Origin: a virus
Taxonomy: Duplodnaviria > Heunggongvirae > Uroviricota > Caudoviricetes
Length of the DNA stretch: 64,000 nucleotides
Virus record (IMG/VR): IMGVR_UViG_3300045988_145635
Direction: 5' to 3' (one strand)
Shown here: piece after piece, positions 1 through 64,000 of the stretch
Numbering within the stretch: position 1 is the stretch's first letter
Layout: the number at the start of each line of letters is the position of its first letter
The notes under the pieces: generated by a model
Seen by the model: the letters and a program-made list of their open reading frames with translations, nothing else
What the model was told of the DNA's origin: nothing
The model's database searches: none
Translations under genes and position numbers: made by a program

Positions 1-486
1 GGGTGTGTTGAGATTAATGATGAATTAAAAGTTCAACAGTCAAATGATAGCAACACAAATAAAAAAGCGCGTACTGCAAGAGGTCCTCGTTTTGCTCTAA
101 GTGATAAAGATGATGCGTTTTTCAATAAAGCGGGTTTAGAGAAAGATATTTTTTTAGACGCTTACGATAACGCGCCTGTCAAAGCAAAGGATAAGATATT
201 AAACCTTCTTAATTGGTTTAGCGGAGGTCCAGATATTAGTGTTTACACGGTAATTTCCATGAGACACCTTCTCACAGAAAAGAAGGCTACAAGTAATAGT
301 ATTAAGATTGCTTTAATGAGCAATCCAGAAAAACCGTATCCGCTTAACACTGCGTCAACTCAGGCTGGGCAAATGATGGCTGTATTTCCAGCGACAGGAA
401 TTGCCGTTAGAGACGGTGGAAATCTAACATTGAACGAAGAATCACCGATCGTTAAGAAGTTTGTCGCGGAGTACACTATTGGATGA
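1..486 (+). CDS. Hypothetical protein, 3' portion (gene begins upstream of window)
   Basis: Frame 1 is open from nt 1 to the stop at 484-486; no recognisable motif. Confidence 0.35.
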   Translation, partial: GCVEINDELKVQQSNDSNTNKKARTARGPRFALSDKDDAFFNKAGLEKDIFLDAYDNAPVKAKDKILNLLNWFSGGPDISVYTVISMRHLLTEKKATSNSIKIALMSNPEKPYPLNTASTQAGQMMAVFPATGIAVRDGGNLTLNEESPIVKKFVAEYTIG

Positions 487-669
487 CGTTCCCCTACTGA
501 AAATAAAGCCCATAGAGAGCTTTATAGTGCTGGGTAAGCCAATCACATACCCAGCACCACAAAAACGCGCCAGAGAGCTTCTCGTTTGCATTTCTGGCGC
601 GTTTTATTTGATTGCCAGACATAAAATCAAATGCAAAAATAGGTATTTACTTACCTATCGAGAAAGAAG

Positions 670-1263
670 ATGATTGCAGCCGAAAAAATCAAACAGCGAA
701 AGCGCGACAACTCTCTTCGTGACCTCTGGAGAACACCTGACTGGCTGTTTTCTGCCATTCAACGTTATCTTGGAGTGACATTTGATGTTGACGTTGCCTG
801 CAACAAGGACAATGCAAAGCTGCCTAATTTCATAGGCGTTGAGCGTGATGCTTTGAAATCTGAATGGGGACAGCCAGGTACAATTGCCTTCCTCAATCCA
901 CCCTACTCCAAAATCTCCCCCTGGATTGATGCGGCTATACGTGAGCAGGCTCGCGGAGTTACAACAGTGATGCTAATTCCTCAATCCCTAGATACAAAGT
1001 GGTATGAGCGTGCAACAGAGTGTGCGAATGAGACGATTATTCTGTCTGGTGGCCGCGTAGCGTTTGTCGAGCCTGACGTCAATCTGGGTCAGGTAGAAGT
1101 AAACATCAACCCAGGTGGCAGTATGCTCGTTGTTTTTCGAGGATTCTGTCAGGACGCTGGGCACTCTATAAGCAAGATCCCTTTGGACGTCATGAAAAGT
1201 CTGGGAGGGTATGATCCTGCGAATGTGATCAGGAAAAAAAGACCATCAAAGAAGGCTGCTTAG
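670..1263 (+). CDS. Phage-type DNA N6-adenine methyltransferase (Dam-like)
   Basis: 197 aa; motif IV-like FLNPPYS; layout typical of small phage Dam-family methylases. Confidence 0.7.
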   Translation: MIAAEKIKQRKRDNSLRDLWRTPDWLFSAIQRYLGVTFDVDVACNKDNAKLPNFIGVERDALKSEWGQPGTIAFLNPPYSKISPWIDAAIREQARGVTTVMLIPQSLDTKWYERATECANETIILSGGRVAFVEPDVNLGQVEVNINPGGSMLVVFRGFCQDAGHSISKIPLDVMKSLGGYDPANVIRKKRPSKKAA

Positions 1264-1285
1264 TTTGTTCTGGCGTCTGTAATTA

Positions 1286-1342
1286 GCCTGCTTCTGTATA
1301 TATAAATAACTACATATTAATTATTAATATACGGAAGCAGGC
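1286..1342. repeat. Long palindrome, copy A (17-bp arms GCCTGCTTCTGTATATA with AT-rich centre); likely factor-independent terminator
   Basis: Near-perfect inverted repeat gcctgcttctgtatata / tatatacggaagcaggc followed by TGTTTTGT; related copies at 32642-32696 and 63945-64000. Confidence 0.6.
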
Positions 1343-1448
1343 TGTTTTGTATCAGAGACTCCAGACCTGAACATCACTACAGAATCCACTAGAACCCCTT
1401 CCCAGACGCTTTAAAATCGATTTTATGAACCACTTTAAGGAAACCAAC

Positions 1449-1676
1449 ATGTCATACCCGACTAATGTCGTTGCGCTCGTAGAGAGCGATTTTCTGGCCC
1501 AGGCTCGTGAAATGATGAAAGATCGTGAGCAGGCTTTCAACTTGTACGAATGGGCAATTAAGTGCTTGCATCTTGGCGAGCATCGCGAACTTGTTGAACA
1601 GCTTTTAGGTGAGTTGATCAATGAGGTGTTTGCCTTGAATGTTCAACTACATGGTAGAGAAAATAATCAATCATAA
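1449..1676 (+). CDS. Hypothetical small protein
   Basis: ORF with AAGGAAACC spacer before ATG at 1449; no motif recognised. Confidence 0.4.
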   Translation: MSYPTNVVALVESDFLAQAREMMKDREQAFNLYEWAIKCLHLGEHRELVEQLLGELINEVFALNVQLHGRENNQS

Positions 1677-2264
1677 TGATAGATAAGTACAAACTATTCA
1701 TAAAGTGAATTGTAAGTGCTAAGATCTGATAGTTTCCAGTCGTAGACTGGAGACTCGACCTGATGGGTGGGGGTAAGCGTCACTGGCGTCAGGTTTAAAA
1801 AAAGCTCACTACCAGCGTAGAACTGGTGCCGTTTAGGTGTCGGGGAAGGGGGAACCAAAGTGAGCGGAGACAAGGGTCACTTTATGATTGTCGAGTCTGG
1901 GGTGTTTCGAGAGGTTGAATCCAGTACTCCCCTTCATAAAGTGTGGGAAGATCTCGGTTCTGGGGTGCTGTCATCCATAACTTCCCAAGTCTAAGCTGGC
2001 AGTAGACTTAGACCATAACTTTTCAGGTTATGAAACGACCAGGTTGGTGAGGGATTTTTATACTCACCTCCCTGGGAGAGTATTACCTGAAAAGACAACC
2101 TCTCACTTCGTTCGAGGTGAACTTCACTCACTTCGTTCGTTCAGTTCAGGTTTATAAAAACCTGTTCTGGGAAGTAATTTGTTTATTTTAATAATTATTA
2201 ACACGCACGCGTGTGCGCACGCGCGAGGAAAAAAATCGGCGCGGCGCTTGATTCAGGAGTTTAT

Positions 2265-2858
2265 ATGACGACGAAGACACCAGCCCGATCGCAAGAAAAA
2301 ACTCGCAAAAAAGCCAAAAACAAAAATTCTCCCCGCACCAATTCCACAACGCCTGTCGTAGAGTTCAATCCCCAGCTTAAAACCGTGAAAATCTTCAGTG
2401 ATGGCTCTTGCCTTAAAAATCCGGGTGGCCCGGGCGGTTACGGTATAGTTCTCCAGTATCGTGGTGAGGAACGCGAGTTCTCAGATGGTTTTCATAGCAC
2501 CACCAATAACCGCATGGAGATGATGGGGGCACTTATCGGGCTGGAGCGTTTGAAATATCCATGCAACGTTATTTTGCACTCTGATAGCCAGTATCTGAAA
2601 AACGGCATGACACAGTGGATGAAATGGTGGAAACGCAATGGATGGATGACTTCTGACAAAAAACCGGTAAAGAATGTTGATCTGTGGAAGCGTCTGGATG
2701 AGGCCGCAAGTCGACATAATGTTCGCTGGAAGTGGGTTAAAGGTCACGCCGGGCATCGTGAAAATGAAATATGTGATCGACTCGCGAAGATCGCAGCTTT
2801 TTCCGCAGCAGATATGCCTCACAAGAAAGATATTGGTTTTGTTTACAACAAGCAGTAA
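2265..2858 (+). CDS. rnhA: Ribonuclease HI homologue
   Basis: [59 protein letters not shown] match RNase HI active-site regions; AGGAG RBS before ATG 2265. Confidence 0.8.
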
Positions 2859-3003
2859 GTAAGTGTTTACCTATCATTTTAAATCATGTATCTTATCGGC
2901 GTCAGGATGACAATGTGTCGGTAAGACACAGTTCCAGGATGGAACGAGAAAGGCGGCTGGCAATCGCCAGCCGCAACTCTTTCTGACACTGGATGGAGTC
3001 CAC

Positions 3004-3498
3004 ATGGCACGTCAAACCTATTTCACTTCTGCAACTAAACGTCCTCGTTCACTACGTCAAATTTTGGCCGAATTATTTAGCGGTCGTGTTCTGTCACGTC
3101 TTGATGAACTAGAGACTGCCGTTCGGTTGCTGAATGAACGTTTAGATAAGCAAGCGTCAGTTGTTGCGAACGTGGGGGCGATTGTTACCTCTGGTTCTTC
3201 ACGCGAAGCGAAAAGTACACGGCCTTTAGTGAAGGAGAAAAACAACAAGGACAGTTCGAATGGAAAATTTTCAAAGAAAGAGGCTGAAACCAATGGCCTA
3301 CGTTCTCATTATAGTTTCACTGGCGACGGTAGCCGTTCCAGCCGGCCAGAGCCTTTTGATGCCGGGTTCATCCATCACCACACCTCCGTCGACGACAATT
3401 ACCACCACTCCAGTAGAGCGTCCTGTCACTCTGGATGGGATGACGGTGGATGCGATACCTCAAGTTCATCCAGTTACTCAGGATCATGCTGTGACTAA
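3004..3498 (+). CDS. Hypothetical protein (Ser-rich low-complexity C-terminus)
   Basis: ORF with GGATGGAG upstream; an overlapping alternative frame encodes a hydrophobic peptide so the true frame is uncertain. Confidence 0.3.
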   Translation: MARQTYFTSATKRPRSLRQILAELFSGRVLSRLDELETAVRLLNERLDKQASVVANVGAIVTSGSSREAKSTRPLVKEKNNKDSSNGKFSKKEAETNGLRSHYSFTGDGSRSSRPEPFDAGFIHHHTSVDDNYHHSSRASCHSGWDDGGCDTSSSSSYSGSCCD

Positions 3499-3507
3499 GG
3501 CGGTTGT

Positions 3508-3705
3508 ATGAACTGGTTTTCAAATCACTTTGGAAAAACTTGGCTGGCGATTCTGGCTTTCATAGCTCTCATGGCCGCCGGTTGGGTATCGAACATTGTA
3601 AAACTCGTTTGCTCTGGTGATCTCCAGTTTCAGGCTGGTATGACCTTGGCTCGTGTTGTTGGGATTTTTGTTTTTCCAGTCGGTTCGGTACTTGGTTATT
3701 TCTGA
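3508..3705 (+). CDS. Small membrane protein (2 predicted TM segments)
   Basis: 65 aa, hydrophobic stretches LAILAFIALMAAGWV and VVGIFVFPVGSVLGYF. Confidence 0.4.
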   Translation: MNWFSNHFGKTWLAILAFIALMAAGWVSNIVKLVCSGDLQFQAGMTLARVVGIFVFPVGSVLGYF

Positions 3706-3798
3706 CGGTTGTTAGTGCATATGCATTGACCGTCTTTTCGTAAGCAATTCATGTAACTAGAAAACAACTTGTTTTAACAAATAACAAAAGGAAAGCAC

Positions 3799-4224
3799 AT
3801 GTTAGGTTTATTCAAAAAGAAAACTCGTAAAGCTGTTATCGAGGTCAAAAAAATGGAGAACCGAGATGCGGTTGAAGCCACCGTGTGGGGCGCGTACATG
3901 ATCTCCTATGCCGATGGCACATGCGACGCAAAGGAAATTTCCATTCTTGAGAAAACAATTGCAGCTCTGCCTGCGTTTTCTCCGTTTGCTGGTGAGATTG
4001 CCCAAATGAGCGCCAATATCCGTGCTCAATACGAAGCCTCACCGCGCCGCGCTAATGCCCAGGCTTTACGTGAGCTGGCTGATGTGGCCGGGACTAATGA
4101 TGCAGTAGATGTACTGTGTCTGTGCCTTGATATTGCCGACCAAGACGGTATTGGCGAACAAGAAGAGCTGGCCCTGAAAAAGATCGCACAGGCGCTTCAG
4201 TTGTCACTGGATGCTTATCTCTAA
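3799..4224 (+). CDS. TerB-like domain protein
   Basis: Two DG-x-x-D/E-x-x-E-x-x-x-L segments (YADGTCDAKEISILEKTIAAL; DIADQDGIGEQEELALKKIAQAL) as in TerB-family proteins; operator motif A upstream. Confidence 0.55.
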   Translation: MLGLFKKKTRKAVIEVKKMENRDAVEATVWGAYMISYADGTCDAKEISILEKTIAALPAFSPFAGEIAQMSANIRAQYEASPRRANAQALRELADVAGTNDAVDVLCLCLDIADQDGIGEQEELALKKIAQALQLSLDAYL

Positions 4225-4382
4225 TGCTTGAGAGATTCCGGCTTGTGACCGTCATTGCTCTTCTGGTGATGGCGGTGTTGGTGGATTTTACGGGAAAGAT
4301 GATGTCTGTCATTTCTGATGGCGTCCTCATTGGTCTGGCGATCTACTTCGCTTATCCGCTAGTCCGTAAAGCAACGTGTTAA
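4224..4382 (+). CDS. Small hydrophobic protein (52 aa), translationally coupled to TerB-like gene
   Basis: ATG overlaps the TAA of the upstream gene (TAATG); MLERFRLVTVIALLVMAVLV... two hydrophobic segments; below the ORF-track length cutoff. Confidence 0.4.
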   Translation: MLERFRLVTVIALLVMAVLVDFTGKMMSVISDGVLIGLAIYFAYPLVRKATC

Positions 4383-4521
4383 TGACAAGGGCCAAATGGC
4401 CCTTGTGTTTCGTTGACCGAAATAGAGAGTTTGCACCTTTACGTTTAGCTTGCTCCCCTTTTATGCCACATCACAATAAAGCCAATAAGAAAACAACTTG
4501 TTTAAGCATTAGGAAAAACAC

Positions 4522-5091
4522 ATGTGCAAGAAATGCAAAGCGATAGCTGATGAACAAAACGCCTTATTCGAAGAAATGGATGCTAATGAACTGGTCAAAA
4601 TGTTAGCCATTCTTCGAGGAATAGAAGACGTTTCCATATTTGAGAGAGTGGTTACAGCACTTAATTTTGAGTCCACCTTTGAAGAGCCAACTCAGGTTGT
4701 AGCTTTAGCACATCATTTCGGTGTTCATTATCTTGCTGAAAAAGAGCGCGCTGATAAGTTGCAGGCGACTTTGGATATGGTGAGCGAGACTCAACGAACT
4801 GATGACACTAACAAGAGTGAGGCGATTATTGCCAGCAAAGATCGTGAAATTGCTGGGCTTAAATCCTCTCTAACGATGTTGATGTCTGCGTTCAATCTTA
4901 TGTCTTCTCAGGCGGGTTATAAAATGCCATCACTAAACAGCGATGATCCGATGGCCGTTCGTCAGCTTTTGGGAGCAATGGCCGACCAACTCGACGACAC
5001 AAAGAGTCGGCTTGAAGACATGATGCGTGAGTTAAGCCATCGACATAACCTCGCAACACAGCCACACAAAGCCTTTCAAAGCTCTAATTGA
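4522..5091 (+). CDS. Hypothetical protein
   Basis: 189-aa ORF preceded by operator motif A (4488-4504). Confidence 0.5.
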   Translation: MCKKCKAIADEQNALFEEMDANELVKMLAILRGIEDVSIFERVVTALNFESTFEEPTQVVALAHHFGVHYLAEKERADKLQATLDMVSETQRTDDTNKSEAIIASKDREIAGLKSSLTMLMSAFNLMSSQAGYKMPSLNSDDPMAVRQLLGAMADQLDDTKSRLEDMMRELSHRHNLATQPHKAFQSSN

Positions 5092-5146
5092 TCTGATATG
5101 GCCGCATGATCGGCCATATTGTGTTGATAAAAAACAAGGATGAAAA

Positions 5147-5428
5147 ATGGCATACGGTACAGGGATTTACAACAATAAAGGAATTAACGTTACTGGCTTC
5201 CTTACTCCTATTTTTTTTCTTGATCGATTTACTGCGTCATCAGGCTCTAAGACGTACTCCAATCCGCCACCGGGTAAATCGCTACATGCCGTGTGGTCAT
5301 TGATGCCTCTTAACAACGACAACTACATTAATTTACCTGTTCCAACAGTTACTATTAATGGAAATACGGTTAGTTGGTCAAATTTATATACGGGGCTTGG
5401 TTCTTACATATACACATACTGGGGATAA
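5147..5428 (+). CDS. Hypothetical protein (AT-rich gene)
   Basis: ORF with AAGGATG RBS; low GC relative to neighbours. Confidence 0.4.
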   Translation: MAYGTGIYNNKGINVTGFLTPIFFLDRFTASSGSKTYSNPPPGKSLHAVWSLMPLNNDNYINLPVPTVTINGNTVSWSNLYTGLGSYIYTYWG

Positions 5429-5430
5429 TT

Positions 5431-6045
5431 ATGTTCGGGATGTCAATTACTCAATCAGATGGAAGTTTGTGGATGAGTCCAGAATTTACTCCGCAAAATC
5501 TGATTAATAAAGGGACAATGTCTACATCTAAAGGTTCTGTTTTTCAAACATCAATCCCATCAAACAAATCATGCTTTTTCTTCATAAAAAGCAGTAATAA
5601 GGCGAACATGATGTTTATTCATGAGCATAGTAACGGATACAATGCTCTCAGATTGCATCAGGTAAATGGTAGCCCCGGAACAATAACAGTTTATGCTTTT
5701 TCTGATATGGTGTTACCACATTCTGGCTATGGCATTGCCATGTATAACAGCGCAGGCGCAATGGTGTATCACGGTGAGATGATGCCCCTTGATGCGAAAC
5801 TTATCACTATTTCGGACCCTCAATTTACCATAGATGTGGGGTATCCGTGTGCGGTAATGCCTGCTATGGTTGGGGTTTATAACTATAGACGAACCGATTA
5901 CGACAGACCTGTCTATGTAACTATGACCGGTGCAACTGGAAACCAAGTATATAACGGTCAATGGTATTCCGGTAATGTCACATGGGATATTAAGAAGATT
6001 TATACAAACAAAATCCTGGTTATAAATACCTCAAAGTATGATTAG
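5431..6045 (+). CDS. Hypothetical Tyr/Gly/Asn-rich protein
   Basis: ORF immediately after the previous gene; AT-rich; no motif recognised. Confidence 0.45.
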   Translation: MFGMSITQSDGSLWMSPEFTPQNLINKGTMSTSKGSVFQTSIPSNKSCFFFIKSSNKANMMFIHEHSNGYNALRLHQVNGSPGTITVYAFSDMVLPHSGYGIAMYNSAGAMVYHGEMMPLDAKLITISDPQFTIDVGYPCAVMPAMVGVYNYRRTDYDRPVYVTMTGATGNQVYNGQWYSGNVTWDIKKIYTNKILVINTSKYD

Positions 6046-6148
6046 CAAATACCTTTATTTAAAGGATTGCCTGTTAATTTCTATTTAGCACCTTTTCATT
6101 TTTGAAATAATTGCACCATTAAACAAATCTTTTCTTAATGGTGCAATT

Positions 6149-7834
6149 ATGAATACAGCTCTTTCCATCATCGACGATGCCAACTCAAACACTGCTATCG
6201 ATTATCGTCAGGAAATGAACGTCATCCACGAAATTGTGGCCGAGTGCGAGAAGGAGATCGCCTTCATGTATCAGGTTCACGACTTCGTTTATGGAGACGA
6301 ACGCCACAACATGATTAATCGCCTGCTGCAACTGAACCACCGACCAGATGAAGAACGCTCACGTTTGAATCGAGCTTGGCTGGATAAAGTCGATCTGGAA
6401 TGGGTGAAACAGAATATTTGGGCCGAGTACTGGAGGAAGGTCACGGATATGACTAACGTTCTGCTGATCATGCCAGCTTCCCGTCGCGACGAGTGGCGTG
6501 AGCAGTTTATCGAGGGTAAGCAGGAAGTCATCAAAACTGACAGAACCGGCTATCAGATGAAGGTAAAAGAGTTCGTTGGTGTACCGGAGTTCAAAGCAGA
6601 AACGGTCATACCCACGATGCTTAATTTGCTGAATGACAGGCACAAATATCTCTCTGAGCGCGTGTATGGCTTGTTTAAGGCGCTGAGTCCTGCGCACAAG
6701 ACAAATAAGACAAACGGTTTCAGCGAACGTCTGATAATCGCTGACTGCATTTCTGATTTCTGGCGGGACAGCGTTAGTGTGAACTATCGCAAAGAGGACT
6801 ATATCGACGATCTGCGTGTCTTGCTTCATTTCTTCGCGCACAAAGAATTTATTACCATCAACCGCACTGCTGAGGTGCTATCAGCTGCGTATCGGGCAAA
6901 CGACTGCCAGACCGGTGACTGGATGAACGTCGATGGAAATCTGATGCGCGTGAAGATGTTCAAGAACGGCAACGTTCACTTTGAAATACATCCTGACGTG
7001 GCCTGGAAGTTGAATGAGGTGCTGGCTTACAGTATGCCTGCTGCAATCCCCGCGCCATGTCGCACCGCGCCAAAAACACGGGCACCAAAGCAGTTCGGGT
7101 TAATCCAGAAGACGATCTCCGTGCCGGTTCGCACTGCGCTTCGTGACGGGCGATTGAGCAAAGACAAAGGCGTATGGTACTTCTCTGATTCAGCTCTCCA
7201 GAAGTCGCAGGTGGAAGAGCTTGAGCGCACACTGAGCTTCATTGGCGGCGTGCAGGAGAAAAAGCACTGGCAGTTCCCGTATGACATCGTCCATACGCTA
7301 AATACGATTGTGGCTACCGGTTTAATACCGGATACAAAATCACACCAGTTCTACCCTACCCCACGCTTGATTGCTGAGTACGTTGCCAGAGCCACTGAAT
7401 TGAAGCCTGGTGAGAAGCTGCTGGAGCCTCAAGCCGGACGTGGGGATCTTCTGGCCTATATTAACGCCGATCTGGAAGATGTTACCTGCATAGAAATCGC
7501 ACCTCTCTTCGCTGATATCCTGCGTGGAAAAGGGTATACGAACACGATTTGCTGCGACTTCATAAAGTGGTCTGAGGACAACGTAGGTTATCAGTTCGAC
7601 AAAATCGTTATGAACCCGCCGTATTCGCTTGGTCGTCATAGAGAGCACACGCTGGCTGCGCTGGGGCATCTGAAAGTCGGCGGGCGTCTTGTAGCAGTAT
7701 TGCCGGGCACTGCGCCAATACTGGACTGGATGACGATGGATAATTACGTTTATGCCAGAGGGAAGTCGTTTACCAACGAGTTTGAAGACACAGGGATCAC
7801 AGTCAGCGTATACGTTTTCAAACGCGTTAAATGA
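6149..7834 (+). CDS. DNA methyltransferase, gamma-class N6-adenine type, with ~340-aa N-terminal domain of unknown function
   Basis: C-terminal motifs in gamma order: FYPTP (motif X), LEPQAGRGDLL (motif I), IVMNPPYS (motif IV). Confidence 0.7.
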   Translation: MNTALSIIDDANSNTAIDYRQEMNVIHEIVAECEKEIAFMYQVHDFVYGDERHNMINRLLQLNHRPDEERSRLNRAWLDKVDLEWVKQNIWAEYWRKVTDMTNVLLIMPASRRDEWREQFIEGKQEVIKTDRTGYQMKVKEFVGVPEFKAETVIPTMLNLLNDRHKYLSERVYGLFKALSPAHKTNKTNGFSERLIIADCISDFWRDSVSVNYRKEDYIDDLRVLLHFFAHKEFITINRTAEVLSAAYRANDCQTGDWMNVDGNLMRVKMFKNGNVHFEIHPDVAWKLNEVLAYSMPAAIPAPCRTAPKTRAPKQFGLIQKTISVPVRTALRDGRLSKDKGVWYFSDSALQKSQVEELERTLSFIGGVQEKKHWQFPYDIVHTLNTIVATGLIPDTKSHQFYPTPRLIAEYVARATELKPGEKLLEPQAGRGDLLAYINADLEDVTCIEIAPLFADILRGKGYTNTICCDFIKWSEDNVGYQFDKIVMNPPYSLGRHREHTLAALGHLKVGGRLVAVLPGTAPILDWMTMDNYVYARGKSFTNEFEDTGITVSVYVFKRVK

Positions 7835-7895
7835 TAGGTAAATACTTACCTAATTTGTGTAAGAATGTAGTTACTAAACGATAAGAGAAAAACAC

Positions 7896-8600
7896 ATGAA
7901 CAACCTCCAGTTAGAGCATTTTAACGTCACAGGCCATTCTGATTTTCCTTTCAAGTTTACATTGAAAGGTTATGCAGAGGATGCGGTAGGCCAGATCATT
8001 ATTGATAAAGGCATCGTTAAGTTTGAGGGGGATTTTGATGAATCCGCGAAAACATTCATAGACTTCGTTGCCAAACGTTGGAGCGAGCAATGGAAAAACC
8101 TGGAAAAGCGCGCCAATGAGTTTGATCGGTTCATGGATGCAATGGATACAGCAAAAGAGGCTCTTGATGCCGGGACTCCGTTAGATCTGGAGTCACTTTT
8201 CAACGGCGAAGTGGCCTCTGCGATGTTTGCCACCATGTTCGCGGGTGAGTTCGTCCGCAGCGGTGCCAAAAACTACCTTGAGCTGGATTACAACGTCCCT
8301 GCAATTGGCGATTTCGTCGTTACCATCCAACGCAAAGAAGGTAAGACGCCAGGTGAACGCGTCGCAGAGCTTGAGGCCGTTGTGGATCAGCGTAACGGAG
8401 AGTGTGACCGTTTGATCAACGAGCTTCATGCACTTCGGGAAGAAAGAATATGCGCGGGTAGTAATACACGTAATGCAGCGGATATCTACTTCCAGTTAGT
8501 TGAGGAATGCCAGATTCCACCAGGTGGCTCTCTTGTCGATTACGTAAGACATTTAATGGCGGAAGTTAGCTCCAGCCATAAAGATGGTGAGGTGCGCTGA
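7896..8600 (+). CDS. Hypothetical protein
   Basis: 234-aa ORF; motif B site upstream (7833-7854). Confidence 0.5.
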   Translation: MNNLQLEHFNVTGHSDFPFKFTLKGYAEDAVGQIIIDKGIVKFEGDFDESAKTFIDFVAKRWSEQWKNLEKRANEFDRFMDAMDTAKEALDAGTPLDLESLFNGEVASAMFATMFAGEFVRSGAKNYLELDYNVPAIGDFVVTIQRKEGKTPGERVAELEAVVDQRNGECDRLINELHALREERICAGSNTRNAADIYFQLVEECQIPPGGSLVDYVRHLMAEVSSSHKDGEVR

Positions 8601-8980
8601 TGTTTGGCATTGACGCACAGCGTATAGCCGCTTTTGCAAAAAGCCCTCTTGATAATCCCTTGTCTCGTAGTGAGCAAATGGAGCTGGCAAGGCTTTTTCT
8701 TCACATTCAAAAACAGGCAGACATTTTCAATAACATGCCTAATCAACCTATTCTGGATGGTCACATCCAGATGGTCATTAACAGTCATGAGAAAGGCTGG
8801 GCTGCAATCGTCCCCAGCACAATTACATACAAGTTGGCGAAAGAGGTTCAAGAGTTTCGAAAAGCCAGTGTCGAATCTGAGTCTACCAAAGCCGCAATAA
8901 ACACTCTTATTCGCATGGGATTCACATGGAACGGTGGAGCCTACTGGCAAGCACCTCACCCCATTTTATCCGGCAATTAG
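8600..8980 (+). CDS. Hypothetical protein
   Basis: Start overlaps upstream stop (TGATG); 126 aa. Confidence 0.5.
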   Translation: MFGIDAQRIAAFAKSPLDNPLSRSEQMELARLFLHIQKQADIFNNMPNQPILDGHIQMVINSHEKGWAAIVPSTITYKLAKEVQEFRKASVESESTKAAINTLIRMGFTWNGGAYWQAPHPILSGN

Positions 8981-9035
8981 ACGCTACAAATCCTTCTGCG
9001 TGAATAAATAAAGGCCATAAGTTGTGGCCTTAAAT

Positions 9036-9091
9036 AAATTGTTTTCTGCCTTTTCTTATTTGTGAAAATAACCACAACTAGAAAACAACGG
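9036..9091 (+). promoter_or_regulatory. Conserved promoter/operator module (TTGTTTTCTGCC ... GAAAACAA half-sites)
   Basis: ~45-bp module shared with 17143-17210 and 21217-21262, lying directly upstream of a start codon. Confidence 0.5.
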
Positions 9092-9099
9092 AGTTAAGA

Positions 9100-9741
9100 A
9101 TGTCTAGTATTTCCGAAGCACATATGTTCGCCGCTGGCGCTCATGGTGGCGTTGGTCAGAAAAGAAAATATACCGGCGAAAACTACATCAACCACCCGGT
9201 TGCTGTCCGAGAGATTGTTGCATTGCATGACGGAACCGTGGAGATGCAAATCGCGGCGCTTCTGCATGATGTGGTCGAAGACACCCATGTAACCATAGAG
9301 ATGGTTCGTGATCACTTCGGTGAGCGCGTAGCTGAAATGGTTCAGGCTCTGACCAACATTGCAAGGCCAGAAGACGGCAATCGAATACAGCGTTTCATCA
9401 TCAATGTCCGGGAGCTGGAGCAAAATCTCGACATGCAGACGCGCATGATCAAGCTGGCTGACCTGCTCGACAATACCTCTTCTATCGTGAGTCGCGATCC
9501 TGAGTTTTCAGCTATCTACCTTGCAGAGAAAGAGCTGATGCTGGACGTACTTTTTAACGGGAAGGAGATTGGTGCCAACGCTGATGTTGTCGAGTACATG
9601 GAGAGGATAGGTATAGAACACCCGTTGTTATTAAGCGCAAAGGCGAAAGTCACTGAAGGTATTGCGCTTCTGAAACCGGTACACATCAAACGTTATGAAA
9701 AACACAAATCGCTGATCTGGAGCGCGTGGGAGGCTGCATGA
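9100..9741 (+). CDS. HD-domain small alarmone hydrolase-like protein (RelA/SpoT hydrolase fold)
   Basis: HPVAVREIV ... AALLHDVVEDT matches the (p)ppGpp-hydrolase HD signature; 213 aa single-domain size. Confidence 0.65.
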   Translation: MSSISEAHMFAAGAHGGVGQKRKYTGENYINHPVAVREIVALHDGTVEMQIAALLHDVVEDTHVTIEMVRDHFGERVAEMVQALTNIARPEDGNRIQRFIINVRELEQNLDMQTRMIKLADLLDNTSSIVSRDPEFSAIYLAEKELMLDVLFNGKEIGANADVVEYMERIGIEHPLLLSAKAKVTEGIALLKPVHIKRYEKHKSLIWSAWEAA

Positions 9742-10280
9742 AGGTCGAAAAAATAGATGTTCTTTCCTTTGTGCTGACGGATCTGGAACGCCTCGATCCG
9801 GTTCGAGTGATGATTGAAAACTACGAACCTGGTAAGGGAAGAATCACCATCACCTGCTACGGAAAAGCGTGGACTGCGGCTTGGTTTGCTATGGGCGGTG
9901 ATGATGTGCAGACGTTCATTAAGCGAGTTAGCAACGATTATCTAATCGACAATTTCGACCCTCAACTGCTAAGCACGGTCGACGATGACAACGATGCAAA
10001 TCTGCTTTTCGTAAAGTCAGAAATCATAAAGTTACGAAGAGAGAGAGAAATAGACGCCGTACTGGCTCGCGAAATGTGGGACGAGGCGGAAAACGCCGAT
10101 GACGTAAAAGAAAGCTGCTGTTGTTTCGGCGTCGGTAACAAACTGCTGAATCTCTTTGGTGATGATCCGTGGTATGCCGACTGGCCAACGGTACCAAACC
10201 CGAAATACCAGTATCTGGAACGCATTGTGAACGCGGTACGTGAAGGGCTGAAAGAGTTAGATAAGTTAGAGGCATCGTAA
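9738..10280 (+). CDS. Hypothetical protein
   Basis: ATGA overlap with upstream gene, GGAGG RBS. Confidence 0.5.
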   Translation: MKVEKIDVLSFVLTDLERLDPVRVMIENYEPGKGRITITCYGKAWTAAWFAMGGDDVQTFIKRVSNDYLIDNFDPQLLSTVDDDNDANLLFVKSEIIKLRREREIDAVLAREMWDEAENADDVKESCCCFGVGNKLLNLFGDDPWYADWPTVPNPKYQYLERIVNAVREGLKELDKLEAS

Positions 10281-10723
10281 TGAGAGAGAAAATCAAGAAC
10301 CCGGTCGTCGTATTGTATAAACGGGAAACCAGCGATTCTTATGCGGTATCCATCACTGATGGAAGCCAGAACATGCACGATGGTCTGCTAATGGCCTCCG
10401 TATCTCCTGATGATTCTGACTACCCTTTCGCCACTTTCGCTATGGTTGGTTACTACATGGCTGCCGAAATTGAGAAGTTGCGTGTTGAGCTGGAGACCGT
10501 TAAACAGCGGGAAAAGGATCTGTTTATGGAAAATGTTCGACTTAAGTCAGGTATAGCAGGTCTGATACACCTCGGTATTCGATATGCGGATGTCGAAGTC
10601 ATGAAAATAGCTGGAGATGCCCAGCTTTCTACTCCCTGTACTGACAGCATCATAAACAGTATTGCATCAGGCGTTTTCACCAAAGAGGGTCAGCATGATG
10701 AGAACAGTAGAAGTTCGCGCTGA
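10280..10723 (+). CDS. Hypothetical protein
   Basis: TAATG overlap with upstream gene. Confidence 0.5.
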   Translation: MREKIKNPVVVLYKRETSDSYAVSITDGSQNMHDGLLMASVSPDDSDYPFATFAMVGYYMAAEIEKLRVELETVKQREKDLFMENVRLKSGIAGLIHLGIRYADVEVMKIAGDAQLSTPCTDSIINSIASGVFTKEGQHDENSRSSR

Positions 10724-10883
10724 AGATGTAATCCCAGGTGATGTGGTCATAACATCTAAAGGCAAACGATGTGCGGTTAAATCTTTCTGGATGGAAGGTG
10801 ACAAAGTGACTCTGTTCGGTACAGATGGTTCCGAAACGGATTATGACTACGACGAATTGCTTGTTGTTGAGAGAGCTATCTAA
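10695..10883 (+). CDS. Hypothetical small protein
   Basis: AGAGGG RBS before ATGATG; overlaps the end of the upstream gene. Confidence 0.4.
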   Translation: MMRTVEVRAEDVIPGDVVITSKGKRCAVKSFWMEGDKVTLFGTDGSETDYDYDELLVVERAI

Positions 10884-11536
10884 TGACCACCGTTAACAAT
10901 AAGAAATGCTACCCAAGCGAGAAATATCTTAATGAGCTGATCACCAACATTGAGTTTGCTGCAAGGGCACCAGTTGAAGTCGTGAGAGCGATTGCAGCAG
11001 AGCTACAGAAGCACCGTAAGGCCTATGCCAATACAGCAGCAACTAAGGATGGTTGGATAAGCTGTAGTGAGCGAATGCCTGTAATTGGCGAGCTAAATTG
11101 GAGAACTAGTTTTCCTTTACTGGTTACGTGTGAGATCGGCGTTATACCTGCTTATTACGGCTTTGTGAGCGTTAATGGTGATAGGCATTATGGCTTTATG
11201 GAGAGTCTTAAATACGGAGACGATAACGGCAACCATCCTCAAACTAATGAATATGGTCTGATTAGCAATGTCACACACTGGATGCCACTACCAGAACGCC
11301 GCAGGAGTCGAACAGTGAATAAAGCAGAGTTATTTCAGAAAATATCGGCTCTCGCGACTGAATGCCACGCTATAGCATCTGAGCTTGATGTTGGCGATGA
11401 ACGAACCGAGATGTTCGAAATATACAGTGTGCTGCGCAATCTCTGTCGGCGTGGCTACGCCACTCAAGTAGGGCGAATGACTAACCCACTACTCTCATCC
11501 TGTGATGAGGATGACTCGGATGAGGATGACGAATGA
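10883..11536 (+). CDS. DUF551-like phage protein with acidic C-terminal tail
   Basis: WISCSERMP ... THWMPLPE resembles the DUF551 signature as I recall it; TAATG coupling. Confidence 0.45.
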   Translation: MTTVNNKKCYPSEKYLNELITNIEFAARAPVEVVRAIAAELQKHRKAYANTAATKDGWISCSERMPVIGELNWRTSFPLLVTCEIGVIPAYYGFVSVNGDRHYGFMESLKYGDDNGNHPQTNEYGLISNVTHWMPLPERRRSRTVNKAELFQKISALATECHAIASELDVGDERTEMFEIYSVLRNLCRRGYATQVGRMTNPLLSSCDEDDSDEDDE

Positions 11537-11916
11537 TGCATAAATCAGTAGCCGGTGAGTTTCAGAAGGAAGTCGATAATACCACTGATCTATTGGACGA
11601 TATTTTAAGCATTCTCGCGCTGCTTGAGGCTGGCGATTGGTCAGAACATTGCACTAAAACAGAGCTAGGCGGTCGGCTTGAAAGAGAGATTACACGACTG
11701 ATTAGCGATGCCCAAAATGATTTGTCACCTGAGCATCTCCCCTGCGATGTAGTTCTTGTGCCAGGGATGAGGATACACGAAGGCGTCAGAACGAAAACAT
11801 TATTAACCGCATTACAGAGAAGAGCCGAACTAAGCTCGCGGATAAAGTTGATGCCATCCAAAATATTTGATGTCGTCAAATTTATGCCATCGCAACATAC
11901 TGAGAGAGATAAATGA
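11533..11916 (+). CDS. Hypothetical protein
   Basis: ATGA overlap with upstream gene. Confidence 0.5.
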   Translation: MMHKSVAGEFQKEVDNTTDLLDDILSILALLEAGDWSEHCTKTELGGRLEREITRLISDAQNDLSPEHLPCDVVLVPGMRIHEGVRTKTLLTALQRRAELSSRIKLMPSKIFDVVKFMPSQHTERDK

Positions 11917-12539
11917 GCACGGTAGCGAAAGATCTCACAGAAGATATTCTCAATGAAATTATTGCTGGTGCAAATACCTCGCTTGAGCAACTTCTTGCGT
12001 TAGCACTGAGAGCCGAACGTCGAGACAGAAATCGTTTTTATGAGCGATTACCAGGGAAGCGACCAGATAGATCGGATGAAGAAGGTTGCGATATAGACTA
12101 CATGGAGCCTTCAGAGATTTATCAACTTGGTAAAGATGACGGCTGGAACGCTTATCACGATGCTGTGATGAAGTTGGATGAAAAAGTTAAACCTCTTTCT
12201 CGACCGGTAGATCACGGTTTCCGCGATAACTGCGAATGCTCTAGTTGCCAGACCACGGCCCGTATTTGTTCCGAATTGACAGATAAGTCCAGCCTAATCT
12301 ACGAAGTTAATGTAGGCGGTAATACATGGGTCGAATGCACAAGAGCTGCATACGTAAGAGCAAAAGACAAGGGTGAATTAACCAGAGTTGTTACCAATCA
12401 CCCAAATAATGAGCTTAAAGATCACCAGATTCGAGAACTGGTGAACGAGTTGAGAGATATTGCGGTTCAGTACCACGGAACGCAGCAATTGCGGGAGAAG
12501 ATTGCCAGAGCAGTGAACAACTCAGTCCGTAAAAAATAA
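11913..12539 (+). CDS. Hypothetical protein
   Basis: ATGA overlap with upstream gene; followed by a hairpin terminator. Confidence 0.5.
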   Translation: MSTVAKDLTEDILNEIIAGANTSLEQLLALALRAERRDRNRFYERLPGKRPDRSDEEGCDIDYMEPSEIYQLGKDDGWNAYHDAVMKLDEKVKPLSRPVDHGFRDNCECSSCQTTARICSELTDKSSLIYEVNVGGNTWVECTRAAYVRAKDKGELTRVVTNHPNNELKDHQIRELVNELRDIAVQYHGTQQLREKIARAVNNSVRKK

Positions 12540-12556
12540 GCAATAGTACGATAAAG

Positions 12557-12583
12557 AGGCCCCATGCTCTTGATGGGGCCTGT
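12557..12583 (+). terminator. Factor-independent terminator closing the left-arm operon
   Basis: AGGCCCCA-loop-TGGGGCCT stem followed by a T. Confidence 0.5.
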
Positions 12584-13304
12584 AGCAACTAGCGTTATGG
12601 ACGCTGGTTTACGTACTCAATGATCGCTTTGATAATCGCGAACATCGGCGGCACGATTTTGAACAGTAAGTTAACCATAACAGGCCTCACTTAGTTTTAT
12701 CGCGCCTAGCTGCAAATACCTTTGGGCTTGCCTTTGCAGTTGCAATATCTGTAGTCGCCAGATACTTACGGCACGATTTCGAGTTAAGGTAAGGTTTTAG
12801 AGTCACCAAAAACCTGGACTTAAATCTTCTTTGAGAACAACGATGTTTAGTAAATGGTCATTATTACCTGGTATGACCACTCAACGTTTCTTGATGAATC
12901 CAGTACATTCGGTTAATCTTAATTCAGTCGCCAGATACTTATGGCTCAGGAACAGAGCCGCAAACTCTGTTTCCTTTTAAAAAGCCCAGCCTAGTCAACT
13001 GGGCTTTTTAATGTCTATTTTTAACCCAATGAACCTTCAATACCGCAACATCAGTGTCTTGCGAATTAAGATAGTGTGTATAGGTTATGCATGCAAGTGC
13101 ATAACTCTGTGGATAACTCAGGAAGGAAAAAGTAGCTTCCGCGCAATTTAGGCCAGACAAGGCTTTCGCAAAAGTCAACAGAGAGAAAAAATTTGTTAAA
13201 AATAACGTTTGTTGGAATTGTATATATTTATGCCTTTCAATAGTTAGCATCTTATTAACATCTTTTTTAAGAGATAGAGTTCAAAAATATATAGCTTCAA
13301 CATA

Positions 13305-13324
13305 TACTGTATGTGTATACAGTA
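13305..13324 (+). promoter_or_regulatory. LexA (SOS) box
   Basis: TACTGTATGTGTATACAGTA fits CTGT-N8-ACAG; 17 nt upstream of the UmuD-prime-like start. Confidence 0.65.
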
Positions 13325-13340
13325 TTAAGAGGCGAGTATT

Positions 13341-13730
13341 ATGGGCTTCCCTTCTCCTGCGGCGGATTATGCTGAGAGCCGTATTTCTCTTGATCAGCAG
13401 ATAATTAGACATCCTTCAGCGACCTACTTCATGAGGGCAGCTGATAGTCATCATCGTGAGGGAATATTGCAGGGCGCATTGCTGGTGGTCGATTCCTCAC
13501 TTACCCCGGTTGATGGTTCTCTGCTTGTATGCGCTCTGGATGGGGAATATCGCGTAAAAAGATACCGGAAGTATCCACGTCAGCATCTGGAGGATTTAAG
13601 AACTGGTAAGAAGGAAGCATTGCCAAAGGATGACGATGGATGCACGGGCAGCAATGCCGTGTTTGGTGTGATCACTCACATTATCAACGACGCAAGAAGT
13701 GGCGAGTTTGATGATTGTCCTGTGATGTAG
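13341..13730 (+). CDS. UmuD-prime-like S24 peptidase-family protein (HumD-like, pre-truncated UmuD mimic)
   Basis: Begins MGFPSPAADY, i.e. at the position of the UmuD self-cleavage site; conserved Ser (ADS) and Lys (VKRYRK) positions; SOS box upstream. Confidence 0.7.
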   Translation: MGFPSPAADYAESRISLDQQIIRHPSATYFMRAADSHHREGILQGALLVVDSSLTPVDGSLLVCALDGEYRVKRYRKYPRQHLEDLRTGKKEALPKDDDGCTGSNAVFGVITHIINDARSGEFDDCPVM

Positions 13731-13767
13731 GAGAACTGTTTAGGTGGTGCAATGCACCACCTTTTTA

Positions 13768-14868
13768 TCACACTGCGCGGAATGCGATTTCGCCAGGTAT
13801 TACTTCACCTTGCCAATACATTTGGGCAGCAACGCGATCTGCGAGGTCACGATAAATAGCCGTAAATTCGCTATCTGGACGACTAATAACGGTTGGTGTT
13901 CCGTTATCCAGATCTTCACGAAGAGAGATATGAAGTGGCATTTGGCCTAACAACTGCGTGTTGTATTTCTCGGCCAGTTTCTGTGCGCCACCGGTGCCAA
14001 AAATTGGCTCGTGATGACCGCAGTTACTGCAAATATGCACACTCATGTTTTCGACGATACCCAGTACCGGCACTTCGACTTTTTCGAACATCACAATGCC
14101 TTTCTTCGCATCGATCAGCGCGATGTCTTGCGGCGTAGTTACCACAACCGCACCAGTTACAGGAATGTTCTGCGCCAGCGTCAACTGAATATCACCAGTG
14201 CCCGGCGGCATATCGAGAACGAGATAGTCCAGATCAGGCCATAGAGTTTCCTGCAACATCTGCATCAGCGCCTTGCTGGCCATCGGTCCACGCCACACCA
14301 TTGCATTGTCGTCGGTGACCAGATAACCAATAGAGTTGGTTGCCAGGCCATGAGACATGATAGGTGCCATGTGAGTACCGTCCGGTGAGGTTGGACGTTG
14401 GTTTTCCGCGCCCAGCATGGTTGGAATTGATGGACCATAGATATCGGCATCCAAAATACCAACTTTCGCACCTTCAGCAGCCAACGCCAGTGCCAGATTT
14501 ACCGCCGTGGAGGATTTACCTACGCCGCCCTTGCCTGAGCTGACGGCGATAATGTTCTTAACGCCATTAATGCCTGGTTGGTTTTTGACGCGCTTAAGCG
14601 TGGCAATGTTGTACGACAGCTTCCAGTCAATAGCCTTTGCGCCAGTGATACGGAGCAGATCACCACTACATTGCTCTTTCAGGTCTTCAAAAGGCTTATT
14701 CCACACGAAAGGCATGATTAGTTCGACATGCAGTGTGTCATCCATCAACGCAACATGGTGTAACGCTTTAAGCGTAGTCAGGTTGTGTTTCAGGGTTGGG
14801 TGCTGAAAATTAGCCAGCGTACCGGCTACCATTGCTCTCAGGGCATCCGGCGATTTGGACTCGCTCAT
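13768..14868 (-). CDS. apbC: Fe-S cluster carrier ATPase ApbC (Mrp)
   Basis: 366 aa; Walker A SSGKGGVGKSS, CxxC (CSNCGH); near-identical over its length to enterobacterial Mrp as I recall it. Confidence 0.93.
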   Translation of the reverse strand: MSESKSPDALRAMVAGTLANFQHPTLKHNLTTLKALHHVALMDDTLHVELIMPFVWNKPFEDLKEQCSGDLLRITGAKAIDWKLSYNIATLKRVKNQPGINGVKNIIAVSSGKGGVGKSSTAVNLALALAAEGAKVGILDADIYGPSIPTMLGAENQRPTSPDGTHMAPIMSHGLATNSIGYLVTDDNAMVWRGPMASKALMQMLQETLWPDLDYLVLDMPPGTGDIQLTLAQNIPVTGAVVVTTPQDIALIDAKKGIVMFEKVEVPVLGIVENMSVHICSNCGHHEPIFGTGGAQKLAEKYNTQLLGQMPLHISLREDLDNGTPTVISRPDSEFTAIYRDLADRVAAQMYWQGEVIPGEIAFRAV

Positions 14869-15025
14869 CCCGTCTCCTTTATTTTAATTTGCGCAATTGT
14901 CGCCTTGTAGTGTACTCCAGCTACGACATTTAATCATTTATGAGAAATGCTGTTATCACATGGCAGACATAAGGCCATTTTGTTACTATCAAGCCCCTTT
15001 TCACTACAAAGAAGTAATGCCTACT

Positions 15026-17059
15026 ATGACCCAAGTCGCGAAGAAAATTCTGGTGACGTGCGCGCTGCCGTACGCTAACGGCTCAATCCACCTCGGCCAT
15101 ATGCTGGAGCACATCCAGGCTGATGTCTGGGTTCGTTACCAGCGAATGCGCGGCCACGAGGTTAATTTCATCTGTGCCGACGATGCCCACGGTACGCCGA
15201 TCATGCTGAAAGCGCAGCAGCTTGGTATCACACCGGAGCAGATGATTGGCGAAATGAGTCAGGAACACCAGACTGATTTCGCAGGCTTTAACATCAGCTA
15301 TGACAACTATCACTCGACGCACAGCGAAGAGAACCGTCAGTTGTCTGAGCTTATCTATACTCGCCTGAAAGAGAACGGTTTTATTAAAAACCGCACTATC
15401 TCTCAGTTGTACGACCCGGAAAAAGGCATGTTCCTGCCGGATCGTTTTGTAAAAGGCACCTGCCCGAAATGTAAAGCGCCAGATCAATACGGCGATAACT
15501 GTGAAGTCTGCGGCGCAACATATAGCCCGACTGAATTGATCGAGCCGAAATCGGTGGTTTCTGGCGCTACCCCGGTAATGCGTGATTCCGAACACTTCTT
15601 CTTTGATCTGCCTTCTTTCAGCGAAATGTTGCAGGCATGGACCCGCAGCGGCGCGTTGCAGGAGCAGGTGGCGAACAAAATGCAGGAATGGTTTGAATCC
15701 GGCCTGCAACAGTGGGATATCTCCCGCGATGCGCCTTACTTCGGTTTTGAAATTCCGGACGCGCCGGGCAAATATTTCTACGTCTGGCTGGACGCGCCGA
15801 TTGGCTACATGGGTTCCTTCAAGAATCTGTGCGACAAGCGCGGCGATACCACCAGCTTCGATGAATACTGGAAGAAAGACTCCACCGCCGAGCTGTACCA
15901 CTTCATCGGTAAAGATATTGTTTACTTCCACAGCCTGTTCTGGCCTGCCATGCTGGAAGGCAGCAACTTCCGCAAGCCGACCAACCTGTTTGTTCACGGC
16001 TATGTGACAGTGAACGGCGCGAAGATGTCCAAGTCTCGCGGTACCTTTATTAAAGCCAGCACCTGGCTGAATCATTTTGACGCCGACAGCCTGCGTTACT
16101 ACTACACTGCGAAACTCTCTTCGCGCATTGATGATATCGATCTCAACCTGGAGGATTTCGTTCAGCGCGTGAATGCCGATATCGTGAACAAAGTGGTTAA
16201 CCTGGCCTCCCGTAATGCAGGCTTTATCAACAAGCGTTTTGACGGCGTGCTGGCAAGCGAACTGGCTGACCCGCAACTGTACAAAACCTTTACTGATGCC
16301 GCTGAAGTGATTGGCGAAGCATGGGAAAGCCGCGAATTTGGTAAAGCTATCCGTGAAATCATGGCATTGGCTGACCTGGCTAACCGCTATGTCGATGAAC
16401 AGGCTCCGTGGGTGGTGGCGAAGCAGGAAGGGCGCGATGCCGATCTGCAGGCGATTTGCTCTATGGGCATTAACCTGTTCCGCGTGCTGATGACGTACCT
16501 GAAACCGGTACTGCCGAAACTGACTGAACGTGCAGAAGCATTCCTGAATACAGAACTGACCTGGGATGGTATCCAGCAACCGCTGCTGGGCCATAAAGTG
16601 AATCCGTTCAAGGCACTGTATAACCGTATCGATATGAAACAGGTGGAAGCACTGGTGGAAGCATCCAAAGAAGAAGTGAAAGCCACAGCCGCACCGGTAA
16701 CTGGCCCACTGGCTGACGACCCGATTCAGGAAACCATCACCTTTGACGACTTCGCCAAAGTTGACCTGCGTGTGGCGCTGATTGAAAACGCGGAGTTTGT
16801 TGAAGGCTCTGACAAACTGCTGCGTCTGACACTGGATCTCGGTGGGGAAAAGCGTAATGTCTTCTCAGGCATCCGTTCTGCTTATCCCGACCCACAGGCA
16901 TTGATTGGTCGTCACACCATTATGGTGGCTAACCTGGCTCCGCGTAAAATGCGCTTCGGTATCTCCGAAGGCATGGTGATGGCTGCTGGCCCCGGCGGGA
17001 AAGATATCTTCCTGTTAAGCCCGGATGCTGGTGCTAAACCTGGCCACCAGGTTAAGTAA
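15026..17059 (+). CDS. metG: Methionine--tRNA ligase
   Basis: HIGH motif (ANGSIHLGH), KMSKS motif, zinc knuckles CPKC/CEVC, C-terminal tRNA-binding domain; start chosen at [11 protein letters not shown] (the ORF-track start at 14897 is an upstream extension). Confidence 0.96.
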
Positions 17060-17079
17060 TTAAACAACCTCTGTTCGCA

Positions 17080-17106
17080 ATGCCCGGCAACACGCTGGGC
17101 ATTTTC
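17080..17106 (+). terminator. metG terminator
   Basis: ATGCCC-loop-GGGCAT hairpin followed by TTTT. Confidence 0.5.
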
Positions 17107-17142
17107 ATATAGACACAATCCCTTCTGATTTACGCATACCCT

Positions 17143-17210
17143 AAAACAATTTGTTTTCTGCCTTTTGTTAATTGAGATAATAAGCCACATAAGAAAACAA
17201 ATTGTTTCGG
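17143..17210 (+). promoter_or_regulatory. Paired operator motif A sites (AAAACAATTTGTTTT and AAGAAAACAAATTGTTT) flanking a GATAAT -10-like hexamer
   Basis: Two palindromes 48 bp apart immediately upstream of the 17221 start. Confidence 0.55.
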
Positions 17211-17220
17211 AGTGGTTGAA

Positions 17221-17520
17221 ATGTTGAACATTACCCAAGCCTACCAGGTGGCATTGATCAGTTCATCTCATACATCAGAGGAAGATGCTCGTCGATTCAT
17301 GATCGCAAGCAATGAGCTGGATTGGGTTTCGCAAATTGACGGCGGTTGTATTGTCCACGCCGGGTTACAGGATGATGTCTGGAAAGACGACTTGCGTCGA
17401 TATGGTATATCCGAAGGCGCGATTGCTAACATTCAGAAAGTACTTGATGTAGGCTTTGACTCTGTACATTTTGATTGTGGTGCGCCGGTCGTTGAAGGGC
17501 TTGAGTGCTGGAACTGGTAA
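17221..17520 (+). CDS. Hypothetical protein
   Basis: ATG with GGAGTGG spacer; first cassette of right arm. Confidence 0.5.
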   Translation: MLNITQAYQVALISSSHTSEEDARRFMIASNELDWVSQIDGGCIVHAGLQDDVWKDDLRRYGISEGAIANIQKVLDVGFDSVHFDCGAPVVEGLECWNW

Positions 17521-17565
17521 CAGATATTAAAGCATTGGTAGTTTGTTTTTAGGATTATCAAAGAA

Positions 17566-18300
17566 ATGAAAAAGTTGAAAAGTTTAGAAATCCCTGGGAC
17601 TGGTTATAAATTCTTTATGGACAACGCGGAGTGTGCACCTAACGCGTTGGAAAAAATACAAAGTCTTATCAACAGCCTTACTGAAGAAGCGAAAGAACTG
17701 AAGAGCGAGGCGACAAAGGACAATACAGCTAAAATCCAATGCTTAAATCTCGTTTCTTATTGTTTATATCAAGTGTCCAAGACACTGATTAAAGGCAATA
17801 TCTATTACGACGATGAAGACACCTCGACACCTGAAGAAAAAGATAGCGATGAAGAACTCTATGAAGATATCTCTACTAGTGCGGGTCACGCTGCCTTCGA
17901 TGCTATGGGTAAATCGTCAGGCATCAGATCATTTGTTGAACAGAACAATTCGACAATAATGATTGAGTACTGTGAACAAACAAGCTCCAAGGCCATACAT
18001 GTTCTTCACGATGTTGCTGCAGGGGTTCGCTGTGAGGCTGAAGCGGTCAGAAAAGATGTATTTGGTGCAGACAGTAATACCGTGAAAGCGTTCATCAACA
18101 GTGCTCTGCTAAATTCTTACTCAAACCTTATCGTCAATGCGGCACTATGCGCAAATTCTGGTGAAGAACACATTGTCATAACCGAAACCAAATATGAGCA
18201 TCAACAGTCACCAACCATAGAAGAGGTAACTGCATTGGCTATCAAACAGGCGAGTGAAATTAGTGATGAAATTCTCTCTCTGCTAAACAAAACTAAGTAA
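17566..18300 (+). CDS. Hypothetical protein
   Basis: 244-aa ORF; no motif recognised. Confidence 0.5.
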   Translation: MKKLKSLEIPGTGYKFFMDNAECAPNALEKIQSLINSLTEEAKELKSEATKDNTAKIQCLNLVSYCLYQVSKTLIKGNIYYDDEDTSTPEEKDSDEELYEDISTSAGHAAFDAMGKSSGIRSFVEQNNSTIMIEYCEQTSSKAIHVLHDVAAGVRCEAEAVRKDVFGADSNTVKAFINSALLNSYSNLIVNAALCANSGEEHIVITETKYEHQQSPTIEEVTALAIKQASEISDEILSLLNKTK

Positions 18301-18379
18301 AACATTGATAATGGCGGTCACAATTTGATTCTTTTCTATAAGAATCCGTTGATCGCCACTACTCCCCTTCCATGCCTGG

Positions 18380-19200
18380 AATCACATCCTTAAATATCAA
18401 TAGGTTACAGTTGTTTATACCAATAAGAAAACAACTGAATAACAGATCAACGAAACATCAACGCTTTCACCCGATTTGGTCTAAAAAATTGACGTTTTCA
18501 CACATCACTGCTTATACCCGTAATTCTACGCAGCAGACAGCGCCACAGCGTCCAATTTTCACCACAGACGACCCAACACACTACCAACAAAAACACACGC
18601 TCAAAATCGTTCCCGTTGCGTTACATAACCATATAAACAACTTATTTTCAGGAATAACAAAACAACTAAATAACACATATGCCATTCCCAAAACAACCAA
18701 CCTCTTTATGGCAGGCTACCGAAAAGACCCACCTCTTCTTCCCAGGCTACCGGACAACCAACCTAACTTTCACAGGCAATCCGAAAACATTCATACGCGC
18801 GATACCCACGACACGCCATTACCCAAACAACGAAGAAACACCTGAACCACTGAAACCCCAACGAAGCCTGTTACCGCAAGGATTCTCTCAATCCCAAAAG
18901 ACACGAAACATAACAATCACGGGAAACGCCATTACCCAATACACGAATAACTACAAAAGCCCTTCACACACTCCAGACAAACAACTCAAACACAATAACG
19001 AAAGGAATCGCCCACCTGCCATTACTCCATACACGGAGAAGAACAATCACCAAAACGACGAGAACACCCCATAGAAGAACCACCGCAAAACGAACGAAAC
19101 CACATACACCGACAGAGAGAACAACACACCCAATTCACCAACAGAAATAGTCGCCGTATAGAACGTTCTGGAAGGAGTGAGCATTAACGCCTATAGAGAG
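18380..19200 (+). other. ORF-poor, strongly strand-asymmetric A+C-rich tract (G- and T-poor on the plus strand)
   Basis: ~0.8 kb dominated by A and C; contains short repeated CAGGCTACCG-like and CCACCTCTT motifs; six-frame ORFs here translate to low-complexity sequence. Confidence 0.55.
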
Positions 19201-19360
19201 GTTGAAACAGATAAAACACGAAGAAAACACAACATGTATAGCGAAGAAGCCAGGTATGTATAAGTGGGGAGGGAAGGAGGGGTGTCGCCTCCTTTTTCGT
19301 ATTTATTCAACTCCTGATTTTATCCCCCGTAACACCCCTACGGTCAGCCTTCGGTCCATA

Positions 19361-19497
19361 CAGGGAAAAGGTTGCATCCCGCTACAGAAACGGCTGGGTT
19401 GCCTTCGGGGAACGGCTGGGGATTTTCAGGGAAACGGTCGAGTTGCCTGTGTGGATTTCGGGAAAAGGCTCGATGCCGGTTCAGGAACGGTGGCGTA
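19361..19497 (+). repeat. Iteron-like array: six ~22-bp-spaced degenerate repeats (GGGAAA[A/C]GG core)
   Basis: Cores at about 19363, 19386, 19408, 19429, 19460, 19483. Confidence 0.6.
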
Positions 19498-19854
19498 CCG
19501 GTATAGCGTGAGGGAGAGTTGCGGCTGTCCACCTGTAATGTGCGGGAAGAAGAGAGGCGCTCACGTGCAGGCGAACTTACTTACCGTTGGACTCCCTCTG
19601 AATGCCCAGCTACAGCGTAATTGTGCCAGACAGTCAGCGGGTCACAATCGATTTCAGTAGGTTTTCGGGGAGAGGATTATTCTGCCCACCAGCCACCTTC
19701 GGCCACTAAATCAGAATAATGTAAAAAGTGTACTCGGTACTGAACCTGAAAACTCACTGCCAAAACCACATTCACCGGAATAAAATCCTTTTTCGCCTGT
19801 GCGTTATTGCGATAATAACACCAACAAGAAAACATGTTGTTTAAGGATTGCTTT

Positions 19855-20184
19855 ATGTTTGCAAATATCGACATCAACCAAATCAAGAAATTAACTCAAA
19901 AAGAGTTTGATCAGTTTTATGAGTTAGAAGGTTGGTCTTCCACTCTGATCAATTCGCGGTGGGTGCTTGAGCTGATGACTCGTGATGACGCACCTGCTTT
20001 GATGATTTGCGACATGGGTGAAGATGCTGACTTTATGGATATGAGCGAATTTTGTGTGGACACATACAACCGCAGCCAGAAGTACTACTTCACATGCGAT
20101 AGCGAAAATGACGTGATTTCTAAGGTCTATCTTCACCTCGTCCAGCATTGGGACGTTCAGGAGTTTCTTGAAGTATTCGAGTAA
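19855..20184 (+). CDS. Hypothetical protein
   Basis: AAGGA RBS; operator motif A at 19825-19846; own terminator at 20193-20213. Confidence 0.5.
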   Translation: MFANIDINQIKKLTQKEFDQFYELEGWSSTLINSRWVLELMTRDDAPALMICDMGEDADFMDMSEFCVDTYNRSQKYYFTCDSENDVISKVYLHLVQHWDVQEFLEVFE

Positions 20185-20338
20185 CCCCAACCAAAGCCAG
20201 CATTGCTGGCTTAACTTAATCTGTAGCCGCAGGGAAGAACCTGCATATCGCCCATGCACCTGATCAATATGCTTTGTAGCCGTTTTCTTACTGGTATTAT
20301 TTACGCCATTGAGAAAACAAGTTGTTTACGGAGTTGTG

Positions 20339-20650
20339 ATGAAAAAATCATTGGTTCTTGGTCTGGACAAAGACCAGAAGAGAAAAGAGAAGCCTGCGCT
20401 GGTTGCTCAATTAACTTTGCTGGACATCGTTGCCAATGGAACCTCTATTCGTCTGTTCCGTGAAACGGCGGTGTCTTTCGATAAAAACACCTTTACTCGT
20501 TATGTAATGAATGTTCGTCGCCAGCGTGGAAAAGGCTGGGTGGCATTTCAAAGAATGTGGCCGGAACATCAGCTCGAACTGGCTTTGATGGAAGTTAACC
20601 GCGTGGCCCAGCAAGAAATTCAGAGAGCATCAGTGATGGCAATAGCCTGA
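20339..20650 (+). CDS. Hypothetical protein
   Basis: ACGGAG RBS; operator motif A at 20307-20333. Confidence 0.5.
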   Translation: MKKSLVLGLDKDQKRKEKPALVAQLTLLDIVANGTSIRLFRETAVSFDKNTFTRYVMNVRRQRGKGWVAFQRMWPEHQLELALMEVNRVAQQEIQRASVMAIA

Positions 20651-20777
20651 TAATGTGCAAGTGGTAATTAGTCGACAGTACGACAGCCCCGCCATCCTTA
20701 CGGGGCTTTTTTTGTATTGTAAGTACATACTTACGATCATAGAATATAAAAATAACCAAAACACTACGGAGAGTGAA

Positions 20778-21173
20778 ATGACCGTTAAACGCGAAAAACT
20801 GACAGTTGATGTTTACTATGCCTCTGAAACCGCCGAAGGTAAGAATGTGGCAAAAATCACCGTTGTTACGTACAACACCGAAACTGGCGCCGAAGTCCAG
20901 GCCAGTACGATCGTGCGTAAAGGTGATGCCTCCGGCGGCGAGTACGAGACTCAATACCAGTCTATTTTCGATGCAACTGACCCGCTGCTGCTGAAAATCG
21001 AGAACTACTTCCGCCAGGTTGATGAAGAGGTGTTTGAAACCATGATGAATATGGTTAACACCGTATTCGCCTCCAGCCTGAATACCAGCACCACCTGGAT
21101 TGGCCAGTACGGTCTGCGCATTACCTCTGGCATTCCTGCCGACACCTTAATCCCTGAAAGCGTATTCGCTTAA
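20778..21173 (+). CDS. Hypothetical protein
   Basis: ACGGAGAGTG spacer before ATG; terminator hairpin upstream (20683-20712) and downstream. Confidence 0.5.
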   Translation: MTVKREKLTVDVYYASETAEGKNVAKITVVTYNTETGAEVQASTIVRKGDASGGEYETQYQSIFDATDPLLLKIENYFRQVDEEVFETMMNMVNTVFASSLNTSTTWIGQYGLRITSGIPADTLIPESVFA

Positions 21174-21290
21174 TCCTCTTTAAATGGCGCGTAAACCGCG
21201 CCATTTTCTTATACCCGATAACAATTTGTTTTCTGCCTTATCTGATTTGTGAAAATGATTTCACTGAAGCAACTTAATAAGGAAACCATC

Positions 21291-21665
21291 ATGGGACTTG
21301 ATATCTATATCGAGACACAGCCTAAAAACGATCTGAATAACGAGGCATCCAGAAAGCGGGTTGCTTACTTCTGTAAGTTCAATGCGCTCGTTGGGTGGAT
21401 GGAGCGCAACGTAGGTGAAGTCGAAAATTGTGAGCTTTTAGAATTAACGATGAATGACATTTGTCTTCTGAAAGCTCATTTGATGCACATAAACGAAAGT
21501 AATTGCGAAGAGTACTTGCCTACTCGGGAAGGTTTTTTCTTCGGCAGTCAGGAGTACGATGAAGGTTACTGGCATGATGTGGGGGAGTTGAAAGAGCTTG
21601 TGGAAGATCTGATTAAGAACCACGACTTTCACAATAACAGACTGACCTTCTGCGCCTGGTGGTAA
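21291..21665 (+). CDS. Hypothetical protein
   Basis: AAGGAAACC RBS; conserved promoter module upstream (21217-21262). Confidence 0.5.
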   Translation: MGLDIYIETQPKNDLNNEASRKRVAYFCKFNALVGWMERNVGEVENCELLELTMNDICLLKAHLMHINESNCEEYLPTREGFFFGSQEYDEGYWHDVGELKELVEDLIKNHDFHNNRLTFCAWW

Positions 21666-21666
21666 A

Positions 21667-21810
21667 TATGGGCGATTTCAAGAAACGCCTGAAGGAAAGA
21701 GCCGAGATGGTCAGAAAGCAAAACGCCTCTTCTGTCATCAGATACGCAAGGCAGTTTAGTCGCAACAACAAATCAGTTGAGGAAAAGATCCTTAGCGTAA
21801 TCGTGCGATA
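21667..21810 (+). CDS. Hypothetical small basic protein (47 aa)
   Basis: ATG 2 nt after the upstream stop; followed by AAGGCCACC-loop-GGTGGCCTT terminator. Confidence 0.3.
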
Positions 21811-22014
21811 ATTATTAAGGCCACCAGCATTGGTGGCCTTAAATGACCATCCTGTTTCCCGCAGGCTAAAACACCAACCTCTTACCTCCAGGCAACCGAC
21901 AAACCCACCTGTTCCCGTCCGGCTACCGCAACTTTCCACTTTGACGCCTTATTCGTACAACGATAATTAACACCAACAAGAAAACAATTTGTTATTTACG
22001 ATAAGGAATTAATC

Positions 22015-22497
22015 ATGAATTTTATCGCTACTGTAAACGCACCCGCACATGGCAATATCGCTGTAACGTTCTCTGACATTGAAAAACGAGTACTTGGTGC
22101 ATGGCGCGACAATGAGACGGTAGAACTGTCAGCACAAGAAAAATGCATTATTGCACGCGACATCATTGGCAATCGTCGTTACTCGCGGGTATTTGAGAAA
22201 GCGTATGTGGTAAATTCTGGATTCGGAACGTTCGTCTTTCCGGTGCGCTCCGGGCGATTCTGCCAGTCCAAGTTGATTGAGTTCGCTACGCAGATTTCTG
22301 TCTGGATTAAAACTCAATCGTCGTTCAAATTTTCCGACGATGAAGCAGTATCGCAGGGGATGCGGATCGCCAACAATGCAATTAAATGCAAAAACATTAC
22401 GTATACCGCTGGCGTTGATACATGGAAACTGTTTTGCGCTAACTTTATGCTGAATGTATACGCAAGCAACCGCATCCACATCCTTGATGGCGTGTAA
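22015..22497 (+). CDS. Hypothetical protein
   Basis: Operator motif A at 21977-21997; terminator hairpin at 22505-22528. Confidence 0.5.
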   Translation: MNFIATVNAPAHGNIAVTFSDIEKRVLGAWRDNETVELSAQEKCIIARDIIGNRRYSRVFEKAYVVNSGFGTFVFPVRSGRFCQSKLIEFATQISVWIKTQSSFKFSDDEAVSQGMRIANNAIKCKNITYTAGVDTWKLFCANFMLNVYASNRIHILDGV

Positions 22498-22546
22498 CTG
22501 AGAAGAGGGCCAGAAACGGCCCTTTCTCTATAGCCACCAGCTGCCG

Positions 22547-22626
22547 CAGGGAAATTTTCAGAAACGGCAAGGAACGCATTCATGAGCCGACGGGAAACGG
22601 CCAGGATTTTTTCGGGAAACGGCTGC
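22547..22626 (+). repeat. Second iteron-like cluster (GGGAAACGG / CAGAAACGG cores)
   Basis: Three to four repeats of the same core as 19361-19497; palindromes TAATCACATACGTGATTA and TGTGATTATGTGAAAAATCACG follow at 22760-22830. Confidence 0.5.
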
Positions 22627-23114
22627 ATTCGCCTTTGTGTAGAAAAAAACATCGGGAAGCTGGTGGAATCCAACCAGCGGTTGTCGGACAGGTGAGCGGG
22701 GAAAATTATGATGACTTTCGTCGCCTGAGACATCCAGATTTCTTTCGTAGCATAATCACATACGTGATTAAGTGGTGTGATTATGTGAAAAATCACGCGC
22801 ACATAATACGCGAGCGGATACGGAACAAAACAAAATGCCGATCCGCGCCGACAAATAAACGCGGATCATAAAGCAAGACTAAAAGCCAATGATTAACCAT
22901 ACACCATAACGCAATATAACGCGTTTTAAGCGCGTTAATGCGCTAAGTAATGGGTATATACTGGTAAGGATATAAAAGCTCGTCTGTGGCGTTATTTTGG
23001 CGCTTATTTTTATGTTGTTGGAGTGAGTCAAAGACAATAAAAAAAGCGCCATCATTGGCGCGTTATGGTGGAAGTATTGGAAACGAAAAAAGCGCCCATA
23101 GTGGGCGCTCGATT

Positions 23115-23351
23115 TTATTTATGTAAACTGATTTCAAATCCCATTTCTACAAACGCTTTTAACATTAAAAATATATCAGCGTCATTCACGTCTGCTTTTT
23201 TTCGCTCCTGGTCGCTCAATAAGTCAATTTTGCGCGTCGTTTCATCTATAAGCTCGACTGCGCGCCCAGCGTAACCAGCGATCCCAGCGATGCGATTAAC
23301 ATAATATTCGTTATGGACGTTAACGCCAGCGATAAGAACAAACATGATCAA
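23115..23351 (-). CDS. Hypothetical small protein
   Basis: ORF bracketed by GCGCCCATAGTGGGCGC hairpins. Confidence 0.4.
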   Translation of the reverse strand: MIMFVLIAGVNVHNEYYVNRIAGIAGYAGRAVELIDETTRKIDLLSDQERKKADVNDADIFLMLKAFVEMGFEISLHK

Positions 23352-23365
23352 GCTCCTTAAAAAAA

Positions 23366-23569
23366 TTAAATAGAATTTTGAAGTTTTCCGATTAATGCGC
23401 TTAAACGTAAGTATTCACGTTTGCGCTTGCAATCTCGCTTGCTGTTAAGCAAATCAGAAAACGTAAAATTTAATTGGTCGCGTTGCGCGATCAAATCATC
23501 GATTAATTCCAGTTTATAAGCGCGATACTTTGCGCGATATTCCGCGCGGATCTTGTCATAGCTGACCAT
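23366..23569 (-). CDS. Hypothetical small basic protein
   Basis: 67-aa ORF, AT-rich. Confidence 0.4.
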   Translation of the reverse strand: MVSYDKIRAEYRAKYRAYKLELIDDLIAQRDQLNFTFSDLLNSKRDCKRKREYLRLSALIGKLQNSI

Positions 23570-23616
23570 TTTAAAGCTCCTTTAAAGCGCCCATAGTGGG
23601 CGCTTGATTCCATTAA

Positions 23617-24267
23617 TTACGCTTTGAAAGCATCAGCTAGATAATTGTAGAAATCATTCTTGATAAAGCGATATTGCTGCGTACCAGCTTTCGCGCTCCC
23701 AGCTCCTTTGACTTTTTCAACAAGTCCAAGACGTTCGCAAAGATTGATCAACTGGTTGGCTTGAGTATAGCCAGCGTCCAATTTAATCTCGCACGCTTTT
23801 TTCGCTTCATTCATTAAATCGAAAACAGCGCCATTGGTGAACGTGTCGATCTCGTCGTTAATCATATCGATTAAAGCGAATACACGAGATCCTGACATAT
23901 CAGCGACGGAATAAACACATTTACCAGCTTTAATGGATTTAACCAGATAAACCAGTTTTTCCAGTGAATAACTATTAGTCATTGCATCACGGAAAAATAC
24001 TTCTGGCGCTTGTTTACTTGCTTTGATCGCATAGTAGAAAACAGAGCATAATTTTTCGTCTTCTACTGCGTTTACGACGTTGTTGATGAAGTAAGCAAGT
24101 TTAGTGGTAGCAGCTTGCATATTTGCTTTGTCTGCTTTGGTGTGCGTACCATTTTTATAATGTTCATTATATGTTTGAGTTGCCAGATCTGCTTTTTCGC
24201 GCAGCTCGTCGGATACAATGGATGCAGCTTCAATGATGGATTTTTTAGAAATGATAATGTTAGCCAT
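23617..24267 (-). CDS. Hypothetical protein
   Basis: 216-aa ORF with its own upstream AT-rich leader. Confidence 0.5.
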   Translation of the reverse strand: MANIIISKKSIIEAASIVSDELREKADLATQTYNEHYKNGTHTKADKANMQAATTKLAYFINNVVNAVEDEKLCSVFYYAIKASKQAPEVFFRDAMTNSYSLEKLVYLVKSIKAGKCVYSVADMSGSRVFALIDMINDEIDTFTNGAVFDLMNEAKKACEIKLDAGYTQANQLINLCERLGLVEKVKGAGSAKAGTQQYRFIKNDFYNYLADAFKA

Positions 24268-24548
24268 GATTTCAATCCTTAGTATAAAATTTAATTGTCG
24301 TTAGCGATTTCGCTTTCGATGAGTCCAATTATCGATATGAGAAAAAAGATTGCAAGCGTTTTTTAATTTTTTTTTGCAGGGCGAAAGTCCTAGAAATAAA
24401 TACGAGATCGTCGAAGGTGTTCCCTAAATAAATAATCGATTCCGGCTTTAGACCTTATATATTTATACGGGGTAGAATTGAAAGAGTATAAAATGAATGG
24501 CGTGTAAAATAATAACCGGACTTAGCCGGTTATTACCCTTATAGGAAT

Positions 24549-24848
24549 TTACATCTTTTTTGCATAGTTCCTGATTTCTTTTATTATATATTCCTGAAAA
24601 CGCTCCGAGTTTTCGCATTTGTCTTTTGAAGACTCATCAAGTCCCAACTTGCATCCCGCAACGATCAGTCCATCTTGATATGCAGCGCCTAAAGCCATGC
24701 TTAGGTCTAACATGCACAAATCGTAGTCTTCCGCCTTTGAACACAACTCTGTAGAGACACGTTGCACTCGTTCAATGCTATTTTCTTGAGAAAATGCGGA
24801 AGAGCTAAAAATGAAAGTTAAGAATGTGAATGCTGCTACAGTTTTCAT
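24549..24848 (-). CDS. Small secreted Cys-containing protein (signal peptide)
   Basis: MKTVAAFTFLTFIFSSSAFSQE signal-like N-terminus; 4 Cys; terminator hairpin downstream (24505-24528). Confidence 0.5.
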   Translation of the reverse strand: MKTVAAFTFLTFIFSSSAFSQENSIERVQRVSTELCSKAEDYDLCMLDLSMALGAAYQDGLIVAGCKLGLDESSKDKCENSERFQEYIIKEIRNYAKKM

Positions 24849-24864
24849 ATCAATATCCTAAAAC

Positions 24865-24916
24865 GGTAAAATTCGGTCAACCAAATCGAAGAAAACAAGA
24901 ATTTTTCTGCCGTCTT
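24865..24916 (-). repeat. Promoter/leader direct repeat, copy 1 (also carries a remnant 3' gene end)
   Basis: ~52 bp near-identical to 25231-25282. Confidence 0.6.
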
Positions 24917-24923
24917 CATACAT

Positions 24924-25220
24924 TTATCGGACTGACTCTACAGCCTTACGATTGGTGTCAAAAAGCGCATCAACGAACAGCAATGAAGAGTTGTTCAATT
25001 CACATGGTTCATAATTTTCCACCTGTTCACATAGTTGAGCGGTCTTACCTATGTTTATCCCTAGTTTTACTGCTGCTGAAAGTTGAAACATGCAAACTGG
25101 AATATTCTGAGACGTTGAGCATACGTCATGCATCAGCGACTTAATAATTGCAATATCATCCTTTGCATTGGCTGAAATTGAGTAAACTAAAAATAATGAT
25201 GTCAATAGTATCGATTTCAT
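24924..25220 (-). CDS. Small secreted Cys-containing protein (signal peptide), same architecture as 24549-24848
   Basis: MKSILLTSLFLVYSISANA signal-like N-terminus; 4-5 Cys. Confidence 0.5.
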   Translation of the reverse strand: MKSILLTSLFLVYSISANAKDDIAIIKSLMHDVCSTSQNIPVCMFQLSAAVKLGINIGKTAQLCEQVENYEPCELNNSSLLFVDALFDTNRKAVESVR

Positions 25221-25223
25221 AAC

Positions 25224-25748
25224 TCAAAAAGGTAAAATTCGTTCAACCCAATCGAAGAAAACAAGAATTTTTCTGCCGTCTTTCAACTTAAGTGTGACTA
25301 GGCAGGCATCAACGCCATCTGACGTTCCCTCAATTTCGCGGCCGTCTGCCATGTAGACCCTTATAGATTGGCCGTTTTGATAAGCCTTGCGACATATCTT
25401 AAAAAAATCACGACGTGATGGCTGGTTGTCTACATAGTCAGGGTGTATTGTTAGTCTCCCTTTGAAATCGTAATCAATGCCATCAATTACGCCTGATTCA
25501 ATTGTGCTAATGCGCTCAAGTGGGAGCCTTATACGATTTTCTTTGTCAAATGGAGTTGGACAAAGGTCAACTTTGTTACGAGATGACATGAGACCATAAA
25601 CGTACATGCAAAACACTTGGCCGTCTTCGAGAGTGACTCTTACAGGAAATTTAGCCCTCCGCCAGAAGAGCAAGGTGCGTTCAGCATGTTCGTAGTCTCG
25701 CGGCCATACTTCAGCCGGTATGCCGTAGGTGATATCTTTCGTCGTCAT
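25224..25748 (-). CDS. Hypothetical protein
   Basis: Start placed at the internal Met so the gene abuts the upstream lipoprotein gene. Confidence 0.5.
   Translation of the reverse strand: MTTKDITYGIPAEVWPRDYEHAERTLLFWRRAKFPVRVTLEDGQVFCMYVYGLMSSRNKVDLCPTPFDKENRIRLPLERISTIESGVIDGIDYDFKGRLTIHPDYVDNQPSRRDFFKICRKAYQNGQSIRVYMADGREIEGTSDGVDACLVTLKLKDGRKILVFFDWVERILPF
25231..25282 (-). repeat. Promoter/leader direct repeat, copy 2 (overlaps the 3' end of gene 25224-25748)
   Basis: ~52 bp near-identical to 24865-24916. Confidence 0.6.
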
Positions 25749-25752
25749 ATCA

Positions 25753-26172
25753 TTATAAAGTGGTTGGCAATATGTCCATTGTACCATCCCAGGTAGTGAA
25801 AACCCGATATGTTTTCGAATCGCCCTGCTTTAGCTTTATTTCTCGTTCCATCCTGGAGGGGTTAAATGCGCAAAGACCTGAACTTTCAATTGATGTCCCA
25901 ACGATCCACTCTCCTTCGTTAAGGTAGAAAGTTGCTTTTTCACCAGGTTCTAGCTTTGCAGCCGTTTCTCCATTGATGAAAATGGAAGCGTTACATGCAG
26001 AACCAACCAGCCCTTTGTCTCGAACTATTGTTAGACTAGACTCATGTGGTGTTTGATATTTAAATATTCTGCTTTGAGGTGCATCCTTTGCCTTTGAAAT
26101 AGATATAGACGAAGACGAACACCCAATTAGTGACGTGGTTAGCATTAGAATCATTAAGTTTTTTGCTTTCAT
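25753..26172 (-). CDS. Lipoprotein (candidate superinfection-exclusion type)
   Basis: Signal peptide with lipobox LIGC; function inferred only from being a prophage-encoded lipoprotein. Confidence 0.5.
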   Translation of the reverse strand: MKAKNLMILMLTTSLIGCSSSSISISKAKDAPQSRIFKYQTPHESSLTIVRDKGLVGSACNASIFINGETAAKLEPGEKATFYLNEGEWIVGTSIESSGLCAFNPSRMEREIKLKQGDSKTYRVFTTWDGTMDILPTTL

Positions 26173-26199
26173 ATTTGATTGACTATGATTAGTGAGTGG

Positions 26200-26748
26200 C
26201 TACATGCTATTCTGAGTTCTGTTGTAAATATCTTTTAAGAGGTCATCTCTTTTTATGTTTTTACAGACTTTGTCGAAACTTAATTCACCTGATGATATGC
26301 AGTTGTTGTATTTTTCGATAAAATTTTTTAATGCCAGATGATTTTTGAAAAGAAAAGAAAAACCATAGGGTGACGTGCTATCTCTTATCCATTTCCGAGC
26401 ACTGGGATAAGTGTATAAATTTGAATGCAACTCCAATTTTCCAGGGGCCACGCCATCACAGGAGTCCATAATAGCGAACATTTTTGATATATCAAAAGGA
26501 TAAAAGACTACTCCGCAATTTGTCCTGGTGCCTTCAATATCTTTCACGTATATATAGTGTTCATAACGATCTTTACGTGAAGTCTTTAACCTGTATTGTA
26601 TTAGTTTGTGCTCTTCTTTTTGAGAAGAAGTTAGGTGTCTAGGGTTTTCTAAGCAAGATTTCTGTTTATTTTTTTTATGATAAAAATCCACACAGTCCTT
26701 TATTTCCTTTGCACTTAAAAATCTCTTATCAAAAGGTAAGTGACCCAT
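26200..26748 (-). CDS. Hypothetical protein (AT-rich)
   Basis: 182-aa ORF; no motif recognised. Confidence 0.45.
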   Translation of the reverse strand: MGHLPFDKRFLSAKEIKDCVDFYHKKNKQKSCLENPRHLTSSQKEEHKLIQYRLKTSRKDRYEHYIYVKDIEGTRTNCGVVFYPFDISKMFAIMDSCDGVAPGKLELHSNLYTYPSARKWIRDSTSPYGFSFLFKNHLALKNFIEKYNNCISSGELSFDKVCKNIKRDDLLKDIYNRTQNSM

Positions 26749-26888
26749 TCATGCCTCCGGTTCTAAACATAGGTAAGCCTACAAATATCGTTCAGCCAAT
26801 CAAGATCTTTTTTCAGCCGGAGGTATATGTTTCAAAAAACGTGACGAATGTCACATGCAGGTGCTCTCATACACCTGCATGTAGACTA

Positions 26889-27455
26889 TTAATCATTCAA
26901 TAATCTATATTTTCTTTTGATTAAATCTTCACCTTTTTTGGTGAACACAAAACCAAATTGCGATTTTTTGTTCAGCCTAAGGACTCTGTTATCCAACGCA
27001 TCGGTTGATGGAATCAATGTTTGATCATCTATCCAATTTAGTAGCGTAAGAAAGTTCAGCAGCCTCAACGTTGTTGTGCGAAGCTCTTTCGATATATTTT
27101 CAATGCTGGCAATTCGTCTTTCTTTTTTCTCAGGTGGTACAGATAATTGTTCTTGAGGTTTCGTGGATAGATAATCAATTTCGTTTGCAGCATCGAATGA
27201 TATATGTGGCGTAATTTTGCTAAAAAAGCCTTTCGCTGACTCACTTGATAATAAACCAGACCTATTCATATCGTTTGTTATTCTGTACAGGAGTGGACTG
27301 TGTTTCATTTCAGGATAACGTTGATAAAAGTTAAGCAATTCAAAAGCAGCATTAGCGCCAACAAGAAAATCAGAAGGATCGCTGACTTTCCAGAAAGAAT
27401 GATTTTTCTTAGCGCCAGTGGTGTCAACAAATGATAATTCTTTTAACCAACTCAT
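26889..27455 (-). CDS. Hypothetical protein (AT-rich)
   Basis: Start at the Met with AAGGAG RBS. Confidence 0.45.
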   Translation of the reverse strand: MSWLKELSFVDTTGAKKNHSFWKVSDPSDFLVGANAAFELLNFYQRYPEMKHSPLLYRITNDMNRSGLLSSESAKGFFSKITPHISFDAANEIDYLSTKPQEQLSVPPEKKERRIASIENISKELRTTTLRLLNFLTLLNWIDDQTLIPSTDALDNRVLRLNKKSQFGFVFTKKGEDLIKRKYRLLND

Positions 27456-27520
27456 GATGTGCTCCTTTCTAACAAGTGAGCACATCATAGAATTAGTAGA
27501 TAGGGGGTAAATATGAAATG

Positions 27521-27799
27521 TTACGGCAACCTGCTCAGTATTTCCTCTAAATCTTTTTTTGTCATATTGGAGTTTTCATAGATGCGCATGATTTTCTCAC
27601 GCGTCTTAGCGGAAACCCCAACAGCAGATGTGACTTTGTCAAATTCAGCCATAGTCATCGTCTCCAGAATGGCATTGATAACTTCAGCCTTAGACATCTT
27701 AATTTTTTTCTCTTTGAGTTTTATTTGAAATTTTCCAAGTTTTTCATTGGCCTTATCAGACAATGCCACTTGGCAATAAGTTGTTTTTTTTTCGCTCAT
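27521..27799 (-). CDS. Small Lys-rich protein, translationally coupled to the helicase
   Basis: ATG 2 nt after the helicase stop. Confidence 0.45.
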   Translation of the reverse strand: MSEKKTTYCQVALSDKANEKLGKFQIKLKEKKIKMSKAEVINAILETMTMAEFDKVTSAVGVSAKTREKIMRIYENSNMTKKDLEEILSRLP

Positions 27800-27801
27800 A
27801 A

Positions 27802-29361
27802 CTAATCTCGTTTCAGAATTCCAAAATCGAATGCGCCATCAATAGGCAATACACCTTCCGCAAAGCCAGGTGTGGTGTCGATGATGTGTTTTCGCTCATA
27901 AGAGTGAGACAACAGGTATTTGTTGCTAGTGTCAATGAAATCAGTGATAAAACACACGTTTGCCTGATTCTTCTTGGCTCGTAAGCCACGACCGACACGC
28001 TGTCTCATTTCAACTTCTGCTTTCCCACCACCAGCAAGAATGACCGCACCAACGCTTGGCACATCAACACCAACATCCAGAATAGTCGAGCCTATTAAAA
28101 CATCTATTTCACCAGACGCTAAACTGTTCAGCTTTGCTTGCCTTGTCGACTGGTTCGATTCCCCATAAATGAAGTCAACTCTAAGGCCGGACTCTTTCAT
28201 CATTTCCATCAGGATTTGCCCGTGGCGTTTAAGACGAACCAGAGTCATACAATTGAGAGAATGTTGCTTATAGAGCAATGCTTCGCGAACAATGGCCTCA
28301 TTACGTCCCAAATTATACACGATCCCCAACTGATAAGCCTTTTGGTAGGCAGTGCTCATACCTACTCTAAAATTGAGGTGTTTGTTGGCAAGTTCTGCCT
28401 TGATTCTGGCCTCGTCCGGCTTGTAGGCAACTTTATGATAAAGGAAGTATGGTTTTGCCAGAATGCCTCGATCAATCAGGTACTTTTCTGTGACTTTAAT
28501 TTCAATTCGCCCGGCCACAGCCATCAGACGCATGTTGGCTTCTGTAGAATCCTTCATGAACGGCGTGGCCGTAAGCGCCAGACGATAGTCTGCGTTCACA
28601 CATAATCTGGCAATGTCATAGAAATTAGAGCCTGAAGACTCATGCGCTTCTTCCAGAATAAGCAGAGACACACTTGAAAGGAAGCGTTTCACTAGCTCCC
28701 GACGTTTGAGGTGGTAGCTCTTTTTATCTGGTGTTGCATCGCGTGGTGGTTCTTCAAGGAAACTTGCCAGAGTTTGAACTGTAGCGACGTTGATATGTCG
28801 TGATACCTGGAACTCACCCGAGCCAATGACTCCAACCTTTTGGCCCTTTAACCACGGTTCGCCATTTTCGGCGCGGTAGTCGATGGATCTCTGGAAGTTT
28901 TCGGCCATTTGAAACATCAGAACAGAGCGGGTTGTTAAAAATAATGTCATTCGACCGATACGTGCAGCTGCTTTGCAGGCAACATTAGATTTCCCGCCAC
29001 CAGTAGCGATCTGCGCAATCATCATTCCCTCTCGAACCAGTGTTTCCACAGTCTGATCCTGATACGCATAATCAGGATTGTATGGGAATGGGTTAACCGC
29101 CGGATTTGGTTTTCCAAGCGCCGGGGCTTTGTCTTTGCGGATATGAACACATTTGATGCCCGCCTTGTTCAAGTTCGCCGCTACAGGCTTGGCAAAGCCA
29201 GCAGGGAACGAGTTTTTACTCCAGTTGAACATCGTGCTTGTGCCCTTCCAGTCGCCAGTCTCGACTTCGTAGCTCAACATCTGTTGCACCAGTTGCTTTA
29301 CCTTGTCATCTGCGCCAGAAATAAGCGCATTAACTGCGTTAGATACAATCCGAACAGTCAT
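27802..29361 (-). CDS. Superfamily-2 helicase (DEAD/DEAH-box-like)
   Basis: Motif I ATGGGKS, motif II LILEEAH, motif III LTATP, arginine-finger-like QRVGRGLR. Confidence 0.7.
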   Translation of the reverse strand: MTVRIVSNAVNALISGADDKVKQLVQQMLSYEVETGDWKGTSTMFNWSKNSFPAGFAKPVAANLNKAGIKCVHIRKDKAPALGKPNPAVNPFPYNPDYAYQDQTVETLVREGMMIAQIATGGGKSNVACKAAARIGRMTLFLTTRSVLMFQMAENFQRSIDYRAENGEPWLKGQKVGVIGSGEFQVSRHINVATVQTLASFLEEPPRDATPDKKSYHLKRRELVKRFLSSVSLLILEEAHESSGSNFYDIARLCVNADYRLALTATPFMKDSTEANMRLMAVAGRIEIKVTEKYLIDRGILAKPYFLYHKVAYKPDEARIKAELANKHLNFRVGMSTAYQKAYQLGIVYNLGRNEAIVREALLYKQHSLNCMTLVRLKRHGQILMEMMKESGLRVDFIYGESNQSTRQAKLNSLASGEIDVLIGSTILDVGVDVPSVGAVILAGGGKAEVEMRQRVGRGLRAKKNQANVCFITDFIDTSNKYLLSHSYERKHIIDTTPGFAEGVLPIDGAFDFGILKRD

Positions 29362-29443
29362 AAACCTCTTTCCTTAGTGCCTTTTGTATGTTATTTGGCT
29401 ATTATAATAAGTAAGTGATTACTTAGTGGATTGTAGCAATAAA

Positions 29444-30124
29444 ATGGATGTAAAAATCACGATTTTGCAGGTTGATGTTGCCAACCTTCGCCCGAATACC
29501 TGGAACACCAATTCGGTTGGTGCGCAGAATTTTGAAAAACTGAAAGGTTCTATCGAAAAATTGGGCTTTTTTAAGCCAATTTTGGCTCGTGAACTTGAAG
29601 ATGGATTTTTTGAAATCCTCGGCGGCGAACATCGCTGGCGTGCCGCTATTGAGCAAGGAATTTCAACGGTTCCAGTGCTTTCTGTGGGCAAAATTAGCGA
29701 TGTCGTAGCTAAACAGATGTCACTGGTGGACAACGAGCGATACGGTGAAGACGACCAAATCGCATTGCAACGCTTCATTGAAGAAATTCAGTCAGAACTT
29801 GACTATCAACTGTCTGAAATCGCCCCGTATGACGACGAAATCTCGATGGTTTTAGCAAAAGAGGCGGCAATCGACCTTGAAGCACTGGAGGCGTTGTCTC
29901 GTGGTAGTGATGGGCCTGTCGATACCGACAAACGAGAGAAAACCGAACGTGTGGGGGCGGAACATCAGACCATGCGCTTCAAAGTAACTTTCGATGCGTC
30001 AGATCGTGTTGCAGAAACCATAAAAAACATCATCAAAGAGCAGGCTATTAACACCGGTAATGAAATGGAGAACGCTGGTGAGGCTCTGGTGTGGCTGGTC
30101 GACTACTACAAGGAGCGTATGTAA
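29444..30124 (+). CDS. ParB/Srx-fold (ParB-like nuclease domain) protein 1
   Basis: LRPNTWN and ILGGEHRWRAAIEQG match ParB N-domain boxes; motif B site upstream. Confidence 0.6.
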   Translation: MDVKITILQVDVANLRPNTWNTNSVGAQNFEKLKGSIEKLGFFKPILARELEDGFFEILGGEHRWRAAIEQGISTVPVLSVGKISDVVAKQMSLVDNERYGEDDQIALQRFIEEIQSELDYQLSEIAPYDDEISMVLAKEAAIDLEALEALSRGSDGPVDTDKREKTERVGAEHQTMRFKVTFDASDRVAETIKNIIKEQAINTGNEMENAGEALVWLVDYYKERM

Positions 30125-30792
30125 TGACCAAAAAGTTTGAAATCGTATATCGCGACCCGGCAGATCTTATTCCCTATGAGATGAATGCCAAAAAGCATGA
30201 TGAACAGCAGATCCGAGATCTGGCCGCAGCCATTAAAAAGCGCGGATTTGACCAGCCAATTACGGTCGATAAGAACGACGTAATTATTACTGGCCACGGC
30301 CGCCGTGAGGCTGCAATTTTTGCTGGACTTGAGCGCGTGCCGGTTATTGTTCGCGATGATCTGAGTGATGACGAGGTACGTGCAAAGCGCCTTGAAGATA
30401 ACCGACTTGCCAGCATTGATTACGATGCAATTAAGCTACAGAAAGAGCTTGAGTCGCTTGTTCTGGACGATATCGAGGTTTTCGGCTTCGAAGAGCGTGA
30501 GTTGAATGTTCTCGTTGGCAGTATGACAGAAGAAATGGACACCGACTCGCTAGTTATCGATCTTGGCGAAGAAACTAAACGACAGAAGGATGAACACACC
30601 GAGATCAGTCGTGAAGTTGCAGCGGAAGAAGTACGTGTTGTCGACGTATTGGGCTTTAAAACGCTCCCTGCTGGCTCTGCCATTGTTGTTGGTGATTTGC
30701 TTGCCCATATGGAAGAAATGACGGGAGAAAGCGGGGTAGACGCATTTGTGGCATATGCGGAGAAGATCTCTTCCGGGGAGATGGCTGCATGA
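30124..30792 (+). CDS. ParB/Srx-fold protein 2
   Basis: IITGHGRREAAIFAGLERVPVIV; TAATG coupling to the upstream gene. Confidence 0.6.
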   Translation: MTKKFEIVYRDPADLIPYEMNAKKHDEQQIRDLAAAIKKRGFDQPITVDKNDVIITGHGRREAAIFAGLERVPVIVRDDLSDDEVRAKRLEDNRLASIDYDAIKLQKELESLVLDDIEVFGFEERELNVLVGSMTEEMDTDSLVIDLGEETKRQKDEHTEISREVAAEEVRVVDVLGFKTLPAGSAIVVGDLLAHMEEMTGESGVDAFVAYAEKISSGEMAA

Positions 30793-31454
30793 GCAAATAC
30801 ATCATCAACGTATCGTTTCAGACACGCGTAAATAAAACCACGCGCACGTTGGAAATCGCTGAGTCGTTCGGGCTTGGCCTGGACGAAAAAGAGTGGACGC
30901 TTTACGACAATCTGGAGCTGGAAGTGAAGCAGGGCGATGTGGTGTACATCACCGGCCAATCCGGTTCCGGCAAATCCGTTGTGCTGCGCGAGTTGCAACG
31001 ACAGATGAAGGATGAAGGGCTGTCTGTAGCCTCCATCGATGATTTTACCTTCGATAATGAGGTTAACGTCATCGATCAGTTGGGCAAAACGACCAGCGAT
31101 GCGCTTGGGTTGTTATCTATGGCTGGTCTGAACGATGCATATCTGTTTGTTCGCAAGCCTTCTGAAATGTCAGACGGCCAGAAATATCGTCTCAAGATTG
31201 CCAAACTGATTGAGTCAGGCGCTAAAGTGTGGGCTGCTGACGAGTTCGGCGCTGTTCTCGACCGTGTAACCGCTCAGGTTGTGGCGTCTAACCTCCAGCG
31301 TGCCGCTCGAAAGGTTGGTGCGACGGTAATGGTGGCGACGACTCACGAAGACCTGAAGAACGCGCTGCGCCCGGATATGCAGATCACCAAGCACTACAAA
31401 GAACGCGTGAAGGTGGAATATCACAATGGTAGTCATGATGAGGTTCATTTATGA
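30789..31454 (+). CDS. Minimal ABC-type ATPase
   Basis: Walker A GQSGSGKS, signature-like MSDGQKYRLKIAKL, Walker B VWAADEFGAVLD, H-loop-like ATTHE; ATGA coupling. Confidence 0.6.
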   Translation: MSKYIINVSFQTRVNKTTRTLEIAESFGLGLDEKEWTLYDNLELEVKQGDVVYITGQSGSGKSVVLRELQRQMKDEGLSVASIDDFTFDNEVNVIDQLGKTTSDALGLLSMAGLNDAYLFVRKPSEMSDGQKYRLKIAKLIESGAKVWAADEFGAVLDRVTAQVVASNLQRAARKVGATVMVATTHEDLKNALRPDMQITKHYKERVKVEYHNGSHDEVHL

Positions 31455-32341
31455 CGGACATCATCATTAAACGCTACCGCCCTGAAGAGTTTCCGCGTCA
31501 TCTGGATTTTCTGGAGCGAATGACTGTCACAAAGGGAACTGTAGAGGACTGGCACGCTCTTAAGTCGCTTCACTACAAAACAGACGGCAAACCTTTCGCG
31601 CCAACTTACTATCGCTGCGAACTTGATGACCGTCTGGTGGGCGTCGTGGTTATGGCTTACCCGAAACTACTGTTGGCACCTCGCCACCGCATGTTTCCTA
31701 AGTTGAAACCAACCACTAATACCACCGTGGCTAACCAGTACTGGGGTCGGTACGTGAATAACAACTTTGCGGTGATCAGTCGCTCAGTTGTGGATACTCA
31801 GTATCGTGGCGTAGGCGTCTCTTATCGAATGATTAACCTGGTTAGCAGGATGCATGACCGGCCAATCATTGAGATCCAGTCCTCGATGAGCAAATACAAT
31901 CCCTTCGCCATGAAAGCAGGGTTTAAGTTCATCCGCCCTGAGCGACCGAAGAGCTATGAAAGTGCACTGCGTGTATTCCAGCGCCATTTCCGTTCCGACC
32001 CGGGTGATAACGAGGCGATCGTCAAAGAGTTGTTCGCAATGAGCGAGTCTCGTCGTCGCCGTGCACTGCGTGATCTGGTGGCGGACTACCACAAGAACAG
32101 TTCCCTGGCAAAAGCTGGGCGGAATCGTGGCACGACGATTCAGGACATTGCCGACAGTCTGGTGGACGAGGCCAGCATTGTGAAGCTGCTCAAGGACATT
32201 CACAACCTGAGCTTTACGTCTCCGTTGTATGGTGTGTACCGAAACCCTGACTTTGGTCGTCGACTGCCTGACACGCTGCCACTGCTGGCATTCGACAAAC
32301 AACCTTTGGATAAACCGTTAGAAATTGCTTTACCGGCATAA
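31451..32341 (+). CDS. GNAT-fold acetyltransferase-like protein with C-terminal extension
   Basis: VGVVVMAYP ... TQYRGVGVS ... NPFAMKAGFK resembles the GNAT acetyl-CoA-binding core; ATGA coupling. Confidence 0.45.
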   Translation: MTDIIIKRYRPEEFPRHLDFLERMTVTKGTVEDWHALKSLHYKTDGKPFAPTYYRCELDDRLVGVVVMAYPKLLLAPRHRMFPKLKPTTNTTVANQYWGRYVNNNFAVISRSVVDTQYRGVGVSYRMINLVSRMHDRPIIEIQSSMSKYNPFAMKAGFKFIRPERPKSYESALRVFQRHFRSDPGDNEAIVKELFAMSESRRRRALRDLVADYHKNSSLAKAGRNRGTTIQDIADSLVDEASIVKLLKDIHNLSFTSPLYGVYRNPDFGRRLPDTLPLLAFDKQPLDKPLEIALPA

Positions 32342-32350
32342 GGATTTGCC

Positions 32351-32617
32351 ATGACGTTAACCGATAAACAAAAGGACATCATCAAAACGCTCAATCTCGG
32401 TTATGAGCGAGGTCATTTACTTGATCTGGACGAATTGCTTGAAGTTTTGCCGTACAAGACAACCAAGCAAAGTATCCAGTTCTCAATTCGCGCTCTGATA
32501 AAAAAGGGGCTGGTGGAGAAAGGGCATACGCGCCAACGCAGTGACAATCGCTATCACCGCCGGACTCTTGGGTTAACCACTTTAGGTCGAGCCAAAGCGA
32601 AGTTACTGGTGATGTAA
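32351..32617 (+). CDS. Small winged-helix-like DNA-binding protein
   Basis: 88 aa, basic C-terminus; last gene before the large palindrome. Confidence 0.4.
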   Translation: MTLTDKQKDIIKTLNLGYERGHLLDLDELLEVLPYKTTKQSIQFSIRALIKKGLVEKGHTRQRSDNRYHRRTLGLTTLGRAKAKLLVM

Positions 32618-32621
32618 TCGG

Positions 32622-32719
32622 TCTGGGAGCTTATTTAAAGACCTGCTTCTGTATATATAAATAATAAGTAACTTATTAAATATATACGGAAGCAGGCTTA
32701 GTAAGACATGCCCAGACCT
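32622..32719. repeat. Long palindrome, copy B (core 32642-32696) with outer inverted repeat GGTCTGGG / CCCAGACC
   Basis: cctgcttctgtatatataaataataagtaacttattaaatatatacggaagcagg; lies just upstream of the terminase genes. Confidence 0.65.
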
Positions 32720-32813
32720 AATTAAACACCCCAGAAAACAAGTTGGTTAGCATATGCAGTAAACAAGTTGTTTTAGAGCGCATGGACGCGCTCTGTGTGT
32801 TTTAGAGGGATCT

Positions 32814-33446
32814 ATGACGGTCGAAAAAGACGAGGTAAAAACTCGCCTGACACCAGCGGAGTGGGCCGAAGCTGAAGCCAAATGGACGTCAGGCGAATAT
32901 ACACTCTCAAAGCTGGAGGAAGAGTACGGCATTCGTCGTGAAACACTCTCCAGACATTTCAAAAAGCGAGGATTAGAGAAAGGCGCGGACTCTGTTGGGA
33001 AGATGGTTCGTGAGTCTCTTAAATCTGACGCAGAGCTTCGCGCTAAAGCCCGTGCGGAAAAGATAGAAGAACGTCGTACACGTTATGACGGCTGGGCGTA
33101 TGCGTTGGGGCAGATGGTGATGGTCGAAGTCACTACGGCCAAACGTGAGGGTAAGCCTTTAGGGGCGATTGAGGATTCTCTCAAGAGCTTACAGAGAGCC
33201 AGTAATACCCTTGCAAAATGCTTTGAAGTTTCGTCCAAAGCATTGGGCATGGATCATGCGGAAAATGACGAGGAAGAAATTCCGAACCTGGTATTTGGTG
33301 AGCTTACGCCTTCCCAGGTGGCGAAATTACGTCAGGAAGACGACGAGCCTGAAATCATCGATGACGAATTGCTTGAGACGTTGGAAGAAGAAGCTCTAAG
33401 CGAATTTGATGCGACAGATGATGGAAGTGAAGGGGAGGACGAATAA
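32814..33446 (+). CDS. Terminase small subunit (putative)
   Basis: HTH-like N-terminus (LSKLEEEYGIRRETLSRHFKKRG), acidic tail, directly upstream of and TAATG-coupled to the large subunit. Confidence 0.6.
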   Translation: MTVEKDEVKTRLTPAEWAEAEAKWTSGEYTLSKLEEEYGIRRETLSRHFKKRGLEKGADSVGKMVRESLKSDAELRAKARAEKIEERRTRYDGWAYALGQMVMVEVTTAKREGKPLGAIEDSLKSLQRASNTLAKCFEVSSKALGMDHAENDEEEIPNLVFGELTPSQVAKLRQEDDEPEIIDDELLETLEEEALSEFDATDDGSEGEDE

Positions 33447-34702
33447 TGGCAATCCCGTCCTCGCTCAGTCTTGTGCAACTGCATTCTGGACAGATGAAAG
33501 TCTTCCAGTCTCCGCATCGATTTAAAGTTGTTTGTGCTGGTCGACGCTGGGGAAAATCCCGGTTGTCGATCTCCACTATTATTCGTGCGGCGGCAAAGGA
33601 AAAAAAGCAAAGGGTCTGGTATGTCGCTCCTACTTACCAGATGGCTCGTCAGATTTTGTGGGACGATCTACAGGAAGTTCTGCCCCGTAAGTGGGTTAGG
33701 AAAAAGAACGACACCACGATGACAATCGTGTTGAAGAACGGTTCGGAGATCGCCCTCAAAGGTGCTGATAAACCTGACACTCTGCGCGGCGTAGCGTTGC
33801 ATTTTGTAGTGCTTGATGAATTTCAGGATATGAAGGCTGACACCTGGTACAAGGTGTTACGACCTACTCTTTCATCGACACGCGGCGGTGCACTGATCAT
33901 TGGTACGCCAAAAGGCTTCTCGGAATTTCACAAACTGTGGACTATAGGCCAGAACGTAGAGCTGCAAAGAAAGGGACAGTGGAAGAGCTGGCAGTTTGTA
34001 ACTGCTGATTCGCCGTTTGTGCCTACGGCGGAAATTGAAGCTGCTAAGAACGATATGGACCCTAAATCGTTCGCTCAGGAGTACCTGGCCAGCTTTGAAA
34101 ATATGTCCGGGCGCGTTTACTACCCGTTCGATCGAAACGTGCATGTTAAACCGCTTCAGTTCAACCCTCGGTTGCCTATATGGGTAGGACAGGACTTCAA
34201 CATTGACCCGATGTCTTCCGTAATTTTGCAACCTCAGCCAAATGGTGAGCTATGGGCAATTGATGAATTGGTGCTCTTTTCCTCTAACACGGCAGAGGTT
34301 TGTGATGAGCTTGAGAGACGCTTCTGGCGCTGGAAATCACAGATAACGGTATTTCCAGATCCGGCAGGTGCTTATCGCCAACATGCTCGCGGGGAGTCTG
34401 ACGTCGACATATTCAAAGAGAAGGGATTCTTACGTGTCGATTATTCGAAAAAGCACCCGCCAATTGCGGATCGTGTTAATGCTGTTAACCGAATGCTGAT
34501 GACCGCATCTGGAGATATCCGGCTGTATATCGATCCGAAGTGCAAGCATTTGATTGATTCATTGGAAAAAGTCATCTACAAGCCTGGAACACGAGATATG
34601 GATAAGACAGGTGGCATTGAGCATAGTGCAGACGCATTGGGCTATCCAGTACATCGTAGGTATCCAGTCAAAAACCGTGTTATTCTTGGTGGCTCTCGAT
34701 AG
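33446..34702 (+). CDS. Terminase large subunit
   Basis: Walker A VVCAGRRWGKS, Walker B HFVVLDEF, C-terminal nuclease-like region; position before the portal. Confidence 0.75.
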   Translation: MAIPSSLSLVQLHSGQMKVFQSPHRFKVVCAGRRWGKSRLSISTIIRAAAKEKKQRVWYVAPTYQMARQILWDDLQEVLPRKWVRKKNDTTMTIVLKNGSEIALKGADKPDTLRGVALHFVVLDEFQDMKADTWYKVLRPTLSSTRGGALIIGTPKGFSEFHKLWTIGQNVELQRKGQWKSWQFVTADSPFVPTAEIEAAKNDMDPKSFAQEYLASFENMSGRVYYPFDRNVHVKPLQFNPRLPIWVGQDFNIDPMSSVILQPQPNGELWAIDELVLFSSNTAEVCDELERRFWRWKSQITVFPDPAGAYRQHARGESDVDIFKEKGFLRVDYSKKHPPIADRVNAVNRMLMTASGDIRLYIDPKCKHLIDSLEKVIYKPGTRDMDKTGGIEHSADALGYPVHRRYPVKNRVILGGSR

Positions 34703-34728
34703 GTAAGTAATTATCTAAGGTTATTCAA

Positions 34729-36303
34729 ATGGAATTGAACGACAAACAAATTAAGGATCTGGTGGTGCGACGCCACCCGGAATACGAAAAGAAAAAAGAA
34801 CATTGGGACTTCCTCGCCAGCACTTACGCTGGCGGGCGTGGTTGGTTTACAGACAATATCTTTCGTTACTTTAAAGAGGGAGATCAGGAGTTTAAGGAGC
34901 GAGTTGAGCGTGCTTATCGCTTCAACCACACTCGTGAGGTGGTAAACCTCATCAACAAATATCTCTTTAAAGAAGACATTCATAGAAATATCGAAGAGGC
35001 ACCAGAGCAGATCCGCAATTTCTGGAAACGTGCGACTCGCCAGAATGCCTCTATTGACTCATTTATGGCCGCTATTGATTTGCAGTCGTCTATTTACGGT
35101 CGCATATGGGTTGTTGTCGATAGCACGATGAGTGGTGATGTTGAGTCAGTAGCTGACGAGAAAAAGAAAGATGCTCGCGCCTACGCCTACTGGATTTCAC
35201 CTCAGCAAATGCTGGATGTGGCATGGGACGACGACGGGAATATGTTATGGGCGTTAATTGTGGAAGTCGCTCGCGATGACGCAGATCCTTTTACTTCTAC
35301 AGGTCAGGAATACCAACGTTATCGTCTGTGGACACAAAACGAGTGGTATCTGTTCCGTGAGGAAGTGAAGAAGGGGGCTGGTGGAGCAGGTCGTCGTCAG
35401 GCAAAAGTTATTTTAGAGGACAGCGGCGCGCATAATCTCGGCGTAGTTCCTGTGTTTCCTGTTGATTGTATTGGAGAAAGTGAATCACCGTATTTCAGCC
35501 CATCGTTGATCGATGATATCGCTTATCTTGATCGTGCGGTTGCAAACTATCTGTCAAACCTTGATGCCATTATTCAGGATCAGACATTTAGCCAGTTGGC
35601 TATACCGGTACAGTCGCTTTTACCTGGTGATGAAAACCACACTAAAGTGCTTGAAATGGGCACAAAGCGAGTCTTCACCTACGATTCTGAAGGTGGAAAC
35701 CAGCCGTTTTATCTGTCACCAGACCCGAAACAAGCTCAGATGATCATCACTACGATTAAGACGGTGATTAACGAAATCTACCATTCAGTTGGTGTAGCTG
35801 GTGAGCGAACGAAGCAGGACAACGCACAGGGAATCGATAATTCATCTGGTGCCGCAAAAATGTATGACTTCCAGCGTGTAAATAGCTTGCTTGTCACAAA
35901 AGCAGAGCGTCTGGAAAGGGCTGAACGCCAAATCATGCTACTGGTTGCGAAATGGATGGGGGTAGATCTGGACGAAGACCACTCTTTAATTGCGTATCCA
36001 GAAAGTTTCGATATTCGTGGCCTTACTGATGAATTTTCTGTTGCCGAGAAACTGTCATTACTTCAGGCACCGGACTCTGTACGTCGTCACCAGATGGAAA
36101 TGCTTATTGAGAAGATTTTCCCGAACATTACTGAGGCGATGAAAAAGGAATTTGATAAAGATCTCTTGAATTTTCCTCCAAAAAATGATCTAAATACCCT
36201 TGAAAATAAGTCAGTACTTACTTATGATCGTGGTGCAGCCCAAGAAAGCGGGCAAGATCAACCCCGAGGGAATGGGGACTCATCTACTCAAGAGAACGAG
36301 TGA
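34729..36303 (+). CDS. Portal protein
   Basis: 524 aa, position between terminase and scaffold; motif B site upstream. Confidence 0.7.
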   Translation: MELNDKQIKDLVVRRHPEYEKKKEHWDFLASTYAGGRGWFTDNIFRYFKEGDQEFKERVERAYRFNHTREVVNLINKYLFKEDIHRNIEEAPEQIRNFWKRATRQNASIDSFMAAIDLQSSIYGRIWVVVDSTMSGDVESVADEKKKDARAYAYWISPQQMLDVAWDDDGNMLWALIVEVARDDADPFTSTGQEYQRYRLWTQNEWYLFREEVKKGAGGAGRRQAKVILEDSGAHNLGVVPVFPVDCIGESESPYFSPSLIDDIAYLDRAVANYLSNLDAIIQDQTFSQLAIPVQSLLPGDENHTKVLEMGTKRVFTYDSEGGNQPFYLSPDPKQAQMIITTIKTVINEIYHSVGVAGERTKQDNAQGIDNSSGAAKMYDFQRVNSLLVTKAERLERAERQIMLLVAKWMGVDLDEDHSLIAYPESFDIRGLTDEFSVAEKLSLLQAPDSVRRHQMEMLIEKIFPNITEAMKKEFDKDLLNFPPKNDLNTLENKSVLTYDRGAAQESGQDQPRGNGDSSTQENE

Positions 36304-36324
36304 TAAGTAACAAAAGGAATTTTT

Positions 36325-37212
36325 ATGAATCTGTGGCAAATGCTTTTGGCCCGTCGTGGTCTGATGGATGTCGCTGAAGCGCATGAGCGTGGAGGCGCTG
36401 GCGGTGTAGCTGCTGATAATGAGCAGAGTACACAAGATCCTGACAAACAGGGTGAACAAAAAGAGCAGCCGAAGGGCGATGACGAATACGCTGGCATGAC
36501 TCAGGAAGAGTTACTGGCCGAGCTTCGTAAAACCAAGAAAGCTGGTGCTGAACTGCTGAAGGAGAACATGAAGCGCAAAGAGAAAGAGCGCACATTGGCC
36601 GATCAGCTTGCTCAGTACGGTGATATCGATCCGGCTCGTGCTCGCCAGCTTTTAGAAGCTGAACAGGCCGCAGAAAACGCACGTCGTGAGGCGGAGCAAG
36701 CTGAACTGGAGCGTCGTGGTGAGTTCGATGCTGTTAAAAAACAGATGATCGAAGCACACCAGGCAGAGCTAGCACAGCGTGACGAACGTTATGCAGCACT
36801 GGAAAGTGAAAACGCATCACTGAAATCTCAATTAGTCGAGATGACCGTGGGCGCTTCCTTCAGTAACTCTCTCTTCCTACGTGACAAAGTTCTGATGACC
36901 CCGGCAAAAGCCCGCGTGATCTACGGTTCTCATTTTGAAGTGGGTGAAGACGGTAGCGTAGTGGGTTATGACAAACCGGCAGGTCACAAAGAACGAGCTG
37001 TTCTGGTTGACGGTGAAGGTAAGCCGTTGCCGTTTGAATCCGCGATTGAACGCATTGTGCGGGCAGATCCGGAAGCTGACGCATTGATGCGTAGCGAAGC
37101 CAAGCAGGGTGTAGGCTCACATTCCAAATCGACCTACACAATATCCCAACCGAAGAACAAGTCGACTATGGATAAGTTGGCCTCCGGTCTGGGGAAAATT
37201 GGACTTAAGTAA
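36325..37212 (+). CDS. Scaffolding protein (coiled-coil)
   Basis: Ala/Glu/Arg-rich coiled-coil composition; between portal and capsid genes. Confidence 0.55.
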   Translation: MNLWQMLLARRGLMDVAEAHERGGAGGVAADNEQSTQDPDKQGEQKEQPKGDDEYAGMTQEELLAELRKTKKAGAELLKENMKRKEKERTLADQLAQYGDIDPARARQLLEAEQAAENARREAEQAELERRGEFDAVKKQMIEAHQAELAQRDERYAALESENASLKSQLVEMTVGASFSNSLFLRDKVLMTPAKARVIYGSHFEVGEDGSVVGYDKPAGHKERAVLVDGEGKPLPFESAIERIVRADPEADALMRSEAKQGVGSHSKSTYTISQPKNKSTMDKLASGLGKIGLK

Positions 37213-37237
37213 CATCTAAATCAAAGGGAATTGATAG

Positions 37238-38113
37238 ATGCCATTACTGCGTGAAGAAGCTGAAAAGCTGTCTAACAACGAACTTGAACAGGGTGTGATC
37301 GAAACTATCATCGATCGCGATGACCTGTTTGCCATCCTGCCTTTTATGAAAATTAATTCAAAGGCATATCTGTACAACCGTGAAAAAACGCTGAGTGAAG
37401 CTACCTTCATCGACGTTAACGACACCATCCCTGAAGGTGCAGCAACCTTCGAAGAATGCGTTGCGAAACTGCGTATTCTGGCTGGTGACGTAGACGTTGA
37501 TAAATTCCTGGCGACCACTATGGCCGACACCAACAACCAGTTGGCTATTCAGGTTCGTCAGAAAGTTAAAGGTCTGGCTCGTGCGTTCCGTCGCAACCTG
37601 ATTTTGGGTGACTCCAGCTCCAACAACAAGGCGTTTGACGGCATTCCACGCCTGATGCACGCAGATCAGAAGATCGATATCGCCGGTGCATCTATGACTT
37701 TCTCTATGTTCGACGAACTGGTCGATGCGGTGAAAGATCTTGGTGCTGACTGCATCATGATGCGTTCAGAGCACCTGCGTGCTTACCGTGCGCTGCTGCG
37801 TACAGTAAACGTAGGTCCGTCTGAAATCATGATGGAGAACTTCGGTCGTCCGATGCTGTGTCATAACGGCGTTCCGTTCATCATCAACGACTTCATCCCG
37901 ACCGATGCTGGCAAAGCAAGCATCTACTGCCTGCATCTGTCAGAAGAGAACGGCGTTACTGGTCTGTATGGCGGCGATAACGCAGGTATCGTTGTTGAAA
38001 ACATTGGTACTGTACAGAACAAAGACGCAGTACGTACCCGTGTGAAGTGGTACTGCTCTCTGGCGAATAAGCACGATAAGGCTATCGCTGCACTGACCAA
38101 TGTAAAAATTTAA
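37238..38113 (+). CDS. Major capsid protein
   Basis: Position and size (291 aa); followed by a strong terminator. Confidence 0.6.
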   Translation: MPLLREEAEKLSNNELEQGVIETIIDRDDLFAILPFMKINSKAYLYNREKTLSEATFIDVNDTIPEGAATFEECVAKLRILAGDVDVDKFLATTMADTNNQLAIQVRQKVKGLARAFRRNLILGDSSSNNKAFDGIPRLMHADQKIDIAGASMTFSMFDELVDAVKDLGADCIMMRSEHLRAYRALLRTVNVGPSEIMMENFGRPMLCHNGVPFIINDFIPTDAGKASIYCLHLSEENGVTGLYGGDNAGIVVENIGTVQNKDAVRTRVKWYCSLANKHDKAIAALTNVKI

Positions 38114-38147
38114 TCAGTGTGGTAGATAAGCAATTATCTATGTTTAA

Positions 38148-38173
38148 GGGTGGGCTATACGCCCACCCTTTTT
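38148..38173 (+). terminator. Terminator after the capsid gene
   Basis: GGGTGGGC-TATA-GCCCACCC followed by TTTTT. Confidence 0.6.
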
Positions 38174-38186
38174 GTAGGAGCGAGAA

Positions 38187-39107
38187 ATGCCAGAACAAAA
38201 GATGAAGATTACGGAAGAGGCATTTTCGGATTTTACGGGGCATATGTGCCGCGCCGGATTTACCAATTCTATCTCCGATGAACCTTTAACCGAGCGGCAA
38301 CAAAGTCAGCTATCTGCTTGTTTGCAGGCGGTTCCCCTCTCCCAATCCGTAAACATAACCCCGGCTTCACCGTCAGTTTTGGTTGGGAAAACTGTTCAAC
38401 TTAGTGCAGGTATTAGTATGGGTAAGAGTGCCAGTTCATTCACCTGGAAGTCAGCGAATGATCAAATTGCAACCGTTAACGGCACTGGATTAGTAACTGG
38501 TGTAGCACCAGGCAAAGTAAAAATTACTGCAACTGATCAGGAAACCCAGCTTTCCGCTTCAGTGGAAGTCACCGTAAATCCGGTAGCCGTTCAATCCGTA
38601 ACGGTAACGCCAGACTCAACCTCTGTTGAGAAAGGGAAATCAGTCAGTCTGAAAGCGAATGTTCAGCCGTCAAATGCGACGAATAAGGCTGTTACCTGGT
38701 CTTCCAAAAATGAAGATAAGGCAACGGTAGACCAGAGCGGGAACGTTACTGGTGTAGAAGTTGGCACTGCGACGATTGAGATCGTTTCCCAAGATGGCAG
38801 CAAAAAGGCAACTGCAACGGTGGAAGTAACTGCGCCTGTTGTAGCTGTTACCGGCGTCGAAATCGACCCAAATAGCACAACCGTTGAGGCAAACAAAACT
38901 GTTCAGCTGACCGCAAATGTCGAGCCGGCAGGAGCAACAAATAAAACCGTTACTTGGGAATCCAAAAATACCGAGTTTGCAACGGTGGATAGCGAAACCG
39001 GTGTTGTAACTGGCGTTGCGGCTGGTACTGCCACAATCGAGGTTACTACCCAAGATGGTAGCCACAAAGCGACAGCGACCGTAGAAGTCACTGCTGCACA
39101 GGAATAA
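38187..39107 (+). CDS. Ig-like (Big_2) repeat protein, probable capsid decoration protein
   Basis: Three tandem ~85-aa Ig-like repeats (VTVTP/VTGVE ... ATVD ... GTATIE). Confidence 0.6.
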   Translation: MPEQKMKITEEAFSDFTGHMCRAGFTNSISDEPLTERQQSQLSACLQAVPLSQSVNITPASPSVLVGKTVQLSAGISMGKSASSFTWKSANDQIATVNGTGLVTGVAPGKVKITATDQETQLSASVEVTVNPVAVQSVTVTPDSTSVEKGKSVSLKANVQPSNATNKAVTWSSKNEDKATVDQSGNVTGVEVGTATIEIVSQDGSKKATATVEVTAPVVAVTGVEIDPNSTTVEANKTVQLTANVEPAGATNKTVTWESKNTEFATVDSETGVVTGVAAGTATIEVTTQDGSHKATATVEVTAAQE

Positions 39108-39151
39108 TCAATATTGGGCGGCGAAAGCCGCCCAAGTGGAGAGAAAGCGTT

Positions 39152-39586
39152 ATGAAACCAGCAAAAATTGTTTTATTAGAACCGCAATTTTCCGGTTATT
39201 CGGGAATGCTGTGTGGCGTTCAGTTCGAGAACGGGGTGTCCGTAGCGGAGTTGCCTTTTATCGATCAGCAAAGGATTTGTGCCTCAATGCGAGCATCAAC
39301 AGTCGAGGGCAAAAATGTTTCTCCGTCTGCCGCATACAGTGATCGTGGCGAGTTGACCGCAGACCTGATTACCGAGCCAGCAGCACCTGACATTGTGCCA
39401 ATGAAACGTGGGACACCAGATGAACCGGCCAAACAGATCCAAACTTTCACACGAGAAGAGTTGGAGTCAATTGCAGACAATGAAGGCATTGCCGGTCTAC
39501 GTGTGATTGGTAATCAGGTTGGTGTCAAAGCGAAAGGAATTGTCGAGATGATTGAAGGCATCCTGAAAGCACAAGGCGGTGAGTAA
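39152..39586 (+). CDS. Virion morphogenesis protein, function unknown
   Basis: Position in the head-tail joining block. Confidence 0.45.
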   Translation: MKPAKIVLLEPQFSGYSGMLCGVQFENGVSVAELPFIDQQRICASMRASTVEGKNVSPSAAYSDRGELTADLITEPAAPDIVPMKRGTPDEPAKQIQTFTREELESIADNEGIAGLRVIGNQVGVKAKGIVEMIEGILKAQGGE

Positions 39587-40419
39587 TGGCGCAGATCGAC
39601 TCGTATCGTAGCGGTGAAGCTGTTTCCCTTTCATTTGCCTTCAACGTGCTGGATATCGAATCTGCTACCTACACAGTAAAGGACAGCACCGGGGCTATTC
39701 TCGTTGATGGCGAGCCGCTAGAAATTACCAGCGGTCAAATGTCGATTCCGGTTGTCGTGTCGGCTGAATATAACCAGCTCTCTGAGAAAGAACGCGATCT
39801 GCGGTACGTCATTGTGAAGGCTGTTGCATCGGGTCTGACGCATGAAGAGCGGCAAATGTATGTTCTGCTGAATAGTTTTGAACTGTCGATACCAGAACAG
39901 TCGTTTGCAACTGTCGCTGATGCTCAAATGCAGGCGATCGATATGCTGAATGGGGACACTTTGCTGTCGGATGGTGAAGGCTTAATGCGCAAGCGTCTCA
40001 TTGAGGCTACCAGACGAATTAAAACTTTACCGTTCTCAATCCGCAAAATTCTACGTATCGACTTTGACCGATACGATCGCCCTCAAAATATGCTGAATGT
40101 GTATGACATTCCGTGGGGAGCAGATGGAGCGTACCGGCATGATTTAGTCGATTGGGAAAAGATGACGCAGGAGAAGTTTGAAGAGTTCCCTGACTACTTC
40201 AAAGAAGCGTTGATGCTTGCCGTTGTCAACGAAGCGTGTGAGATCGCAAATGGCAATGATGTTGCCGCAGCACGAGAGGATGGCATTTTGTCAGAGTCCA
40301 TCGGTGAAACAACCAACATGTACCGTACCGGTAAAGCCGCAAGCGTGCATGTGGCTCGCAGTACCTGGCGCTTGCTGGTCAGTTACATCAACAACCGTAT
40401 GATTGTTCGCCGTGCGTAA
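39586..40419 (+). CDS. Virion morphogenesis protein (head-tail connector region)
   Basis: Position; start overlaps the upstream stop. Confidence 0.45.
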   Translation: MAQIDSYRSGEAVSLSFAFNVLDIESATYTVKDSTGAILVDGEPLEITSGQMSIPVVVSAEYNQLSEKERDLRYVIVKAVASGLTHEERQMYVLLNSFELSIPEQSFATVADAQMQAIDMLNGDTLLSDGEGLMRKRLIEATRRIKTLPFSIRKILRIDFDRYDRPQNMLNVYDIPWGADGAYRHDLVDWEKMTQEKFEEFPDYFKEALMLAVVNEACEIANGNDVAAAREDGILSESIGETTNMYRTGKAASVHVARSTWRLLVSYINNRMIVRRA

Positions 40420-40498
40420 CGCCAGTCGCATTATTTACTTTTGGTCTAAAGGGTTTTTGGCCAGTAATGAGAGCGACCGACAACAACAGGGAGAGAGC

Positions 40499-40843
40499 AT
40501 GAATATTTCATGGCAAACAGAAATTGCGATCTACCGCTTTGGCGCAAAGAACGTTTACGGTGAGGCGCAATTACAATTCGTCAGGAAGACGAATGTCGGC
40601 GTGGTTAAGTTCGAACAGAGTAATGAGAAATCGTCAGTTCGTGCTGATAGCTCTGGTAGTCGTGGTAAGGCGAGTCTGGAGCTGTTTGATGCTGTGTTAG
40701 TTGTCCCTTTAGAAGCGGCTGTACAACTTGATGATGTACTGATCCTTGAAGGTCAAAAATTAAAGGTGTCCAGTGTTCATCGCCGCTGGGGGCTACGAGG
40801 AAGACCTGGGCATCTTGAAGTAGGGGCGAATATATGGGTCTGA
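40499..40843 (+). CDS. Head-tail joining protein (putative)
   Basis: AGGGAGAGAG RBS; position. Confidence 0.4.
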   Translation: MNISWQTEIAIYRFGAKNVYGEAQLQFVRKTNVGVVKFEQSNEKSSVRADSSGSRGKASLELFDAVLVVPLEAAVQLDDVLILEGQKLKVSSVHRRWGLRGRPGHLEVGANIWV

Positions 40844-41307
40844 AATACGATGCGCATCAGTTCAAACGTGCGGGGAATCGACTCAACAACAGCCAGAAAG
40901 CATTTAAGCGATATCTTATTCGGGACATGGAAAAGCTGGCGCGTTTGGTTGAGCGTCTCAGCCGTGCAATGGCCCCGCTGGAAACCGGATCTCTGGAGAC
41001 AGCCATCTTTGCCAGGGTGATTAAAGAAGGTTATTCAGGGCTGCGTATTGAGCTTTCTGTGTCTGGAGCAAAACCACGTCAGGGGCATCCGGGCGTAGAA
41101 GTCGGTGACTATGCTAAGTACATGGAGCTGGGTAAATACCGACTCGGTTATCTTTCTCGAATGAAGAGCGTGACAAACCCACCAATTGCCGGTGTTAAAC
41201 CTCGTGTTGGGCCACACTTTCTGGAAAGAGCGGTGGAAATTAGCGAGAAGCAGTTCTCAGAAGCGATTCTTGAGGCTGCCAGAAAAGCCGGTTTTACGAG
41301 AGGTTAA
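40834..41307 (+). CDS. Tail completion / head-tail joining protein (putative)
   Basis: Position. Confidence 0.4.
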   Translation: MGLKYDAHQFKRAGNRLNNSQKAFKRYLIRDMEKLARLVERLSRAMAPLETGSLETAIFARVIKEGYSGLRIELSVSGAKPRQGHPGVEVGDYAKYMELGKYRLGYLSRMKSVTNPPIAGVKPRVGPHFLERAVEISEKQFSEAILEAARKAGFTRG

Positions 41308-41308
41308 T

Positions 41309-41692
41309 GTGTTTATTGAAGCGTTTGCAAGTTTGATGCAGAAGGCAAAGATTGGCACGGTCGGGACTGACATTTTCTGTCACTACTTGCCTGCCAATGT
41401 GAAATCTGGCGTCCTGCTTATTAACCCAAATACCGGTATCAGCATCGATCATGAGCTACAGGGCTTTTATCACGAATCATTCACAATCATTGTGCGTGGT
41501 TCGTCAATTACTACGACGGTTGAGAAAGCCAATAAAATCATTGAGATGTTTCCAGTAGAGGAAACGGAATCTGGTGGTGTTTATTTTCGACTGGTACGAC
41601 CGATGGCGATGCCAATCATTTATCCCAAAAATGATGGGGCATTAATAGAAGCAGGCATTCCTGTTGAATTTGCTGGCTATTTATTGAATTAA
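41309..41692 (+). CDS. Tail terminator-like protein (putative, GTG start)
   Basis: GAGAGG RBS then GTG; position immediately before the tube gene. Confidence 0.4.
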   Translation: MFIEAFASLMQKAKIGTVGTDIFCHYLPANVKSGVLLINPNTGISIDHELQGFYHESFTIIVRGSSITTTVEKANKIIEMFPVEETESGGVYFRLVRPMAMPIIYPKNDGALIEAGIPVEFAGYLLN

Positions 41693-41766
41693 GTTAATCG
41701 GTAAGTATATACTTACTATTAGCGCAATGAATGCGTAGAATTAACGGAAAAAGGAGTTTTCCATCA

Positions 41767-42513
41767 ATGTCTAATACCCATGTAAAAAACATCAAACTTG
41801 GTGCCTGTAAGGTGTCGTTTGGTGGTGTGGATTTGGGTTACACCAAAGGTGGTGTTCAGGTTGAAGTAGCCACTGAAACGCTGAAAGTCACCGTCGATCA
41901 GTTGGGGCAGACCGTAATTTCCGAATTAGTTCAGGGGCGCAACATTACCATCACCGCGCCTCTGGCTGAGTCTGTACTCCAAAACATGGTTGACCTGATG
42001 CCTGGTTCTACTCTGAGCGAAGATGACAACTCTGTCACGATCACATCTGCACAGGGCGTTAACCTGATTGATGTGGCGAAGGAGCTGGTTCTGACTCCGC
42101 AGGACACCACCGACTATGTGTTGACCATCCCGAAAGCGGCAACCGCGGGCAACTTCACTATGACCTACCAGTCTGATGATGTTCGTGTGTTCTCTGTTCA
42201 GTTCAGCGCATACCCGGATGATGAAGGCGTTCTGGGCAAAATGAGCGGCCCTAAACCGGTAAAAACTGTGTCGATCTCACCGGAATCTCCAACCGTAAAA
42301 GCTGGAGAAACTGTGCAACTGACAGCCGAAATCACTCCAGCTGATGCCGCAGACAAAACCGGTGTTTGGGAATCCGAAGACCAGGAAAAGGCCACGGTAG
42401 ATCAAACGGGTCTGGTACGTGGTGTGGCGCAGGGTTCTACAAATATTTCCTTCACCAGCAATAGCGGTGGTAAGAAGGCAACTAAGTCAGTAACGATTAA
42501 CCCCGCAGATTAA
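41767..42513 (+). CDS. Major tail tube protein with C-terminal Ig-like (Big_2) domain
   Basis: AAGGAG RBS; C-terminal VSISPESPTVKAGETVQLTAEI ... ATVDQTG Ig-like repeat (lambda gpV-like layout); terminator after. Confidence 0.65.
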   Translation: MSNTHVKNIKLGACKVSFGGVDLGYTKGGVQVEVATETLKVTVDQLGQTVISELVQGRNITITAPLAESVLQNMVDLMPGSTLSEDDNSVTITSAQGVNLIDVAKELVLTPQDTTDYVLTIPKAATAGNFTMTYQSDDVRVFSVQFSAYPDDEGVLGKMSGPKPVKTVSISPESPTVKAGETVQLTAEITPADAADKTGVWESEDQEKATVDQTGLVRGVAQGSTNISFTSNSGGKKATKSVTINPAD

Positions 42514-42568
42514 TCAGTAATTAAGCAGAGGCTCAGGATGGGCCTCTCTTTTAAAAGGATTTTAACCA

Positions 42569-42886
42569 ATGACCAAATTACTCGATCTCGATTCCATTCT
42601 GCCTCCGAAGAAAAGCATCAAATTTGGCGGTCAGGAATATCCCATCGTTGAAATGACGGTAGGTCTGTTCGTTTCCATCAAGCAGATGGAAGGCAAAGAT
42701 CTCATGAACATGTCTCCTGTTGAGCAAGTGACAGCTTATGCAGATCTGGTTCGTAAGGTTATCCCTTCAGTACCTGACGAAGTTCTTGAAAAACTGACTG
42801 TTCCGCAACTCCAGCAGATCTTCACCTTCGCTATGGAAGTGATTGATGAAGAAAACGAAAAAGCGGCTGGCGAAGGGGCAAAGTAA
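42569..42886 (+). CDS. Tail assembly chaperone (gpG-like)
   Basis: Position before the tape measure; a downstream -1 frame stays open to 43236. Confidence 0.6.
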   Translation: MTKLLDLDSILPPKKSIKFGGQEYPIVEMTVGLFVSIKQMEGKDLMNMSPVEQVTAYADLVRKVIPSVPDEVLEKLTVPQLQQIFTFAMEVIDEENEKAAGEGAK

Positions 42887-43236
42887 TTTCCCGCGATGAA
42901 TCCGGGACAAGGACCGTCTCAATAGATCTCGGATTCTATTTCAGTCGTGTAGTTGCTCACTACGCCGTGTCGCCATTAGAGCTACTGAACGTTCCTCTCA
43001 CGATGTTCTGGATGCTCAGTCGCAATATAGACCGTCTGCGTGCGGAAGAGGATGTCCGCAACTTACAAGTCGCTCGTGCGTCCCAGGCGGATGGCGAGGC
43101 TGTGAAGGCGTTCATGGAGGGTTTGCAACTCAGGATTGGAAGACCAGTCGTAACAGATAAAGTCTACGATCCAAGCCAGGATAAGGCAGACCCTGACGCC
43201 AAAGAGCAACTGATGCAAATATTTGGCAGAGGATGA
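42862..43236 (+). CDS. gpT-like extension (putative -1 frameshift product GT)
   Basis: Frame -1 relative to G is open from 42850; A-run GAAAAAG at 42857-42863 is a candidate slip site. Confidence 0.4.
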   Translation, partial: SGWRRGKVISRDESGTRTVSIDLGFYFSRVVAHYAVSPLELLNVPLTMFWMLSRNIDRLRAEEDVRNLQVARASQADGEAVKAFMEGLQLRIGRPVVTDKVYDPSQDKADPDAKEQLMQIFGRG

Positions 43237-43243
43237 CAAGGGA

Positions 43244-46200
43244 ATGTCACAAAACGTAGAGTTTATCCTGTCGCTGGAAGACAAACAGTTTACAGCGTCA
43301 ATCGATCGTGCGGGGAAACTGCTTACTCGATTTGGTGAGCAGGTAACAAAGCCTGCTCAAAAAATCCAAACCTTTGAACGCTCTTTGGGTTCGGTCGCCC
43401 GTATCATTGGCGTTCTGGAAAGCAAGCTCGATTCTACGGCAGATAAACTACAGGATGTAGCTGCCGGTTTTGAGCTTGCTTCAGATGCTACGCGTAAAAT
43501 GCGTGGCAACATCACCAGCCTCAATTCTGGTCTTAAAGCCCTGATTGAGCGCGTCGATACGACAACTTCTTCAGTAGATAAACTCACCGCGTCATTACGT
43601 AAAGTGCAATCAGAGCTAAATGATTTCTCTGATTGGGCGACCTATGCAAGCAAAAGCGCAAGCCGCTTTGGTACGGAGGTCAAAGAAGCCTCTGTGTCCG
43701 TGAGTGGCATGAATACGCGCCTTAATACCACGACGAAGCGACTCAGTAATTGGGGTGTCACAACGAGTCAGGCTGCCGAGGGACTGAAAAAGGTTCGTGA
43801 GCAGATGGACGAAGTTATCGGACGTCAGCAACTGATTAGCAAGCCGGTACGCGTTCGTACATCTGGAAGTGGCGATGGTGGTAGCGGGCGGCGTAGCGGC
43901 GCTTCTGGCCATAGCGGTAAAAGTAACGAAGGAGGTATGTTCTCTGGCCTTCGTGGCAACATTTTCCTGCTTGGCGAGATCGGAGATGCAGCCAGAACGG
44001 TTACTGACATCATGTTTGGGTGGCAGAAGCCTATTGTTGAAGCTGCGGCCGAAATGGAACGTATGCGGGTGATGCTTCGAGGGTTGAATAAGGAGAAGTC
44101 CAACCCGGGCCAGGCTGCCGCTGATGATATGAAGTACATCGTAGACATGGCTCAAAATGCGCCGTTCGCGATGCAGGCGTTAACAGACTCCTTCGTGAAG
44201 TTTCGTTCTGCTGGCTTAGATCCAACCGATGGTTCTCTGAAGGCGCTGGTGGACTCCGTTGCTCGTTTTGGTGGTGATAGTGAGCTGTTGAAACGTGCGG
44301 CTGTGGCCGTTCAGCAGATGTCCGGTAAGGGCGTTGTGTCAATGGAAGAGCTACGTCAGCAATTAGGTGAAGCCGTTCCTAACGCGATGCAGGCAATGGC
44401 AGACGCCGCAGGCATCACTATGGGGGAACTGACTAAAGCCGTTGCCAGCGGTACGGTTGAGGCAAAACAGGCGTTGTCTCTGATGTTTGTTGGTCTGCGT
44501 GCGGAGAATGAGAACGCAGCGAAAGACATGATGCAAACCTACACAGGTGCGCTGGCGCAACTTCAGACGTCATTCACGTTATTTGCTGATCGGGTTGGTC
44601 AGGCCGGATATCTGGATTCTCTATCGAAGGGGATGAAAGAACTGGCTTCAATCATGAATAGCGCCGAAGGGATTTCGTTTGCCAATTCTTTAGGTTCGGG
44701 GTTAACAACGGCAATCGATGGGTTGCGTCAGCTTGCTCAATGGTTAGCAAAGAACCAAGAGCTGGTAATTAATCTCGGTAAGGTCGTGGCCGCGATGGTT
44801 GCGTTCAAACTGATGCGAGCAGGGATCATGGGGGTAGTTGGCGCTGGGAGCCAGATGGTTAGCACCTTTGCCACTATGGCGACCGCCATACAGACTCCAT
44901 TTAACCTCGGCGCTACAGCAGTAACTCGATTCAATCGTGCGGCACGTATGGGGCTGGCTCCGATCCCCTCTCTTATTTTCGCCATCCGTGGGGCGATTAC
45001 GGGGCTTAAAGGCGCTTTTGCTGGCTTGACTGCGTTTATTGCGGCGAATCCGATAGGTTTTGTTTTCACTGCTGCAATGACCGCTGTTGCTGGCTTAATC
45101 ACGTATATGACCATGCTTCGTAGCGAAACTTCAAAGGTCGTTGACGAGATTAGGAAAATACCAGAAGCGATGACGGCGGCCAAACGTGCACAGATGGCGG
45201 AGTATAAAGCGCGTCTCGAGCAACAAATCACGCAAAAGGAACAACAGTTAAAATCTGGCGAAAAGGTGGTTTATGGGCCGGGTATGGCCGGAACCACAGT
45301 AAAGATTGATCAGGATGAACGGAAGCGAATAGAAACTGGGCTAAATGATCTTCGTAAGGAACTCGATAAAACTACTGGGGCTATTGAACGTGGAGACACA
45401 GCTGTTGCAAAACGTCTTGCAAAAGATGCGGCAGAATCACAGATAGAGAAAATACTCGAAGAGAATAAAGACTTTGCGGCAACATTCGTTAAATCTCGTC
45501 AGGAGGCTCTGGAGAAGATTCAGAAAATCAAGGATGACGGTTCACTTTCAGATGACGAAAAGAACAAGCTATTGGCACCGTTACGTGAAACGGTAAACAA
45601 AAGCTATCTGAAACCAGCGCAAGAATTGGTTGATTCACTTTCTTCTCGTAAGAATGCTGTCGAGGGGCAAATAGCCACTCTTAATGATCAGCTTGAAAAA
45701 GCGAAAAAGGAAGGAAACACCGAGCAGATCAAGAAACTGCAAGGCAGTATTCGTGGTTATCAGGAGAATTTGGAAGTCGTCGCTCAGGAACTGACTCAGG
45801 CAGAGTTTAAGAGGGATAACGCGGCCAAAAGTGGTAATGGCTTAATGTCAGTCAATGGAGATGTTCTTGGGTTAGGTACAACTGATAAAGCTGCTCAGAA
45901 GGCGCTGGCGCAATATATGCGAAACCAGATGGATTCTGCGACTTATCAACGTACTTTGCCTGACGGCACTCCGATGATGGACTTCGAAGGTAAGCCGATT
46001 ATTGGGCCTAAACAACTCAAGACGCAGCTTAATTTGCAGAAAGCATCCAGTGCCAGCTCTCTGGAGAAAATGAGCGATGAAGAGCGTGCCGCAGCCATTG
46101 CCGCACTGACTAAAGCTCGTGAACAGGATGCAGCAGCAGCCGAGAAAGCAGCCCAACGATCAGCTAACGCCTCGCAGCGTGCGGCCAAGAAGGAACAGGC

Positions 46201-47821
46201 AGCGCAACAGAAACTGGCAGCCGGATACCAGAAGGCTCTGGACAAAGCCGATCAGCTTATGGGGCAAATGGGTGAAAGCTCTAAGGCTACGGTATCGTTT
46301 GATCAGTCTCTTCGCGATACAACGAAATCGCTGACAGATTTGGCTAATGCGGTTCCTAACGAGTTCATCACTCAAGAGATGATCGACAAGGCGAAAAAAC
46401 GTCTTGAAGACCTCAAAAATGCGACACCTGAATATCGCGAGATGTTTAATCGCCGCAATGTTGAGCAGATGATCTCCACTTGGGCACCGGAGGCGGATTC
46501 CATTATTAGTGCTGGCTATACGCCGTCTCGCGAAGAGAAAGTTGCTGATTTCGAAGACACCTACAACCGCAATCTCAAAGCGTTGATAGAACTTCGTGAT
46601 AAGGCGTCTGATCCTAAAGTCGTGGCGCTTTATACAAAGAAAATCAATCAACTTATTGCTGCTGGCAATACCGCGCTCATTAAAGAGACAGGGACTGCGA
46701 CGCAGAAGTTGGCACTGGAATACGAAAACCTGGCAGAGCAGATCGAAAGCACCTGGACTGATTTGTTTAGTGGCTTAACGGATGTCCTGACTGATTTCGT
46801 TATTAACGGGAAGATGAGCTTCTCCAGCCTGTCTCAGTCCATTTTGAAAGATATCACCAATATGGTCGTGAAGTCGCAGATCACGCTGCCTCTAATGAAC
46901 ATGTTGGGGATGGGAACCACCGCAGCTGGTAGTTCACAGAGTGGTAATTTGCTCACCGGGGTTGCTTCCGCCGTTGCCAATCAAGGGGTACGAATGGGCA
47001 ACACTGTTAACGGCGACAAGTCGGTAGGAGAAGCCACGAAGGAGACGTCCAGTTCGGTAACTGGATTGGGGCAAACGACACAGCAGACCACCAGCGCAAT
47101 TGGCACAGCAACAAATGCGATTGGTAGCTGGGTATCAGGGCTATTTGATAGCACCGAAGCCAAAGATGCTGAGACAAAAGCAGTGAAGGATTCCATCTTC
47201 TCGATGCAGAACCTCAGCTCTGTTACCGGCGCTCTGTCTGCCGCGTTTGCAATGCTTGGAGCTAATGCTTCCGGCTCTGGTAATAAGTGGTTGAATTTCG
47301 GCGCGACAGTTGCATCTGGTTTGGTTTCAGTATGGGCTGGTGGTGGATTCGATGGATTGATGTCCGGTTCTTCTGGCTCAACTTCCGGGTTCAACAATCT
47401 GACCAGTTCTGCTGCCGATGGCACGAATGGTATTCCTGCAATTCCGAAGTTTGCAAATGGTGGCATATTCGGAAAAGACGGCGTGATCCCGCTCCGGGCA
47501 TACCAGAAAGGCGGTATCGCCAACTCACCTCAATTGGCGTTGTTTGGGGAAGGCGATATGAATGAGGCGTATGTTCCATTGCCTGATGGTCGAACAATCC
47601 CTGTAACGCTCAGTACCGATGGTATGAGTGGAGGAGGAAATGTTCTTTCTCCTGTATCAATTGAGATCAACGTCCATAGTGACGGTAGCACAACTGAATC
47701 CGGCGATACAGAAAGCATATGGAACAATGCCGCTCAACGGATGAAAGCAATCGCGCTTGAGACTATCGCTCAAGAGAAACGCCCTGGCGGATCACTCAAC
47801 CCAAACACTCAACGTAACTAA
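43244..47821 (+). CDS. Tail tape measure protein
   Basis: ~1525 aa, coiled-coil-rich, Gly-rich C-terminal region; terminator after. Confidence 0.8.
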   Translation: MSQNVEFILSLEDKQFTASIDRAGKLLTRFGEQVTKPAQKIQTFERSLGSVARIIGVLESKLDSTADKLQDVAAGFELASDATRKMRGNITSLNSGLKALIERVDTTTSSVDKLTASLRKVQSELNDFSDWATYASKSASRFGTEVKEASVSVSGMNTRLNTTTKRLSNWGVTTSQAAEGLKKVREQMDEVIGRQQLISKPVRVRTSGSGDGGSGRRSGASGHSGKSNEGGMFSGLRGNIFLLGEIGDAARTVTDIMFGWQKPIVEAAAEMERMRVMLRGLNKEKSNPGQAAADDMKYIVDMAQNAPFAMQALTDSFVKFRSAGLDPTDGSLKALVDSVARFGGDSELLKRAAVAVQQMSGKGVVSMEELRQQLGEAVPNAMQAMADAAGITMGELTKAVASGTVEAKQALSLMFVGLRAENENAAKDMMQTYTGALAQLQTSFTLFADRVGQAGYLDSLSKGMKELASIMNSAEGISFANSLGSGLTTAIDGLRQLAQWLAKNQELVINLGKVVAAMVAFKLMRAGIMGVVGAGSQMVSTFATMATAIQTPFNLGATAVTRFNRAARMGLAPIPSLIFAIRGAITGLKGAFAGLTAFIAANPIGFVFTAAMTAVAGLITYMTMLRSETSKVVDEIRKIPEAMTAAKRAQMAEYKARLEQQITQKEQQLKSGEKVVYGPGMAGTTVKIDQDERKRIETGLNDLRKELDKTTGAIERGDTAVAKRLAKDAAESQIEKILEENKDFAATFVKSRQEALEKIQKIKDDGSLSDDEKNKLLAPLRETVNKSYLKPAQELVDSLSSRKNAVEGQIATLNDQLEKAKKEGNTEQIKKLQGSIRGYQENLEVVAQELTQAEFKRDNAAKSGNGLMSVNGDVLGLGTTDKAAQKALAQYMRNQMDSATYQRTLPDGTPMMDFEGKPIIGPKQLKTQLNLQKASSASSLEKMSDEERAAAIAALTKAREQDAAAAEKAAQRSANASQRAAKKEQAAQQKLAAGYQKALDKADQLMGQMGESSKATVSFDQSLRDTTKSLTDLANAVPNEFITQEMIDKAKKRLEDLKNATPEYREMFNRRNVEQMISTWAPEADSIISAGYTPSREEKVADFEDTYNRNLKALIELRDKASDPKVVALYTKKINQLIAAGNTALIKETGTATQKLALEYENLAEQIESTWTDLFSGLTDVLTDFVINGKMSFSSLSQSILKDITNMVVKSQITLPLMNMLGMGTTAAGSSQSGNLLTGVASAVANQGVRMGNTVNGDKSVGEATKETSSSVTGLGQTTQQTTSAIGTATNAIGSWVSGLFDSTEAKDAETKAVKDSIFSMQNLSSVTGALSAAFAMLGANASGSGNKWLNFGATVASGLVSVWAGGGFDGLMSGSSGSTSGFNNLTSSAADGTNGIPAIPKFANGGIFGKDGVIPLRAYQKGGIANSPQLALFGEGDMNEAYVPLPDGRTIPVTLSTDGMSGGGNVLSPVSIEINVHSDGSTTESGDTESIWNNAAQRMKAIALETIAQEKRPGGSLNPNTQRN

Positions 47822-47863
47822 CTATCGACTGCCCCCGACGGGGCAGTCTTACAAGGATGTGAG

Positions 47864-48199
47864 ATGGAAAGACAGACGTTTAATTGGTATCCAGATTACG
47901 AATCTGAGAAAAGCGTAAAACCGAATGTAACGGTACTTAATTTTGGTGATGACTACGAGCAACGACAGGCTCAAGGTCTTAATCGTATTAAAGAAGAATG
48001 GTCGCTAACCTTTACCAGACCATACAACGAAATTAATGCAATCGATGACTTCCTGACTGAGCGAGCAGGCGTTGAGTCGTTCTATTGGGTTAATCCAAGA
48101 GGAAAACGGATTGTAGTTGTATGTGACAGTCATACGGTCAAGCGATATCAGGGGTACTGTGTCTTAACTGCTACATTCAGACAAGTATTTGAGGCTTAA
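47864..48199 (+). CDS. Minor tail protein, lambda gpM-like
   Basis: 111 aa; FGDDYEQR and WVNPRG motifs reminiscent of lambda M; position. Confidence 0.65.
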   Translation: MERQTFNWYPDYESEKSVKPNVTVLNFGDDYEQRQAQGLNRIKEEWSLTFTRPYNEINAIDDFLTERAGVESFYWVNPRGKRIVVVCDSHTVKRYQGYCVLTATFRQVFEA

Positions 48200-48281
48200 G
48201 TATCTGGATAAGTAAGTACTAATTTACTATCATTGTGGCGCTGACAGGATGTTAGCGCCTACTTATTTCAAGGATGAAACA

Positions 48282-48980
48282 ATGGGAATTAAAGCTGATA
48301 TTCAGAGCTTATCTCCCTCTGCACTCATTGAGTTGTTCGTACTGGATATGTCGAACACAACTTCAGGGGGGAAGCTATTCTTCCACGCCGGAACAAACGA
48401 ACTGATGCAACCGGTCGTCTGGCAAGGAGTGACATACGAGCCGTGGCCAATCAAAGCATCAGGCTTTGACAAAACTGGCCAGGGAACGTTGCCACGTCCA
48501 AAAATTCAGGTATCGAACTTTGCCGGAACTGTCTCTGCGGAAGTTCAGGCAAACGACGATCTTGTTGGCTGCCGCATTATTCGCAAGATGACACTGGCTC
48601 GCTTCCTCGATGCCGTTAATTTTAAAGACGGCAACCCAACAGCAGATCCAAACCAACATTTCCCGGATGAAATGTGGTTTATCGAACAGAAAACTCTCGA
48701 AACTCATCAGGTTGTCGAGTTTGAATTGTCCAGTGTGTTCGATTTGATGGGGGTGCAACTGCCGTATCGTCAGATCATTAAAAACACCTGCCCGTGGAAA
48801 TACCGAGGGCCAGAATGCGGCTATACCGGTCCATATATCGACAAAAATAACCAGCAGACGTCTATGTCTGGTGCGGATTACTGCACAAAACGTTATGACG
48901 CCTGTAATGCGCGTCGGAATTATTTTGTCGACGGTGTGATCCATTTTGGCGGATTTATTGGAGCTACGCGGTATGGGTAA
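48282..48980 (+). CDS. Minor tail protein, lambda gpL-like
   Basis: ARFLDAVNF and Cys cluster CPWKYRGPECGY ... C..C as in lambda L. Confidence 0.75.
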   Translation: MGIKADIQSLSPSALIELFVLDMSNTTSGGKLFFHAGTNELMQPVVWQGVTYEPWPIKASGFDKTGQGTLPRPKIQVSNFAGTVSAEVQANDDLVGCRIIRKMTLARFLDAVNFKDGNPTADPNQHFPDEMWFIEQKTLETHQVVEFELSSVFDLMGVQLPYRQIIKNTCPWKYRGPECGYTGPYIDKNNQQTSMSGADYCTKRYDACNARRNYFVDGVIHFGGFIGATRYG

Positions 48981-49770
48981 TAAAGCAATCCCTGAGCTTG
49001 GCTCTGACGTTATGCAGCAAATCTATCTCTGCGCCATAAATCGCTACCCTAATGAAGCGTGTGGCTTTCTGGTTAGAACTAATGGCGACAAATATCGCTT
49101 TATGGAAGCGCGGAATGTTTCAGAGAACCCGCAGAACACTTTTGTAATGCACGTTGACGACATTATGGCGGCAGAGGATGCAGGTGACGTAATCGCAATC
49201 TGGCATTCACATACTGATGAATCAGCAGAAGCATCTGATGCCGATCGTGCAGGCTGTGAAGCGACGGAAGTTCCGTGGATGATTCTGGCTATTCGCAAGA
49301 ATGTTGAGGGAGATGCCCCTTTCCATTTTAGCGAGATGAATGTGATCACACCTGATGGTTTCGAAATGCCATACCTGGGCAGACCGTATGTATTTGGCGT
49401 ATTCGATTGCTGGATGTTGTGTCGGGACTATTTGAAGCGTGAGTTTAACGTCGAACTAAACCCGAACGCACACCTGCATATTCCATCGTGGTACACCGGC
49501 GATAACGACATTCTCGACCAGAACTACCGAAACGAAGGATTGGTACGGCTTGCGCCCGGAACAGAACCTCAACGTGGGGACGTCTTCTTTATCCAATACG
49601 GAAAAATGCCTGACCACTGTGCGGTTTATATCGGCGATGGAATGATTCTTCATCACCAGATCGACCGTCTTAGTTGTCGTGCTTATTACGGCGGGATGTA
49701 TCAGAAACATACGACGCATCACTTGCGTCACAGAGACTTGCTCAAGGGAGATGAGACGTGTCTGAGTTAG
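48973..49770 (+). CDS. Tail assembly protein, lambda gpK-like (JAB/MPN + NlpC/P60)
   Basis: JAMM-like HSHTDESAEASDADR; second domain with conserved Cys/His (FDCWMLCRDY ... HCAVYIG). Confidence 0.7.
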   Translation: MGNKAIPELGSDVMQQIYLCAINRYPNEACGFLVRTNGDKYRFMEARNVSENPQNTFVMHVDDIMAAEDAGDVIAIWHSHTDESAEASDADRAGCEATEVPWMILAIRKNVEGDAPFHFSEMNVITPDGFEMPYLGRPYVFGVFDCWMLCRDYLKREFNVELNPNAHLHIPSWYTGDNDILDQNYRNEGLVRLAPGTEPQRGDVFFIQYGKMPDHCAVYIGDGMILHHQIDRLSCRAYYGGMYQKHTTHHLRHRDLLKGDETCLS

Positions 49771-50351
49771 TTCATGTGCAGCTTGGCGGCCCTATGGCCA
49801 AACATTTTGGCCGCCACTGGCATCTAAAGGTGCGCAATACAAAACAGGCTCTGGATTTAATTGAGGCCAACAAGCCTGGGTTTAAAGCATGGATGAAGCG
49901 CAATATCAAAACCTATGACCGTTACCACATCCAGATCACCAATAAACAGGGCCACAAGTGGTCTGTGGACGAGAGTGAATATCAGATGATGGGGCAGTCT
50001 GACAACATTGCAAAAATCCGCATTACCCCTGTTCCGCGAGGGAGCGGCGGATCTGCTTTTGGGTGGTTTCAGACGGTAGTAGGCGCCGCTTTGTTGGTTG
50101 TATCGGCGGTAATGATGCCTGCTTTAGCACCTCTCGGTTTGTCACTGATGATGGGTGGTATATCACAAATCATATCGCCGCAAGCCACTAACGAAAGTGT
50201 GAGGCAAGCGGATAATTCGAACTCATATTATTTCGACGGCCCTCAAAATACAGAAAACCAGGGAAACCCAGTACAACTTATCTACGGCGAGGAAATTCTG
50301 GTTGGCTCACAGGTTGTGAGTTCTTCAATCACGATTGACCAGCTAATGTAA
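49758..50351 (+). CDS. Tail assembly protein, lambda gpI-like
   Basis: Position; hydrophobic C-terminal segment; GTG start overlapping K. Confidence 0.6.
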   Translation: MSELVHVQLGGPMAKHFGRHWHLKVRNTKQALDLIEANKPGFKAWMKRNIKTYDRYHIQITNKQGHKWSVDESEYQMMGQSDNIAKIRITPVPRGSGGSAFGWFQTVVGAALLVVSAVMMPALAPLGLSLMMGGISQIISPQATNESVRQADNSNSYYFDGPQNTENQGNPVQLIYGEEILVGSQVVSSSITIDQLM

Positions 50352-50369
50352 ACAAGGATTTTTTTGAAC

Positions 50370-53300
50370 ATGGAACAGTTCAAGAAGAAAAAGTTACCGC
50401 TGTTTATTGCAGGTGCGGGTGGTAAAAAAAGCAGCAAAAGCTCCAGCCGTACACCGGTTGAAGCCGACGATACCGTAAATTCTCGTGCAATGGCCGCTAT
50501 CCTCGATCTTCTTGGGGAAGGGGTAATTGGCGGCTTAGTAAATGGCGCAAGATCTATTTTTATCGACGATCTGCCGATTGTAAATGAAGACGGTTCCTCC
50601 AACTTCAGCGGAATCACATGGGATTTTCGCGACGGTTCACAAGACCAGACTCCAATGTCTGGCTTTGATTTCGTTGAAACGCCTAAATCCGTCAATATCC
50701 AGTTAAAAAAAACACATTATGTAACGGTTTCAATCGATAACGATGAAGCTGATCGGGTTCGTGTCATCATGAAGTTTCCTTCTTTGCGAAGCATAGATAA
50801 AAAAACTGGTGACACGAACGGTACGACTGTTGAGTACAAGTTCCAGATAGCAAATGGCGACTCAACATTTGTAGATGTGGTCGCTGAAGGTGAAAAAAGC
50901 GTTGGCATTAAGCTAACAGCAAAGAAGACCGGCGTTTATTACCGTAGCTATGAGCTGAAGCTGCCTAAGCCTGGACGAGCATACAAGGTTCGTGTGGTCC
51001 GTATTACCGATGATAACAGTAGCCAGTATCTCTATAACGATACATGGGTGGATTCAATCGGGGAAATTGTCGATACACCGATGAACTATCCAAACTCTGT
51101 TTTGGTTGGATTGAAGGTAAACTCTGAGCAATTCGGCAGCACCATGCCATCTCGCTCTTATCTGGTGCGTGGCCTAAAAATTCGAGTACCTTCAAACTAT
51201 AACGAGTCCAGTAACACTTACGCTGGGGTATGGGATGGCACTTTTAAGCTGTTGTCTTCTTCGAACCCCGCGTGGATTCTCTTTGATTTGCTGACCAATG
51301 CTCGATATGGCCTTGGTCAGTATGTGTCGGAATCTATGATTGACCTTGGCCAGTTGTACCAGATTGGTCGATATTGTGACGAAGAGGTCGATGATGGCTT
51401 TGGTGGCAAAGAGAAACGCTTTGCAATCAATACGCAGATCACCAGTCGACAGGACGCATACCGGCTAATTCAGGATATTGCTGGAGCATTCCGCGGCATG
51501 GTGTTTTGGGCTGGTGGGATGGTTAACATCATGCAGGATAGCCCATCAGATCCGGTAATGATGTTTACCAACTCTAACGTCAAAGATGGATTGTTTACCT
51601 ATAAAGGTTCTGCGCGTAAAGATCGCCCATCCGTTGCGCTCGTAACCTACAACAACAAGGAGGACGGTTATAAGCAAAACATCGAGTACGTCGAAGATCA
51701 GGACGCAATGCGCCGTTATGGTGAGCGTAAAACAGAAGTCGTAGCATTTGGCTGTACAAGCCGAGGGCAGGCTCACCGAGTTGGTTTGTGGCTTTTATAT
51801 ACCGCCAGAATGGAGTCGGATGTAATTACATTTACTGCCGGCTTAGACGCGTCATTTCTGATGCCTGGTGAAACCGTTCTGATTCAGAACAAATATCGCG
51901 CAGGCAAACGTAACTCAGGTCGAATTGTGGCGTTTACCAAAAACAGCGTCACACTCGATGCGCCTGTGTCGTTAGCCAAAGGCGGCTGCTTTATTCGAAT
52001 ACTGAATCAGGAAGGCAAAATCGTTGAACGCGATGTTCTTGAAACTGGCGAAAATATAACAAAAGTTACGTTTTCAAAAGCCCTGTCTTCGGCTGAAACG
52101 CCTGTTTTGAACGGCGTCTGGACTATTACAGAACCAGACCTCGAACCTATGCGCGTTCGCATCGTTAACATCGCGCAGGGGGAAACGCCGGGTAGCTTTG
52201 ACATCACCGCTGTTGAGAACAATCCGTCTAAATATGAGGCAATCGACAATGGTGCAACGCTGATCCCGCAGAATACGACGGTATTGGACCCAACTTACTC
52301 CAAGCCATCTAATCTGCAAATCACTGAAGGGACTTATCTCTCAAGCCCGGGCAACCTGTCAGTAAAACTGACTGCAACATGGGAAGGGAAATCTCCAGAG
52401 TATTGGATCAGTTGGCGACGTTCTGATGAAAACAATGTATCGAACTGGCAATCGGCGCGTGTAACCGAAGAGCAATACGAAATCGTTAATGTCGCGGAGA
52501 ATGGACGCTACGACTTCCAGCTGTATGCGGTTTCATTCAACGGTAAAAAAACAGAGATTATCAGTGCCGTTTATCAGGTGTTGGGCACAATGACACCGCC
52601 GGATTCCCCAACGTCATTAACGGCCGTTGGAGACTATCGTAATGTGATACTGAATTGGGTTAATCCAGATTCGGTAGACCTTGATCACATTAATGTTTAC
52701 GCATCCCAGACCAACAATCTGGATACGGCGAAACTGATCGCAGAGTCTGCAAGCACCACCTTTACACATGCTGGTCTTGGGGATAGCGAAACGTGGTATT
52801 ACTGGGTTCGAGCATCGAACAAGCGAGGTATGTTAAGTCCTCCGAACTCAAACTTGGGTACAGAGGCGACAACTCGCGATGTACTGTCGTTCCTGACTGG
52901 CAAAATTACATCTTCCGAGCTTGGTCAGGCTCTGCTTGAGGACATCAACAGCAAAGCCTCTCAAGAAGCAGTTGACGAGTTAAATGAGCATATCAACCAG
53001 AGCGTCGAATCTTTGGAGGGGGCGGTAAACGACGTTAAGGAAGATATAGCTGAATTAGATAAGCAGTTCAGCGATAACCTCGCGGATTTTGAAATAAAAT
53101 TCAACGAGCGTAGCGATGCTTTGGAGAACGCACAAACCGAGCTTAAAGGTGAGGTTTCGGCAACGATCGACAAGGTCAATGAAGCGTTTGAAAAAATTGA
53201 TGCTACTGATGCTGCAATTGTTGAAATCGAAAACACCGTATCTGAACACGATAAAGCTCTCGCTAATACAGTCGAGGCAATAAAGGCTGCAAGAGATGAA

Positions 53301-55097
53301 GCGGCGGCTCTTATTGCTAAGGAAAGCGAGGCTCGTGTTGAAGGCGATGCTGCAAACGCTAAACAACTGGAAGTGTTGCAGTCAACGGTAGAGGAAAGCT
53401 CCGCTGCCGTTGAAGAAATGAAAAAGACGGTTGCAGAGGTCGATCGTGCCAGTGCAGAACTGACTACGAACATTGAGGCGTTAGCCAAAACAAATATTGA
53501 CCTGGCTCTTCGTCAAGATGAAGACCAGCACAAGCAGATGGTCAATAACGCGAAGATCGCAACAACACAGAAAACCTTTGCTGATGATATGTCTGCAATG
53601 GCCACGAAGGTTGAGGAAATTCGCGTAGAAATTGGCGAAGACATTAAGGCCAGTATTCTGGAAGAGTCCACCGCTCGTGCCGATGGCGATGAAGCGTTGG
53701 CAAAGCGTGTCACTCAGCTGCAATCTAAGTTTGAAGGAGATATCAGCGCGGCGATTAGTACAGAGCAGGAGGCTCGTACATCTGCCGATGAAGCTCTGAC
53801 GACACAGATCACTCAGCTTGAGTCGAAAGTAAGCAACGATATCGTCGCAGCTATTAAGGAAGAGCAAGAAGCCCGAGCAACGGAAGATTCGGCTCTGGCA
53901 AGCCAGATCACCCAACTTCAGGCAAAGGTTGATGATGATATTTCTGCTGCAATACGTAGTGAGCAGGAGGCCCGAGCAAGCGGGGACTCTGCGTTAGCCA
54001 AACAAATAAACCAGCTTCAGTCAAAGGTTGACGGTGATATATCCGCGGCCATCACTCAGGAGCAGGAGGCCAGAGCAAGTGCTGACCAGGCGCTCTCACG
54101 AGAAATTAACAGCCTGCGAGCACAAACCGGAACTGATATTGCCGCAGCGGTTGCTGTAGAGACAAAAGCAAGGACTGATGCCGATAGTGCATTGTCTACC
54201 CAGATTACGTCTCTTACAGCAAAAGCTAATGATCTCGAGGCGTCTCTTGCCAGAGAAACAACGGCTCGTGCAGATGGTGATACCGCTTTAACAAAAGAGG
54301 TTTCAAGTTTAAAAGCACAGACAGCGAAAGATATTAGTGCGGCCGTTGCAGTTGAAACGCAGGCTCGAACTGATGCTGACTCGGCGTTGTCGTCTCAGAT
54401 CACCAAGCTGACCTCTCAATACAAAGAGGATATTAAAGCGGCTGTAGCAACCGAAACGAAAACGCGTACAGAGCAAGATGCTGCATTGGCGACTCAAATC
54501 ACAAACTTAGAGTCTCAAACAGCAGCCAACATTTCTGCGGCGGTCACAACTGAAACGACAGCGAGAACGCAGGCAGATAATGCTCTGAGTGGGCGAATCG
54601 ATACTCTGAAAGCAGAGGTGGATGGAAATACCGCGACAATTCAACAGCAGGCAACAGCTATTGCTGATACCAACAAAAAAGTATCAACCGCGTGGACGTT
54701 GAAAATGGAGACTTCAACGAGCGGAGGGCAGAAGTATGTTGCCGGTATTGCGCTTGGTATTGACACCACTGGGCTATCTCAGTTTTTGGTTCAGGCGGAC
54801 AGGTTTGGTTTGGTCAACTCTGTTAACGGGAAGATCACAACGCCATTTGTTATCGAAAACAGTATCGCCTATATGAATGGAGCGTATATCAAGGATGGCA
54901 CAATCACCAATGCAAAAGTAGGCGATCTGCAATCTACCAATTTTGTTAGCGGTAGATCTGGATGGCGGTTCGGCAAAAATGGAACGCTTGAGATCAACGG
55001 TAATAGCGGCGGCAATGGGAGATTGGTTATAAATGGTCAGCGGATTGACGTTTATGACGATAACAACGTCCTACGAGTAAGAATTGGCCGTCTGTGA
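50370..55097 (+). CDS. Central tail fibre / host specificity protein (lambda gpJ-like) with internal tandem repeats
   Basis: ~1575 aa following M-L-K-I; fibronectin-like middle; ~11 tandem 28-aa repeats. Confidence 0.8.
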   Translation: MEQFKKKKLPLFIAGAGGKKSSKSSSRTPVEADDTVNSRAMAAILDLLGEGVIGGLVNGARSIFIDDLPIVNEDGSSNFSGITWDFRDGSQDQTPMSGFDFVETPKSVNIQLKKTHYVTVSIDNDEADRVRVIMKFPSLRSIDKKTGDTNGTTVEYKFQIANGDSTFVDVVAEGEKSVGIKLTAKKTGVYYRSYELKLPKPGRAYKVRVVRITDDNSSQYLYNDTWVDSIGEIVDTPMNYPNSVLVGLKVNSEQFGSTMPSRSYLVRGLKIRVPSNYNESSNTYAGVWDGTFKLLSSSNPAWILFDLLTNARYGLGQYVSESMIDLGQLYQIGRYCDEEVDDGFGGKEKRFAINTQITSRQDAYRLIQDIAGAFRGMVFWAGGMVNIMQDSPSDPVMMFTNSNVKDGLFTYKGSARKDRPSVALVTYNNKEDGYKQNIEYVEDQDAMRRYGERKTEVVAFGCTSRGQAHRVGLWLLYTARMESDVITFTAGLDASFLMPGETVLIQNKYRAGKRNSGRIVAFTKNSVTLDAPVSLAKGGCFIRILNQEGKIVERDVLETGENITKVTFSKALSSAETPVLNGVWTITEPDLEPMRVRIVNIAQGETPGSFDITAVENNPSKYEAIDNGATLIPQNTTVLDPTYSKPSNLQITEGTYLSSPGNLSVKLTATWEGKSPEYWISWRRSDENNVSNWQSARVTEEQYEIVNVAENGRYDFQLYAVSFNGKKTEIISAVYQVLGTMTPPDSPTSLTAVGDYRNVILNWVNPDSVDLDHINVYASQTNNLDTAKLIAESASTTFTHAGLGDSETWYYWVRASNKRGMLSPPNSNLGTEATTRDVLSFLTGKITSSELGQALLEDINSKASQEAVDELNEHINQSVESLEGAVNDVKEDIAELDKQFSDNLADFEIKFNERSDALENAQTELKGEVSATIDKVNEAFEKIDATDAAIVEIENTVSEHDKALANTVEAIKAARDEAAALIAKESEARVEGDAANAKQLEVLQSTVEESSAAVEEMKKTVAEVDRASAELTTNIEALAKTNIDLALRQDEDQHKQMVNNAKIATTQKTFADDMSAMATKVEEIRVEIGEDIKASILEESTARADGDEALAKRVTQLQSKFEGDISAAISTEQEARTSADEALTTQITQLESKVSNDIVAAIKEEQEARATEDSALASQITQLQAKVDDDISAAIRSEQEARASGDSALAKQINQLQSKVDGDISAAITQEQEARASADQALSREINSLRAQTGTDIAAAVAVETKARTDADSALSTQITSLTAKANDLEASLARETTARADGDTALTKEVSSLKAQTAKDISAAVAVETQARTDADSALSSQITKLTSQYKEDIKAAVATETKTRTEQDAALATQITNLESQTAANISAAVTTETTARTQADNALSGRIDTLKAEVDGNTATIQQQATAIADTNKKVSTAWTLKMETSTSGGQKYVAGIALGIDTTGLSQFLVQADRFGLVNSVNGKITTPFVIENSIAYMNGAYIKDGTITNAKVGDLQSTNFVSGRSGWRFGKNGTLEINGNSGGNGRLVINGQRIDVYDDNNVLRVRIGRL

Positions 55098-55190
55098 TGG
55101 TGGAAAAAAAATTTTATATCGGTAAAAATAGGTAAGTATTTACTTAATGGCGGGCAAGGATAACCCGCCAAATCAAGGAGCATATTCAAC

Positions 55191-58100
55191 ATGTGGTACA
55201 GGGAAGGTACTATCACATTTACACAGGGTAGCAATACTCTGGTTGGGGCAGGGACAGCCTGGAACGTAACAGCTAATGGTGTGTTGCCGGGGATGATCGT
55301 CATTGGCCCCGACAATAAGCTGTATGAGATCAAGCGCGTAATAAGCGATACGAATATTGTTCTCTCAGAACCTTATACCGGCGAAACTCAGTCTGAGGTT
55401 CCGTGCCGAATCATTACGACCTATGAAGGCGACTTAACACAGTTTAGCGCGCGCTTTACAGCACTAATGTCGCGTATGTCGGCTGATTCCAAGTCTATGC
55501 GCAGTTGGTTGACTGCTCTGGATGAGGTGACAATCGAGCGTGAAGACGGTACAGAAGTAACCGTTAAGCCGCTAATGCAGATCGTCAACGAGCACAACGA
55601 AAACGTTGAGTGGTATAAAAATAACACTGACGCGATTGATGCTGCTGGCGACAAAGCTCGTGAGGCAGCGGCCAGTGCTGCCGCAGCAGCAGAAAGCGCC
55701 AATACCGCTGGAGAAAAAGCCTCTCAAGCGTCTCAAAGTGCATCCGCTGCGGCATCCTCACAAAGTGCCGCAAGTGCGAGTGCAACTGCTGCGAAAAAAT
55801 CTGAAACGAATGCCGCAGCGTCACAACAATCAGCAGCCACTTCTGCATCCACCGCGACCACGAAAGCGTCAGAAGCTGCCACCTCAGCCCGGGATGCGGC
55901 GGCCTCAAAAGAGGCAGCGAAATCATCAGAAACGAGCGCAGCCTCGAGCGCCAGTAATGCCGCTTCCTCGGCAACGGCGGCAGGAAATTCCGCGAAGGCG
56001 GCAAAAACGTCCGAGACGAACGCCAGGTCTTCTGAAACGGCAGCGGGACAGAGCGCCTCGGCTGCGGCAGGCTCAAAAACAGCGGCTGCGTCGTCTGCCA
56101 GTGCCGCGTCAACAAGTGCCGGGCAGGCCTCAGCCAGTGCCACCGCCGCCGGAAAATCGGCAGAAAGTGCCGCATCGTCTGCTTCAACAGCCACAACGAA
56201 GGCTGGCGAAGCCACTGAACAGGCCAGCGCAGCAGCGAGGTCTGCTTCCGCAGCGAAGACATCCGAAACGAACGCGAAAGCGTCGGAAACCCGTGCAGAA
56301 TCCTCAAAAACGGCAGCCGCATCGTCCGCCAGTTCGGCAGCGTCATCGGCATCATCTGCGTCTGCTTCAAAAGATGAGGCGACCAGACAGGCGTCAGCAG
56401 CGAAGGGCAGCGCCACGACGGCATACACGAAAGCAACAGAGGCGGCAGGCAGTGCGACGGCAGCATCTCAGAGCAAAACTGCTGCTGAATCCGCTGCGAC
56501 CCGTGCGGAAGCTGCTGCTGATCGTGCTGAAGAGATTGCCGGTGCAGTTGCGATGGAAGACGCAAGCCTTACAACTAAAGGTGTTGTGAAACTTAGCAGT
56601 GCTGTCGACAGCACCAGTGAATCGCTGGCCGCAACGCCAAAAGCAGTTAAAGTAGTCAATGACAATGCGAACAGCAGGGTGCCATCTAACCGAAAAATTA
56701 ACGGGAAAGCACTGACTGCGGATATCACATTAACGCCGAAAGATATTGGTACTTTAAATTCAATAACGATGTCTTTCTCTGGCGGGGCCGGGTGGTTCAA
56801 ACTGGCTACTGTTACAATGCCACAAGCGAGTTCCATCGTTTACATCGCATTGATTGGTGGCGCTGGTTACAACGTCGGCTCCCCACATCAGGCAGGCATT
56901 TCAGAACTGGTTCTACGAGCAGGCAATGGAAACCCCAAAGGGATTACAGGTGCTTTGTGGAAGCGTACAGCTGTCGGATTAACGAATTTCGCCTGGATCA
57001 ACACATCCGGCGATACATATGATATTTACGTTGAGATTGGCAATTATGCGACTCGTGTAAATATCCATTGGGATTGTACTGCAAATGCGACAGTTTCTAT
57101 TTATACATCGCCAACATATTCAGCTAGTAAGCCTTCCAGCGTTACCGATGGTGTTGTTTATACGATGTATAGCACACATCAGAAACCGACGCCGTTAGAT
57201 ATTGGAGCACTGCCAACAACCGGAGGAACAGTTTCAGGTCCGTTGTCTGTTACTGGTGGGATCACCGGAACATTAAATGGTAATGCAAGTACAGCAACGA
57301 AATTGCAGACGGCAAGATCTATCGGTGGAGTTGGTTTCGACGGTTCTGCAAATATCAACCTTCCAGGTGTAAATACTACGGGTAATCAGAACACCACTGG
57401 TAATGCTGCAACTGCTACAAAACTTCAGACGGCAAGAACTATCGGCGGCGTGAGCTTTGATGGTACTGCGAATATTAATTTGCCAGGTGTTAATACGACT
57501 GGTAATCAGAATACAACGGGCAACGCGGCTACTGCTACGAAGTTGCAGACTGCGCGTACTATCAATGGGGTGTCGTTTGACGGCTCGGCAAATATTTCCT
57601 TGTCGCCAACAAATATAGGTTGCCCGGCATCTCCTACTGGTTGGTTAACTACAGGAAGTAATGGCGGAGCAATAACAACAGCACAGTTAGTGACGTTATT
57701 GCAAAATAATGGTGCTTTTAATGCAAAGGCATGGATAGCGCGTTGTGCTTGGGCGTATGCAAATAGTGCATCCATACCAGACAGCGAAACAGGATGCGGC
57801 ATTATTCCACTGGCTGGCGCAGTTATTGAGGTATTTAATAACGGTAGTAGCTCAAACAATTATACGATCCGCATAACAACGGCCACAACGACAAGTGTTT
57901 CCGGTGCTCTCACTAATGCGGAGTTTATCTATGTATTTAACGGGACGAGCTATTCACCAGGATGGCGCAGAGCGTATAACACTAAAAACAAGCCTACTGC
58001 GGCTGATGTCGGAGCTTTACCACTATCTGGAGGAGCGTTAACTGGCGGATTAACGTCTTCTGGTGAGATCGTTTCAAAATATGCAAATGGTTTCCGCATT

Positions 58101-59216
58101 GCTTACGGTAGCTTTGGGTTCTTTATCCGTAATGATGGATCGAACACATATTTCATGCTAACAGCATCAGGAAACACATTAGGTTCATGGAACGGTTTGC
58201 GACCTATTACAATTAATAATACCAGCGGTGCTGTGTCCATTGGTAATGGACTAAATGTTACTGGTGGCGTAAATGGTAGTTTGAACGGTAATGCTTCAAC
58301 AGCTACGAAGTTGCAAACTGCTAGAAAAATAAGCGGCGTGTCTTTTGATGGTTCTGCTGATATAACACTAACAGCTGCAAATGTATCTGCTTTTGCTCGA
58401 CGCGCTACTGGAACTTATGCCGATACTAGTGGTGCGGTCCCGTGGAATGCCGAATCAGGTGCGTATAATGTTACACGCTCCAGGGATTCTTATATCGTTG
58501 CAAATTTTTATATAGGCGTAGGTAGTTGTCGGACTCTCCAAATCCGAGCGCATTATAAAAATGGTGGATTGTATTACCGTTCATCACGTGATGGCTATGG
58601 GTTCGAAGAGGACTGGACTCAGATATATACTAAAAAAGACAGCATCCCAGGTGTGAATGCAGATGGGAACCAGAACACTACTGGTAATGCTGCCACCGCC
58701 ACAAAATTGCAGACAGCAAGGAAAATTGCTGGTGTGGCGTTTGATGGCTCTGCCGATATTACTTTGACTGCGGCTAACCTTAATGCTTATACGAAAACAG
58801 AGGTAACGAATCTTCTAAGTTCCTATGTGAAGAGCAGTGCTCTTCCAAGCATGACTGTGCGAACTTCCTCTATTTCAGGTGGGGATATGGGCATGAGTTT
58901 GTCCACATTCATTAGCCACCTTAAATCAAATGGGGCGTTTAGCAAAAGATATTGGATTGGCTTTGGCGATGCTATGGGATTCAATGCTGGCAGTATCAAC
59001 AATATAACGGGATTTGGTGCTGTAGAATTAGCAGAATCTATAATCGAAGTTTTTAATCTACCTAACGGTGATTATACAATTCGTTTAACAACGTCACATA
59101 AAGCTGATTACGGTGGAGTGACAAACGCAATCCTCGTTTATCACTACCGCAGTAATAGAAGTCCGTCAGGTCAATGGCTGAAATTTGCCGGTACTGTTGG
59201 GGCAACAAGTAACTGA
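55191..59216 (+). CDS. Side tail fibre protein
   Basis: Ala/Ser-rich low-complexity region followed by repeated GNASTATKLQTAR.IGGV.FDGSANI phage-fibre repeats. Confidence 0.75.
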   Translation: MWYREGTITFTQGSNTLVGAGTAWNVTANGVLPGMIVIGPDNKLYEIKRVISDTNIVLSEPYTGETQSEVPCRIITTYEGDLTQFSARFTALMSRMSADSKSMRSWLTALDEVTIEREDGTEVTVKPLMQIVNEHNENVEWYKNNTDAIDAAGDKAREAAASAAAAAESANTAGEKASQASQSASAAASSQSAASASATAAKKSETNAAASQQSAATSASTATTKASEAATSARDAAASKEAAKSSETSAASSASNAASSATAAGNSAKAAKTSETNARSSETAAGQSASAAAGSKTAAASSASAASTSAGQASASATAAGKSAESAASSASTATTKAGEATEQASAAARSASAAKTSETNAKASETRAESSKTAAASSASSAASSASSASASKDEATRQASAAKGSATTAYTKATEAAGSATAASQSKTAAESAATRAEAAADRAEEIAGAVAMEDASLTTKGVVKLSSAVDSTSESLAATPKAVKVVNDNANSRVPSNRKINGKALTADITLTPKDIGTLNSITMSFSGGAGWFKLATVTMPQASSIVYIALIGGAGYNVGSPHQAGISELVLRAGNGNPKGITGALWKRTAVGLTNFAWINTSGDTYDIYVEIGNYATRVNIHWDCTANATVSIYTSPTYSASKPSSVTDGVVYTMYSTHQKPTPLDIGALPTTGGTVSGPLSVTGGITGTLNGNASTATKLQTARSIGGVGFDGSANINLPGVNTTGNQNTTGNAATATKLQTARTIGGVSFDGTANINLPGVNTTGNQNTTGNAATATKLQTARTINGVSFDGSANISLSPTNIGCPASPTGWLTTGSNGGAITTAQLVTLLQNNGAFNAKAWIARCAWAYANSASIPDSETGCGIIPLAGAVIEVFNNGSSSNNYTIRITTATTTSVSGALTNAEFIYVFNGTSYSPGWRRAYNTKNKPTAADVGALPLSGGALTGGLTSSGEIVSKYANGFRIAYGSFGFFIRNDGSNTYFMLTASGNTLGSWNGLRPITINNTSGAVSIGNGLNVTGGVNGSLNGNASTATKLQTARKISGVSFDGSADITLTAANVSAFARRATGTYADTSGAVPWNAESGAYNVTRSRDSYIVANFYIGVGSCRTLQIRAHYKNGGLYYRSSRDGYGFEEDWTQIYTKKDSIPGVNADGNQNTTGNAATATKLQTARKIAGVAFDGSADITLTAANLNAYTKTEVTNLLSSYVKSSALPSMTVRTSSISGGDMGMSLSTFISHLKSNGAFSKRYWIGFGDAMGFNAGSINNITGFGAVELAESIIEVFNLPNGDYTIRLTTSHKADYGGVTNAILVYHYRSNRSPSGQWLKFAGTVGATSN

Positions 59217-59418
59217 TTTAGACATTATTTATATGGCTGTGAGGTTTAAAATGCGATCTCACAGCCGCAATCATAGGGATATATTAGTGAGTTACTAGAT
59301 ACGAATTTGAACAGCCGTTAAACGGTATATACATAGATAGGTAAGTACACACCTACAACAAAAGGGTGAAATGTGATATAAATCCGCCATCCCGATTTGA
59401 CTTTTCATGGAGGAAAAC

Positions 59419-59742
59419 ATGTCGAACGAGATGGCGGGCGTTACAACAGAGCAAGTTGAGCGTATTGCCGCGATCGTTGCTCGGGAGGTTGTTGGTAAAT
59501 TAGGTAAAGAGCTACGTGAAGAAATTGGCCAGGAGGTCAATGATCAGCTGAAAACCTACTTTGGTGATATGACCCCGGCGCAACATAGTATTCAACACTC
59601 CAATCTGGACAAACTCCTTAACCGGTTAGATTCCATCTCCAGTGGGTTCTTTGGCGGCATTGTTTCTAAAATAACGTCGTTCATTATTACTGCACTGCTT
59701 TTGGGGTTAGCCGCGTATGGCGTAAAAAATGGACTGCAATAA
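59419..59742 (+). CDS. Holin-like protein (single C-terminal TM segment)
   Basis: GGAGG RBS; C-terminal ITSFIITALLLGLAAYGV; first gene of the lysis block. Confidence 0.45.
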   Translation: MSNEMAGVTTEQVERIAAIVAREVVGKLGKELREEIGQEVNDQLKTYFGDMTPAQHSIQHSNLDKLLNRLDSISSGFFGGIVSKITSFIITALLLGLAAYGVKNGLQ

Positions 59743-59755
59743 CAGGAGATCAAGG

Positions 59756-60448
59756 ATGAAGACTCCGAGAGGCATTCGTAATAATAACCCCGGTAATCTT
59801 GATAAAGGATCACCGTGGCAAGGTCTGGTTGCGAATCCAGACGAACCGCGCTTTTGCACGTTTAAAGACCCTGTTTGGGGGATTCGTGCGCTGGCGGTGA
59901 CTCTAATTACCTACCACGACAAACGTCGCGCAAAAGACGGCTCAAGTATCGATACCATTCGTGAAGTTATTGAACGCTGGGCACCGCCGAATGAAAATAA
60001 TACTGACGCCTACATTAATGAGGTGTCTAAAGCCGTTGGTGTAACCGCAGACATGATCATCGATCTGCATGATTACGACATCCTTCGACCTTTGGTTGAG
60101 GCAATCATTCGCCACGAGAATGGCCGAGGCCCGCTAAAAACGCTGAACACCTGGTATGCGGCAGAAGTTATTGAGGAAGGTCTGCGTCGAGCTGGCGTTG
60201 TTAAGCCGGTGAAAACCGTGAAGGCTGTTCCTGTAACTAAAGAAACCGCAGGCGCAACTGTTACAGCAGGTATTGGTCTGGCGCAGCTGGCCGATGTTAT
60301 GCCGCAGGTTTCCGCTGCTATGGATAAAGCACAAGGTCATATCTCTAGCGGGGATACAGTACGCATCATCTTCGGCATTGCCACTATTTTTGTGGCCGGA
60401 TTCATTGCCTGGTCGCAGGTAAGAAGACACCAGAAAGGGATGGTCTAA
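59756..60448 (+). CDS. Putative endolysin / cell-wall hydrolase-like protein with C-terminal TM anchor
   Basis: Position between holin-like and spanin genes; AGGAG RBS; catalytic family not recognised (RNNNPGNL motif). Confidence 0.4.
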   Translation: MKTPRGIRNNNPGNLDKGSPWQGLVANPDEPRFCTFKDPVWGIRALAVTLITYHDKRRAKDGSSIDTIREVIERWAPPNENNTDAYINEVSKAVGVTADMIIDLHDYDILRPLVEAIIRHENGRGPLKTLNTWYAAEVIEEGLRRAGVVKPVKTVKAVPVTKETAGATVTAGIGLAQLADVMPQVSAAMDKAQGHISSGDTVRIIFGIATIFVAGFIAWSQVRRHQKGMV

Positions 60449-60449
60449 T

Positions 60450-60701
60450 ATGCTAGGCAGCCTGATGACAAAGCTAAAAGTTGCTTTGATTACGCTGGCT
60501 GCCGTTCTTTTCGTTCTGGTCGGCGCTTACACGATGGGCGGAAATGCGGCGCGACGAGCAATGGAAGAGAAGGCAAAACAGGAAGACAGAAAACGACTTC
60601 AAAACACAGTGAAAGTGGTGAATGAGACGAGCAGTAAAATACGTCAGAAAGATGCTTCTGCCGTTCATCGTGAGTTGTATGATAAGTGGGTGCGTCATTA
60701 A
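60450..60701 (+). CDS. i-spanin (Rz-like)
   Basis: N-terminal TM (VALITLAAVLFVLVGAY) plus charged periplasmic region; typical size. Confidence 0.65.
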   Translation: MLGSLMTKLKVALITLAAVLFVLVGAYTMGGNAARRAMEEKAKQEDRKRLQNTVKVVNETSSKIRQKDASAVHRELYDKWVRH

Positions 60702-60837
60702 ACCACAAACAGCCAGCGTGTTGTTCTGCGATGGGGCTGAGCCTATCTATATCAGCAATAATGATGTAATGACTGAAGAAACCGAACGCCAAATCCTTTT
60801 TCACAATACGATGGGAGAGAGGGTTTGTGGTTGGTGA
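60652..60837 (+). CDS. o-spanin (Rz1-like lipoprotein), overlapping the i-spanin gene in the +1 frame
   Basis: MLLPFIVSCMISGC lipobox; starts inside the Rz-like gene. Confidence 0.55.
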   Translation: MLLPFIVSCMISGCVIKPQTASVLFCDGAEPIYISNNDVMTEETERQILFHNTMGERVCGW

Positions 60838-60869
60838 TGTCGAAGTTCCCCTCAAATGAGGGGAACACA

Positions 60870-61391
60870 TTATTCTTCGAACAATTTTTCGATAGATTTT
60901 GTAGGATAGAACAAAGAACGCTCGTTGTTACCAACCAGCTGGATAAAGCCTAAACTTTTATAAAACGCCTTGGCTTTGTCATTTAACGCCTCAACGAAAA
61001 GTCCATGAATGCCTACAGCAAGAGATGCATTGTACACAACGCGCATTGCATGTGTTACAAGCATTGAGCCAAATCCTTGACCTTGAAGGGACTTGTCCAA
61101 AGCCAGCCTACCCAAAGTAACACTTGGAACATTCCGATAAGGAACCTTCTTTTGTTTGCTTCTTGAAGGTAAGGACTCCTTTTCAAAACAACTACCTGAC
61201 AAAGTGTAATATCCTAACACTTTTGGCCTTTCTTCTTGAGTGCAAAGCACATAAGCACGAAGAATTTTTCCCTCATGCTGCCTTTTTAAGTGGTTGGCTA
61301 AAAAGGCGTTTAGTGACTCTTCGCCGCAATCAAAACCGTTTAGATCATAATCTTTCTCTCCAGAGAAAATCTCTATCGTTGTATTGCTCAC
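60870..61391 (-). CDS. GNAT-family acetyltransferase toxin (TacT/AtaT/ItaT-like)
   Basis: 173 aa; GNAT core (QGQGFGSMLV); paired with an upstream DUF1778-type gene. Confidence 0.7.
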   Translation of the reverse strand: MSNTTIEIFSGEKDYDLNGFDCGEESLNAFLANHLKRQHEGKILRAYVLCTQEERPKVLGYYTLSGSCFEKESLPSRSKQKKVPYRNVPSVTLGRLALDKSLQGQGFGSMLVTHAMRVVYNASLAVGIHGLFVEALNDKAKAFYKSLGFIQLVGNNERSLFYPTKSIEKLFEE

Positions 61392-61398
61392 GAGTAAA

Positions 61399-61668
61399 CT
61401 ACTCCATGCTTTTCAGACGATCAGCAGCTCGTTTCAGCTTGTCGTTCGGTGCCGGAGGATTGCTTATAGCGTCCATAACCAGATTCCAGGACTCTTCACT
61501 CAGAACCAGTCTTCGATGTTGCTCTATAACTTTCACGGCACGTTCAGATGCACTGCTAACCATAAACTGAGTAATGCTCTGGTTAGACATTGCGGCAGCT
61601 TCCTCGATGATGCTTTTATCGTCATCGGTTAATCTCAAATCGATGCGCTGCTTTTTTAGTGCTGACAT
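61399..61668 (-). CDS. DUF1778-type RHH antitoxin (TacA-like)
   Basis: ~89 aa from the AGGAGG-preceded ATG; immediately upstream of the GNAT gene on the same strand. Confidence 0.65.
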   Translation of the reverse strand: MSALKKQRIDLRLTDDDKSIIEEAAAMSNQSITQFMVSSASERAVKVIEQHRRLVLSEESWNLVMDAISNPPAPNDKLKRAADRLKSME

Positions 61669-61934
61669 GTATTCCTCCTGATGGCCGTGATGTAGGAAGG
61701 CCATCAATCTCCTCTGTTCAAACTGAGTTTTCGACTCAAAAATTACTTTAAAAGGCTATAGCCCATTACGTGTGCATTATCAAATTGTGTACGGCATATC
61801 ACCGTACTTGTAATATAGAGGTCATTGTTACTTTTTTCAACAGACAAATACAAGCTATGATTGCCAATTGTTAATCACAACCTACCATTTAACCTTTACA
61901 CCGCAGCCGTAGGCATTTAGGCTATATCACATAT

Positions 61935-61954
61935 AAGAAAACAAGTTGTTTCAG
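61935..61954 (+). promoter_or_regulatory. Operator motif A site upstream of the ParA-like gene
   Basis: AAGAAAACAAGTTGTTTCAG palindrome 33 nt before the start. Confidence 0.5.
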
Positions 61955-61986
61955 ACGATAATTATATACGCAAAGGGAACTCTCCA

Positions 61987-62655
61987 ATGACCAAGATCTT
62001 TGTGGTTGGCGGCACAAAGGGCGGGCCTGGCAAATCCACCGTTGCCCAGCAAATTGCCGTTTGCCTTAAAGTCAAAAAGAAGAAGAAGGTTTATATCACT
62101 GATATAGATATTCAGCGCACGACAACAAGCTGGTGTGAAGACCGTCGACAGAACGAAGACCTTGAGCTGATTCCTTTTGCATACGTTCAGGATGACATCA
62201 TTAAGCACCTAAAATCGCTTCAGGGTAGAGCTGAGTATGTAGTGGTAGATGCTGGTGGCTTTGACTCCGAAATTCAGCGACAAGCGATGCTGATGGCCGA
62301 CGTTATCATTATCCCGCTTCGTCCTAAGCGTCGTGATTTGAAATCTCTGCGTGACATTGATCCTATTATCGACAATGTTCGTAATGTAAACGATAAAGTG
62401 AAGGTCCGCGCGGTCATGAACCAGTGCCCGGCTTTGCCATCACAAGTGTCTCGCATTCTGGCGGCTAAAGAGATTGTTGAGACGTTTGGCATCGAGTCTG
62501 CGCCAGTCAATCTATATAACCGCAACGTCTATGATGATGCGGAAGAGTCTGGTCGTTCTATCTTTGAAATGACCGGTAGCGAGCGCGACAAAAAGGCGGA
62601 AGCCGAGTTTGAAGAATTTGTAGATTATCTGTTGAGTCTGGAGGAAAAAGAATAA
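61987..62655 (+). CDS. ParA/ParF-type partition ATPase
   Basis: Deviant Walker A GGTKGGPGKST; 222 aa. Confidence 0.8.
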   Translation: MTKIFVVGGTKGGPGKSTVAQQIAVCLKVKKKKKVYITDIDIQRTTTSWCEDRRQNEDLELIPFAYVQDDIIKHLKSLQGRAEYVVVDAGGFDSEIQRQAMLMADVIIIPLRPKRRDLKSLRDIDPIIDNVRNVNDKVKVRAVMNQCPALPSQVSRILAAKEIVETFGIESAPVNLYNRNVYDDAEESGRSIFEMTGSERDKKAEAEFEEFVDYLLSLEEKE

Positions 62656-63014
62656 TGTCCATGAAAATGGGTGACCTAGCAAAGCGCAAAGAGCCTGATG
62701 CACCGGCTAAGAACACAACTCCTTTGCGCCAACCAGTCAGACCACAGGGACGCCCGACTCGTGGCAAAGAGAAAATTAAAAGCCGCACAATGTCACTGGA
62801 GGACGAATACTTCGAACTGCTGGAGATGATGAAGTTCATCCCTCGCTTCGAGAAGTTCACTCGTTCTGACGTGATTCGTGCTGCTATTTTCCATCTTGCG
62901 GAGAAGACACCGCAGGAAATCGAGGACATCGTGAAACTTAACGAGGCGATCACCGCTGCCGATGTCACGATGCGTACCGATGAAATCAAACGAGAGTTGA
63001 TGAAGAAAGGTTAA
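62655..63014 (+). CDS. Small RHH-type centromere-binding protein (ParG-like)
   Basis: TAATG-coupled to the ParA-like gene; basic N-terminal tail plus C-terminal beta-alpha-alpha pattern. Confidence 0.55.
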   Translation: MSMKMGDLAKRKEPDAPAKNTTPLRQPVRPQGRPTRGKEKIKSRTMSLEDEYFELLEMMKFIPRFEKFTRSDVIRAAIFHLAEKTPQEIEDIVKLNEAITAADVTMRTDEIKRELMKKG

Positions 63015-63018
63015 AAAT

Positions 63019-63051
63019 CATGCATTGGCGCGTACATTGCGCCAATGCATG
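63019..63051. terminator. Bidirectional hairpin terminator between convergent genes
   Basis: 13-bp perfect stem CATGCATTGGCGC / GCGCCAATGCATG. Confidence 0.55.
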
Positions 63052-63066
63052 AGTACAATGTCAGTT

Positions 63067-63834
63067 TTATGCCGCGCTAACACTATGTTCAGTCCTAACC
63101 ACCCCAACCTTCACAAAAGGGCTACCGTAGCTTGGTGGCTTCTTGATTAATTTGCCTACATACAGTTTTCTAATATGCTCATCGGCTATTCTGCCAACAA
63201 ATTCATAACGTTTTGTGTCGGGGCCAAGAGCTATATCCCTTGTAAAGTACTGCTGAGAACCGGCTTTGACCCAGCATTCAATCTGATAAACTTCCATTAT
63301 CAGCCCACCATATGTAGCGTAGGCATATTTGAGATTCTCGTCTCTTGGAACCTTTGCCCATACGCCACGCGTAGCTTCATATAATGCCAGAGCGGACATT
63401 CCTGACTTGTAGGTGCTGTTTAGCAGGAAGGCAAGACCGGCGTGCTCAGGAGCAATTTCAGTTTCCTCTTGCAGCACTAAGTGATGGTAGGCGTCCAGTG
63501 ATATTCTGCCCATCATGGAACCACTTCCTCGTACCTTATTCGTAAGCTCTCCGACCCCCATAAGGTCGATGCATGTCGCCTCAACAAGTTTGGCTGTGGT
63601 TTCATCCATACCATGACGAAGTATATCTATGCCTAATTTTTTATTAGCCAAAAGTTCTTTGATCCGCATGGATTTGGGAGAGTCATCGGGATACTTGATG
63701 TGATCGAGACAACGAGTCGATTTGCCTTTTCCTATGTAAAACGGTCTTTTCATCTTGTCTTCTGTATCATAGAGACAGTAAACATAGTATTTAGCCTTAT
63801 CCAATGATCTCGCGTATACCGATAAATCGTCCAT
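63067..63834 (-). CDS. GIY-YIG nuclease-domain protein with uncharacterised C-terminal domain
   Basis: N-terminal YYVYCLYD ... PFYIGKGKSTRCLDH fits the GIY / YIG / R / H pattern. Confidence 0.55.
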   Translation of the reverse strand: MDDLSVYARSLDKAKYYVYCLYDTEDKMKRPFYIGKGKSTRCLDHIKYPDDSPKSMRIKELLANKKLGIDILRHGMDETTAKLVEATCIDLMGVGELTNKVRGSGSMMGRISLDAYHHLVLQEETEIAPEHAGLAFLLNSTYKSGMSALALYEATRGVWAKVPRDENLKYAYATYGGLIMEVYQIECWVKAGSQQYFTRDIALGPDTKRYEFVGRIADEHIRKLYVGKLIKKPPSYGSPFVKVGVVRTEHSVSAA

Positions 63835-63944
63835 TATTGCATCTCTTTGCTACTGACTAATGCGTTCTATTTTACACATAAGTTTTTAATCAATTTAACA
63901 GGCTCAAAGTGTAGAGCTTCTGGGCGTCTAAGACGACAAGTTAT

Positions 63945-64000
63945 GCCTGCTTCTGTATATATAAATAATAAGTAACTTATTAAATATATACGGAAGCAGG
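63945..64000. repeat. Long palindrome, copy C (truncated by window end)
   Basis: Identical to copy B over the visible length; left flank TTCTGGGCGTCT resembles copy A flank TTCTGGCGTCT. Confidence 0.6.

Follow-up and report, generated by a model that had tools for sequence, protein, structure and literature searches.

Rho loads on naked, untranslated and unstructured RNA in which C is well above G, and about 80–100 nt of such RNA are needed for a Rho-utilisation (rut) site. Described examples are lambda tR1 with its rutA and rutB sites and trp t'. Here we analysed a locus that resembles these sites in composition and is far larger. It lies on a phage-plasmid of the SSU5/pHCM2/pLF82 (Cyrano) type. 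Phage-plasmids of this type are common in clinical Escherichia, Klebsiella, Salmonella and Enterobacter and carry resistance genes, and judging from literature searches both their regulation and their lytic origin appear to be undescribed. In the literature on SSU5/pHCM2 origins, on non-coding RNA and on AC-rich phage RNAs we found no description of the locus. All positions given below refer to the window, i.e. the whole stretch of 64,000 nucleotides that was analysed, and to its plus strand.

Over about 0.75 kb the top strand of the window consists of about 70% A+C, the body of this tract containing 40% A, 32% C, 13% G and 15% T. A run in which C exceeds G, with (C-G)/78 nt of at least 0.08 throughout, extends from 18424 to 19178. 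With a length of 755 nt it is the longest such run on either strand of the 64 kb (the runner-up measures 275 nt), and its mean (C-G)/78 nt of 0.19 has to be compared with a window-wide standard deviation of 0.086. The A+C fraction was 0.67–0.76 in all 300-nt segments starting between 18401 and 18951. Between 18350 and 19250 the GC skew in segments of this size dropped to between -0.43 and -0.49 and the AT skew rose as high as +0.59, and at about 19200–19250 the excess switched sharply from C over G to G over C. A sequence-only reading of this DNA had proposed a strongly strand-asymmetric A+C-rich tract at 18380–19200 that is unlike the rest of the window. The sliding-window measurements bear this out: the skew is highly significant, the bounds are correct to within about 40 nt, and only the tract reaches 65% A+C anywhere in the 64 kb (300-nt segments; mean 0.50, standard deviation 0.04, peak 76%).

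The tract is a real, non-coding and conserved part of SSU5-type phage-plasmids. It matches non-mobilisable IncFIB plasmids of Escherichia of about 110 kb at 95–98% identity, the phage Cyrano (pLF82) at 97%, Salmonella phage SSU5 at 70% and Klebsiella phage-plasmids at 65–73%. A search in distant mode found it on 833 PLSDB plasmids. Among 5426 complete E. coli genomes it was present in 243, always plasmid-borne and never chromosomal. Scanning a collection with the pattern of an invariant hairpin (see below) returned mostly chance matches; the real ones were three contigs of the SSU5 lineage, of which two were from Kluyvera and one was a mis-binned MAG. Large Klebsiella plasmids (L015) carry a truncated copy that breaks off into unrelated sequence and was judged uninformative. 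In pTB212 a crossover is located inside the tract.

The gene-free module that bears the tract measures about 1.5 kb and is part of the conserved core of these phage-plasmids. In pEC332, a RefSeq plasmid annotated by PGAP that carries CTX-M-55 and dfrA51, the tract lies inside a gap of about 1.55 kb without any annotated gene (window about 18300–19834). Under the match most plasmid records are without a feature, and some have hypothetical proteins annotated. [quoted passage not shown] To the right of it follow small genes that are conserved, and the module sits exactly at the edge of a variable cargo region. In some Klebsiella lineages the gene directly upstream of the module is on the opposite strand.

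Open frames are expected in the tract, because stop codons need T and T accounts for only 15% of its bases. The frames at 18372–18845 (157 aa) and 18679–19074 (131 aa), which the earlier reading had set aside as non-protein-like, are indeed present mechanically but are not genes. None of the three ORFs of the gap had a Pfam or PHROG match, whereas all 7 flanking ORFs tested matched a PHROG. No ORF was shared across lineages, let alone conserved at the protein level, and the stop-free frames shift between them. One frame recurs (about 18900–19160) and is open in the SSU5 and Klebsiella lineages, but it has no start codon in SSU5 or in the window, and in the window it contains an in-frame TAG. 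Substitutions showed no 3-nt periodicity in the whole-tract comparison or in the recurrent frame (p >= 0.45), a single sub-window of 280 columns reaching p = 0.048. Indels between homologues measured 23, 31, 20, 12 and 1 nt and are as a set not multiples of three. Start codons are few: the stretch 18525–19176 contains ATG twice, TTG once and GTG not at all. From these comparisons the tract is judged to be non-coding.

What is conserved in the tract is above all its base composition. Thirteen homologues from three lineages, 60–72% identical to one another, keep A at 35–41%, C at 29–32%, G at 14–19% and T at 14–16%. In a further lineage from IMG/VR identity over the whole module alignment is 47–49% (a neighbouring protein is about 50% identical), and A 39.5%, C 29%, G 18% and T 13–14% are found over about 700 nt. 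These are followed by about 200 nt with 33–40% G, 6–11% C and many GGG runs. Lengths are conserved as well: the distance from the hairpin box to a -35-like box is constant at 155–156 nt, window included (pattern match), and from there to the 3' hairpin the 13 homologues measure 802–838 nt. Exchanges between A and C are the commonest class of differences between deep lineages (25–32%), a share close to that of random draws from the tract's own composition, while among close relatives transitions dominate. Judged from these alignments, the base frequencies have remained constant through a turnover of the sequence itself. A composition that is specific to one strand points to a single-stranded molecule, RNA or ssDNA.

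Two hairpins bracket the tract. The 5' hairpin (18313–18357, plus strand) forms the start of the conserved module, right after the variable cargo genes. It has an outer stem GGCGGUCA/UGAUCGCC with one G.U pair, an inner stem GAUUCUU/AAGAAUC and an invariant apical UUUCUAUAAG. Most of 47 unique variants fold at -13 to -26 kcal/mol, the exceptions being four Klebsiella-type variants that fold differently and pJN2-26, which is without the left arm (-5.8 kcal/mol). The inner stem varies by lineage yet remains paired, the distant lineage having GUCAACCUCU/AGAGGUUGAU. Because of the G.U pair the fold is specific to the plus strand. At the other end a G-cluster patch GUGGGGAGGGAAGGAGGGG and a 3' hairpin followed by U5 occupy 19265–19298 on the plus strand, the stem pairing 19273–19280 with 19288–19295. 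In the alignment 94.6% of the cells of this stem are paired, compared to 63–81% when the partners are slid, and four pairs have changed on both sides in a compensatory manner. In many sequences 4 of the 10 pairs are G.U, and thus this hairpin can work on the plus strand only. A terminator scan of the window returned it as a putative intrinsic terminator. Homologues of the SSU5, Enterobacter and Citrobacter lineage have no U-tract. Beyond the 3' hairpin RNAalifold predicted only weak structure in the G-rich half.

Within these borders several islands are conserved beyond what the composition requires. The first (18420–18462, plus strand) consists of an operator half-site AAGAAAACAA, which in the distant lineage is the full palindrome AAACAAcTTGTTT, and of ATCAACG direct repeats. 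It is followed by a promoter-like pair of boxes on the same strand (18489–18518), with TTGACG at 18489–18494, CTTATACC after the spacer, and a -10-like hexamer TATACC at 18513–18518, which is separated from TTGACG by 18 nt. The predicted start lies at about 18525. Across 38 unique variants no change was seen in TTGAC or CTTA.A, and the stretch between these two is fixed in length and variable in sequence. The -10-like box is poor and lacks the usual T at -7, and a simple promoter scan did not call this site. At 18635–18647 a palindromic operator-like element AAACAAnTTGTTT is found (no strand assigned), which is imperfect in the window and perfect in SSU5 and Klebsiella. The window holds 13 copies of this palindrome, where 0.14 are expected from an estimate based on base frequencies. 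In most cases the copy stands in front of a small gene, downstream of the -10 box and upstream of the ribosome-binding site, and from this placement the element looks like the putative operator of a global regulator. Within the body conservation is highest in the island CTGCCATTACTCCATACACGGAGAAGAAC..CCAAAACGACGAGA at 19016–19063 (plus strand), which contains a nearly invariant copy of the boxes GCCATTAC..ACGGAGAAGAAC; degenerate copies of the GCCATTAC box are found at 18676, 18810 and 18923.

The recurring motifs that had been pointed out in the sequence-only reading turned out to be real repeats. Three tandem units of 30/31 nt, ACCnACCTCTT-N6-CAGGCTACCG, cover 18691–18786 (plus strand), where pM64 has four copies. 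A second cluster of three 30-nt units at 21841–21932 (plus strand) is positioned directly upstream of the promoter of a phrog_1641 gene. Of the ORFs tested downstream of both clusters none had a Pfam match, and the real genes match only PHROGs of unknown function. In SSU5 the second cluster is part of a divergent promoter region beside a repressor-like gene. This arrangement suggests that the repeats are DNA sites for a regulator, and it weakens the idea that they serve as rut modules.

RNA transcribed from the plus strand is predicted to be poorly structured. For the 776 nt between 18525 and 19300 a minimum free energy of -110 kcal/mol was obtained, compared to -177 kcal/mol for a neighbouring gene and -195 kcal/mol for the opposite strand. 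Per nucleotide this amounts to -0.14 versus -0.23 and -0.25 kcal/mol, i.e. the tract RNA folds about 40% less well. As the z-score with respect to shuffled sequences was 0.5, the weak folding is a consequence of the composition. The earlier proposal of an unstructured, C-rich, G-poor and rut-like RNA is thus supported. Its second half, an ARN-rich RNA that binds proteins, is not supported: neither the Hfq motif (ARN)4 (2 observed, 1.6 +/- 1.5 expected) nor the CsrA motif GGA (8 observed, 6.1 expected) is commoner in the tract than the base composition predicts. On these counts we rejected a sponge for Hfq or CsrA of the CsrB or CrcZ type.

Expression was assessed from strand-resolved RNA-seq of strain LF82 (GSE154648; 10 samples, given as log2(FPKM+5) with a floor of 2.32; PMC9928086 table S1). 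The Cyrano phage-plasmid of LF82 is 97% identical to the window. The upstream gene CYRAN_102 had values of 5.6–9.2 over the 10 samples, while CYRAN_103 (about 18411–18767) had 2.3–4.3 in all 10, and CYRAN_104 (about 19257–19661) had 2.6–4.7 (PMC9928086). Further downstream CYRAN_105–107 reached up to 7–7.8 in macrophage samples (PMC9928086). From CYRAN_102 to CYRAN_103 the sense RNA falls from 9.2 to 2.8 on this logarithmic scale (PMC9928086), and it is at the floor already within the first 100–450 nt. In the 10 LF82 samples the module is transcriptionally cold in lysogens, even with both flanks active.

We tentatively favour, at clearly less than even confidence, that the tract belongs to a non-coding unit of the plus strand and acts in cis as a Rho-loading zone: its RNA would be untranslated and unstructured, and transcription would be terminated before it gets to the iteron-like array and the early genes. 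This reading is ranked first because Rho loading is the one mechanism that follows directly from the composition of the tract. C-rich and G-poor RNA, of which a rut site takes at least about 80 nt, extends over 18424–19178; stable structure is missing according to the folding energies, as is translation according to the ORF, periodicity and start-codon tests. The composition itself would be what is selected, since an A+C alphabet cannot base-pair, provides few start codons and holds C well above G. In an enterobacterial host such RNA would be naked behind the RNA polymerase and become a Rho substrate, so that the tract would act in cis as an oversized zone of Rho utilisation and termination. 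Transcription might enter from the cargo genes on the left or from the repressor-controlled promoter-like site near 18490, and it would get no further than the G-rich patch and the hairpin at 19265–19298. The unstructured RNA would then be degraded back to the 5' hairpin, which would become the protected 3' end of the upstream messages. In this way no read-through would reach what lies to the right, namely the iteron-like array and the early genes under operator control. Both the action of Rho and insulation as its purpose are inferred here from composition, position and expression.

The position at the cargo edge and the drop of the RNA-seq signal fit a Rho zone, and that the upstream genes are variable and the downstream genes conserved counts in its favour. 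So do the G.U pairs and compensatory changes, which indicate that the bracketing hairpins act on the plus strand. Several observations speak against it, however. The reading leaves unexplained why the tract spans 750 nt where a rut site would need about 80–100 nt. The RNA is at the floor already within the first few hundred nucleotides. Conserved promoter-like boxes and operators lie inside the tract and point in the same direction as the transcription that is supposedly blocked, and the islands are conserved beyond what the composition would demand. Some Klebsiella lineages have the upstream gene in the opposite orientation, the SSU5 lineage has no U-tract behind the 3' hairpin, and the density of YC dimers (0.125) is no higher than the average of the minus strand of the window (0.124).

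The reading that survives next best, possible though in our view rather unlikely, is that the module is a lytic replication origin and that the tract provides its leader or primer transcript. The sequence-only reading had already considered a region of single-strand initiation or an origin. This idea gains some weight from six iteron-like direct repeats c(a/g)GGGAAAmGGctgg adjacent to the tract (19358–19504, plus strand). Their period of 22 bp corresponds to about two helical turns, as for iterons. The spacing is 22, 22, 22, 31 and 22 bp in SSU5 and pTB212, and 22, 22, 22 and 31 bp in the window, where the sixth copy was placed by eye. The Klebsiella and Cronobacter lineages have shorter arrays, the 22-bp spacing recurring in all lineages examined. 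In front of the array lies a conserved A+T-rich segment of about 35 bp (19292–19325). If the repressor were lost, the promoter near 18490 would fire, and a G-poor leader would stay off the template. At the G-cluster patch and the G-rich iteron region an R-loop or primer would then form, or transcription would activate the origin. Alternatively, the G+T-rich bottom strand would itself be the priming zone. In agreement with such a scheme the promoter-like boxes are flanked by operators and silent in lysogens, G clusters are found at the end of the transcript, and the switch from C to G excess at 19200–19250 is extreme in the distant lineage, with its 200 nt of GGG-rich sequence. The element furthermore encodes its own DnaE, DnaB-like helicase, ligase, 5'-3' exonuclease and RNase HI (the latter frameshifted in pEC332), and we found no described lytic origin for it.

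A plasmid replication origin at this place was rejected, since repA and the RepA iterons are located 34 kb from the tract and the 22-bp repeats are unlike these iterons in sequence; for a separate lytic origin the same difference and distance are favourable. On the other side, a transcript would have to pass the conserved hairpin, in the window predicted to be a good intrinsic terminator, before it reached the repeats, and these repeats could bind a regulator instead. No initiator gene was identified and there is no conserved DnaA box in the module. The cumulative GC skew of the whole plasmid follows gene orientation, nearly all genes pointing one way, and is uninformative on an origin. To our knowledge, a 750-nt leader rich in A and C is not a requirement of any described origin.

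Instead of acting in cis, the tract may encode an early non-coding RNA of about 775 nt that runs from near 18525 to the hairpin at 19298 and acts in trans during early lytic growth. It could bind or titrate a factor of the host or the phage that recognises single-stranded RNA, for example Rho, S1, cold-shock proteins or a phage protein recognising GCCAUUAC and the 30-nt boxes. In its favour, the plus strand offers both a promoter-like start and a terminal hairpin, conserved islands and repeated boxes occur amid otherwise free-running sequence, and the operators imply a regulated expression. We nevertheless consider it unlikely. Apart from the missing Hfq and CsrA motif enrichment, a search of 17000–22500 on both strands against all families of Rfam 15 gave no match at E <= 1. 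The complementarity of the tract to the rest of the phage-plasmid was at chance (best match 14 nt, E = 0.27), such that an antisense regulator was rejected. RNA was at floor level in all 10 samples, including those in which the neighbouring early genes rise, Rho should cut short an untranslated RNA with C above G, and the second repeat cluster upstream of a promoter looks like DNA sites. A Type III toxin-antitoxin system was rejected as well, as no ToxN/AbiQ-type gene is adjacent among the downstream ORFs tested against Pfam. With similarly little confidence we consider that a deliberately "blank" RNA, lacking structure and codons and poor in G, either positions an R-loop primer at an unrecognised iteron-type lytic origin or decoys Rho early in infection.

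Doubtful to an even higher degree is an explanation at the level of the DNA alone, in which the tract arose from duplicated, A+C-rich promoter-leader units of early genes. Now it would hold low-affinity sites for a regulator, RNA polymerase or a recombinase, form a recombination zone at the cargo edge, or have little function. Units at 18411 and 18642 match the early-promoter leader AACACCAACAAGAAAACAA, the GCCATTAC boxes weakly resemble the promoter unit, and the 30-nt repeats recur upstream of another promoter; the crossover in pTB212 and the extra repeat of pM64 would be in line with such an array. The origin as a relic is possible, based on this weak similarity. Protein sites on double-stranded DNA do not need a strand asymmetry over 800 bp, though, and a neutral relic would drift to average composition while four lineages keep base frequencies and length. 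Words of the operator half-site are furthermore not significantly over-represented (AAACAA 5 and AAAACA 6 copies versus about 2.4 expected from a composition estimate). Finally, that the tract encodes a low-complexity protein rich in Pro, Thr, Asn, Gln and His is extremely improbable, since the stop-free frames of 157 and 131 codons, the frame open in two lineages and the hypothetical proteins of some records have to be set against the T content, the lineage-specific and startless frames, the indel lengths, the lacking periodicity and domain matches, and the missing annotation in pEC332 and most other plasmids (see above).

A Rho-based firewall, if the favoured Rho-loading zone is such, would account for the coexistence of lytic genes with a neighbouring plastic cargo region whose foreign promoters do not trigger them. 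If the tract instead belongs to a lytic origin, it marks an element needed to understand or block the induction-driven amplification of these phage-plasmids. Under either of these two leading readings, selection would act on base composition and not on sequence and would escape ordinary homology or motif searches. Were the reading as a "blank" RNA true, pure base composition would be a functional signal in a bacterial long non-coding RNA.

Compared with Rho-dependent terminators such as lambda tR1 and trp t', the tract is likewise untranslated and weakly structured with C well above G, its upstream stable hairpin could protect a trimmed 3' end, and the RNA drops sharply in lysogens. It differs from described rut sites by being about 10 times longer and a dedicated, conserved and gene-free element with its own promoter-like site, operators and repeated boxes, and its dependence on Rho is putative. 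Transcription-activated or RNA-primed origins such as lambda ori (activated from pR), P1 oriL (P53/Op53), T4 oriF/oriG, ColE1 RNA II and the mitochondrial LSP-CSBII share with the module a putative repressor-controlled promoter that reads towards an A+T-rich segment and a direct-repeat array. They also share a G-cluster patch at the end of the transcript, and the phage-plasmid has its own RNase HI gene. In contrast to these origins, the phage-plasmid has a putative hairpin terminator before the repeats, and no antisense regulator was found; ColE1 RNA II is folded while the tract leader is predicted to be unstructured. Like the protein-sponge RNAs CsrB/CsrC and CrcZ, the tract would give a long non-coding RNA in which short boxes are repeated and lie single-stranded, but GGA and A-R-N are not enriched, the boxes have other sequences and no expression was seen in 10 samples. 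Type III antitoxin RNAs (ToxI and phage pseudo-ToxI) are similar in having tandem repeats of about 30 nt, with copy number 3 or 4 among relatives of the tract. The ToxI repeats measure 34–36 nt and those of the tract 30–31 nt, and the latter have a second cluster upstream of a promoter. If the tract is indeed a Rho-loading zone, it would by this comparison belong to a known kind of element, as an unusual variant that is dedicated and oversized.

At either end of the A+C-rich non-coding tract (18424-19178, plus strand) lies one copy of a composite motif, made up of TATAAG, a gap of 8-19 nt, then G(A)TCGCyAC with a run of pyrimidines behind it (18333-18357 and 19259-19295). The SSU5 versions of the two copies read GATCGCCACTTTCCCC and GATCGCTACTTTCTCC. 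A pattern search confined the pair to the two tract ends.

The plasmid pTB212 is a recombinant within the tract, in the region aligned to ~18650-18760 of the window: its left part, up to ~18650-18700, resembles the window at 90-92%, and its right part the SSU5-type plasmid pCUVET18-789.1 at 96-100%. In several Klebsiella plasmids of 140-240 kb the module, the ~1.5-kb gene-free unit around the tract, is represented by its initial part alone, the blastn match covering just the first third. On the K. pneumoniae NY-06 plasmid (L015, locus ~2900-3700) the tract ends abruptly and is followed by unrelated sequence resembling an insertion-sequence end. Upstream of the module (~12000-18300) this phage-plasmid carries as cargo a full-length methionine-tRNA ligase gene (metG), apbC and a HumD-family gene; gene content at this position is markedly different in other lineages.

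The palindrome AAACAAnTTGTTT is distributed across the genome. Allowing at most one mismatch, 13 copies were found in the 64-kb window (at 3762, 4491, 9032, 17144, 17195, 18635, 19830, 20315, 21219, 21982, 32736, 32761 and 61939) against 0.14 expected by our own estimate from base frequencies. The majority follow the -10 box of a small plus-strand gene and precede its ribosome-binding site, and by this placement the palindrome resembles an operator through which a global regulator would control the early genes.

The 30-nt repeats of the tract, of which the plasmid pM64 carries a fourth copy (31 nt), recur as a second cluster at 21845-21932, which precedes the phrog_1641 gene's promoter by 10-110 bp. 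Its SSU5 counterpart (L002, ~7480-7560) lies in a divergent region adjoining a 'repressor-like' gene. This placement suggests that a regulator binds the 30-nt repeats at the DNA level. The small gene at 21669-21841 corresponds to CYRAN_109 of Cyrano (pLF82), expressed at ~58 FPKM in lysogens. A perfect 8-bp hairpin, GGCCACCA-GCAT-TGGTGGCC, stands 3' of this gene and includes the reverse complement of Chi, CCACCAGC. This octamer occurs again at ~19687, within a conserved block.

Downstream of the tract, an iteron-like array (19358-19504) comprises six direct repeats, c(a/g)GGGAAAmGGctgg, with a period of exactly 22 bp. The spacing is 22, 22, 22, 31 and 22 bp in SSU5 and pTB212; in the window the first four intervals are the same and the sixth copy was placed by eye. 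The array is a candidate for a second (lytic) origin or for a regulator array. The RepA iterons lie 34 kb away and are dissimilar in sequence to these repeats, and the 22-bp spacing is found again in the SSU5, Klebsiella and Cronobacter lineages.

Follow-up and report, generated by a model that had tools for sequence, protein, structure and literature searches.

Two paralogous arrays of short direct repeats, specific to the family of SSU5/pHCM2/pMT1-type phage-plasmids, bracket a variable island of small genes in the 64,000-nucleotide stretch of phage DNA analysed here (the window). The arrays are non-coding, phased, conserved among relatives and distinct from the RepA iterons of the same element, and they very probably act as phased binding platforms on DNA. 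Tentatively, an element-encoded protein, for which a 216-aa winged-helix-like protein would be the likely choice, may bind them to form a lytic RepA-independent origin, an origin-enhancer or a replication-control pair. No account of these repeats was found in the literature on Cyrano, SSU5, pHCM2 and pMT1, and the array pair appears to be undescribed so far. Since phased direct-repeat arrays as such are familiar, the finding represents a solid lead rather than a surprise.

Every copy in both arrays lies on the + strand. The arrays are composed as follows:

19361..19497, + strand: array 1, six direct repeats with the core G(G)GAAA(C/A)GG, cores within 19363-19490
19363-19371, + strand: array 1, core 1, GGGAAAAGG
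19387-19393, + strand: array 1, core 2, (CA)GAAACGG
19407-19415, + strand: array 1, core 3, GGGGAACGG
19429-19437, + strand: array 1, core 4, GGGAAACGG
19460-19468, + strand: array 1, core 5, GGGAAAAGG
19484-19490, + strand: array 1, core 6, (CA)GGAACGG
19495..19520, + strand: conserved right-hand end of array 1, CCGGTATAGCGTGAGGGAG
22547..22663, + strand: array 2, three to five copies (22549-22663) in the orientation of array 1 and paralogous to it
22547-22554, + strand: array 2, truncated unit, CAGGGAAA
22561-22567, + strand: array 2, core GAAACGG
22592-22600, + strand: array 2, core GGGAAACGG
22614-22622, + strand: array 2, core GGGAAACGG
22654-22663, + strand: array 2, degenerate unit, GGGAAGCTGG

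The start-to-start spacing in array 1 is 22, 22, 22, 31 and 22 bp, in agreement with the initial annotation of this DNA, which had described six degenerate repeats about 22 bp apart; the second cluster with the same core that it had reported is array 2, and five open reading frames lie between the two arrays in the window. Across the 64 kb window, both strands together contain 34 instances of the loose core GRAAMGG, versus 32 in shuffles, so that its overall number is ordinary and the clustering alone is unusual. Six copies fall within 130 bp (mean maximum of the shuffles 1.7, highest 4) and five neighbouring pairs are 21-23 bp apart (shuffle mean 0.03), a clustering never met in 300 dinucleotide-preserving shuffles of the window. 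Paralogy of the two arrays is evident in SSU5, where their local alignment scores 42 (shuffles 17 +/- 2.2) and both contain the units CAGGGAAA, TTCAGAAACGG, GGGAAAMGGCYRG and TTTTNRGGGAAACGG in the same order. The homology reaches past the core, both ends being related (GTAnAGA...GAGCGrGGGA); at the right end of array 2 in the relatives, a block GTAGAAA..GAGCGGGAGA is related to that of array 1.

The 4 kb around the arrays share 98 % identity with Escherichia phage Cyrano (OV696614), an element also known from E. coli LF82 as plasmid pLF82, and the window overall is about 98 % identical to it. The 4-kb array region is also shared, at 97-98 % identity, by about 175 plasmids of E. coli (100-115 kb), and Salmonella phage SSU5 and Klebsiella phage-plasmids are more distant kin. 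The parent element is an SSU5/pHCM2-type phage-plasmid, typed IncFIB, which bears out the phage-plasmid lifestyle proposed in the initial annotation. Window position 19000 corresponds to Cyrano 94971; thus, the window spans Cyrano from about 76 kb, past the end of the record, to about 31.6 kb. No origin other than the RepA plasmid origin is annotated in the Cyrano-type element, which has its own genes for helicase, primase, Pol III alpha, ligase, SSB and recombination proteins. Wild-type Cyrano is present at 5.5 copies per cell (PMC9928086).

Conservation of the arrays was compared in Cyrano, PhiR41_1, SSU5 and two Klebsiella phages, and then in 36 loci spanning the region, drawn from IMG/VR and a phage collection. 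The repeats are by no means absent from related elements: both arrays keep their position, order and orientation in 36/36 spanning loci, and also in two distant contigs, L099 (K. quasipneumoniae) and L102 (metagenome); relatives with both arrays come from E. coli, Salmonella, Klebsiella, Kluyvera and metagenomes. The same word is found in both arrays of these two contigs, where the neighbouring proteins have diverged to 27-62 % identity with their counterparts in the window; a motif that stays fixed while neighbouring phage proteins diverge could instead mean binding of a host factor. Copy numbers in the relatives are 3-6 for array 1, often with the 22/22/22/31/22 spacing, and 3-4 for array 2, and the majority base is more frequent in core than in spacer positions (array 1, 0.83 vs 0.67; array 2, 0.96 vs 0.85). 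Exactly one 22-nt unit is missing from array 1 of PhiR41_1. A coding repeat had been considered as well, since an ORF of Cyrano (CYRAN_104) is placed over array 1; the 22-nt period together with the 22-nt indel rules this out.

Outside SSU5-like loci, a pattern scan of IMG/VR gave chance or coding matches only. A scan of GTDB with a three-core pattern returned at least 120 stretches, mostly heptamer or other tandem repeats, and true arrays were found only in Kluyvera SSU5-like plasmids among the matches listed. One further locus (L222) is a chromosomal 22-bp tandem repeat that has GGGAAACGGCTGGGG in common with the arrays, probably by coincidence. Array 1 is present in 243 of 5,426 complete E. 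coli genomes, in all cases on plasmids and never on the chromosome, and PGAP places no annotation beneath it in these 243 genomes. Loss of arrays is seen in two lineages. In a Serratia-like relative (L100), 1-2 decayed cores remain and array 2 is absent within the 18.6 kb of its contig that were covered. In one pFra, a Y. pestis plasmid of the SSU5/pHCM2/pMT1 family, an IS1541-adjacent deletion took array 1, the neighbouring A+C-rich region and most of the island, with array 2 intact; this plasmid persists.

The six 22-bp-phased direct repeats and the second cluster recall incC-repA-incA, and the initial annotation had accordingly considered a RepA-type origin. The likeness to the iterons of theta replicons (F ori2/incC, P1 incC/incA, R6K gamma ori, RepFIB) extends to the number of direct repeats (4-6), the phasing of about 22 bp, the second cluster of the same word a few kb away and the conserved small genes between the clusters. 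However, the RepA gene is located elsewhere, at Cyrano 60633-61688 and thus outside the window, whose start it precedes by about 15 kb, which is why no Rep initiator was recognised in the window, as had been correctly remarked earlier. In Cyrano, repA is flanked on both sides by CTATAGTGGAT / CACTATAG-type iterons, with DnaA boxes nearby; the CTATAGTGGAT-type word is absent from the whole window and the GGGAAACGG word shows no clustering at the RepA locus. The Rep_3/RepA protein of the family binds another word at another locus. Moreover, only about 9-12 of every 22 bp are conserved in the arrays, unlike in theta-replicon iterons, and the proteins encoded between or next to them include no member of Rep_3 or another Rep family. 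The nearest 3 kb around array 1 contain no TTWTNCACA box; the sole one is located at 22784 on the - strand, 120 bp past array 2. Next to the arrays, the AT content nowhere reaches 70 % over 40 bp, just a 28-bp, moderately AT-rich block being found there, and GATC sites do not cluster at the arrays (18446-19908 is GATC-free). With no adjoining DnaA box, GATC cluster or AT-rich unwinding element, the claim of a RepA-type origin is abandoned, and the probability that the arrays are RepA iterons, be it of an origin or of an incA-like copy-control locus, is close to negligible. The missing origin hallmarks also count against the replication role favoured here. Mapping of an origin by GC skew is uninformative, since the cumulative skew climbs almost monotonically, and Chi sites occur around the arrays at a density usual in E. 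coli.

The surroundings of the arrays comprise the following elements:

18400..19250, + strand: extremely A+C-rich, G+T-poor non-coding DNA of about 0.85 kb with four GCCATTACCCA-type repeats
19271..19297, + strand: conserved intrinsic-terminator-like hairpin GGGAAGGAGGGGTGTCGCCTCCTTTTT (from a terminator scan; conserved in relatives)
19834..22497, + strand: variable island of small genes, each preceded by a separate copy of a promoter/operator-like element (families D1, D9)
20339..20650, + strand: gene for a 103-aa basic protein (pI 10.5, PHROG 5125)
22015..22497, + strand: gene for a 160-aa basic protein (pI 9.2, PHROG 1641), always directly 5' of array 2
22507..22529, + strand: terminator-like hairpin GGGCC-AGAAAC-GGCCC-TTTCTCT, directly 3' of the 160-aa reading frame's stop codon
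23617..24267, - strand: gene for a 216-aa protein (PHROG 1513), convergent on array 2, candidate binder
25224-25787: FljA-family gene (PF03614, E 4e-80), located beyond the 216-aa gene in most loci

The hairpin at 19271-19297 precedes array 1 by 64 bp, and a conserved block ATTTATTCAA...CCCCCGTAAC runs from it into the array. The A+C-rich region beside it is the most skewed kilobase in the whole Cyrano genome and is also kept in SSU5 and L102; a functional link of this region to the arrays is unproven. Array 2 follows the hairpin at 22507-22529 after 18 bp. In SSU5 and Klebsiella, both sides of this stem are altered (GGGCC/GGCCC to GGGGC/GCCCC). The terminator scan detected no intrinsic terminator 3' of either array.

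The distance between the arrays varies from 1.5 to 4.2 kb in the relatives. Only the 103-aa and 160-aa genes are constant between the arrays in the 36 close relatives, and they alone make up the smallest islands (L037, L046). The 160-aa family is restricted to SSU5/pHCM2/pMT1-type elements (19 matches among 1.84 billion representatives); homologues are found on 804 PLSDB plasmids, 55 of them from Yersinia. Where array 2 is missing, in the Serratia-like L100 and L101, the 160-aa gene is missing too. The transcriptome of LF82 lysogens (PMC9928086, S1 Table) shows modest expression of the 160-aa gene, low reads for the array 1 region (CYRAN_104), roughly equal to those of the two genes that follow, and floor level for the A+C-rich region (CYRAN_103).

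Since the arrays mark both borders of one island with varying content, and each comes after a terminator, a regulator bound at both island edges might activate the small early genes, silence them or insulate them, in a manner likened to the dispersed operator or partition-protein silencing sites of P1 and N15. A possible -10 element, CGGTATAG, is conserved 11 nt past array 1, and the island genes carry their own operator-bearing promoters, several of them rising under stress in LF82. However, array 2 faces convergent terminators only, with no + strand gene downstream, and therefore has no promoter room, which argues for a role other than in transcription. In addition, the TATAG block is missing in one sub-lineage (L033, L037, L046, L086). 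As judged by reading of the alignments, there is no convincing conserved -35/-10 pair on either strand, and leftward or sigma-32-like promoters beside array 1 are not conserved. Transcriptional control or boundary formation is accordingly regarded as unlikely.

The arrays could also function as RNA, i.e., as rows of GGA motifs that resemble CsrB and bind host CsrA. They would then serve as a decoy, or else as a leader or 3' UTR under CsrA control. Like CsrB, CsrC and RsmZ, they present one GGA unit per about 17-22 nt, sites about 22 nt apart are well placed for a CsrA dimer to bridge, and the CsrB unit TTTCAGGGAAAGGCT of E. coli nearly equals the array 1 units TTTCGGGAAAAGGCT and TTTCAGGGAAACGGT. 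A weight matrix derived from the GGA sites of CsrB (22 sites) scored five times in array 1 and three times in array 2, compared with 0.8 hits per 180 nt in the remainder of the window. In 70 % of 122 distinct units, the core is framed by Watson-Crick arms of at least 3 bp, versus 59 +/- 3 % when the upstream arms are swapped among units, an excess which is overstated as the units are mutually related. This arm excess is compatible with RNA and is an observation against the DNA-platform reading. Furthermore, an invariant host factor such as CsrA would explain a motif that stays fixed amid diverging phage proteins.

Unlike in CsrB-type RNAs, however, the core of the arrays extends past GGA, its best-kept part being AAACGG, and one unit conserved in both arrays, CAGAAACGG, contains no GGA. 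The promoter and terminator frame of such RNAs is likewise missing (array 2 offers no promoter room and neither array is followed by a terminator), as is an abundant lysogen transcript, given the low reads of the array 1 region and the floor level upstream of it. The arrays have no Rfam match at gathering score or at E <= 10, and array 1 no similarity to chromosomal csrB at E <= 10. RNAalifold, applied to both strands of 25 and 20 non-redundant homologues, recovered only the two terminator hairpins and no consensus fold of the arrays. A function as RNA is therefore considered very unlikely. The special case that the arrays are transcribed at induction by read-through of weak terminators, yielding a CsrB-like decoy or a CsrA-responsive element, has a slimmer chance again; if true, an element present in about 4.5 % of complete E. 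coli genomes, as well as in S. Typhi and Y. pestis plasmids, would tap the post-transcriptional Csr network of its host.

For the arrays as DNA platforms, the best candidate binder, named tentatively, is the 216-aa protein with its putatively winged-helix-like C-terminus. The gene is always present downstream wherever the locus extends far enough, and its product is the best-conserved neighbour of the arrays (84-89 % identity among the E. coli, Salmonella and Klebsiella types). A C-terminal stretch (YTQANQLINLCERLGLVEK-KG...QQY) is almost invariant in all lineages, L099 included, paralleling the unchanged motif, which is an observation in favour of the 216-aa protein as binder. For residues ~146-202, overlapping this stretch, Pfam returned sub-threshold matches to three winged-helix families, FtsK_gamma (E 0.025), DUF2250 (E 0.02-0.17) and Linker_histone (E 0.16-0.33), and no sequence match to the protein was found in the PDB. 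The array motif is absent from the promoter region of the 216-aa gene itself, and the Serratia-like relative has kept this gene despite its decayed arrays. In LF82 lysogens, the gene is expressed at floor level (PMC9928086, S1 Table).

Other proteins considered as binders fared less well. The case for the 160-aa protein is weakened by an AF2 model (pLDDT 88) without a fold match, by the lack of remote homologues and by its divergence in L099, where it is only 29 % identical and does not retain its basic residues while the motif is unchanged. The 103-aa protein bears only a weak resemblance to AP2 or integrase-arm domains and escaped detection by tblastn in L099. The small terminase (TerS) is less conserved than the motif, being 59 % identical in L099 with an unalignable N-terminus.

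TerS is also central to a possible function of the arrays as pac site, where the small terminase would wrap the phased repeats and start headful packaging. The element encodes an SPP1-type portal and terminase, so that headful packaging is likely; small terminases bind phased direct repeats, and the sites are polar, oriented on a single strand and situated in poorly transcribed DNA. However, pac sites are usually found inside or beside terS, and here terS (Cyrano 135-767, with array 1 at 95.3 kb and array 2 at 99.0 kb) is located about 13 kb downstream of array 1 and about 10 kb downstream of array 2. Together with the presence of two arrays and the divergence of TerS in L099 at unchanged motif, this leaves a pac function barely probable.

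A centromere had been among the functions suggested in the initial annotation. The arrays could represent a dispersed centromere for the ParA/ribbon-helix-helix (RHH) pair encoded at 61987-63014, which is of type Ib, likened to parC1/parC2 of pB171 or to the scattered centromeres of N15. RHH partition proteins do bind direct repeats, and dispersed centromeres are known from N15. As in type Ib centromeres (pB171 parC1/parC2; TP228 parH), two direct-repeat clusters flank a small cassette with basic small proteins. The RHH gene is expressed in lysogens, and no repeat-type centromere was found beside parA, where an operator palindrome lies upstream and a 14-bp inverted repeat downstream. Several findings speak against this function. 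Type Ib centromere-binding proteins normally autoregulate at the parA promoter; here, a GRAAMGG cluster is absent from the 280 bp upstream of parA (start 61987) and from the downstream flank. Unlike in the type Ib systems, no NTPase gene is located between the arrays, the ParA/RHH operon lies about 39 kb away behind a promoter without the motif, and the period is 22 bp instead of contiguous 4-11-bp units; a 9-12-bp core per 22 bp is unusual among RHH sites. The Serratia-like L100 has retained the RHH protein (61 % identity) with a near-identical core (SRTMSLEDEYFELLEMMK, then FTRSDVIRAAI), as well as ParA (65 % identity), with arrays decayed or absent in the 18.6 kb of its contig that were covered. 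Finally, pFra is maintained with array 2 alone. The assignment of the arrays as centromere is weakened by these findings and considered distinctly unlikely.

Overall, a plasmid-mode function (centromere or RepA copy control) is less likely than a function in the lytic phase. The gene of the candidate binder is silent in lysogens, and the Y. pestis plasmid does without array 1, from which we infer that the arrays would work in the lytic programme, most likely as RepA-independent origin, origin-enhancer or replication-control site for the phage replisome. In each array, the binding sites would follow one another at intervals of about two helical turns, a spacing that places all sites on one side of the helix. 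A sequence-specific protein conserved throughout the SSU5/pHCM2/pMT1 family, with the 216-aa protein as best candidate, may bind these sites cooperatively. The two resulting nucleoprotein complexes, in direct orientation, would bracket the variable early-gene island, and one may speculate that they pair and loop out the intervening DNA, by analogy to ori/crr of P4, incC/incA of P1 and R6K. The bipartite origin of phage P4 (ori and crr, with the alpha primase-helicase) likewise belongs to a phage/plasmid hybrid and consists of two clusters of one short word separated by a few kb, and in both systems the paired clusters could cooperate by looping. In contrast to the arrays, the P4 octamers occur in both orientations and their initiator is known, whereas the binder proposed here is putative.

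SSU5/pHCM2/pMT1-type phage-plasmids are common in clinical Enterobacteriaceae and carry resistance genes, and their cis-acting DNA is uncharted except for RepA and ParA. The array pair provides a family-wide, hitherto unannotated handle on the switch from plasmid to lytic replication or on the control of the early-gene island. If the arrays constitute a second origin or control locus, this would bear on replicon typing, on the prediction of incompatibility and copy number, and on phage engineering.

Directly ahead of array 1 (19361-19497), a long non-coding stretch is conspicuous for its base composition:

18400-19250 (+ strand composition): A+C-rich, G+T-poor non-coding DNA, ~0.85 kb

With + strand skews reaching -0.54 (GC) and +0.64 (AT), this region is the most skewed kilobase across the entire Cyrano genome. 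It harbours four GCCATTACCCA-type repeats (18676, 18810, 18923 and 19013), which are also found in the distant metagenome contig L102. The final ~160 nt ahead of the intrinsic-terminator-like hairpin (19271-19297, + strand), the sole part covered in the distant K. quasipneumoniae contig L099, are purine-rich rather than A+C-rich. No feature is placed over 18400-19250 by the PGAP annotation, and expression of the region is at floor level in LF82 lysogens. If transcribed, it would yield an RNA that lacks structure and is ideally suited to Rho loading.

Two units of array 1 closely resemble a repeat unit of the E. coli K-12 RNA CsrB (L224, csrB nt 72-86):

19426-19440 and 19457-19471: array 1 units with one or two mismatches to the CsrB unit TTTCAGGGAAAGGCT

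Within the variable island between the two arrays, Cyrano and many E. coli plasmids contain ~470 bp more than the window (window ~21670-22010 vs Cyrano 97639-98253). This surplus encompasses CYRAN_110 and CYRAN_109, the latter with an expression level in lysogens that ranks among the highest of all Cyrano genes; the absence of the surplus from the window illustrates cassette turnover between the arrays. A remnant of the locus is present on Yersinia pestis pFra:

5856-7620 of pFra (L223, NZ_CP151628): remnant locus, IS1541 copy abutting a large deletion

The deletion took away array 1 together with the A+C-rich region and the greater part of the island. Array 2 is still present and intact, as is the gene for the 160-aa protein ahead of it.

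A short palindrome recurs across the window:

3762, 4491, 17144, 17195, 19830, 20315, 21220, 21982, 32761 and 61939: dispersed palindrome AAACAAnTTGTT(T), ahead of + strand genes

Many small genes on the + strand, among them every island gene and parA, have it ~17-48 nt ahead of their start codon, enclosed by a repeated ~55-nt promoter-like block. The palindrome looks like either the scattered operator of one genome-wide repressor, comparable to P1 C1, or a common 5'-UTR element.

The ParA/RHH operon (61987-63014) is directly followed by a further symmetrical element:

63018-63052: perfect 14-bp inverted repeat, TCATGCATTGGCGC-N7-GCGCCAATGCATGA

This repeat, which has no T-run, could represent a parS-like site; it is missing downstream of the orthologous ParA/RHH operon in a Serratia-like relative.

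Two further gene groups and a single gene belong to the element:

~13770-17059: divergent apbC (mrp)/metG pair, mapped from 2768-6059 of L002 (Cyrano locus, RefSeq annotation)
~29440-32330: operon for two ParB_N proteins, an ABC ATPase, a 297-aa protein and others, upstream of terS
25224-25787 (- strand): full-length FljA homologue (Pfam PF03614, E 4e-80)

The divergent layout of the apbC (mrp)/metG pair is that of the E. coli chromosome, suggesting capture of a host locus. The operon with the two ParB N-terminal-domain proteins directly precedes the terminase genes, and its ABC-type ATPase (86 %) and 297-aa protein (81 %) rank among the best-conserved genes in comparison with L099. FljA is the Salmonella repressor of phase-1 flagellin. 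The gene for its homologue is found in most relatives with a locus extending far enough and is missing from the Serratia-like contigs. By virtue of carrying this homologue, the phage-plasmid may interfere with flagellin expression of its host.

Follow-up and report, generated by a model that had tools for sequence, protein, structure and literature searches.

The window analysed here, a 64,000-nucleotide stretch of a caudoviricete virus (IMG/VR record IMGVR_UViG_3300045988_145635), carries directly behind its helicase gene a run of small genes on the minus strand (positions 23115-27799), which raises the question of what such a block does for the element and its host. The original prediction saw in it nine AT-rich genes forming a moron or defence hotspot within a prophage, with a function that could not be read from the sequence. 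The AT-rich character is real (GC content 0.382 compared with 0.463 for the whole window, and 0.335-0.444 for the single genes compared with 0.469 for the helicase), but the block holds ten ORFs instead of nine, all of which are real genes under purifying selection (median dN/dS 0.07-0.33 across relatives). The prophage context has to be abandoned: the element is an SSU5-like phage-plasmid and not an integrated chromosomal prophage, and all 252 matching places, found in 241 of 5,426 complete E. coli genomes, lie on plasmids.

Related loci were retrieved with the helicase as anchor (n = 86), and the 76 complete islands among them were compared by tblastn and ORF clustering. The island is an accessory module of the SSU5-like phage-plasmid located downstream of the helicase, and it combines three genes that form a fixed frame (g10, g3 and, between them, an orphan member of the FljA family) with three recombination slots (A to C). 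Its features are as follows.

27802..29361, minus strand: DEAD/DEAH (UvsW-like) helicase; upstream island boundary and first gene of putative transcription unit 1
27521..27799, minus strand: g10, 92 aa; core frame gene starting 2 nt past the helicase stop codon
26889..27455, minus strand: g9, 188 aa; cytoplasmic slot A cassette (phrog_13473)
26832..26886, minus strand: tandem hairpins with T-run; predicted intrinsic terminator 3' of g9, closing unit 1
26200..26748, minus strand: g8, 182 aa; cytoplasmic slot A cassette and first gene of putative unit 2
25753..26172, minus strand: g7, 139-aa lipoprotein; slot A cassette with lipobox LIGC, Cys18 (phrog_890, 'lipoprotein')
25224..25748, minus strand: fljA-like gene, 174 aa; core frame gene, orphan FljA / Flag1_repress member
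24924..25220, minus strand: g5, predicted exported four-Cys protein of 98 aa; slot B allele 1 (phrog_9536)
24853..24916, minus strand: pseudo-copy of the last ~20 fljA codons, 91% identical to 25219-25282; direct repeat D1
24549..24848, minus strand: g4, predicted exported four-Cys protein of 99 aa; slot B allele 2 (phrog_27673)
24511..24534, minus strand: conserved hairpin closing slot B and apparently ending unit 2
24268..24510, minus strand: conserved promoter and leader of g3, predicted from consensus matches
23617..24267, minus strand: g3, 216 aa; core frame gene, first in putative unit 3
23587..23603, minus strand: GCGCCC hairpin copy 2, between g3 and g2
23366..23569, minus strand: g2, 67 aa; slot C cassette (phrog_6145), in 41 of 76 islands
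23115..23345, minus strand: g1, 76 aa; slot C cassette (phrog_1585), in 26 of 76 islands
23092..23108, minus strand: GCGCCC hairpin copy 1, followed by a T-run; predicted terminator of unit 3 and island end
22015..22497, plus strand: conserved 160-aa gene; downstream island boundary (anchor)

The three frame genes occur in all 76 islands and in invariant order, including relatives whose helicase is just 71% identical, whereas g1, g2, g4, g5, g7, g8 and g9 are each found in 6-41 islands and are swapped for at least six other cassette families, resulting in about 35 architectures. The expectation of a variable hotspot thus holds for seven genes and fails for the three universal, syntenic ones. 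Since the AT content of these core genes is just as high as that of the cassettes, low GC content is no marker of recent acquisition. Slot A reaches from g10 to the fljA-like gene, slot B from the fljA stop codon to the conserved hairpin, and slot C lies downstream of g3, bounded by copies of the GCGCCC hairpin. The window represents a rare stacked version, in which alternatives stand side by side (g9+g8+g7, g5+g4 and g2+g1).

In slot B, the origin of the stacking could be traced by comparing the junctions with those of g4-only, g5-only and empty relatives. The ATG of g5 lies 3 nt past the fljA stop codon; g5 fills the slot alone in 19 of the 76 islands and g4 alone in seven, and the pair is confined to this window and pSTEC388_1. 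Because a copy of the fljA 3' end lies between them, g5 and g4 are alleles of one slot that have been joined, and their tandem is a recombination scar in which the g5 allele meets the g4 allele 60 nt inside fljA. The prediction that both encode small signal-peptide proteins of the same architecture was borne out, as each has a signal peptide and four cysteines in a matching pattern (C36/45/66/78 and C34/43/64/73) at an identity of 19-26%, depending on the alignment. Relatives of g4 carry a precomputed PF26829 tag, and a Foldseek search of its low-confidence model (pLDDT 56.5) against the PDB found nothing (best E = 3.6). In slot C, where g1 starts with the ATG at 23345 (AAGGAG upstream), the GCGCCC hairpin borders the g2 and g1 cassettes of the relatives, with 'g3 HP g2 HP', 'g3 HP g1 HP' and 'g3 HP g1 HP g1 HP' as recurring units.

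In slot A, g9 (23 of 76 islands) always comes first after g10; its ORF reaches 27488, but the AAAGGAG ribosome-binding site places the start at the ATG at 27455, and searches of Pfam, PDB and PADLOC gave no match. The lipoprotein g7, whose lipobox had been recognised correctly, is the commonest cargo of this slot (31 of 76 islands), and its matches to DUF2846 and BiPBP_C are weak and below threshold. Its neighbour g8 (six islands) forms a small superfamily with the cassette families F19 and F23 (hhalign probabilities of 86% for g8-F19, 93% for F19-F23 and 64% for g8-F23, with controls at about 0.1%), and only three cluster representatives related to it were found among 1.84 billion proteins. 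Export signals were detected in seven of 13 accessory families (g7, g5, g4, F12, F17, F20 and F39) by a crude signal-peptide rule that gave false positives on g3.

Hairpin terminators are in excess over the island (13 compared with 5.9 ± 3.0 in shuffles), and consensus promoter matches number 24 compared with 16.6 ± 4.4. The hairpins noticed originally do exist and are absent from shuffled sequence, although the coordinates given for them deviate by at most about 8 bases: GCGCCCATAGTGGGCGC occupies 23092-23108 and 23587-23603, whose counterpart AATAACCGG..CCGGTTATT behind the fljA slot is at 24511-24534. That several genes possess a terminator of their own could be upheld only in part. The hairpin placed behind g4 at 24505-24528 (-15.3 kcal/mol, z = -2.7) is at least 80% conserved over 70 distinct leaders and directly follows the fljA stop codon in relatives with an empty slot B, so that it was rejected as the terminator of g4 and is a conserved element of the frame; the copy placed at 23586-23606 is without a T-run and folds marginally better than shuffles (z = -1.9). 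GCGCCC copy 1 (-15.5 kcal/mol, z = -4.6) and the tandem hairpins behind g9 (-24.7 kcal/mol, z = -5.5, with none of 200 shuffles equally stable) fold more clearly. Judged from these signals, the genes appear to form three transcription units, namely helicase-g10-g9 followed by a terminator, g8-g7-fljA-g5-g4 followed by the conserved hairpin, and promoter-g3-g2-g1 followed by a terminator. The predicted g3 promoter (-35 TTGCAA and -10 GATAAT at 24355-24328) is preceded by two copies of TATTTATTT..AGG.AC. The model of g3 is confident and helical, with a long helical N-terminal half; given weak but recurrent HTH/wHTH matches in fold searches, the C-terminal half may be a winged HTH. The frame protein g10 (phrog_1466, dN/dS 0.07) gave no match in Pfam.

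The third frame gene had been counted among the 180-216-aa proteins without motif, and for this gene the claim that function is unreadable from the sequence was wrong. Its ORF (25224-25787, true start at 25748) encodes a full-length match to PF03614 (Flag1_repress; 268 bits compared with a cut-off of 24, E=4e-80), and the gene is full length in 822 of 831 plasmid records (dN/dS 0.12). Its closest known counterparts, FljA of the Salmonella fljBA operon, FlkB of E. coli H3/H47 and FljA-z66 of the linear plasmid pBSSB1, share this full-length family membership, and versions borne by mobile elements are known. The protein of the window resembles this group in size (174 aa compared with 178 aa for FljA of pLG26p2) and in the N- and C-terminal motifs AE[VI]WPRDY and FDWV.RI. 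It differs from it in that it reaches only 35-36% identity with flagellin-linked FljA (36% with that of pLG26p2), belongs to the core of a phage-plasmid lineage and never lies beside a flagellin gene, none being present in the window or in 89 related loci. According to passages in PMC2652032 and PMC3378880, which cite Bonifield & Hughes 2003 and Yamamoto & Kutsukake 2006, the family blocks translation of fliC mRNA, and repressors of the FljA type, with FlkB as the E. coli example, act in trans in Salmonella and E. coli and also when plasmid-borne. By homology, the protein encoded here would quite probably bind the 5' leader of an mRNA and block its translation.

The fljA-like gene is found on 341 Klebsiella and 62 Yersinia plasmids; in those from non-flagellate Klebsiella and from Yersinia pestis it has stayed intact, with purifying selection acting on it (no disruption in three deep Klebsiella lineages, and omega = 0.115 for a single close pair). 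Furthermore, E. coli LF82 carries the related element Cyrano with an 86% identical copy and is highly motile with long FliC filaments (PMC10809763). Host flagellin alone is therefore an improbable conserved target. No match to the E. coli fliC leader exists within the window, and the initiation region of g3 ranks 51st of 2,232 in similarity to that leader. We tentatively prefer a non-flagellin RNA, be it one of the element's own transcripts or another, over host fliC, which we regard as a rather unlikely conserved target, and then only a conditional one.

Expression can be followed in the lysogen of LF82 with Cyrano, a close relative without g4, g5, g7 and g8 (PMC9928086 S1 Table). The g10 homologue CYRAN_117 (100% identical) lies 12-fold above the prophage background and is the only one of the island homologues that a transcriptomic criterion marks as a moron. 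The fljA homologue is moderately expressed, with log2 values of 4.2 in stationary LB and 7-8 in the four other conditions, and about 8-15-fold up outside stationary LB, including the MB samples, which are presumably macrophage-internalised. The F17 lipoprotein lies 3-fold above background; the g3 and g1 homologues are at the floor, and that of g9 is likewise not above background (PMC9928086 S1 Table). By this criterion, the moron reading of the original prediction was supported for g10 only.

Taken together, we favour the view, with a probability of roughly 0.55, that the island is a regulatory and envelope-conversion module expressed in lysogeny. Expression of the middle unit (g8 to g4) during carriage as a plasmid is rather likely; it would supply the envelope with a lipoprotein and two periplasmic disulfide proteins, and the cytoplasm with an FljA-type protein. 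It is conceivable that the cell surface is modified by the exported cassettes, with superinfection exclusion or receptor masking as the most plausible purpose. Envelope proteins with such a role are known from other phages, for example the lipoproteins Llp (T5) and Cor (phi80/N15) and the periplasmic Spackle (T4). Like these, the exported products are small lipoproteins or periplasmic proteins of a resident phage, and mature g4 and g5 (~75-80 residues, helical, with paired cysteines) fit the general description of Spackle; g7, however, is larger than Llp or Cor, and the exported proteins matched no family annotated for superinfection exclusion in Pfam or PHROG (E <= 0.01 for the latter). With similar reserve, we suggest that g3-g2-g1 are separately controlled, probably for lytic or early functions, and that g3 binds DNA.

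A purely lytic or early programme, in which the block would serve host takeover or as a replication accessory with no role in the carried state, appears improbable. The position directly downstream of a replication helicase, with apparent partial co-transcription, the conserved, regulated-looking g3 promoter and the silence of g3 and g1 would agree with it, but transcription of the g10, fljA and F17 homologues in the lysogen would not, and it is lysogenic conversion, not early lytic functions, that typically involves the export of lipoproteins and periplasmic proteins. Even less probable is that the whole block consists of recently acquired, autonomously expressed genes serving chiefly anti-phage defence. 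Moron and accessory hotspots of temperate phages, such as lambda bor/lom or the P2/P4 defence hotspots, do share with the island the exchange, among close relatives, of unrelated small low-GC genes with hairpin terminators at fixed positions flanked by conserved genes, and the number of architectures and the terminator excess point the same way. In the island, however, the slots are interleaved with three universal genes of equally low GC, the g9, g3 and g1 homologues are not above background in the lysogen, and the cargo consists mostly of exported proteins without a recognisable defence system, the best PADLOC match (E=0.007, 12 bits) being unconvincing. The promoter-less small ORFs, the repeated imperfect palindromes at their borders and the variable stacking also recall integron cassettes, but there is no integrase inside or adjoining the island, the hairpin, with its GC-rich 17-nt stem of terminator type, is not an attC site, and the one dissectable junction is the scar inside fljA.

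A nuclease does turn up once in slot A. In a Klebsiella oxytoca relative, the protein P0115 (annotated 'HNH endonuclease') joins a g8-type N-terminal domain to an HNH domain and is followed by a 196-aa ORF, and sensor-domain-HNH fusions are known from Type IV restriction. Such a fusion would suit the defence reading, as would the fact that g8, F19 and F23 are each followed by an exported protein (g7, F20 or F12). One could go further and regard slot A as holding two-gene exclusion or defence cassettes, composed of a cytoplasmic g8-superfamily protein that binds or senses nucleic acid and an exported partner, with the fusion as a single-polypeptide variant of the same logic. The clean homology within the superfamily supports this idea, but g7 mostly occurs without g8 (alone in 26 of 76 islands), the partners are mutually unrelated, and, as soluble exported proteins or lipoproteins, they reside in a different compartment from g8. 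Stand-alone g8 contains no detectable nuclease or other effector domain, no relatives of its domain were found in PDB or Pfam and no relationship to known modification-reading domains was detectable, and there is one fusion only; we consider this reading as doubtful as that of a defence hotspot.

A rival reading, finally, is lysogenic conversion by flagellar shut-off. In this view the FljA homologue would act like its characterised relatives and block translation of host fliC mRNA, while the co-transcribed exported proteins would remodel the envelope further. With no substitute flagellin supplied by the element, the lysogen would then lose its flagella. The full-length, high-scoring PF03614 membership with its retained motifs, the action of such repressors in trans, the transcription of the Cyrano homologue in the lysogen with its rise outside stationary LB and the many flagellated hosts of the group (E. 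coli, Salmonella, Enterobacter, Citrobacter and Cronobacter) speak for this possibility; the motility of LF82, the intact gene in non-flagellate hosts, the low identity to flagellin-linked FljA and the missing flagellin neighbour make it unlikely. If it were true, however, carriage of the phage-plasmid would mean protection from flagellotropic phages and from flagellin-directed immunity.

[quoted passage not shown] An 8-kb query around the island, the AT-rich minus-strand block at 23115-27799, matched the Escherichia phages CMS-2020a, PhiR41_1 and Cyrano with 93-96% identity at 73-78% query cover and Salmonella phage SSU5 with 80% identity over 47% of the query. It further matched 789 plasmid records from Klebsiella, Escherichia, Enterobacter, Yersinia, Salmonella and others, 755 of which are typed as non-mobilizable, with E. 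coli pSTEC388_1 reaching 100% cover and 97.3% identity. Among 5,426 complete E. coli genomes, 241 (4.4%) contain matches to the island, at 252 places, and only six cover at least 80% of it. Since all of these 252 places are plasmid-borne and the similarity is to the SSU5 group, the location inside a prophage assumed in the original prediction has to give way to a phage-plasmid.

Elsewhere in the window, a patch of 52% GC (14000-19300 with its flanks) holds a full-length methionyl-tRNA synthetase gene, metG, with a KMSKS motif (14897-17059, plus strand) beside an apbC fragment, and has the look of a chromosomal fragment that was captured. This 5.3-kb block was found in 378 plasmids and is at least 80% covered in 170; the plasmids are mostly SSU5-like and from E. 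coli, pLF82 among them, and their annotation likewise names the two genes metG and apbC. About 780 bp inside this block (~18370-19150, plus strand) are strongly C/A-rich (GC skew -0.29, AT skew +0.24), without tandem repeats and with low-complexity ORFs only.

The island itself had been described as a cassette block of nine minus-strand genes with a lower GC content than their neighbours. Both the block and its composition are real (GC 0.382 vs. 0.463 in the window and 0.469 in the adjacent helicase gene; single genes range from 0.335 for g8 to 0.444 for fljA), but it consists of ten ORFs, numbered here g1 to g10 from low to high coordinate, with fljA as the sixth and g10 adjoining the helicase gene. 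All ten gene families are under purifying selection (median dN/dS 0.07-0.33). The proposed lipoprotein, g7 (25753-26172), carries the lipobox LIGC, and the two proposed secreted Cys proteins, g4 (24549-24848) and g5 (24924-25220), do have signal peptides and four cysteines in a matching pattern, with an identity to each other of 19-26% depending on the alignment. The hairpins likewise exist and do not occur in shuffled sequence, although their coordinates had to be shifted by up to ~8 bases. An Rfam search of the island at E <= 1 returned two sub-threshold chance hits. Public annotation of the island is incomplete, as the 97% identical pSTEC388_1 record (L001) lacks any g5 annotation and has a CDS of 128 instead of 99 aa at the position of g4 (3463-3849, corresponding to window 24463-24849). 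From the sequence, three transcription units can be read, with promoters assigned as consensus matches only:

Helicase gene, g10 and g9, minus strand: unit 1, in which g10 starts 2 nt past the helicase stop, ending in tandem hairpins and a T-run
26832-26886, minus strand: terminator of unit 1, after g9 (-24.7 kcal/mol, z = -5.5)
g8, g7, fljA, g5 and g4, minus strand: unit 2, with gaps of 27, 4, 3 and 75 nt, ending in the conserved hairpin 24511-24534
g3-g2-g1, minus strand: unit 3, behind a 280-nt AT-rich leader, ending in the hairpin 23092-23108 and a T-run
24355-24328, minus strand: putative g3 promoter, a -35/-10 pair matching the consensus
23092-23108, 23587-23603 and 24511-24534, minus strand: hairpins, judged by their fold vs. 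shuffles

The terminators are convincing. Just upstream of the -35/-10 pair of g3, within 24268-24510 (minus strand), two copies of TATTTATTT(nn)AGG(n)AC are present, and blocks of this leader are conserved across 70 distinct leaders of relatives. The paired TATTTATTT motif is a candidate operator, for which g10 and g3 itself may be considered as regulators. By eye, g10 (27521-27799, minus strand) seems to begin (TTYCQVALSDKANEKLGKF...) like a ribbon-helix-helix DNA-binding protein, with a strand and then a helix, a fold for g10 that no tool result backed. In the Cyrano lysogen, no island gene is expressed more highly than the g10 homologue.

For Cyrano, which lacks g4, g5, g7 and g8, expression can be taken from a published re-analysis of E. 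coli LF82 in stationary LB, given as fold vs. prophage background (PMC9928086, Table 1, S1 Table). There, CYRAN_117, which is 100% identical to g10, lies 12-fold above background, followed by the helicase homologue CYRAN_118 (about 4.8-fold), the lipoprotein CYRAN_115 (about 3-fold) and the fljA homologue CYRAN_114 (86% identical, about 1.9-fold), with the g9 homologue CYRAN_116 at about background and the g3 and g1 homologues CYRAN_113 and CYRAN_112 at the detection floor (PMC9928086). Only the g10 homologue hence exceeds the 5-fold level expected of a moron. The fljA homologue rises from log2 4.2 in stationary LB to 7-8 in four other conditions (PMC9928086). The g3 unit would appear to be separately controlled.

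With the helicase as anchor, we collected 86 related loci, 80 from IMG/VR and six from GTDB genomes (including Yersinia pestis, Kluyvera and Buttiauxella), which together with three annotated records gave 89 loci; the complete islands, including that of the window (n=76), were compared by tblastn with the window proteins and by clustering of all ORFs. The variability anticipated for the island was found for g1, g2, g4, g5, g7, g8 and g9, which show the presence/absence pattern of morons (6-41 of 76 islands), but not for g10, fljA and g3, which occur in 76/76 islands and in constant order. This order is kept even where the helicase is only 71-72% identical, in islands that are reduced to g10-fljA-(one small secreted protein)-g3 with 64-nt spacers. 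The variable genes occupy three slots, in part together with alternative cassette families from relatives (F12 to F39):

Slot A: gap between g10 and fljA, occupied by g7 alone, g9, g8, F12, F17, F19, F20 or F23
F12, slot A: exported protein of 197 aa
F17, slot A, opposite strand: lipoprotein of 262 aa, identical with CYRAN_115
F20, slot A: exported protein
Slot B, from the fljA stop to a conserved hairpin: empty in 43 islands, g5 in 19, g4 in 7, F39 in 3, a g7-type lipoprotein in 2, g5+g4 in 2
F39, slot B: another secreted Cys protein
Slot C, after g3: g2 in 26 islands, nothing in 24, g2+g1 in 15, g1 in 9, g1+g1 in 2

About 35 architectures exist among the 76 islands, and the combination of g9+g8+g7 with g5+g4 is confined to the window and pSTEC388_1. 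The island is thus a hotspot built into a conserved three-gene phage-plasmid frame, with a FljA-family gene at its centre, and represents a new, well-resolved case of a known sort of phage accessory region. The hotspot of the original prediction stands; the moron and defence reading overlooked the conserved frame and FljA, and no recognisable defence system is present, so that the observation was essentially right and its interpretation half right.

How the stacked g5-g4 arrangement came about can be followed at the junctions. A 64-nt direct repeat brackets g5 (24853-24916 and 25219-25282, 91% identical), its second copy being the 3' end of fljA. On the coding strand of the window, fljA stops with TGA, GTT comes next and then the ATG of g5; the g5 stop leads into TAAATGTAT, a repetition of the final ~20 fljA codons up to TAG, and GATATTGAT-ATG of g4. 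In islands with g5 only, fljA ends in TGA-GTT-ATG in 13 of 21 cases and in TAA-GTT-ATG in another five, and TAAAT(C/G)TATAAGGGTAATAACCGG, i.e. the conserved hairpin, comes after g5; in those with g4 only, the fljA end is TAG-GATATTGAT-(A/G)TG; and where slot B is empty, the fljA stop runs directly into the hairpin at about 41 of 44 sites. From these junctions it follows that g4 and g5 are alternatives for a single site, and that in the lineage of the window the 3' flank of g5 was fused to the fljA gene of a copy with g4, 60 nt inside that gene. Slot C operates in a similar manner, as the GCGCCCAnnnTGGGCGC hairpin (HP) recurs as a unit in the arrangements g3 HP g2 HP (22 islands), g3 HP HP (11) and g3 HP g1 HP (8); the window type, g3 HP g2 g1 HP, is found in seven, and in the window a 34-nt repeat containing this hairpin brackets g2+g1. 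These repeated hairpins prompted the idea of an integron-like cassette capture, which seems unlikely, as no integrase-like ORF was seen among the ORFs at 20-31 kb, Rfam yielded nothing above threshold and the only junction that can be dissected is a two-allele scar. The anatomy of the island and its recombinational origin are well supported, and its functions we infer.

The ORF at 25224-25787 had been counted among the proteins without recognisable motif. Its real start lies at 25748, and the 174-aa product is a full-length FljA or 'repressor of phase-1 flagellin' protein (PF03614, FljA/Flag1_repress; 268 bits at a cut-off of 24, E=4.2e-80, profile positions 1-170 of 170), which aligns end-to-end with a flagellin-linked FljA at 36% identity and has the motifs AE(V/I)WPRDY and FDWV.RI in common with it. 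The nine other proteins were assigned to PHROG families only, with no assignment from Pfam, NCBIfam, PADLOC or PDB sequences, and a literature search found no paper tying FljA to SSU5-like elements or describing the island. According to two reports, Salmonella FljA, E. coli FlkB and FljA-z66 of pBSSB1 prevent the translation of fliC mRNA (PMC2652032, PMC3378880). Each of these genes directly follows an alternative flagellin gene (fljBA and flkAB operons), an arrangement also seen in locus L090, whereas fljA of the window lies between a lipoprotein gene upstream and a secreted-protein gene downstream, and a flagellin gene was found neither in the 64-kb window (tblastn, best E = 0.48) nor in the 89 related loci.

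A constitutive repression of host fliC by this protein is unlikely. Of 831 plasmid records that have a fljA-like gene (341 from Klebsiella and 62 from Yersinia, with Y. pestis pMT1 and plasmids of S. Typhi and Shigella also represented), 822 encode it at full length. In the phage collection, 12 of 13 records with fljA belong to the SSU5 group, the thirteenth being a short partial match in a Salmonella phage fragment of 4.6 kb. Intact fljA genes (176-178 aa) are kept in three deeply diverged plasmid lineages of Klebsiella, with saturated synonymous sites between them and an omega of 0.115 in the only close pair. The Cyrano carrier E. coli LF82 is highly motile and forms long FliC-dependent filaments (PMC10809763). 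Both this motility and the retention of the gene in plasmids of Klebsiella and Y. pestis argue indirectly against a constitutive silencing of host flagellin. A copy of the fliC leader within the element, serving as operator, could likewise not be supported, as the K-12 fliC leader gave nothing beyond chance in the window by blastn-short (best E = 0.24) and the g3 initiation region ranks only 51st of 2,232 ATG sites in its resemblance to that of fliC. The conserved function of FljA is probably independent of host flagella, and the homologue would be an RNA-binding repressor with a target that is probably not flagellin.

Regarding the cargo, g8, F19 and F23 form one superfamily with a ~70-residue core (hhalign 86%, 93% and 64%, with unrelated controls near 0.1%), and an exported protein is encoded directly downstream of each. 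The g8 family is represented by just three cluster representatives among 1.84 billion proteins (exhaustive phmmer), and its profile found no PDB sequence. In one representative, a 348-aa protein of Klebsiella oxytoca, the g8 domain is fused with an HNH nuclease (PF01844, 23.2 bits, cut-off 21.4):

L093-L095, 6001-7047: g8::HNH fusion in slot A of SSU5-like elements of the Klebsiella oxytoca type, followed by a 196-aa ORF and a FljA-like gene

This fusion is the only hint of defence, and g8 of the window has no nuclease domain; PADLOC-DB v2 returned nothing convincing for the island (SspC, E=0.007, and PDC-M47B, E=0.027, both at 12 bits).

By simple signal-peptide and lipobox rules, a crude tool that picked out the amphipathic N-terminus of g3 as well, seven of 13 accessory families are exported (g7, g5, g4, F12, F17, F20 and F39). 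The g4 and g5 families are tiny, with profile search adding only three g5-like proteins, and neither matched a PDB sequence. The g4 AF2 model, built on a 9-sequence alignment, shows four helices at low confidence (pLDDT 56.5); its best Foldseek match in the PDB has E = 3.6, and we found no support for a T4 Spackle-like or other known fold for g4 or g5. When exclusion proteins such as Llp, Cor and Spackle were looked for, the best PHROG matches of the exported proteins were 'lipoprotein' or 'unknown function' families, and F12, F17, F19, F20, F23, F39 and divergent copies of g7, g9 and g10 stayed below the Pfam gathering threshold and gave nothing in NCBIfam. F20 (L078 1645-2004) and F17 (L002 1301-2101), otherwise different exported slot A proteins, have a ~50-residue 'LLDPD' region in common (hhalign 72%). 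The exported cassettes may serve envelope conversion or superinfection exclusion.

One could speculate, at what we regard as long odds (about one in five), that FljA of the SSU5 type is an orphan that binds RNA and represses translation in the service of the phage-plasmid itself and that the g8-superfamily domain and its exported neighbours form a new small exclusion or defence module. FljA could then act in (i) the control of the carried versus the lytic state, (ii) the control of the neighbouring g3 unit, or (iii) a conditional shut-off of a host mRNA.

SSU5-like phage-plasmids are frequent in clinical Enterobacteriaceae and are mostly labelled cryptic. An AT-rich unannotated block of theirs now has a map, three universal genes plus three exchange slots whose junction sequences are known, so that typing across genomes and engineering become easy. 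Any surface conversion or superinfection exclusion by these plasmids is best sought in the slot cargo, which is mostly exported proteins. The most interesting open point of the island is its fljA gene, universal without a flagellin partner and kept even in hosts without flagella, which poses the simple, testable question of what these elements regulate in their hosts, or what FljA-type proteins bind. If the speculation on FljA holds true, its regulator family would have two branches: a specialised one, formed by the repressors of flagellar phase variation in Salmonella and E. coli, and another that belongs to the core genes of a very widespread lineage of phage-plasmids (pHCM2, pMT1, pLF82).

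Follow-up and report, generated by a model that had tools for sequence, protein, structure and literature searches.

Site-specific capture of gene cassettes in integrons takes place between attC and attI, and yields a row of small genes that lack promoters of their own, are separated by a repeated sequence and are served by a promoter upstream. In the fljBA operon of Salmonella, FljA is a post-transcriptional repressor of fliC that acts on the fliC mRNA. In temperate phages, mosaic module exchange and 'moron' accessory genes, which in their classical form carry their own promoter and terminator, are established (the mosaicism model of Hendrix and colleagues). The locus described here has likenesses to each of these systems, and to tandem segmental duplications. 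It contains an FljA-family regulator gene followed by two small genes for cysteine-containing proteins (gene98 and gene99), each preceded by one copy of a direct repeat. A literature search on SSU5, phage-plasmids and FljA returned general papers on phage-plasmids, none of which combined FljA with these elements.

The window, by which we mean the whole 64-kb stretch of DNA that was analysed, is an SSU5-like phage-plasmid of Enterobacteriaceae, related most closely to the Escherichia phages CMS-2020a, PhiR41_1 and Cyrano and less closely to Salmonella phage SSU5. The genes of the region lie on the minus strand (Table 1). The regulator is a full-length member of the FljA family: it matched PF03614 (FljA / Flag1_repress) over profile positions 1–170 of 170 (E 3.3e-80, 268 bits against a gathering cutoff of 24) and phrog_1444 'transcriptional repressor' (E 1e-97), and its relatives are annotated as 'transcriptional regulator' or 'repressor of phase-1 flagellin'. 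Its start at the ATG at 25748 is backed by both the full length of the Pfam match and the annotation in relatives, and its C-terminal end reads ...DGRKILVFFDWVERILPF, with the stop codon at 25224–25226. Unlike FljA in the Salmonella operon, this regulator lies on a phage-plasmid, with no fljB or hin switch ahead of it in the annotated neighbourhood and with genes for small secreted proteins behind it; flagellin repression by the homolog is putative. Residues ~116–165 gave faint, sub-threshold LSM/Hfq-like matches (E 0.04–0.09) that, while not evidence alone, would fit the action of FljA on an mRNA.

Table 1. Positions of the features of the regulator and small-gene region in the window (a slash marks a cleavage site or separates the two arms of the hairpin).
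Feature	Position	Strand	Remarks
FljA-family gene ('repressor of phase-1 flagellin'), 174 aa	25224..25748	-	PF03614, phrog_1444; last 57 nt plus stop form copy B
Repeat copy B	25226..25282	-	functional 3' end of the regulator gene, ...DGRKILVFFDWVERILPF
gene98, 98 aa	24924..25220	-	signal peptide (…SANA/KDD), 4 Cys; E. coli-type allele of the slot
ATACAT	24918..24923		duplicated 6-nt end of D, came with gene98 from the 98-type parent; supplies the mini-ORF ATG
Mini-ORF MYEDGRKILVFFDLVDRILPF, 21 codons	24858..24923	-	orphan ORF containing copy A
Repeat copy A	24860..24917	-	orphan 58-nt remnant of the regulator 3' end, from the 99-type parent; within the mini-ORF
gene99, 99 aa	24549..24848	-	signal peptide (…SAFS/QEN), 4 Cys; Klebsiella-type allele of the slot
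Perfect 10-bp hairpin (TAATAACCGG/CCGGTTATTA), then UUAUUUUA on the minus strand	24510..24535	-	inverted repeat; part of the conserved flank D

A repeat search of the window identified a direct repeat of 64 nt in two copies, 24853–24916 and 25219–25282, with 91% identity and a spacing of 366 bp. The core of the repeat, which is the part homologous to coding sequence, spans 24860–24916 and 25226–25282 and is identical at 54 of 57 bases. Its ungapped score was 48, whereas the best direct repeats scored 14–19 in 30 surrogates of the full 64-kb window generated by a first-order Markov model; the repeat is genuine and far exceeds what chance would give. The first-pass annotation had read a duplicated segment of ~52 bp (25231–25282 repeated at 24865–24916), with the reservation that the copies might prove shorter or more divergent on exact alignment. 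The alignment instead lengthened it slightly, to the 57-nt core and the 64-nt extended repeat. Its reading of the mini-ORF, of the 98-aa cysteine protein and of the position of the regulator stop codon was also correct. The paralogous gene99, which follows copy A, was absent from it. Copy B, in which the regulator gene has its functional end, precedes gene98, copy A precedes gene99, and the array consists of two units of 366 bp each (25282..24917 and 24916..24551).

To place this array among its relatives we compared 19 related loci (L001–L019), which revealed four locus states, described here with respect to D, the conserved downstream region that includes the hairpin. In the empty state (SSU5, Cyrano, PhiR41_1 and CMS-2020a; L001–L004), D abuts the regulator stop codon and window positions 24550–25225 are missing entirely. 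The 99-only state reads D - gene99 - 9 nt - regulator and was found in E. coli (L007, L008, L009), Klebsiella (L011, L013) and Cronobacter (L019); these are variants with one repeat copy and no intervening gene, of the kind that the first-pass annotation had anticipated. The 98-only state reads D - gene98 - 3 nt - regulator and was found in E. coli (L010, L012). The two-gene state, D - gene99 - remnant - gene98 - regulator, is that of the window, L005, L006 and L014–L018. Among the 774 PLSDB records that match the region, only eight contained the whole two-gene arrangement, and it occurred in 7 of 5426 complete E. coli genomes, always on plasmids. Gene99 was present in 151 PLSDB records (138 Klebsiella, 10 Escherichia and 3 Cronobacter), and gene98-type genes in 111, 108 of them from Escherichia. 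The slot is usually empty or occupied by one small gene, of the gene98 type in E. coli and of the gene99 type in Klebsiella and Cronobacter. The 99-only state is rare in E. coli (two PLSDB records plus L009), and the layout regulator - 9 nt - gene99 is kept in Klebsiella, Cronobacter and E. coli.

Next, we considered the two small genes. The ATG of gene98 lies 3 nt after the regulator TGA, and that of gene99 lies 9 nt after the TAG of the remnant, a stop codon overlapped by a Shine–Dalgarno-like TAGGA. The gene98 protein matched phrog_9536 (E 3.5e-27) and the gene99 protein phrog_27673 (E 1e-61), with a precomputed PF26829 assignment on relatives. The two proteins share 27% identity (E 2e-5), with no detectable similarity at the DNA level, and are old, distant paralogs. 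Both sequences read like a signal peptide at the N-terminus, with an AXA-type cleavage motif, and the four cysteines align between the two families, the fourth being absent from a metagenomic relative (P0009). The gene98 ORF is intact in 8/8 two-gene elements and in the 98-only elements L010 and L012, and the ORFs of both genes are intact across relatives down to 71–76% DNA identity. As these ORFs are intact and dN/dS is low (~0.24–0.39 for gene98, ~0.24–0.5 for gene98 and gene99 together), we regard both as real genes. Gene98 is missing from the gene tables of most two-gene plasmids (L005, L006, L015–L018), and one E. coli record names a truncated version of 69 aa. Gene99 is disrupted in some single-gene elements, by a stop after 59 aa in L008 (NZ_CP027369.1) and by a frameshift in L013 (CP064822.1), and is therefore dispensable in at least some hosts.

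Homology searches revealed little about what these proteins do. Neither had a match to Pfam in our local library or a sequence match in the PDB; NCBIfam returned only a sub-threshold pectinesterase-inhibitor match that overlaps the signal peptide, and PHROGs returned families without an assigned function, together with a weak 'valyl tRNA synthetase modifier' match over the N-terminus. The family is tiny, with 8 and 3 clusters and nine representatives in 1.84 billion proteins. An AlphaFold model was all-helical and of low confidence (pLDDT 64.6), and a Foldseek search with this model against the PDB found nothing below E 3.5. The gene98 and gene99 products are probably small, helical, disulfide-bonded accessory proteins of the periplasm, a location predicted from their N-termini, that are co-expressed with the FljA homolog. 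As the spacers are 3 and 9 nt and no credible internal promoter was found, the regulator, gene98 and gene99 can be read as one operon, and the three genes would be co-transcribed from the regulator promoter to the hairpin in D. This hairpin lies just downstream of gene99 and is kept in all four locus types. Its RNA fold has an energy of -15.6 kcal/mol (z -2.7), and although a strict terminator scan did not call it, it is likely the shared terminator of the three-gene transcript.

The origin of the repeat can be traced at its internal junction. BLAST breakpoints fell at 24917 for 99-type and at 24918 for 98-type elements. To the left of this point, the window is 94–96% identical to 99-only elements, from D through gene99 and into the regulator end (58 nt); to the right, it is 88.5% identical to the 98-only element L010, from the 6 nt after gene98 through the regulator. 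At the junction itself, interior regulator sequence meets the 6 nt that trail gene98 in 98-only elements: with slashes marking the boundaries, L010 reads CCCTTATACAT/TTATCGG from the end of D into gene98, and the window reads GTCTTC/ATACAT/TTATCGG. The junction (GCCGTCTTC/ATACATTTATCGG) is identical in 8/8 two-gene plasmids. As all sequenced two-gene elements share this one junction, the array arose once. The parental sequences have essentially no microhomology at the break, which argues for illegitimate rather than homologous or site-specific joining.

The orphan mini-ORF is a pseudogene fragment. Copy A has acquired private substitutions, a G at 24876 in 8/8 two-gene elements and an A at 24883 in the subclade of the window, neither of which was found in any intact regulator gene examined. 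Both are non-synonymous (W to L and E to D). They are suggestive of decay of the remnant under relaxed constraint, two changes being too few for a statistical statement. Two of the array-bearing elements, L006 and L018, share the exact sequence of L010 in copy B and in the adjacent part of the regulator, and their copy A agrees with a regulator end of the L008 type down to the C at the junction; these two therefore look closest to the original recombinant. The regulator body of the window is 98% identical to L007 in its 5' part and L009-like near copy B, and the regulator end of L009 is identical to copy B of the window. The subclade of the window later gained a different regulator body by homologous recombination.

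We consider it likely that the repeat was left behind by one unequal, illegitimate recombination event in which two related SSU5-like phage-plasmids took part, each with a different allele of a single slot. This slot lies between the stop codon of the FljA-family gene and the terminator region D. In the 98-type parent, an element like L010, the break would have fallen 6 nt past the end of gene98; in the 99-type parent, an element like L008, it would have fallen 58 nt upstream of the regulator stop. The two elements were presumably co-resident in one cell. Joining these ends would yield regulator - gene98 - (6 nt of D plus the 58-nt regulator remnant) - gene99 - D. The outcome would be a 366-bp heteroallelic tandem duplication, the ends of which are the observed repeat, and copy A would be a non-functional remnant that slowly gathers substitutions. 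As the two proteins are so divergent, yet each small gene is 94–99% identical to single-copy alleles elsewhere, gene98 and gene99 predate the array. The two-gene state is thus derived: its genes are older than the array, the single-gene layout is found in three genera, and the array is seldom seen, occurs in E. coli only and has a single junction. This direction of events is the most likely one by parsimony, with the parental molecules assigned by affinity.

Other histories could produce a similar layout. A tandem duplication of one 366-bp unit in a single element, after which the genes diverged while the 57-nt ends were kept alike by gene conversion or selection, would explain why the units are exactly 366 bp each and why gene98 and gene99 are true paralogs. 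However, the genes have 27% protein identity and no DNA similarity while the repeat is 95% identical, each gene closely resembles single-copy alleles in other elements, and gene98-type alleles that differ by 25% already occur as a single copy (L012). The old single-copy alleles and the contrast between repeat and proteins mean that the divergence of the genes is far older than the array, and we regard this duplication as improbable. It is at least as improbable that the two-gene form is ancestral and that the one-gene and no-gene loci are its deletion derivatives, with the 99-only state formed by homologous recombination between copy A and copy B, and the 98-only state by microhomology-mediated deletion. 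Recombination between the copies would be mechanistically easy and yields the exact 99-only structure, and with a regulator end identical to copy B, L009 and some other E. coli 99-only elements may have arisen from the array in this way. As a general history this fits poorly with the occurrence of the array in 8/774 records, only in E. coli and with one common junction, and with the presence of single-gene states in Cronobacter, Klebsiella and divergent E. coli lineages, between which synonymous divergence is saturated. Moreover, the 98-only element L012 (76% identity) has a normal D end (TATAGAT) without a deletion scar.

There is similarly little chance that the 57 nt stand before each small gene because they have a function, be it as a promoter or operator related to TTGTTTTCTGCC and the 16-nt motif AAGAAAACAANTTGTT, as a site-specific recombination site, or as a leader for translational coupling. 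Two 9-mers in the repeat are over-represented (TTTTCTGCC, 6 times against 0.72 expected; TTGTTTTCT, 15 times against 1.14 expected), and a relation of the repeat to the TTGTTTTCTGCC promoter module had been proposed earlier. This relation did not survive comparison with other alleles: both 9-mers fall on synonymous or conservative codon positions of the regulator and vary among its alleles, reading AGAAAATAA...TTTTCTACC in L001 and L007 and missing from L004, L011 and L013, and one independent occurrence of each is the chance expectation. The 16-nt motif, including its palindromic AACAANTTGTT core, has no site at ≤2 mismatches in the repeat, which reads AAGAAAACAAGAATTT (3 mismatches) and lacks the palindromic half of AAGAAAACAANTTGTT; the orthologous position reads AGAAAATAAGTATTTTTCTACC in L001, L003 and L007 and AAACAGGACGATCATTTTTCGCC in L011 and L013, and is absent from L004. 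A promoter consensus scan of the region yielded 9 sites against 5.9 ± 2.6 expected, with no convincing promoter before gene98 or gene99. Its one hit in copy A, TTGACC-17-GATATT (24880..24852, minus strand), was rejected, as it ends 3 nt before the gene99 ATG and would start transcription inside gene99. The first private substitution of copy A changed the -35-like hexamer from TTGAAC to TTGACC, and given this improvement, some selection on copy A is conceivable. The repeat had no Rfam match at E ≤ 1, its copies gave fold z-scores of -0.7 and +1.0, and an inverted-repeat search found none within it.

A coupling leader could be seen in the mini-ORF, which starts right after the gene98 TAA and ends in a TAG that overlaps the Shine–Dalgarno-like TAGGA of gene99. 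This overlap is the native context of gene99; the odds that the mini-ORF falls in frame by accident are 1 in 3, and both of its private substitutions change the protein. It is therefore unlikely that the regulator remnant relays translational coupling to gene99. A recombination site is contradicted by the lack of inverted repeats and of a nearby recombinase signal. Although the array resembles integron cassettes in the tandem arrangement of its small promoterless genes, the sequence between them is coding sequence of the upstream gene and shows no attC-like imperfect inverted repeats, all arrays have one junction rather than recurrent core recombination, and the annotated neighbourhoods show no integrase association. 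No IntI-type tyrosine recombinase was present among the genes at 23.6–27.5 kb, where the array is flanked by a lipoprotein gene, genes for hypothetical proteins and a helicase, and ParB-like genes. A transposon-like insertion with target duplication was also rejected: the repeat is 57–64 nt long instead of 2–14 bp, there are no terminal inverted repeats at 24917–25225, and the insert encodes only the 98-aa secreted protein.

Signs of module exchange were also seen at this site. Between the window and Klebsiella L011, dS is 0.086 for gene99, compared with 1.9 for the FljA-family gene and 1.5 for the downstream gene of 216 aa, and identity is high over a block from ~24495 to ~24880 that takes in the hairpin, gene99 and the first few bases of the regulator end. 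Identities by segment are just as discordant in the other loci. The gene99 module has thus moved recently between Klebsiella-type and E. coli-type elements, and slot alleles are exchanged between divergent backbones via recombination in the conserved flanks. The idea of 'cassette exchange' put forward earlier holds in this looser sense, of alleles swapped between two conserved flanks, namely the 3' end of the regulator and the terminator region downstream, as seen in the mosaic identities and the dS contrast, but the repeat is not the recombination site. Likewise, the suggestion that the 98-aa gene was inserted or duplicated by recombination was right in that the repeat is a footprint of recombination and that gene98-only and empty relatives exist; the repeat is not a dedicated site at which this happened, as the junction is a one-off illegitimate event.

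These features agree with the mosaicism model: genes that are direct neighbours in some relatives, as in the four empty loci, are separated in others by units the size of a gene, the boundaries of these units lie exactly at gene ends, from stop codon to stop codon, and the synonymous divergence of module and flanks is discordant. The region is also AT-rich, with 34–39% GC in the neighbourhood, 44% in the FljA-family gene and 46% in the window. In a possible departure from classical morons, the small genes have no detectable promoter, follow the upstream stop codon after 3–9 nt and would share an operon terminator; the hairpin travels with the high-identity gene99 block in Klebsiella and is also present in empty sites. 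As in tandem segmental duplications, direct repeats bound an array of 366-bp units with a novel internal junction, relatives with a single unit exist, and the distribution is restricted to a few plasmids with an identical junction. However, the units are heteroallelic, and the recombination partners were therefore two different elements or diverged alleles, not sister copies.

Several further repeats and indels were seen in the window. Upstream of the regulator, a lipoprotein gene (phrog_890) and a 182-aa ORF (25753–26748, minus strand) occur together only in the near-identical L005 among the compared loci, and the variable region thus reaches beyond the two-gene array. A 34-nt repeat with a GC-rich hairpin (AAAGCGCCCATAGTGGGCGCT...) at 23089–23122 and 23584–23617 brackets two small genes. 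Cyrano (L002) lacks window positions 23363–23573, which hold a 67-aa gene (23366..23569, minus strand), and L005, L006, L007 and L009 also lack this gene, judged by their gene tables; the region of the 67-aa gene is another indel the size of a gene within this accessory region. The 16-nt motif AAGAAAACAANTTGTT has 13 sites at ≤2 mismatches against 0.39 expected, located at 3758–21993 (mostly on the plus strand), 32732–32772 and 61935–61950. At 9028–9088, 17140–17200, 19775–19835 and 21215–21275, TTGTTTTCTGCC lies ~30 nt upstream of it, and the motif is sometimes paired with an upstream inverted half-site. Its sites likely make up the promoter/operator family of this phage-plasmid. Three copies of an AT-rich hairpin element of 55 nt (CCTGCTTCTGTATATATAAATAA...ATATATACGGAAGCAGG) are present (1287–1341, 32642–32696 and 63946–64000), the last two being 100% identical and 31,304 bp apart. 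Finally, diverged 120-nt in-frame coding repeats at 57236–58799 (GGTAATGC...ACGAAATTGCAGAC...GATGG) resemble a repeated domain of a tail fibre or collar.

The array is an ordinary footprint of mosaic phage evolution, with no new element or mechanism, and the value of its analysis lies mainly in annotation and evolutionary bookkeeping: it explains the orphan mini-ORF and flags gene98 as an unannotated gene in most RefSeq copies. It is rather doubtful that the slot is a site dedicated to the exchange of small periplasmic disulfide-bonded proteins between SSU5-like phage-plasmids from different genera, with the mini-ORF kept as a translational-coupling relay to gene99. If this were true, the swapped proteins could be lysogenic-conversion or exclusion factors that act alongside flagellin repression. 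Our comparison records a small hot spot of recombination, which lies downstream of an FljA homolog on a phage-plasmid and through which alleles pass between Klebsiella-type and E. coli-type elements.
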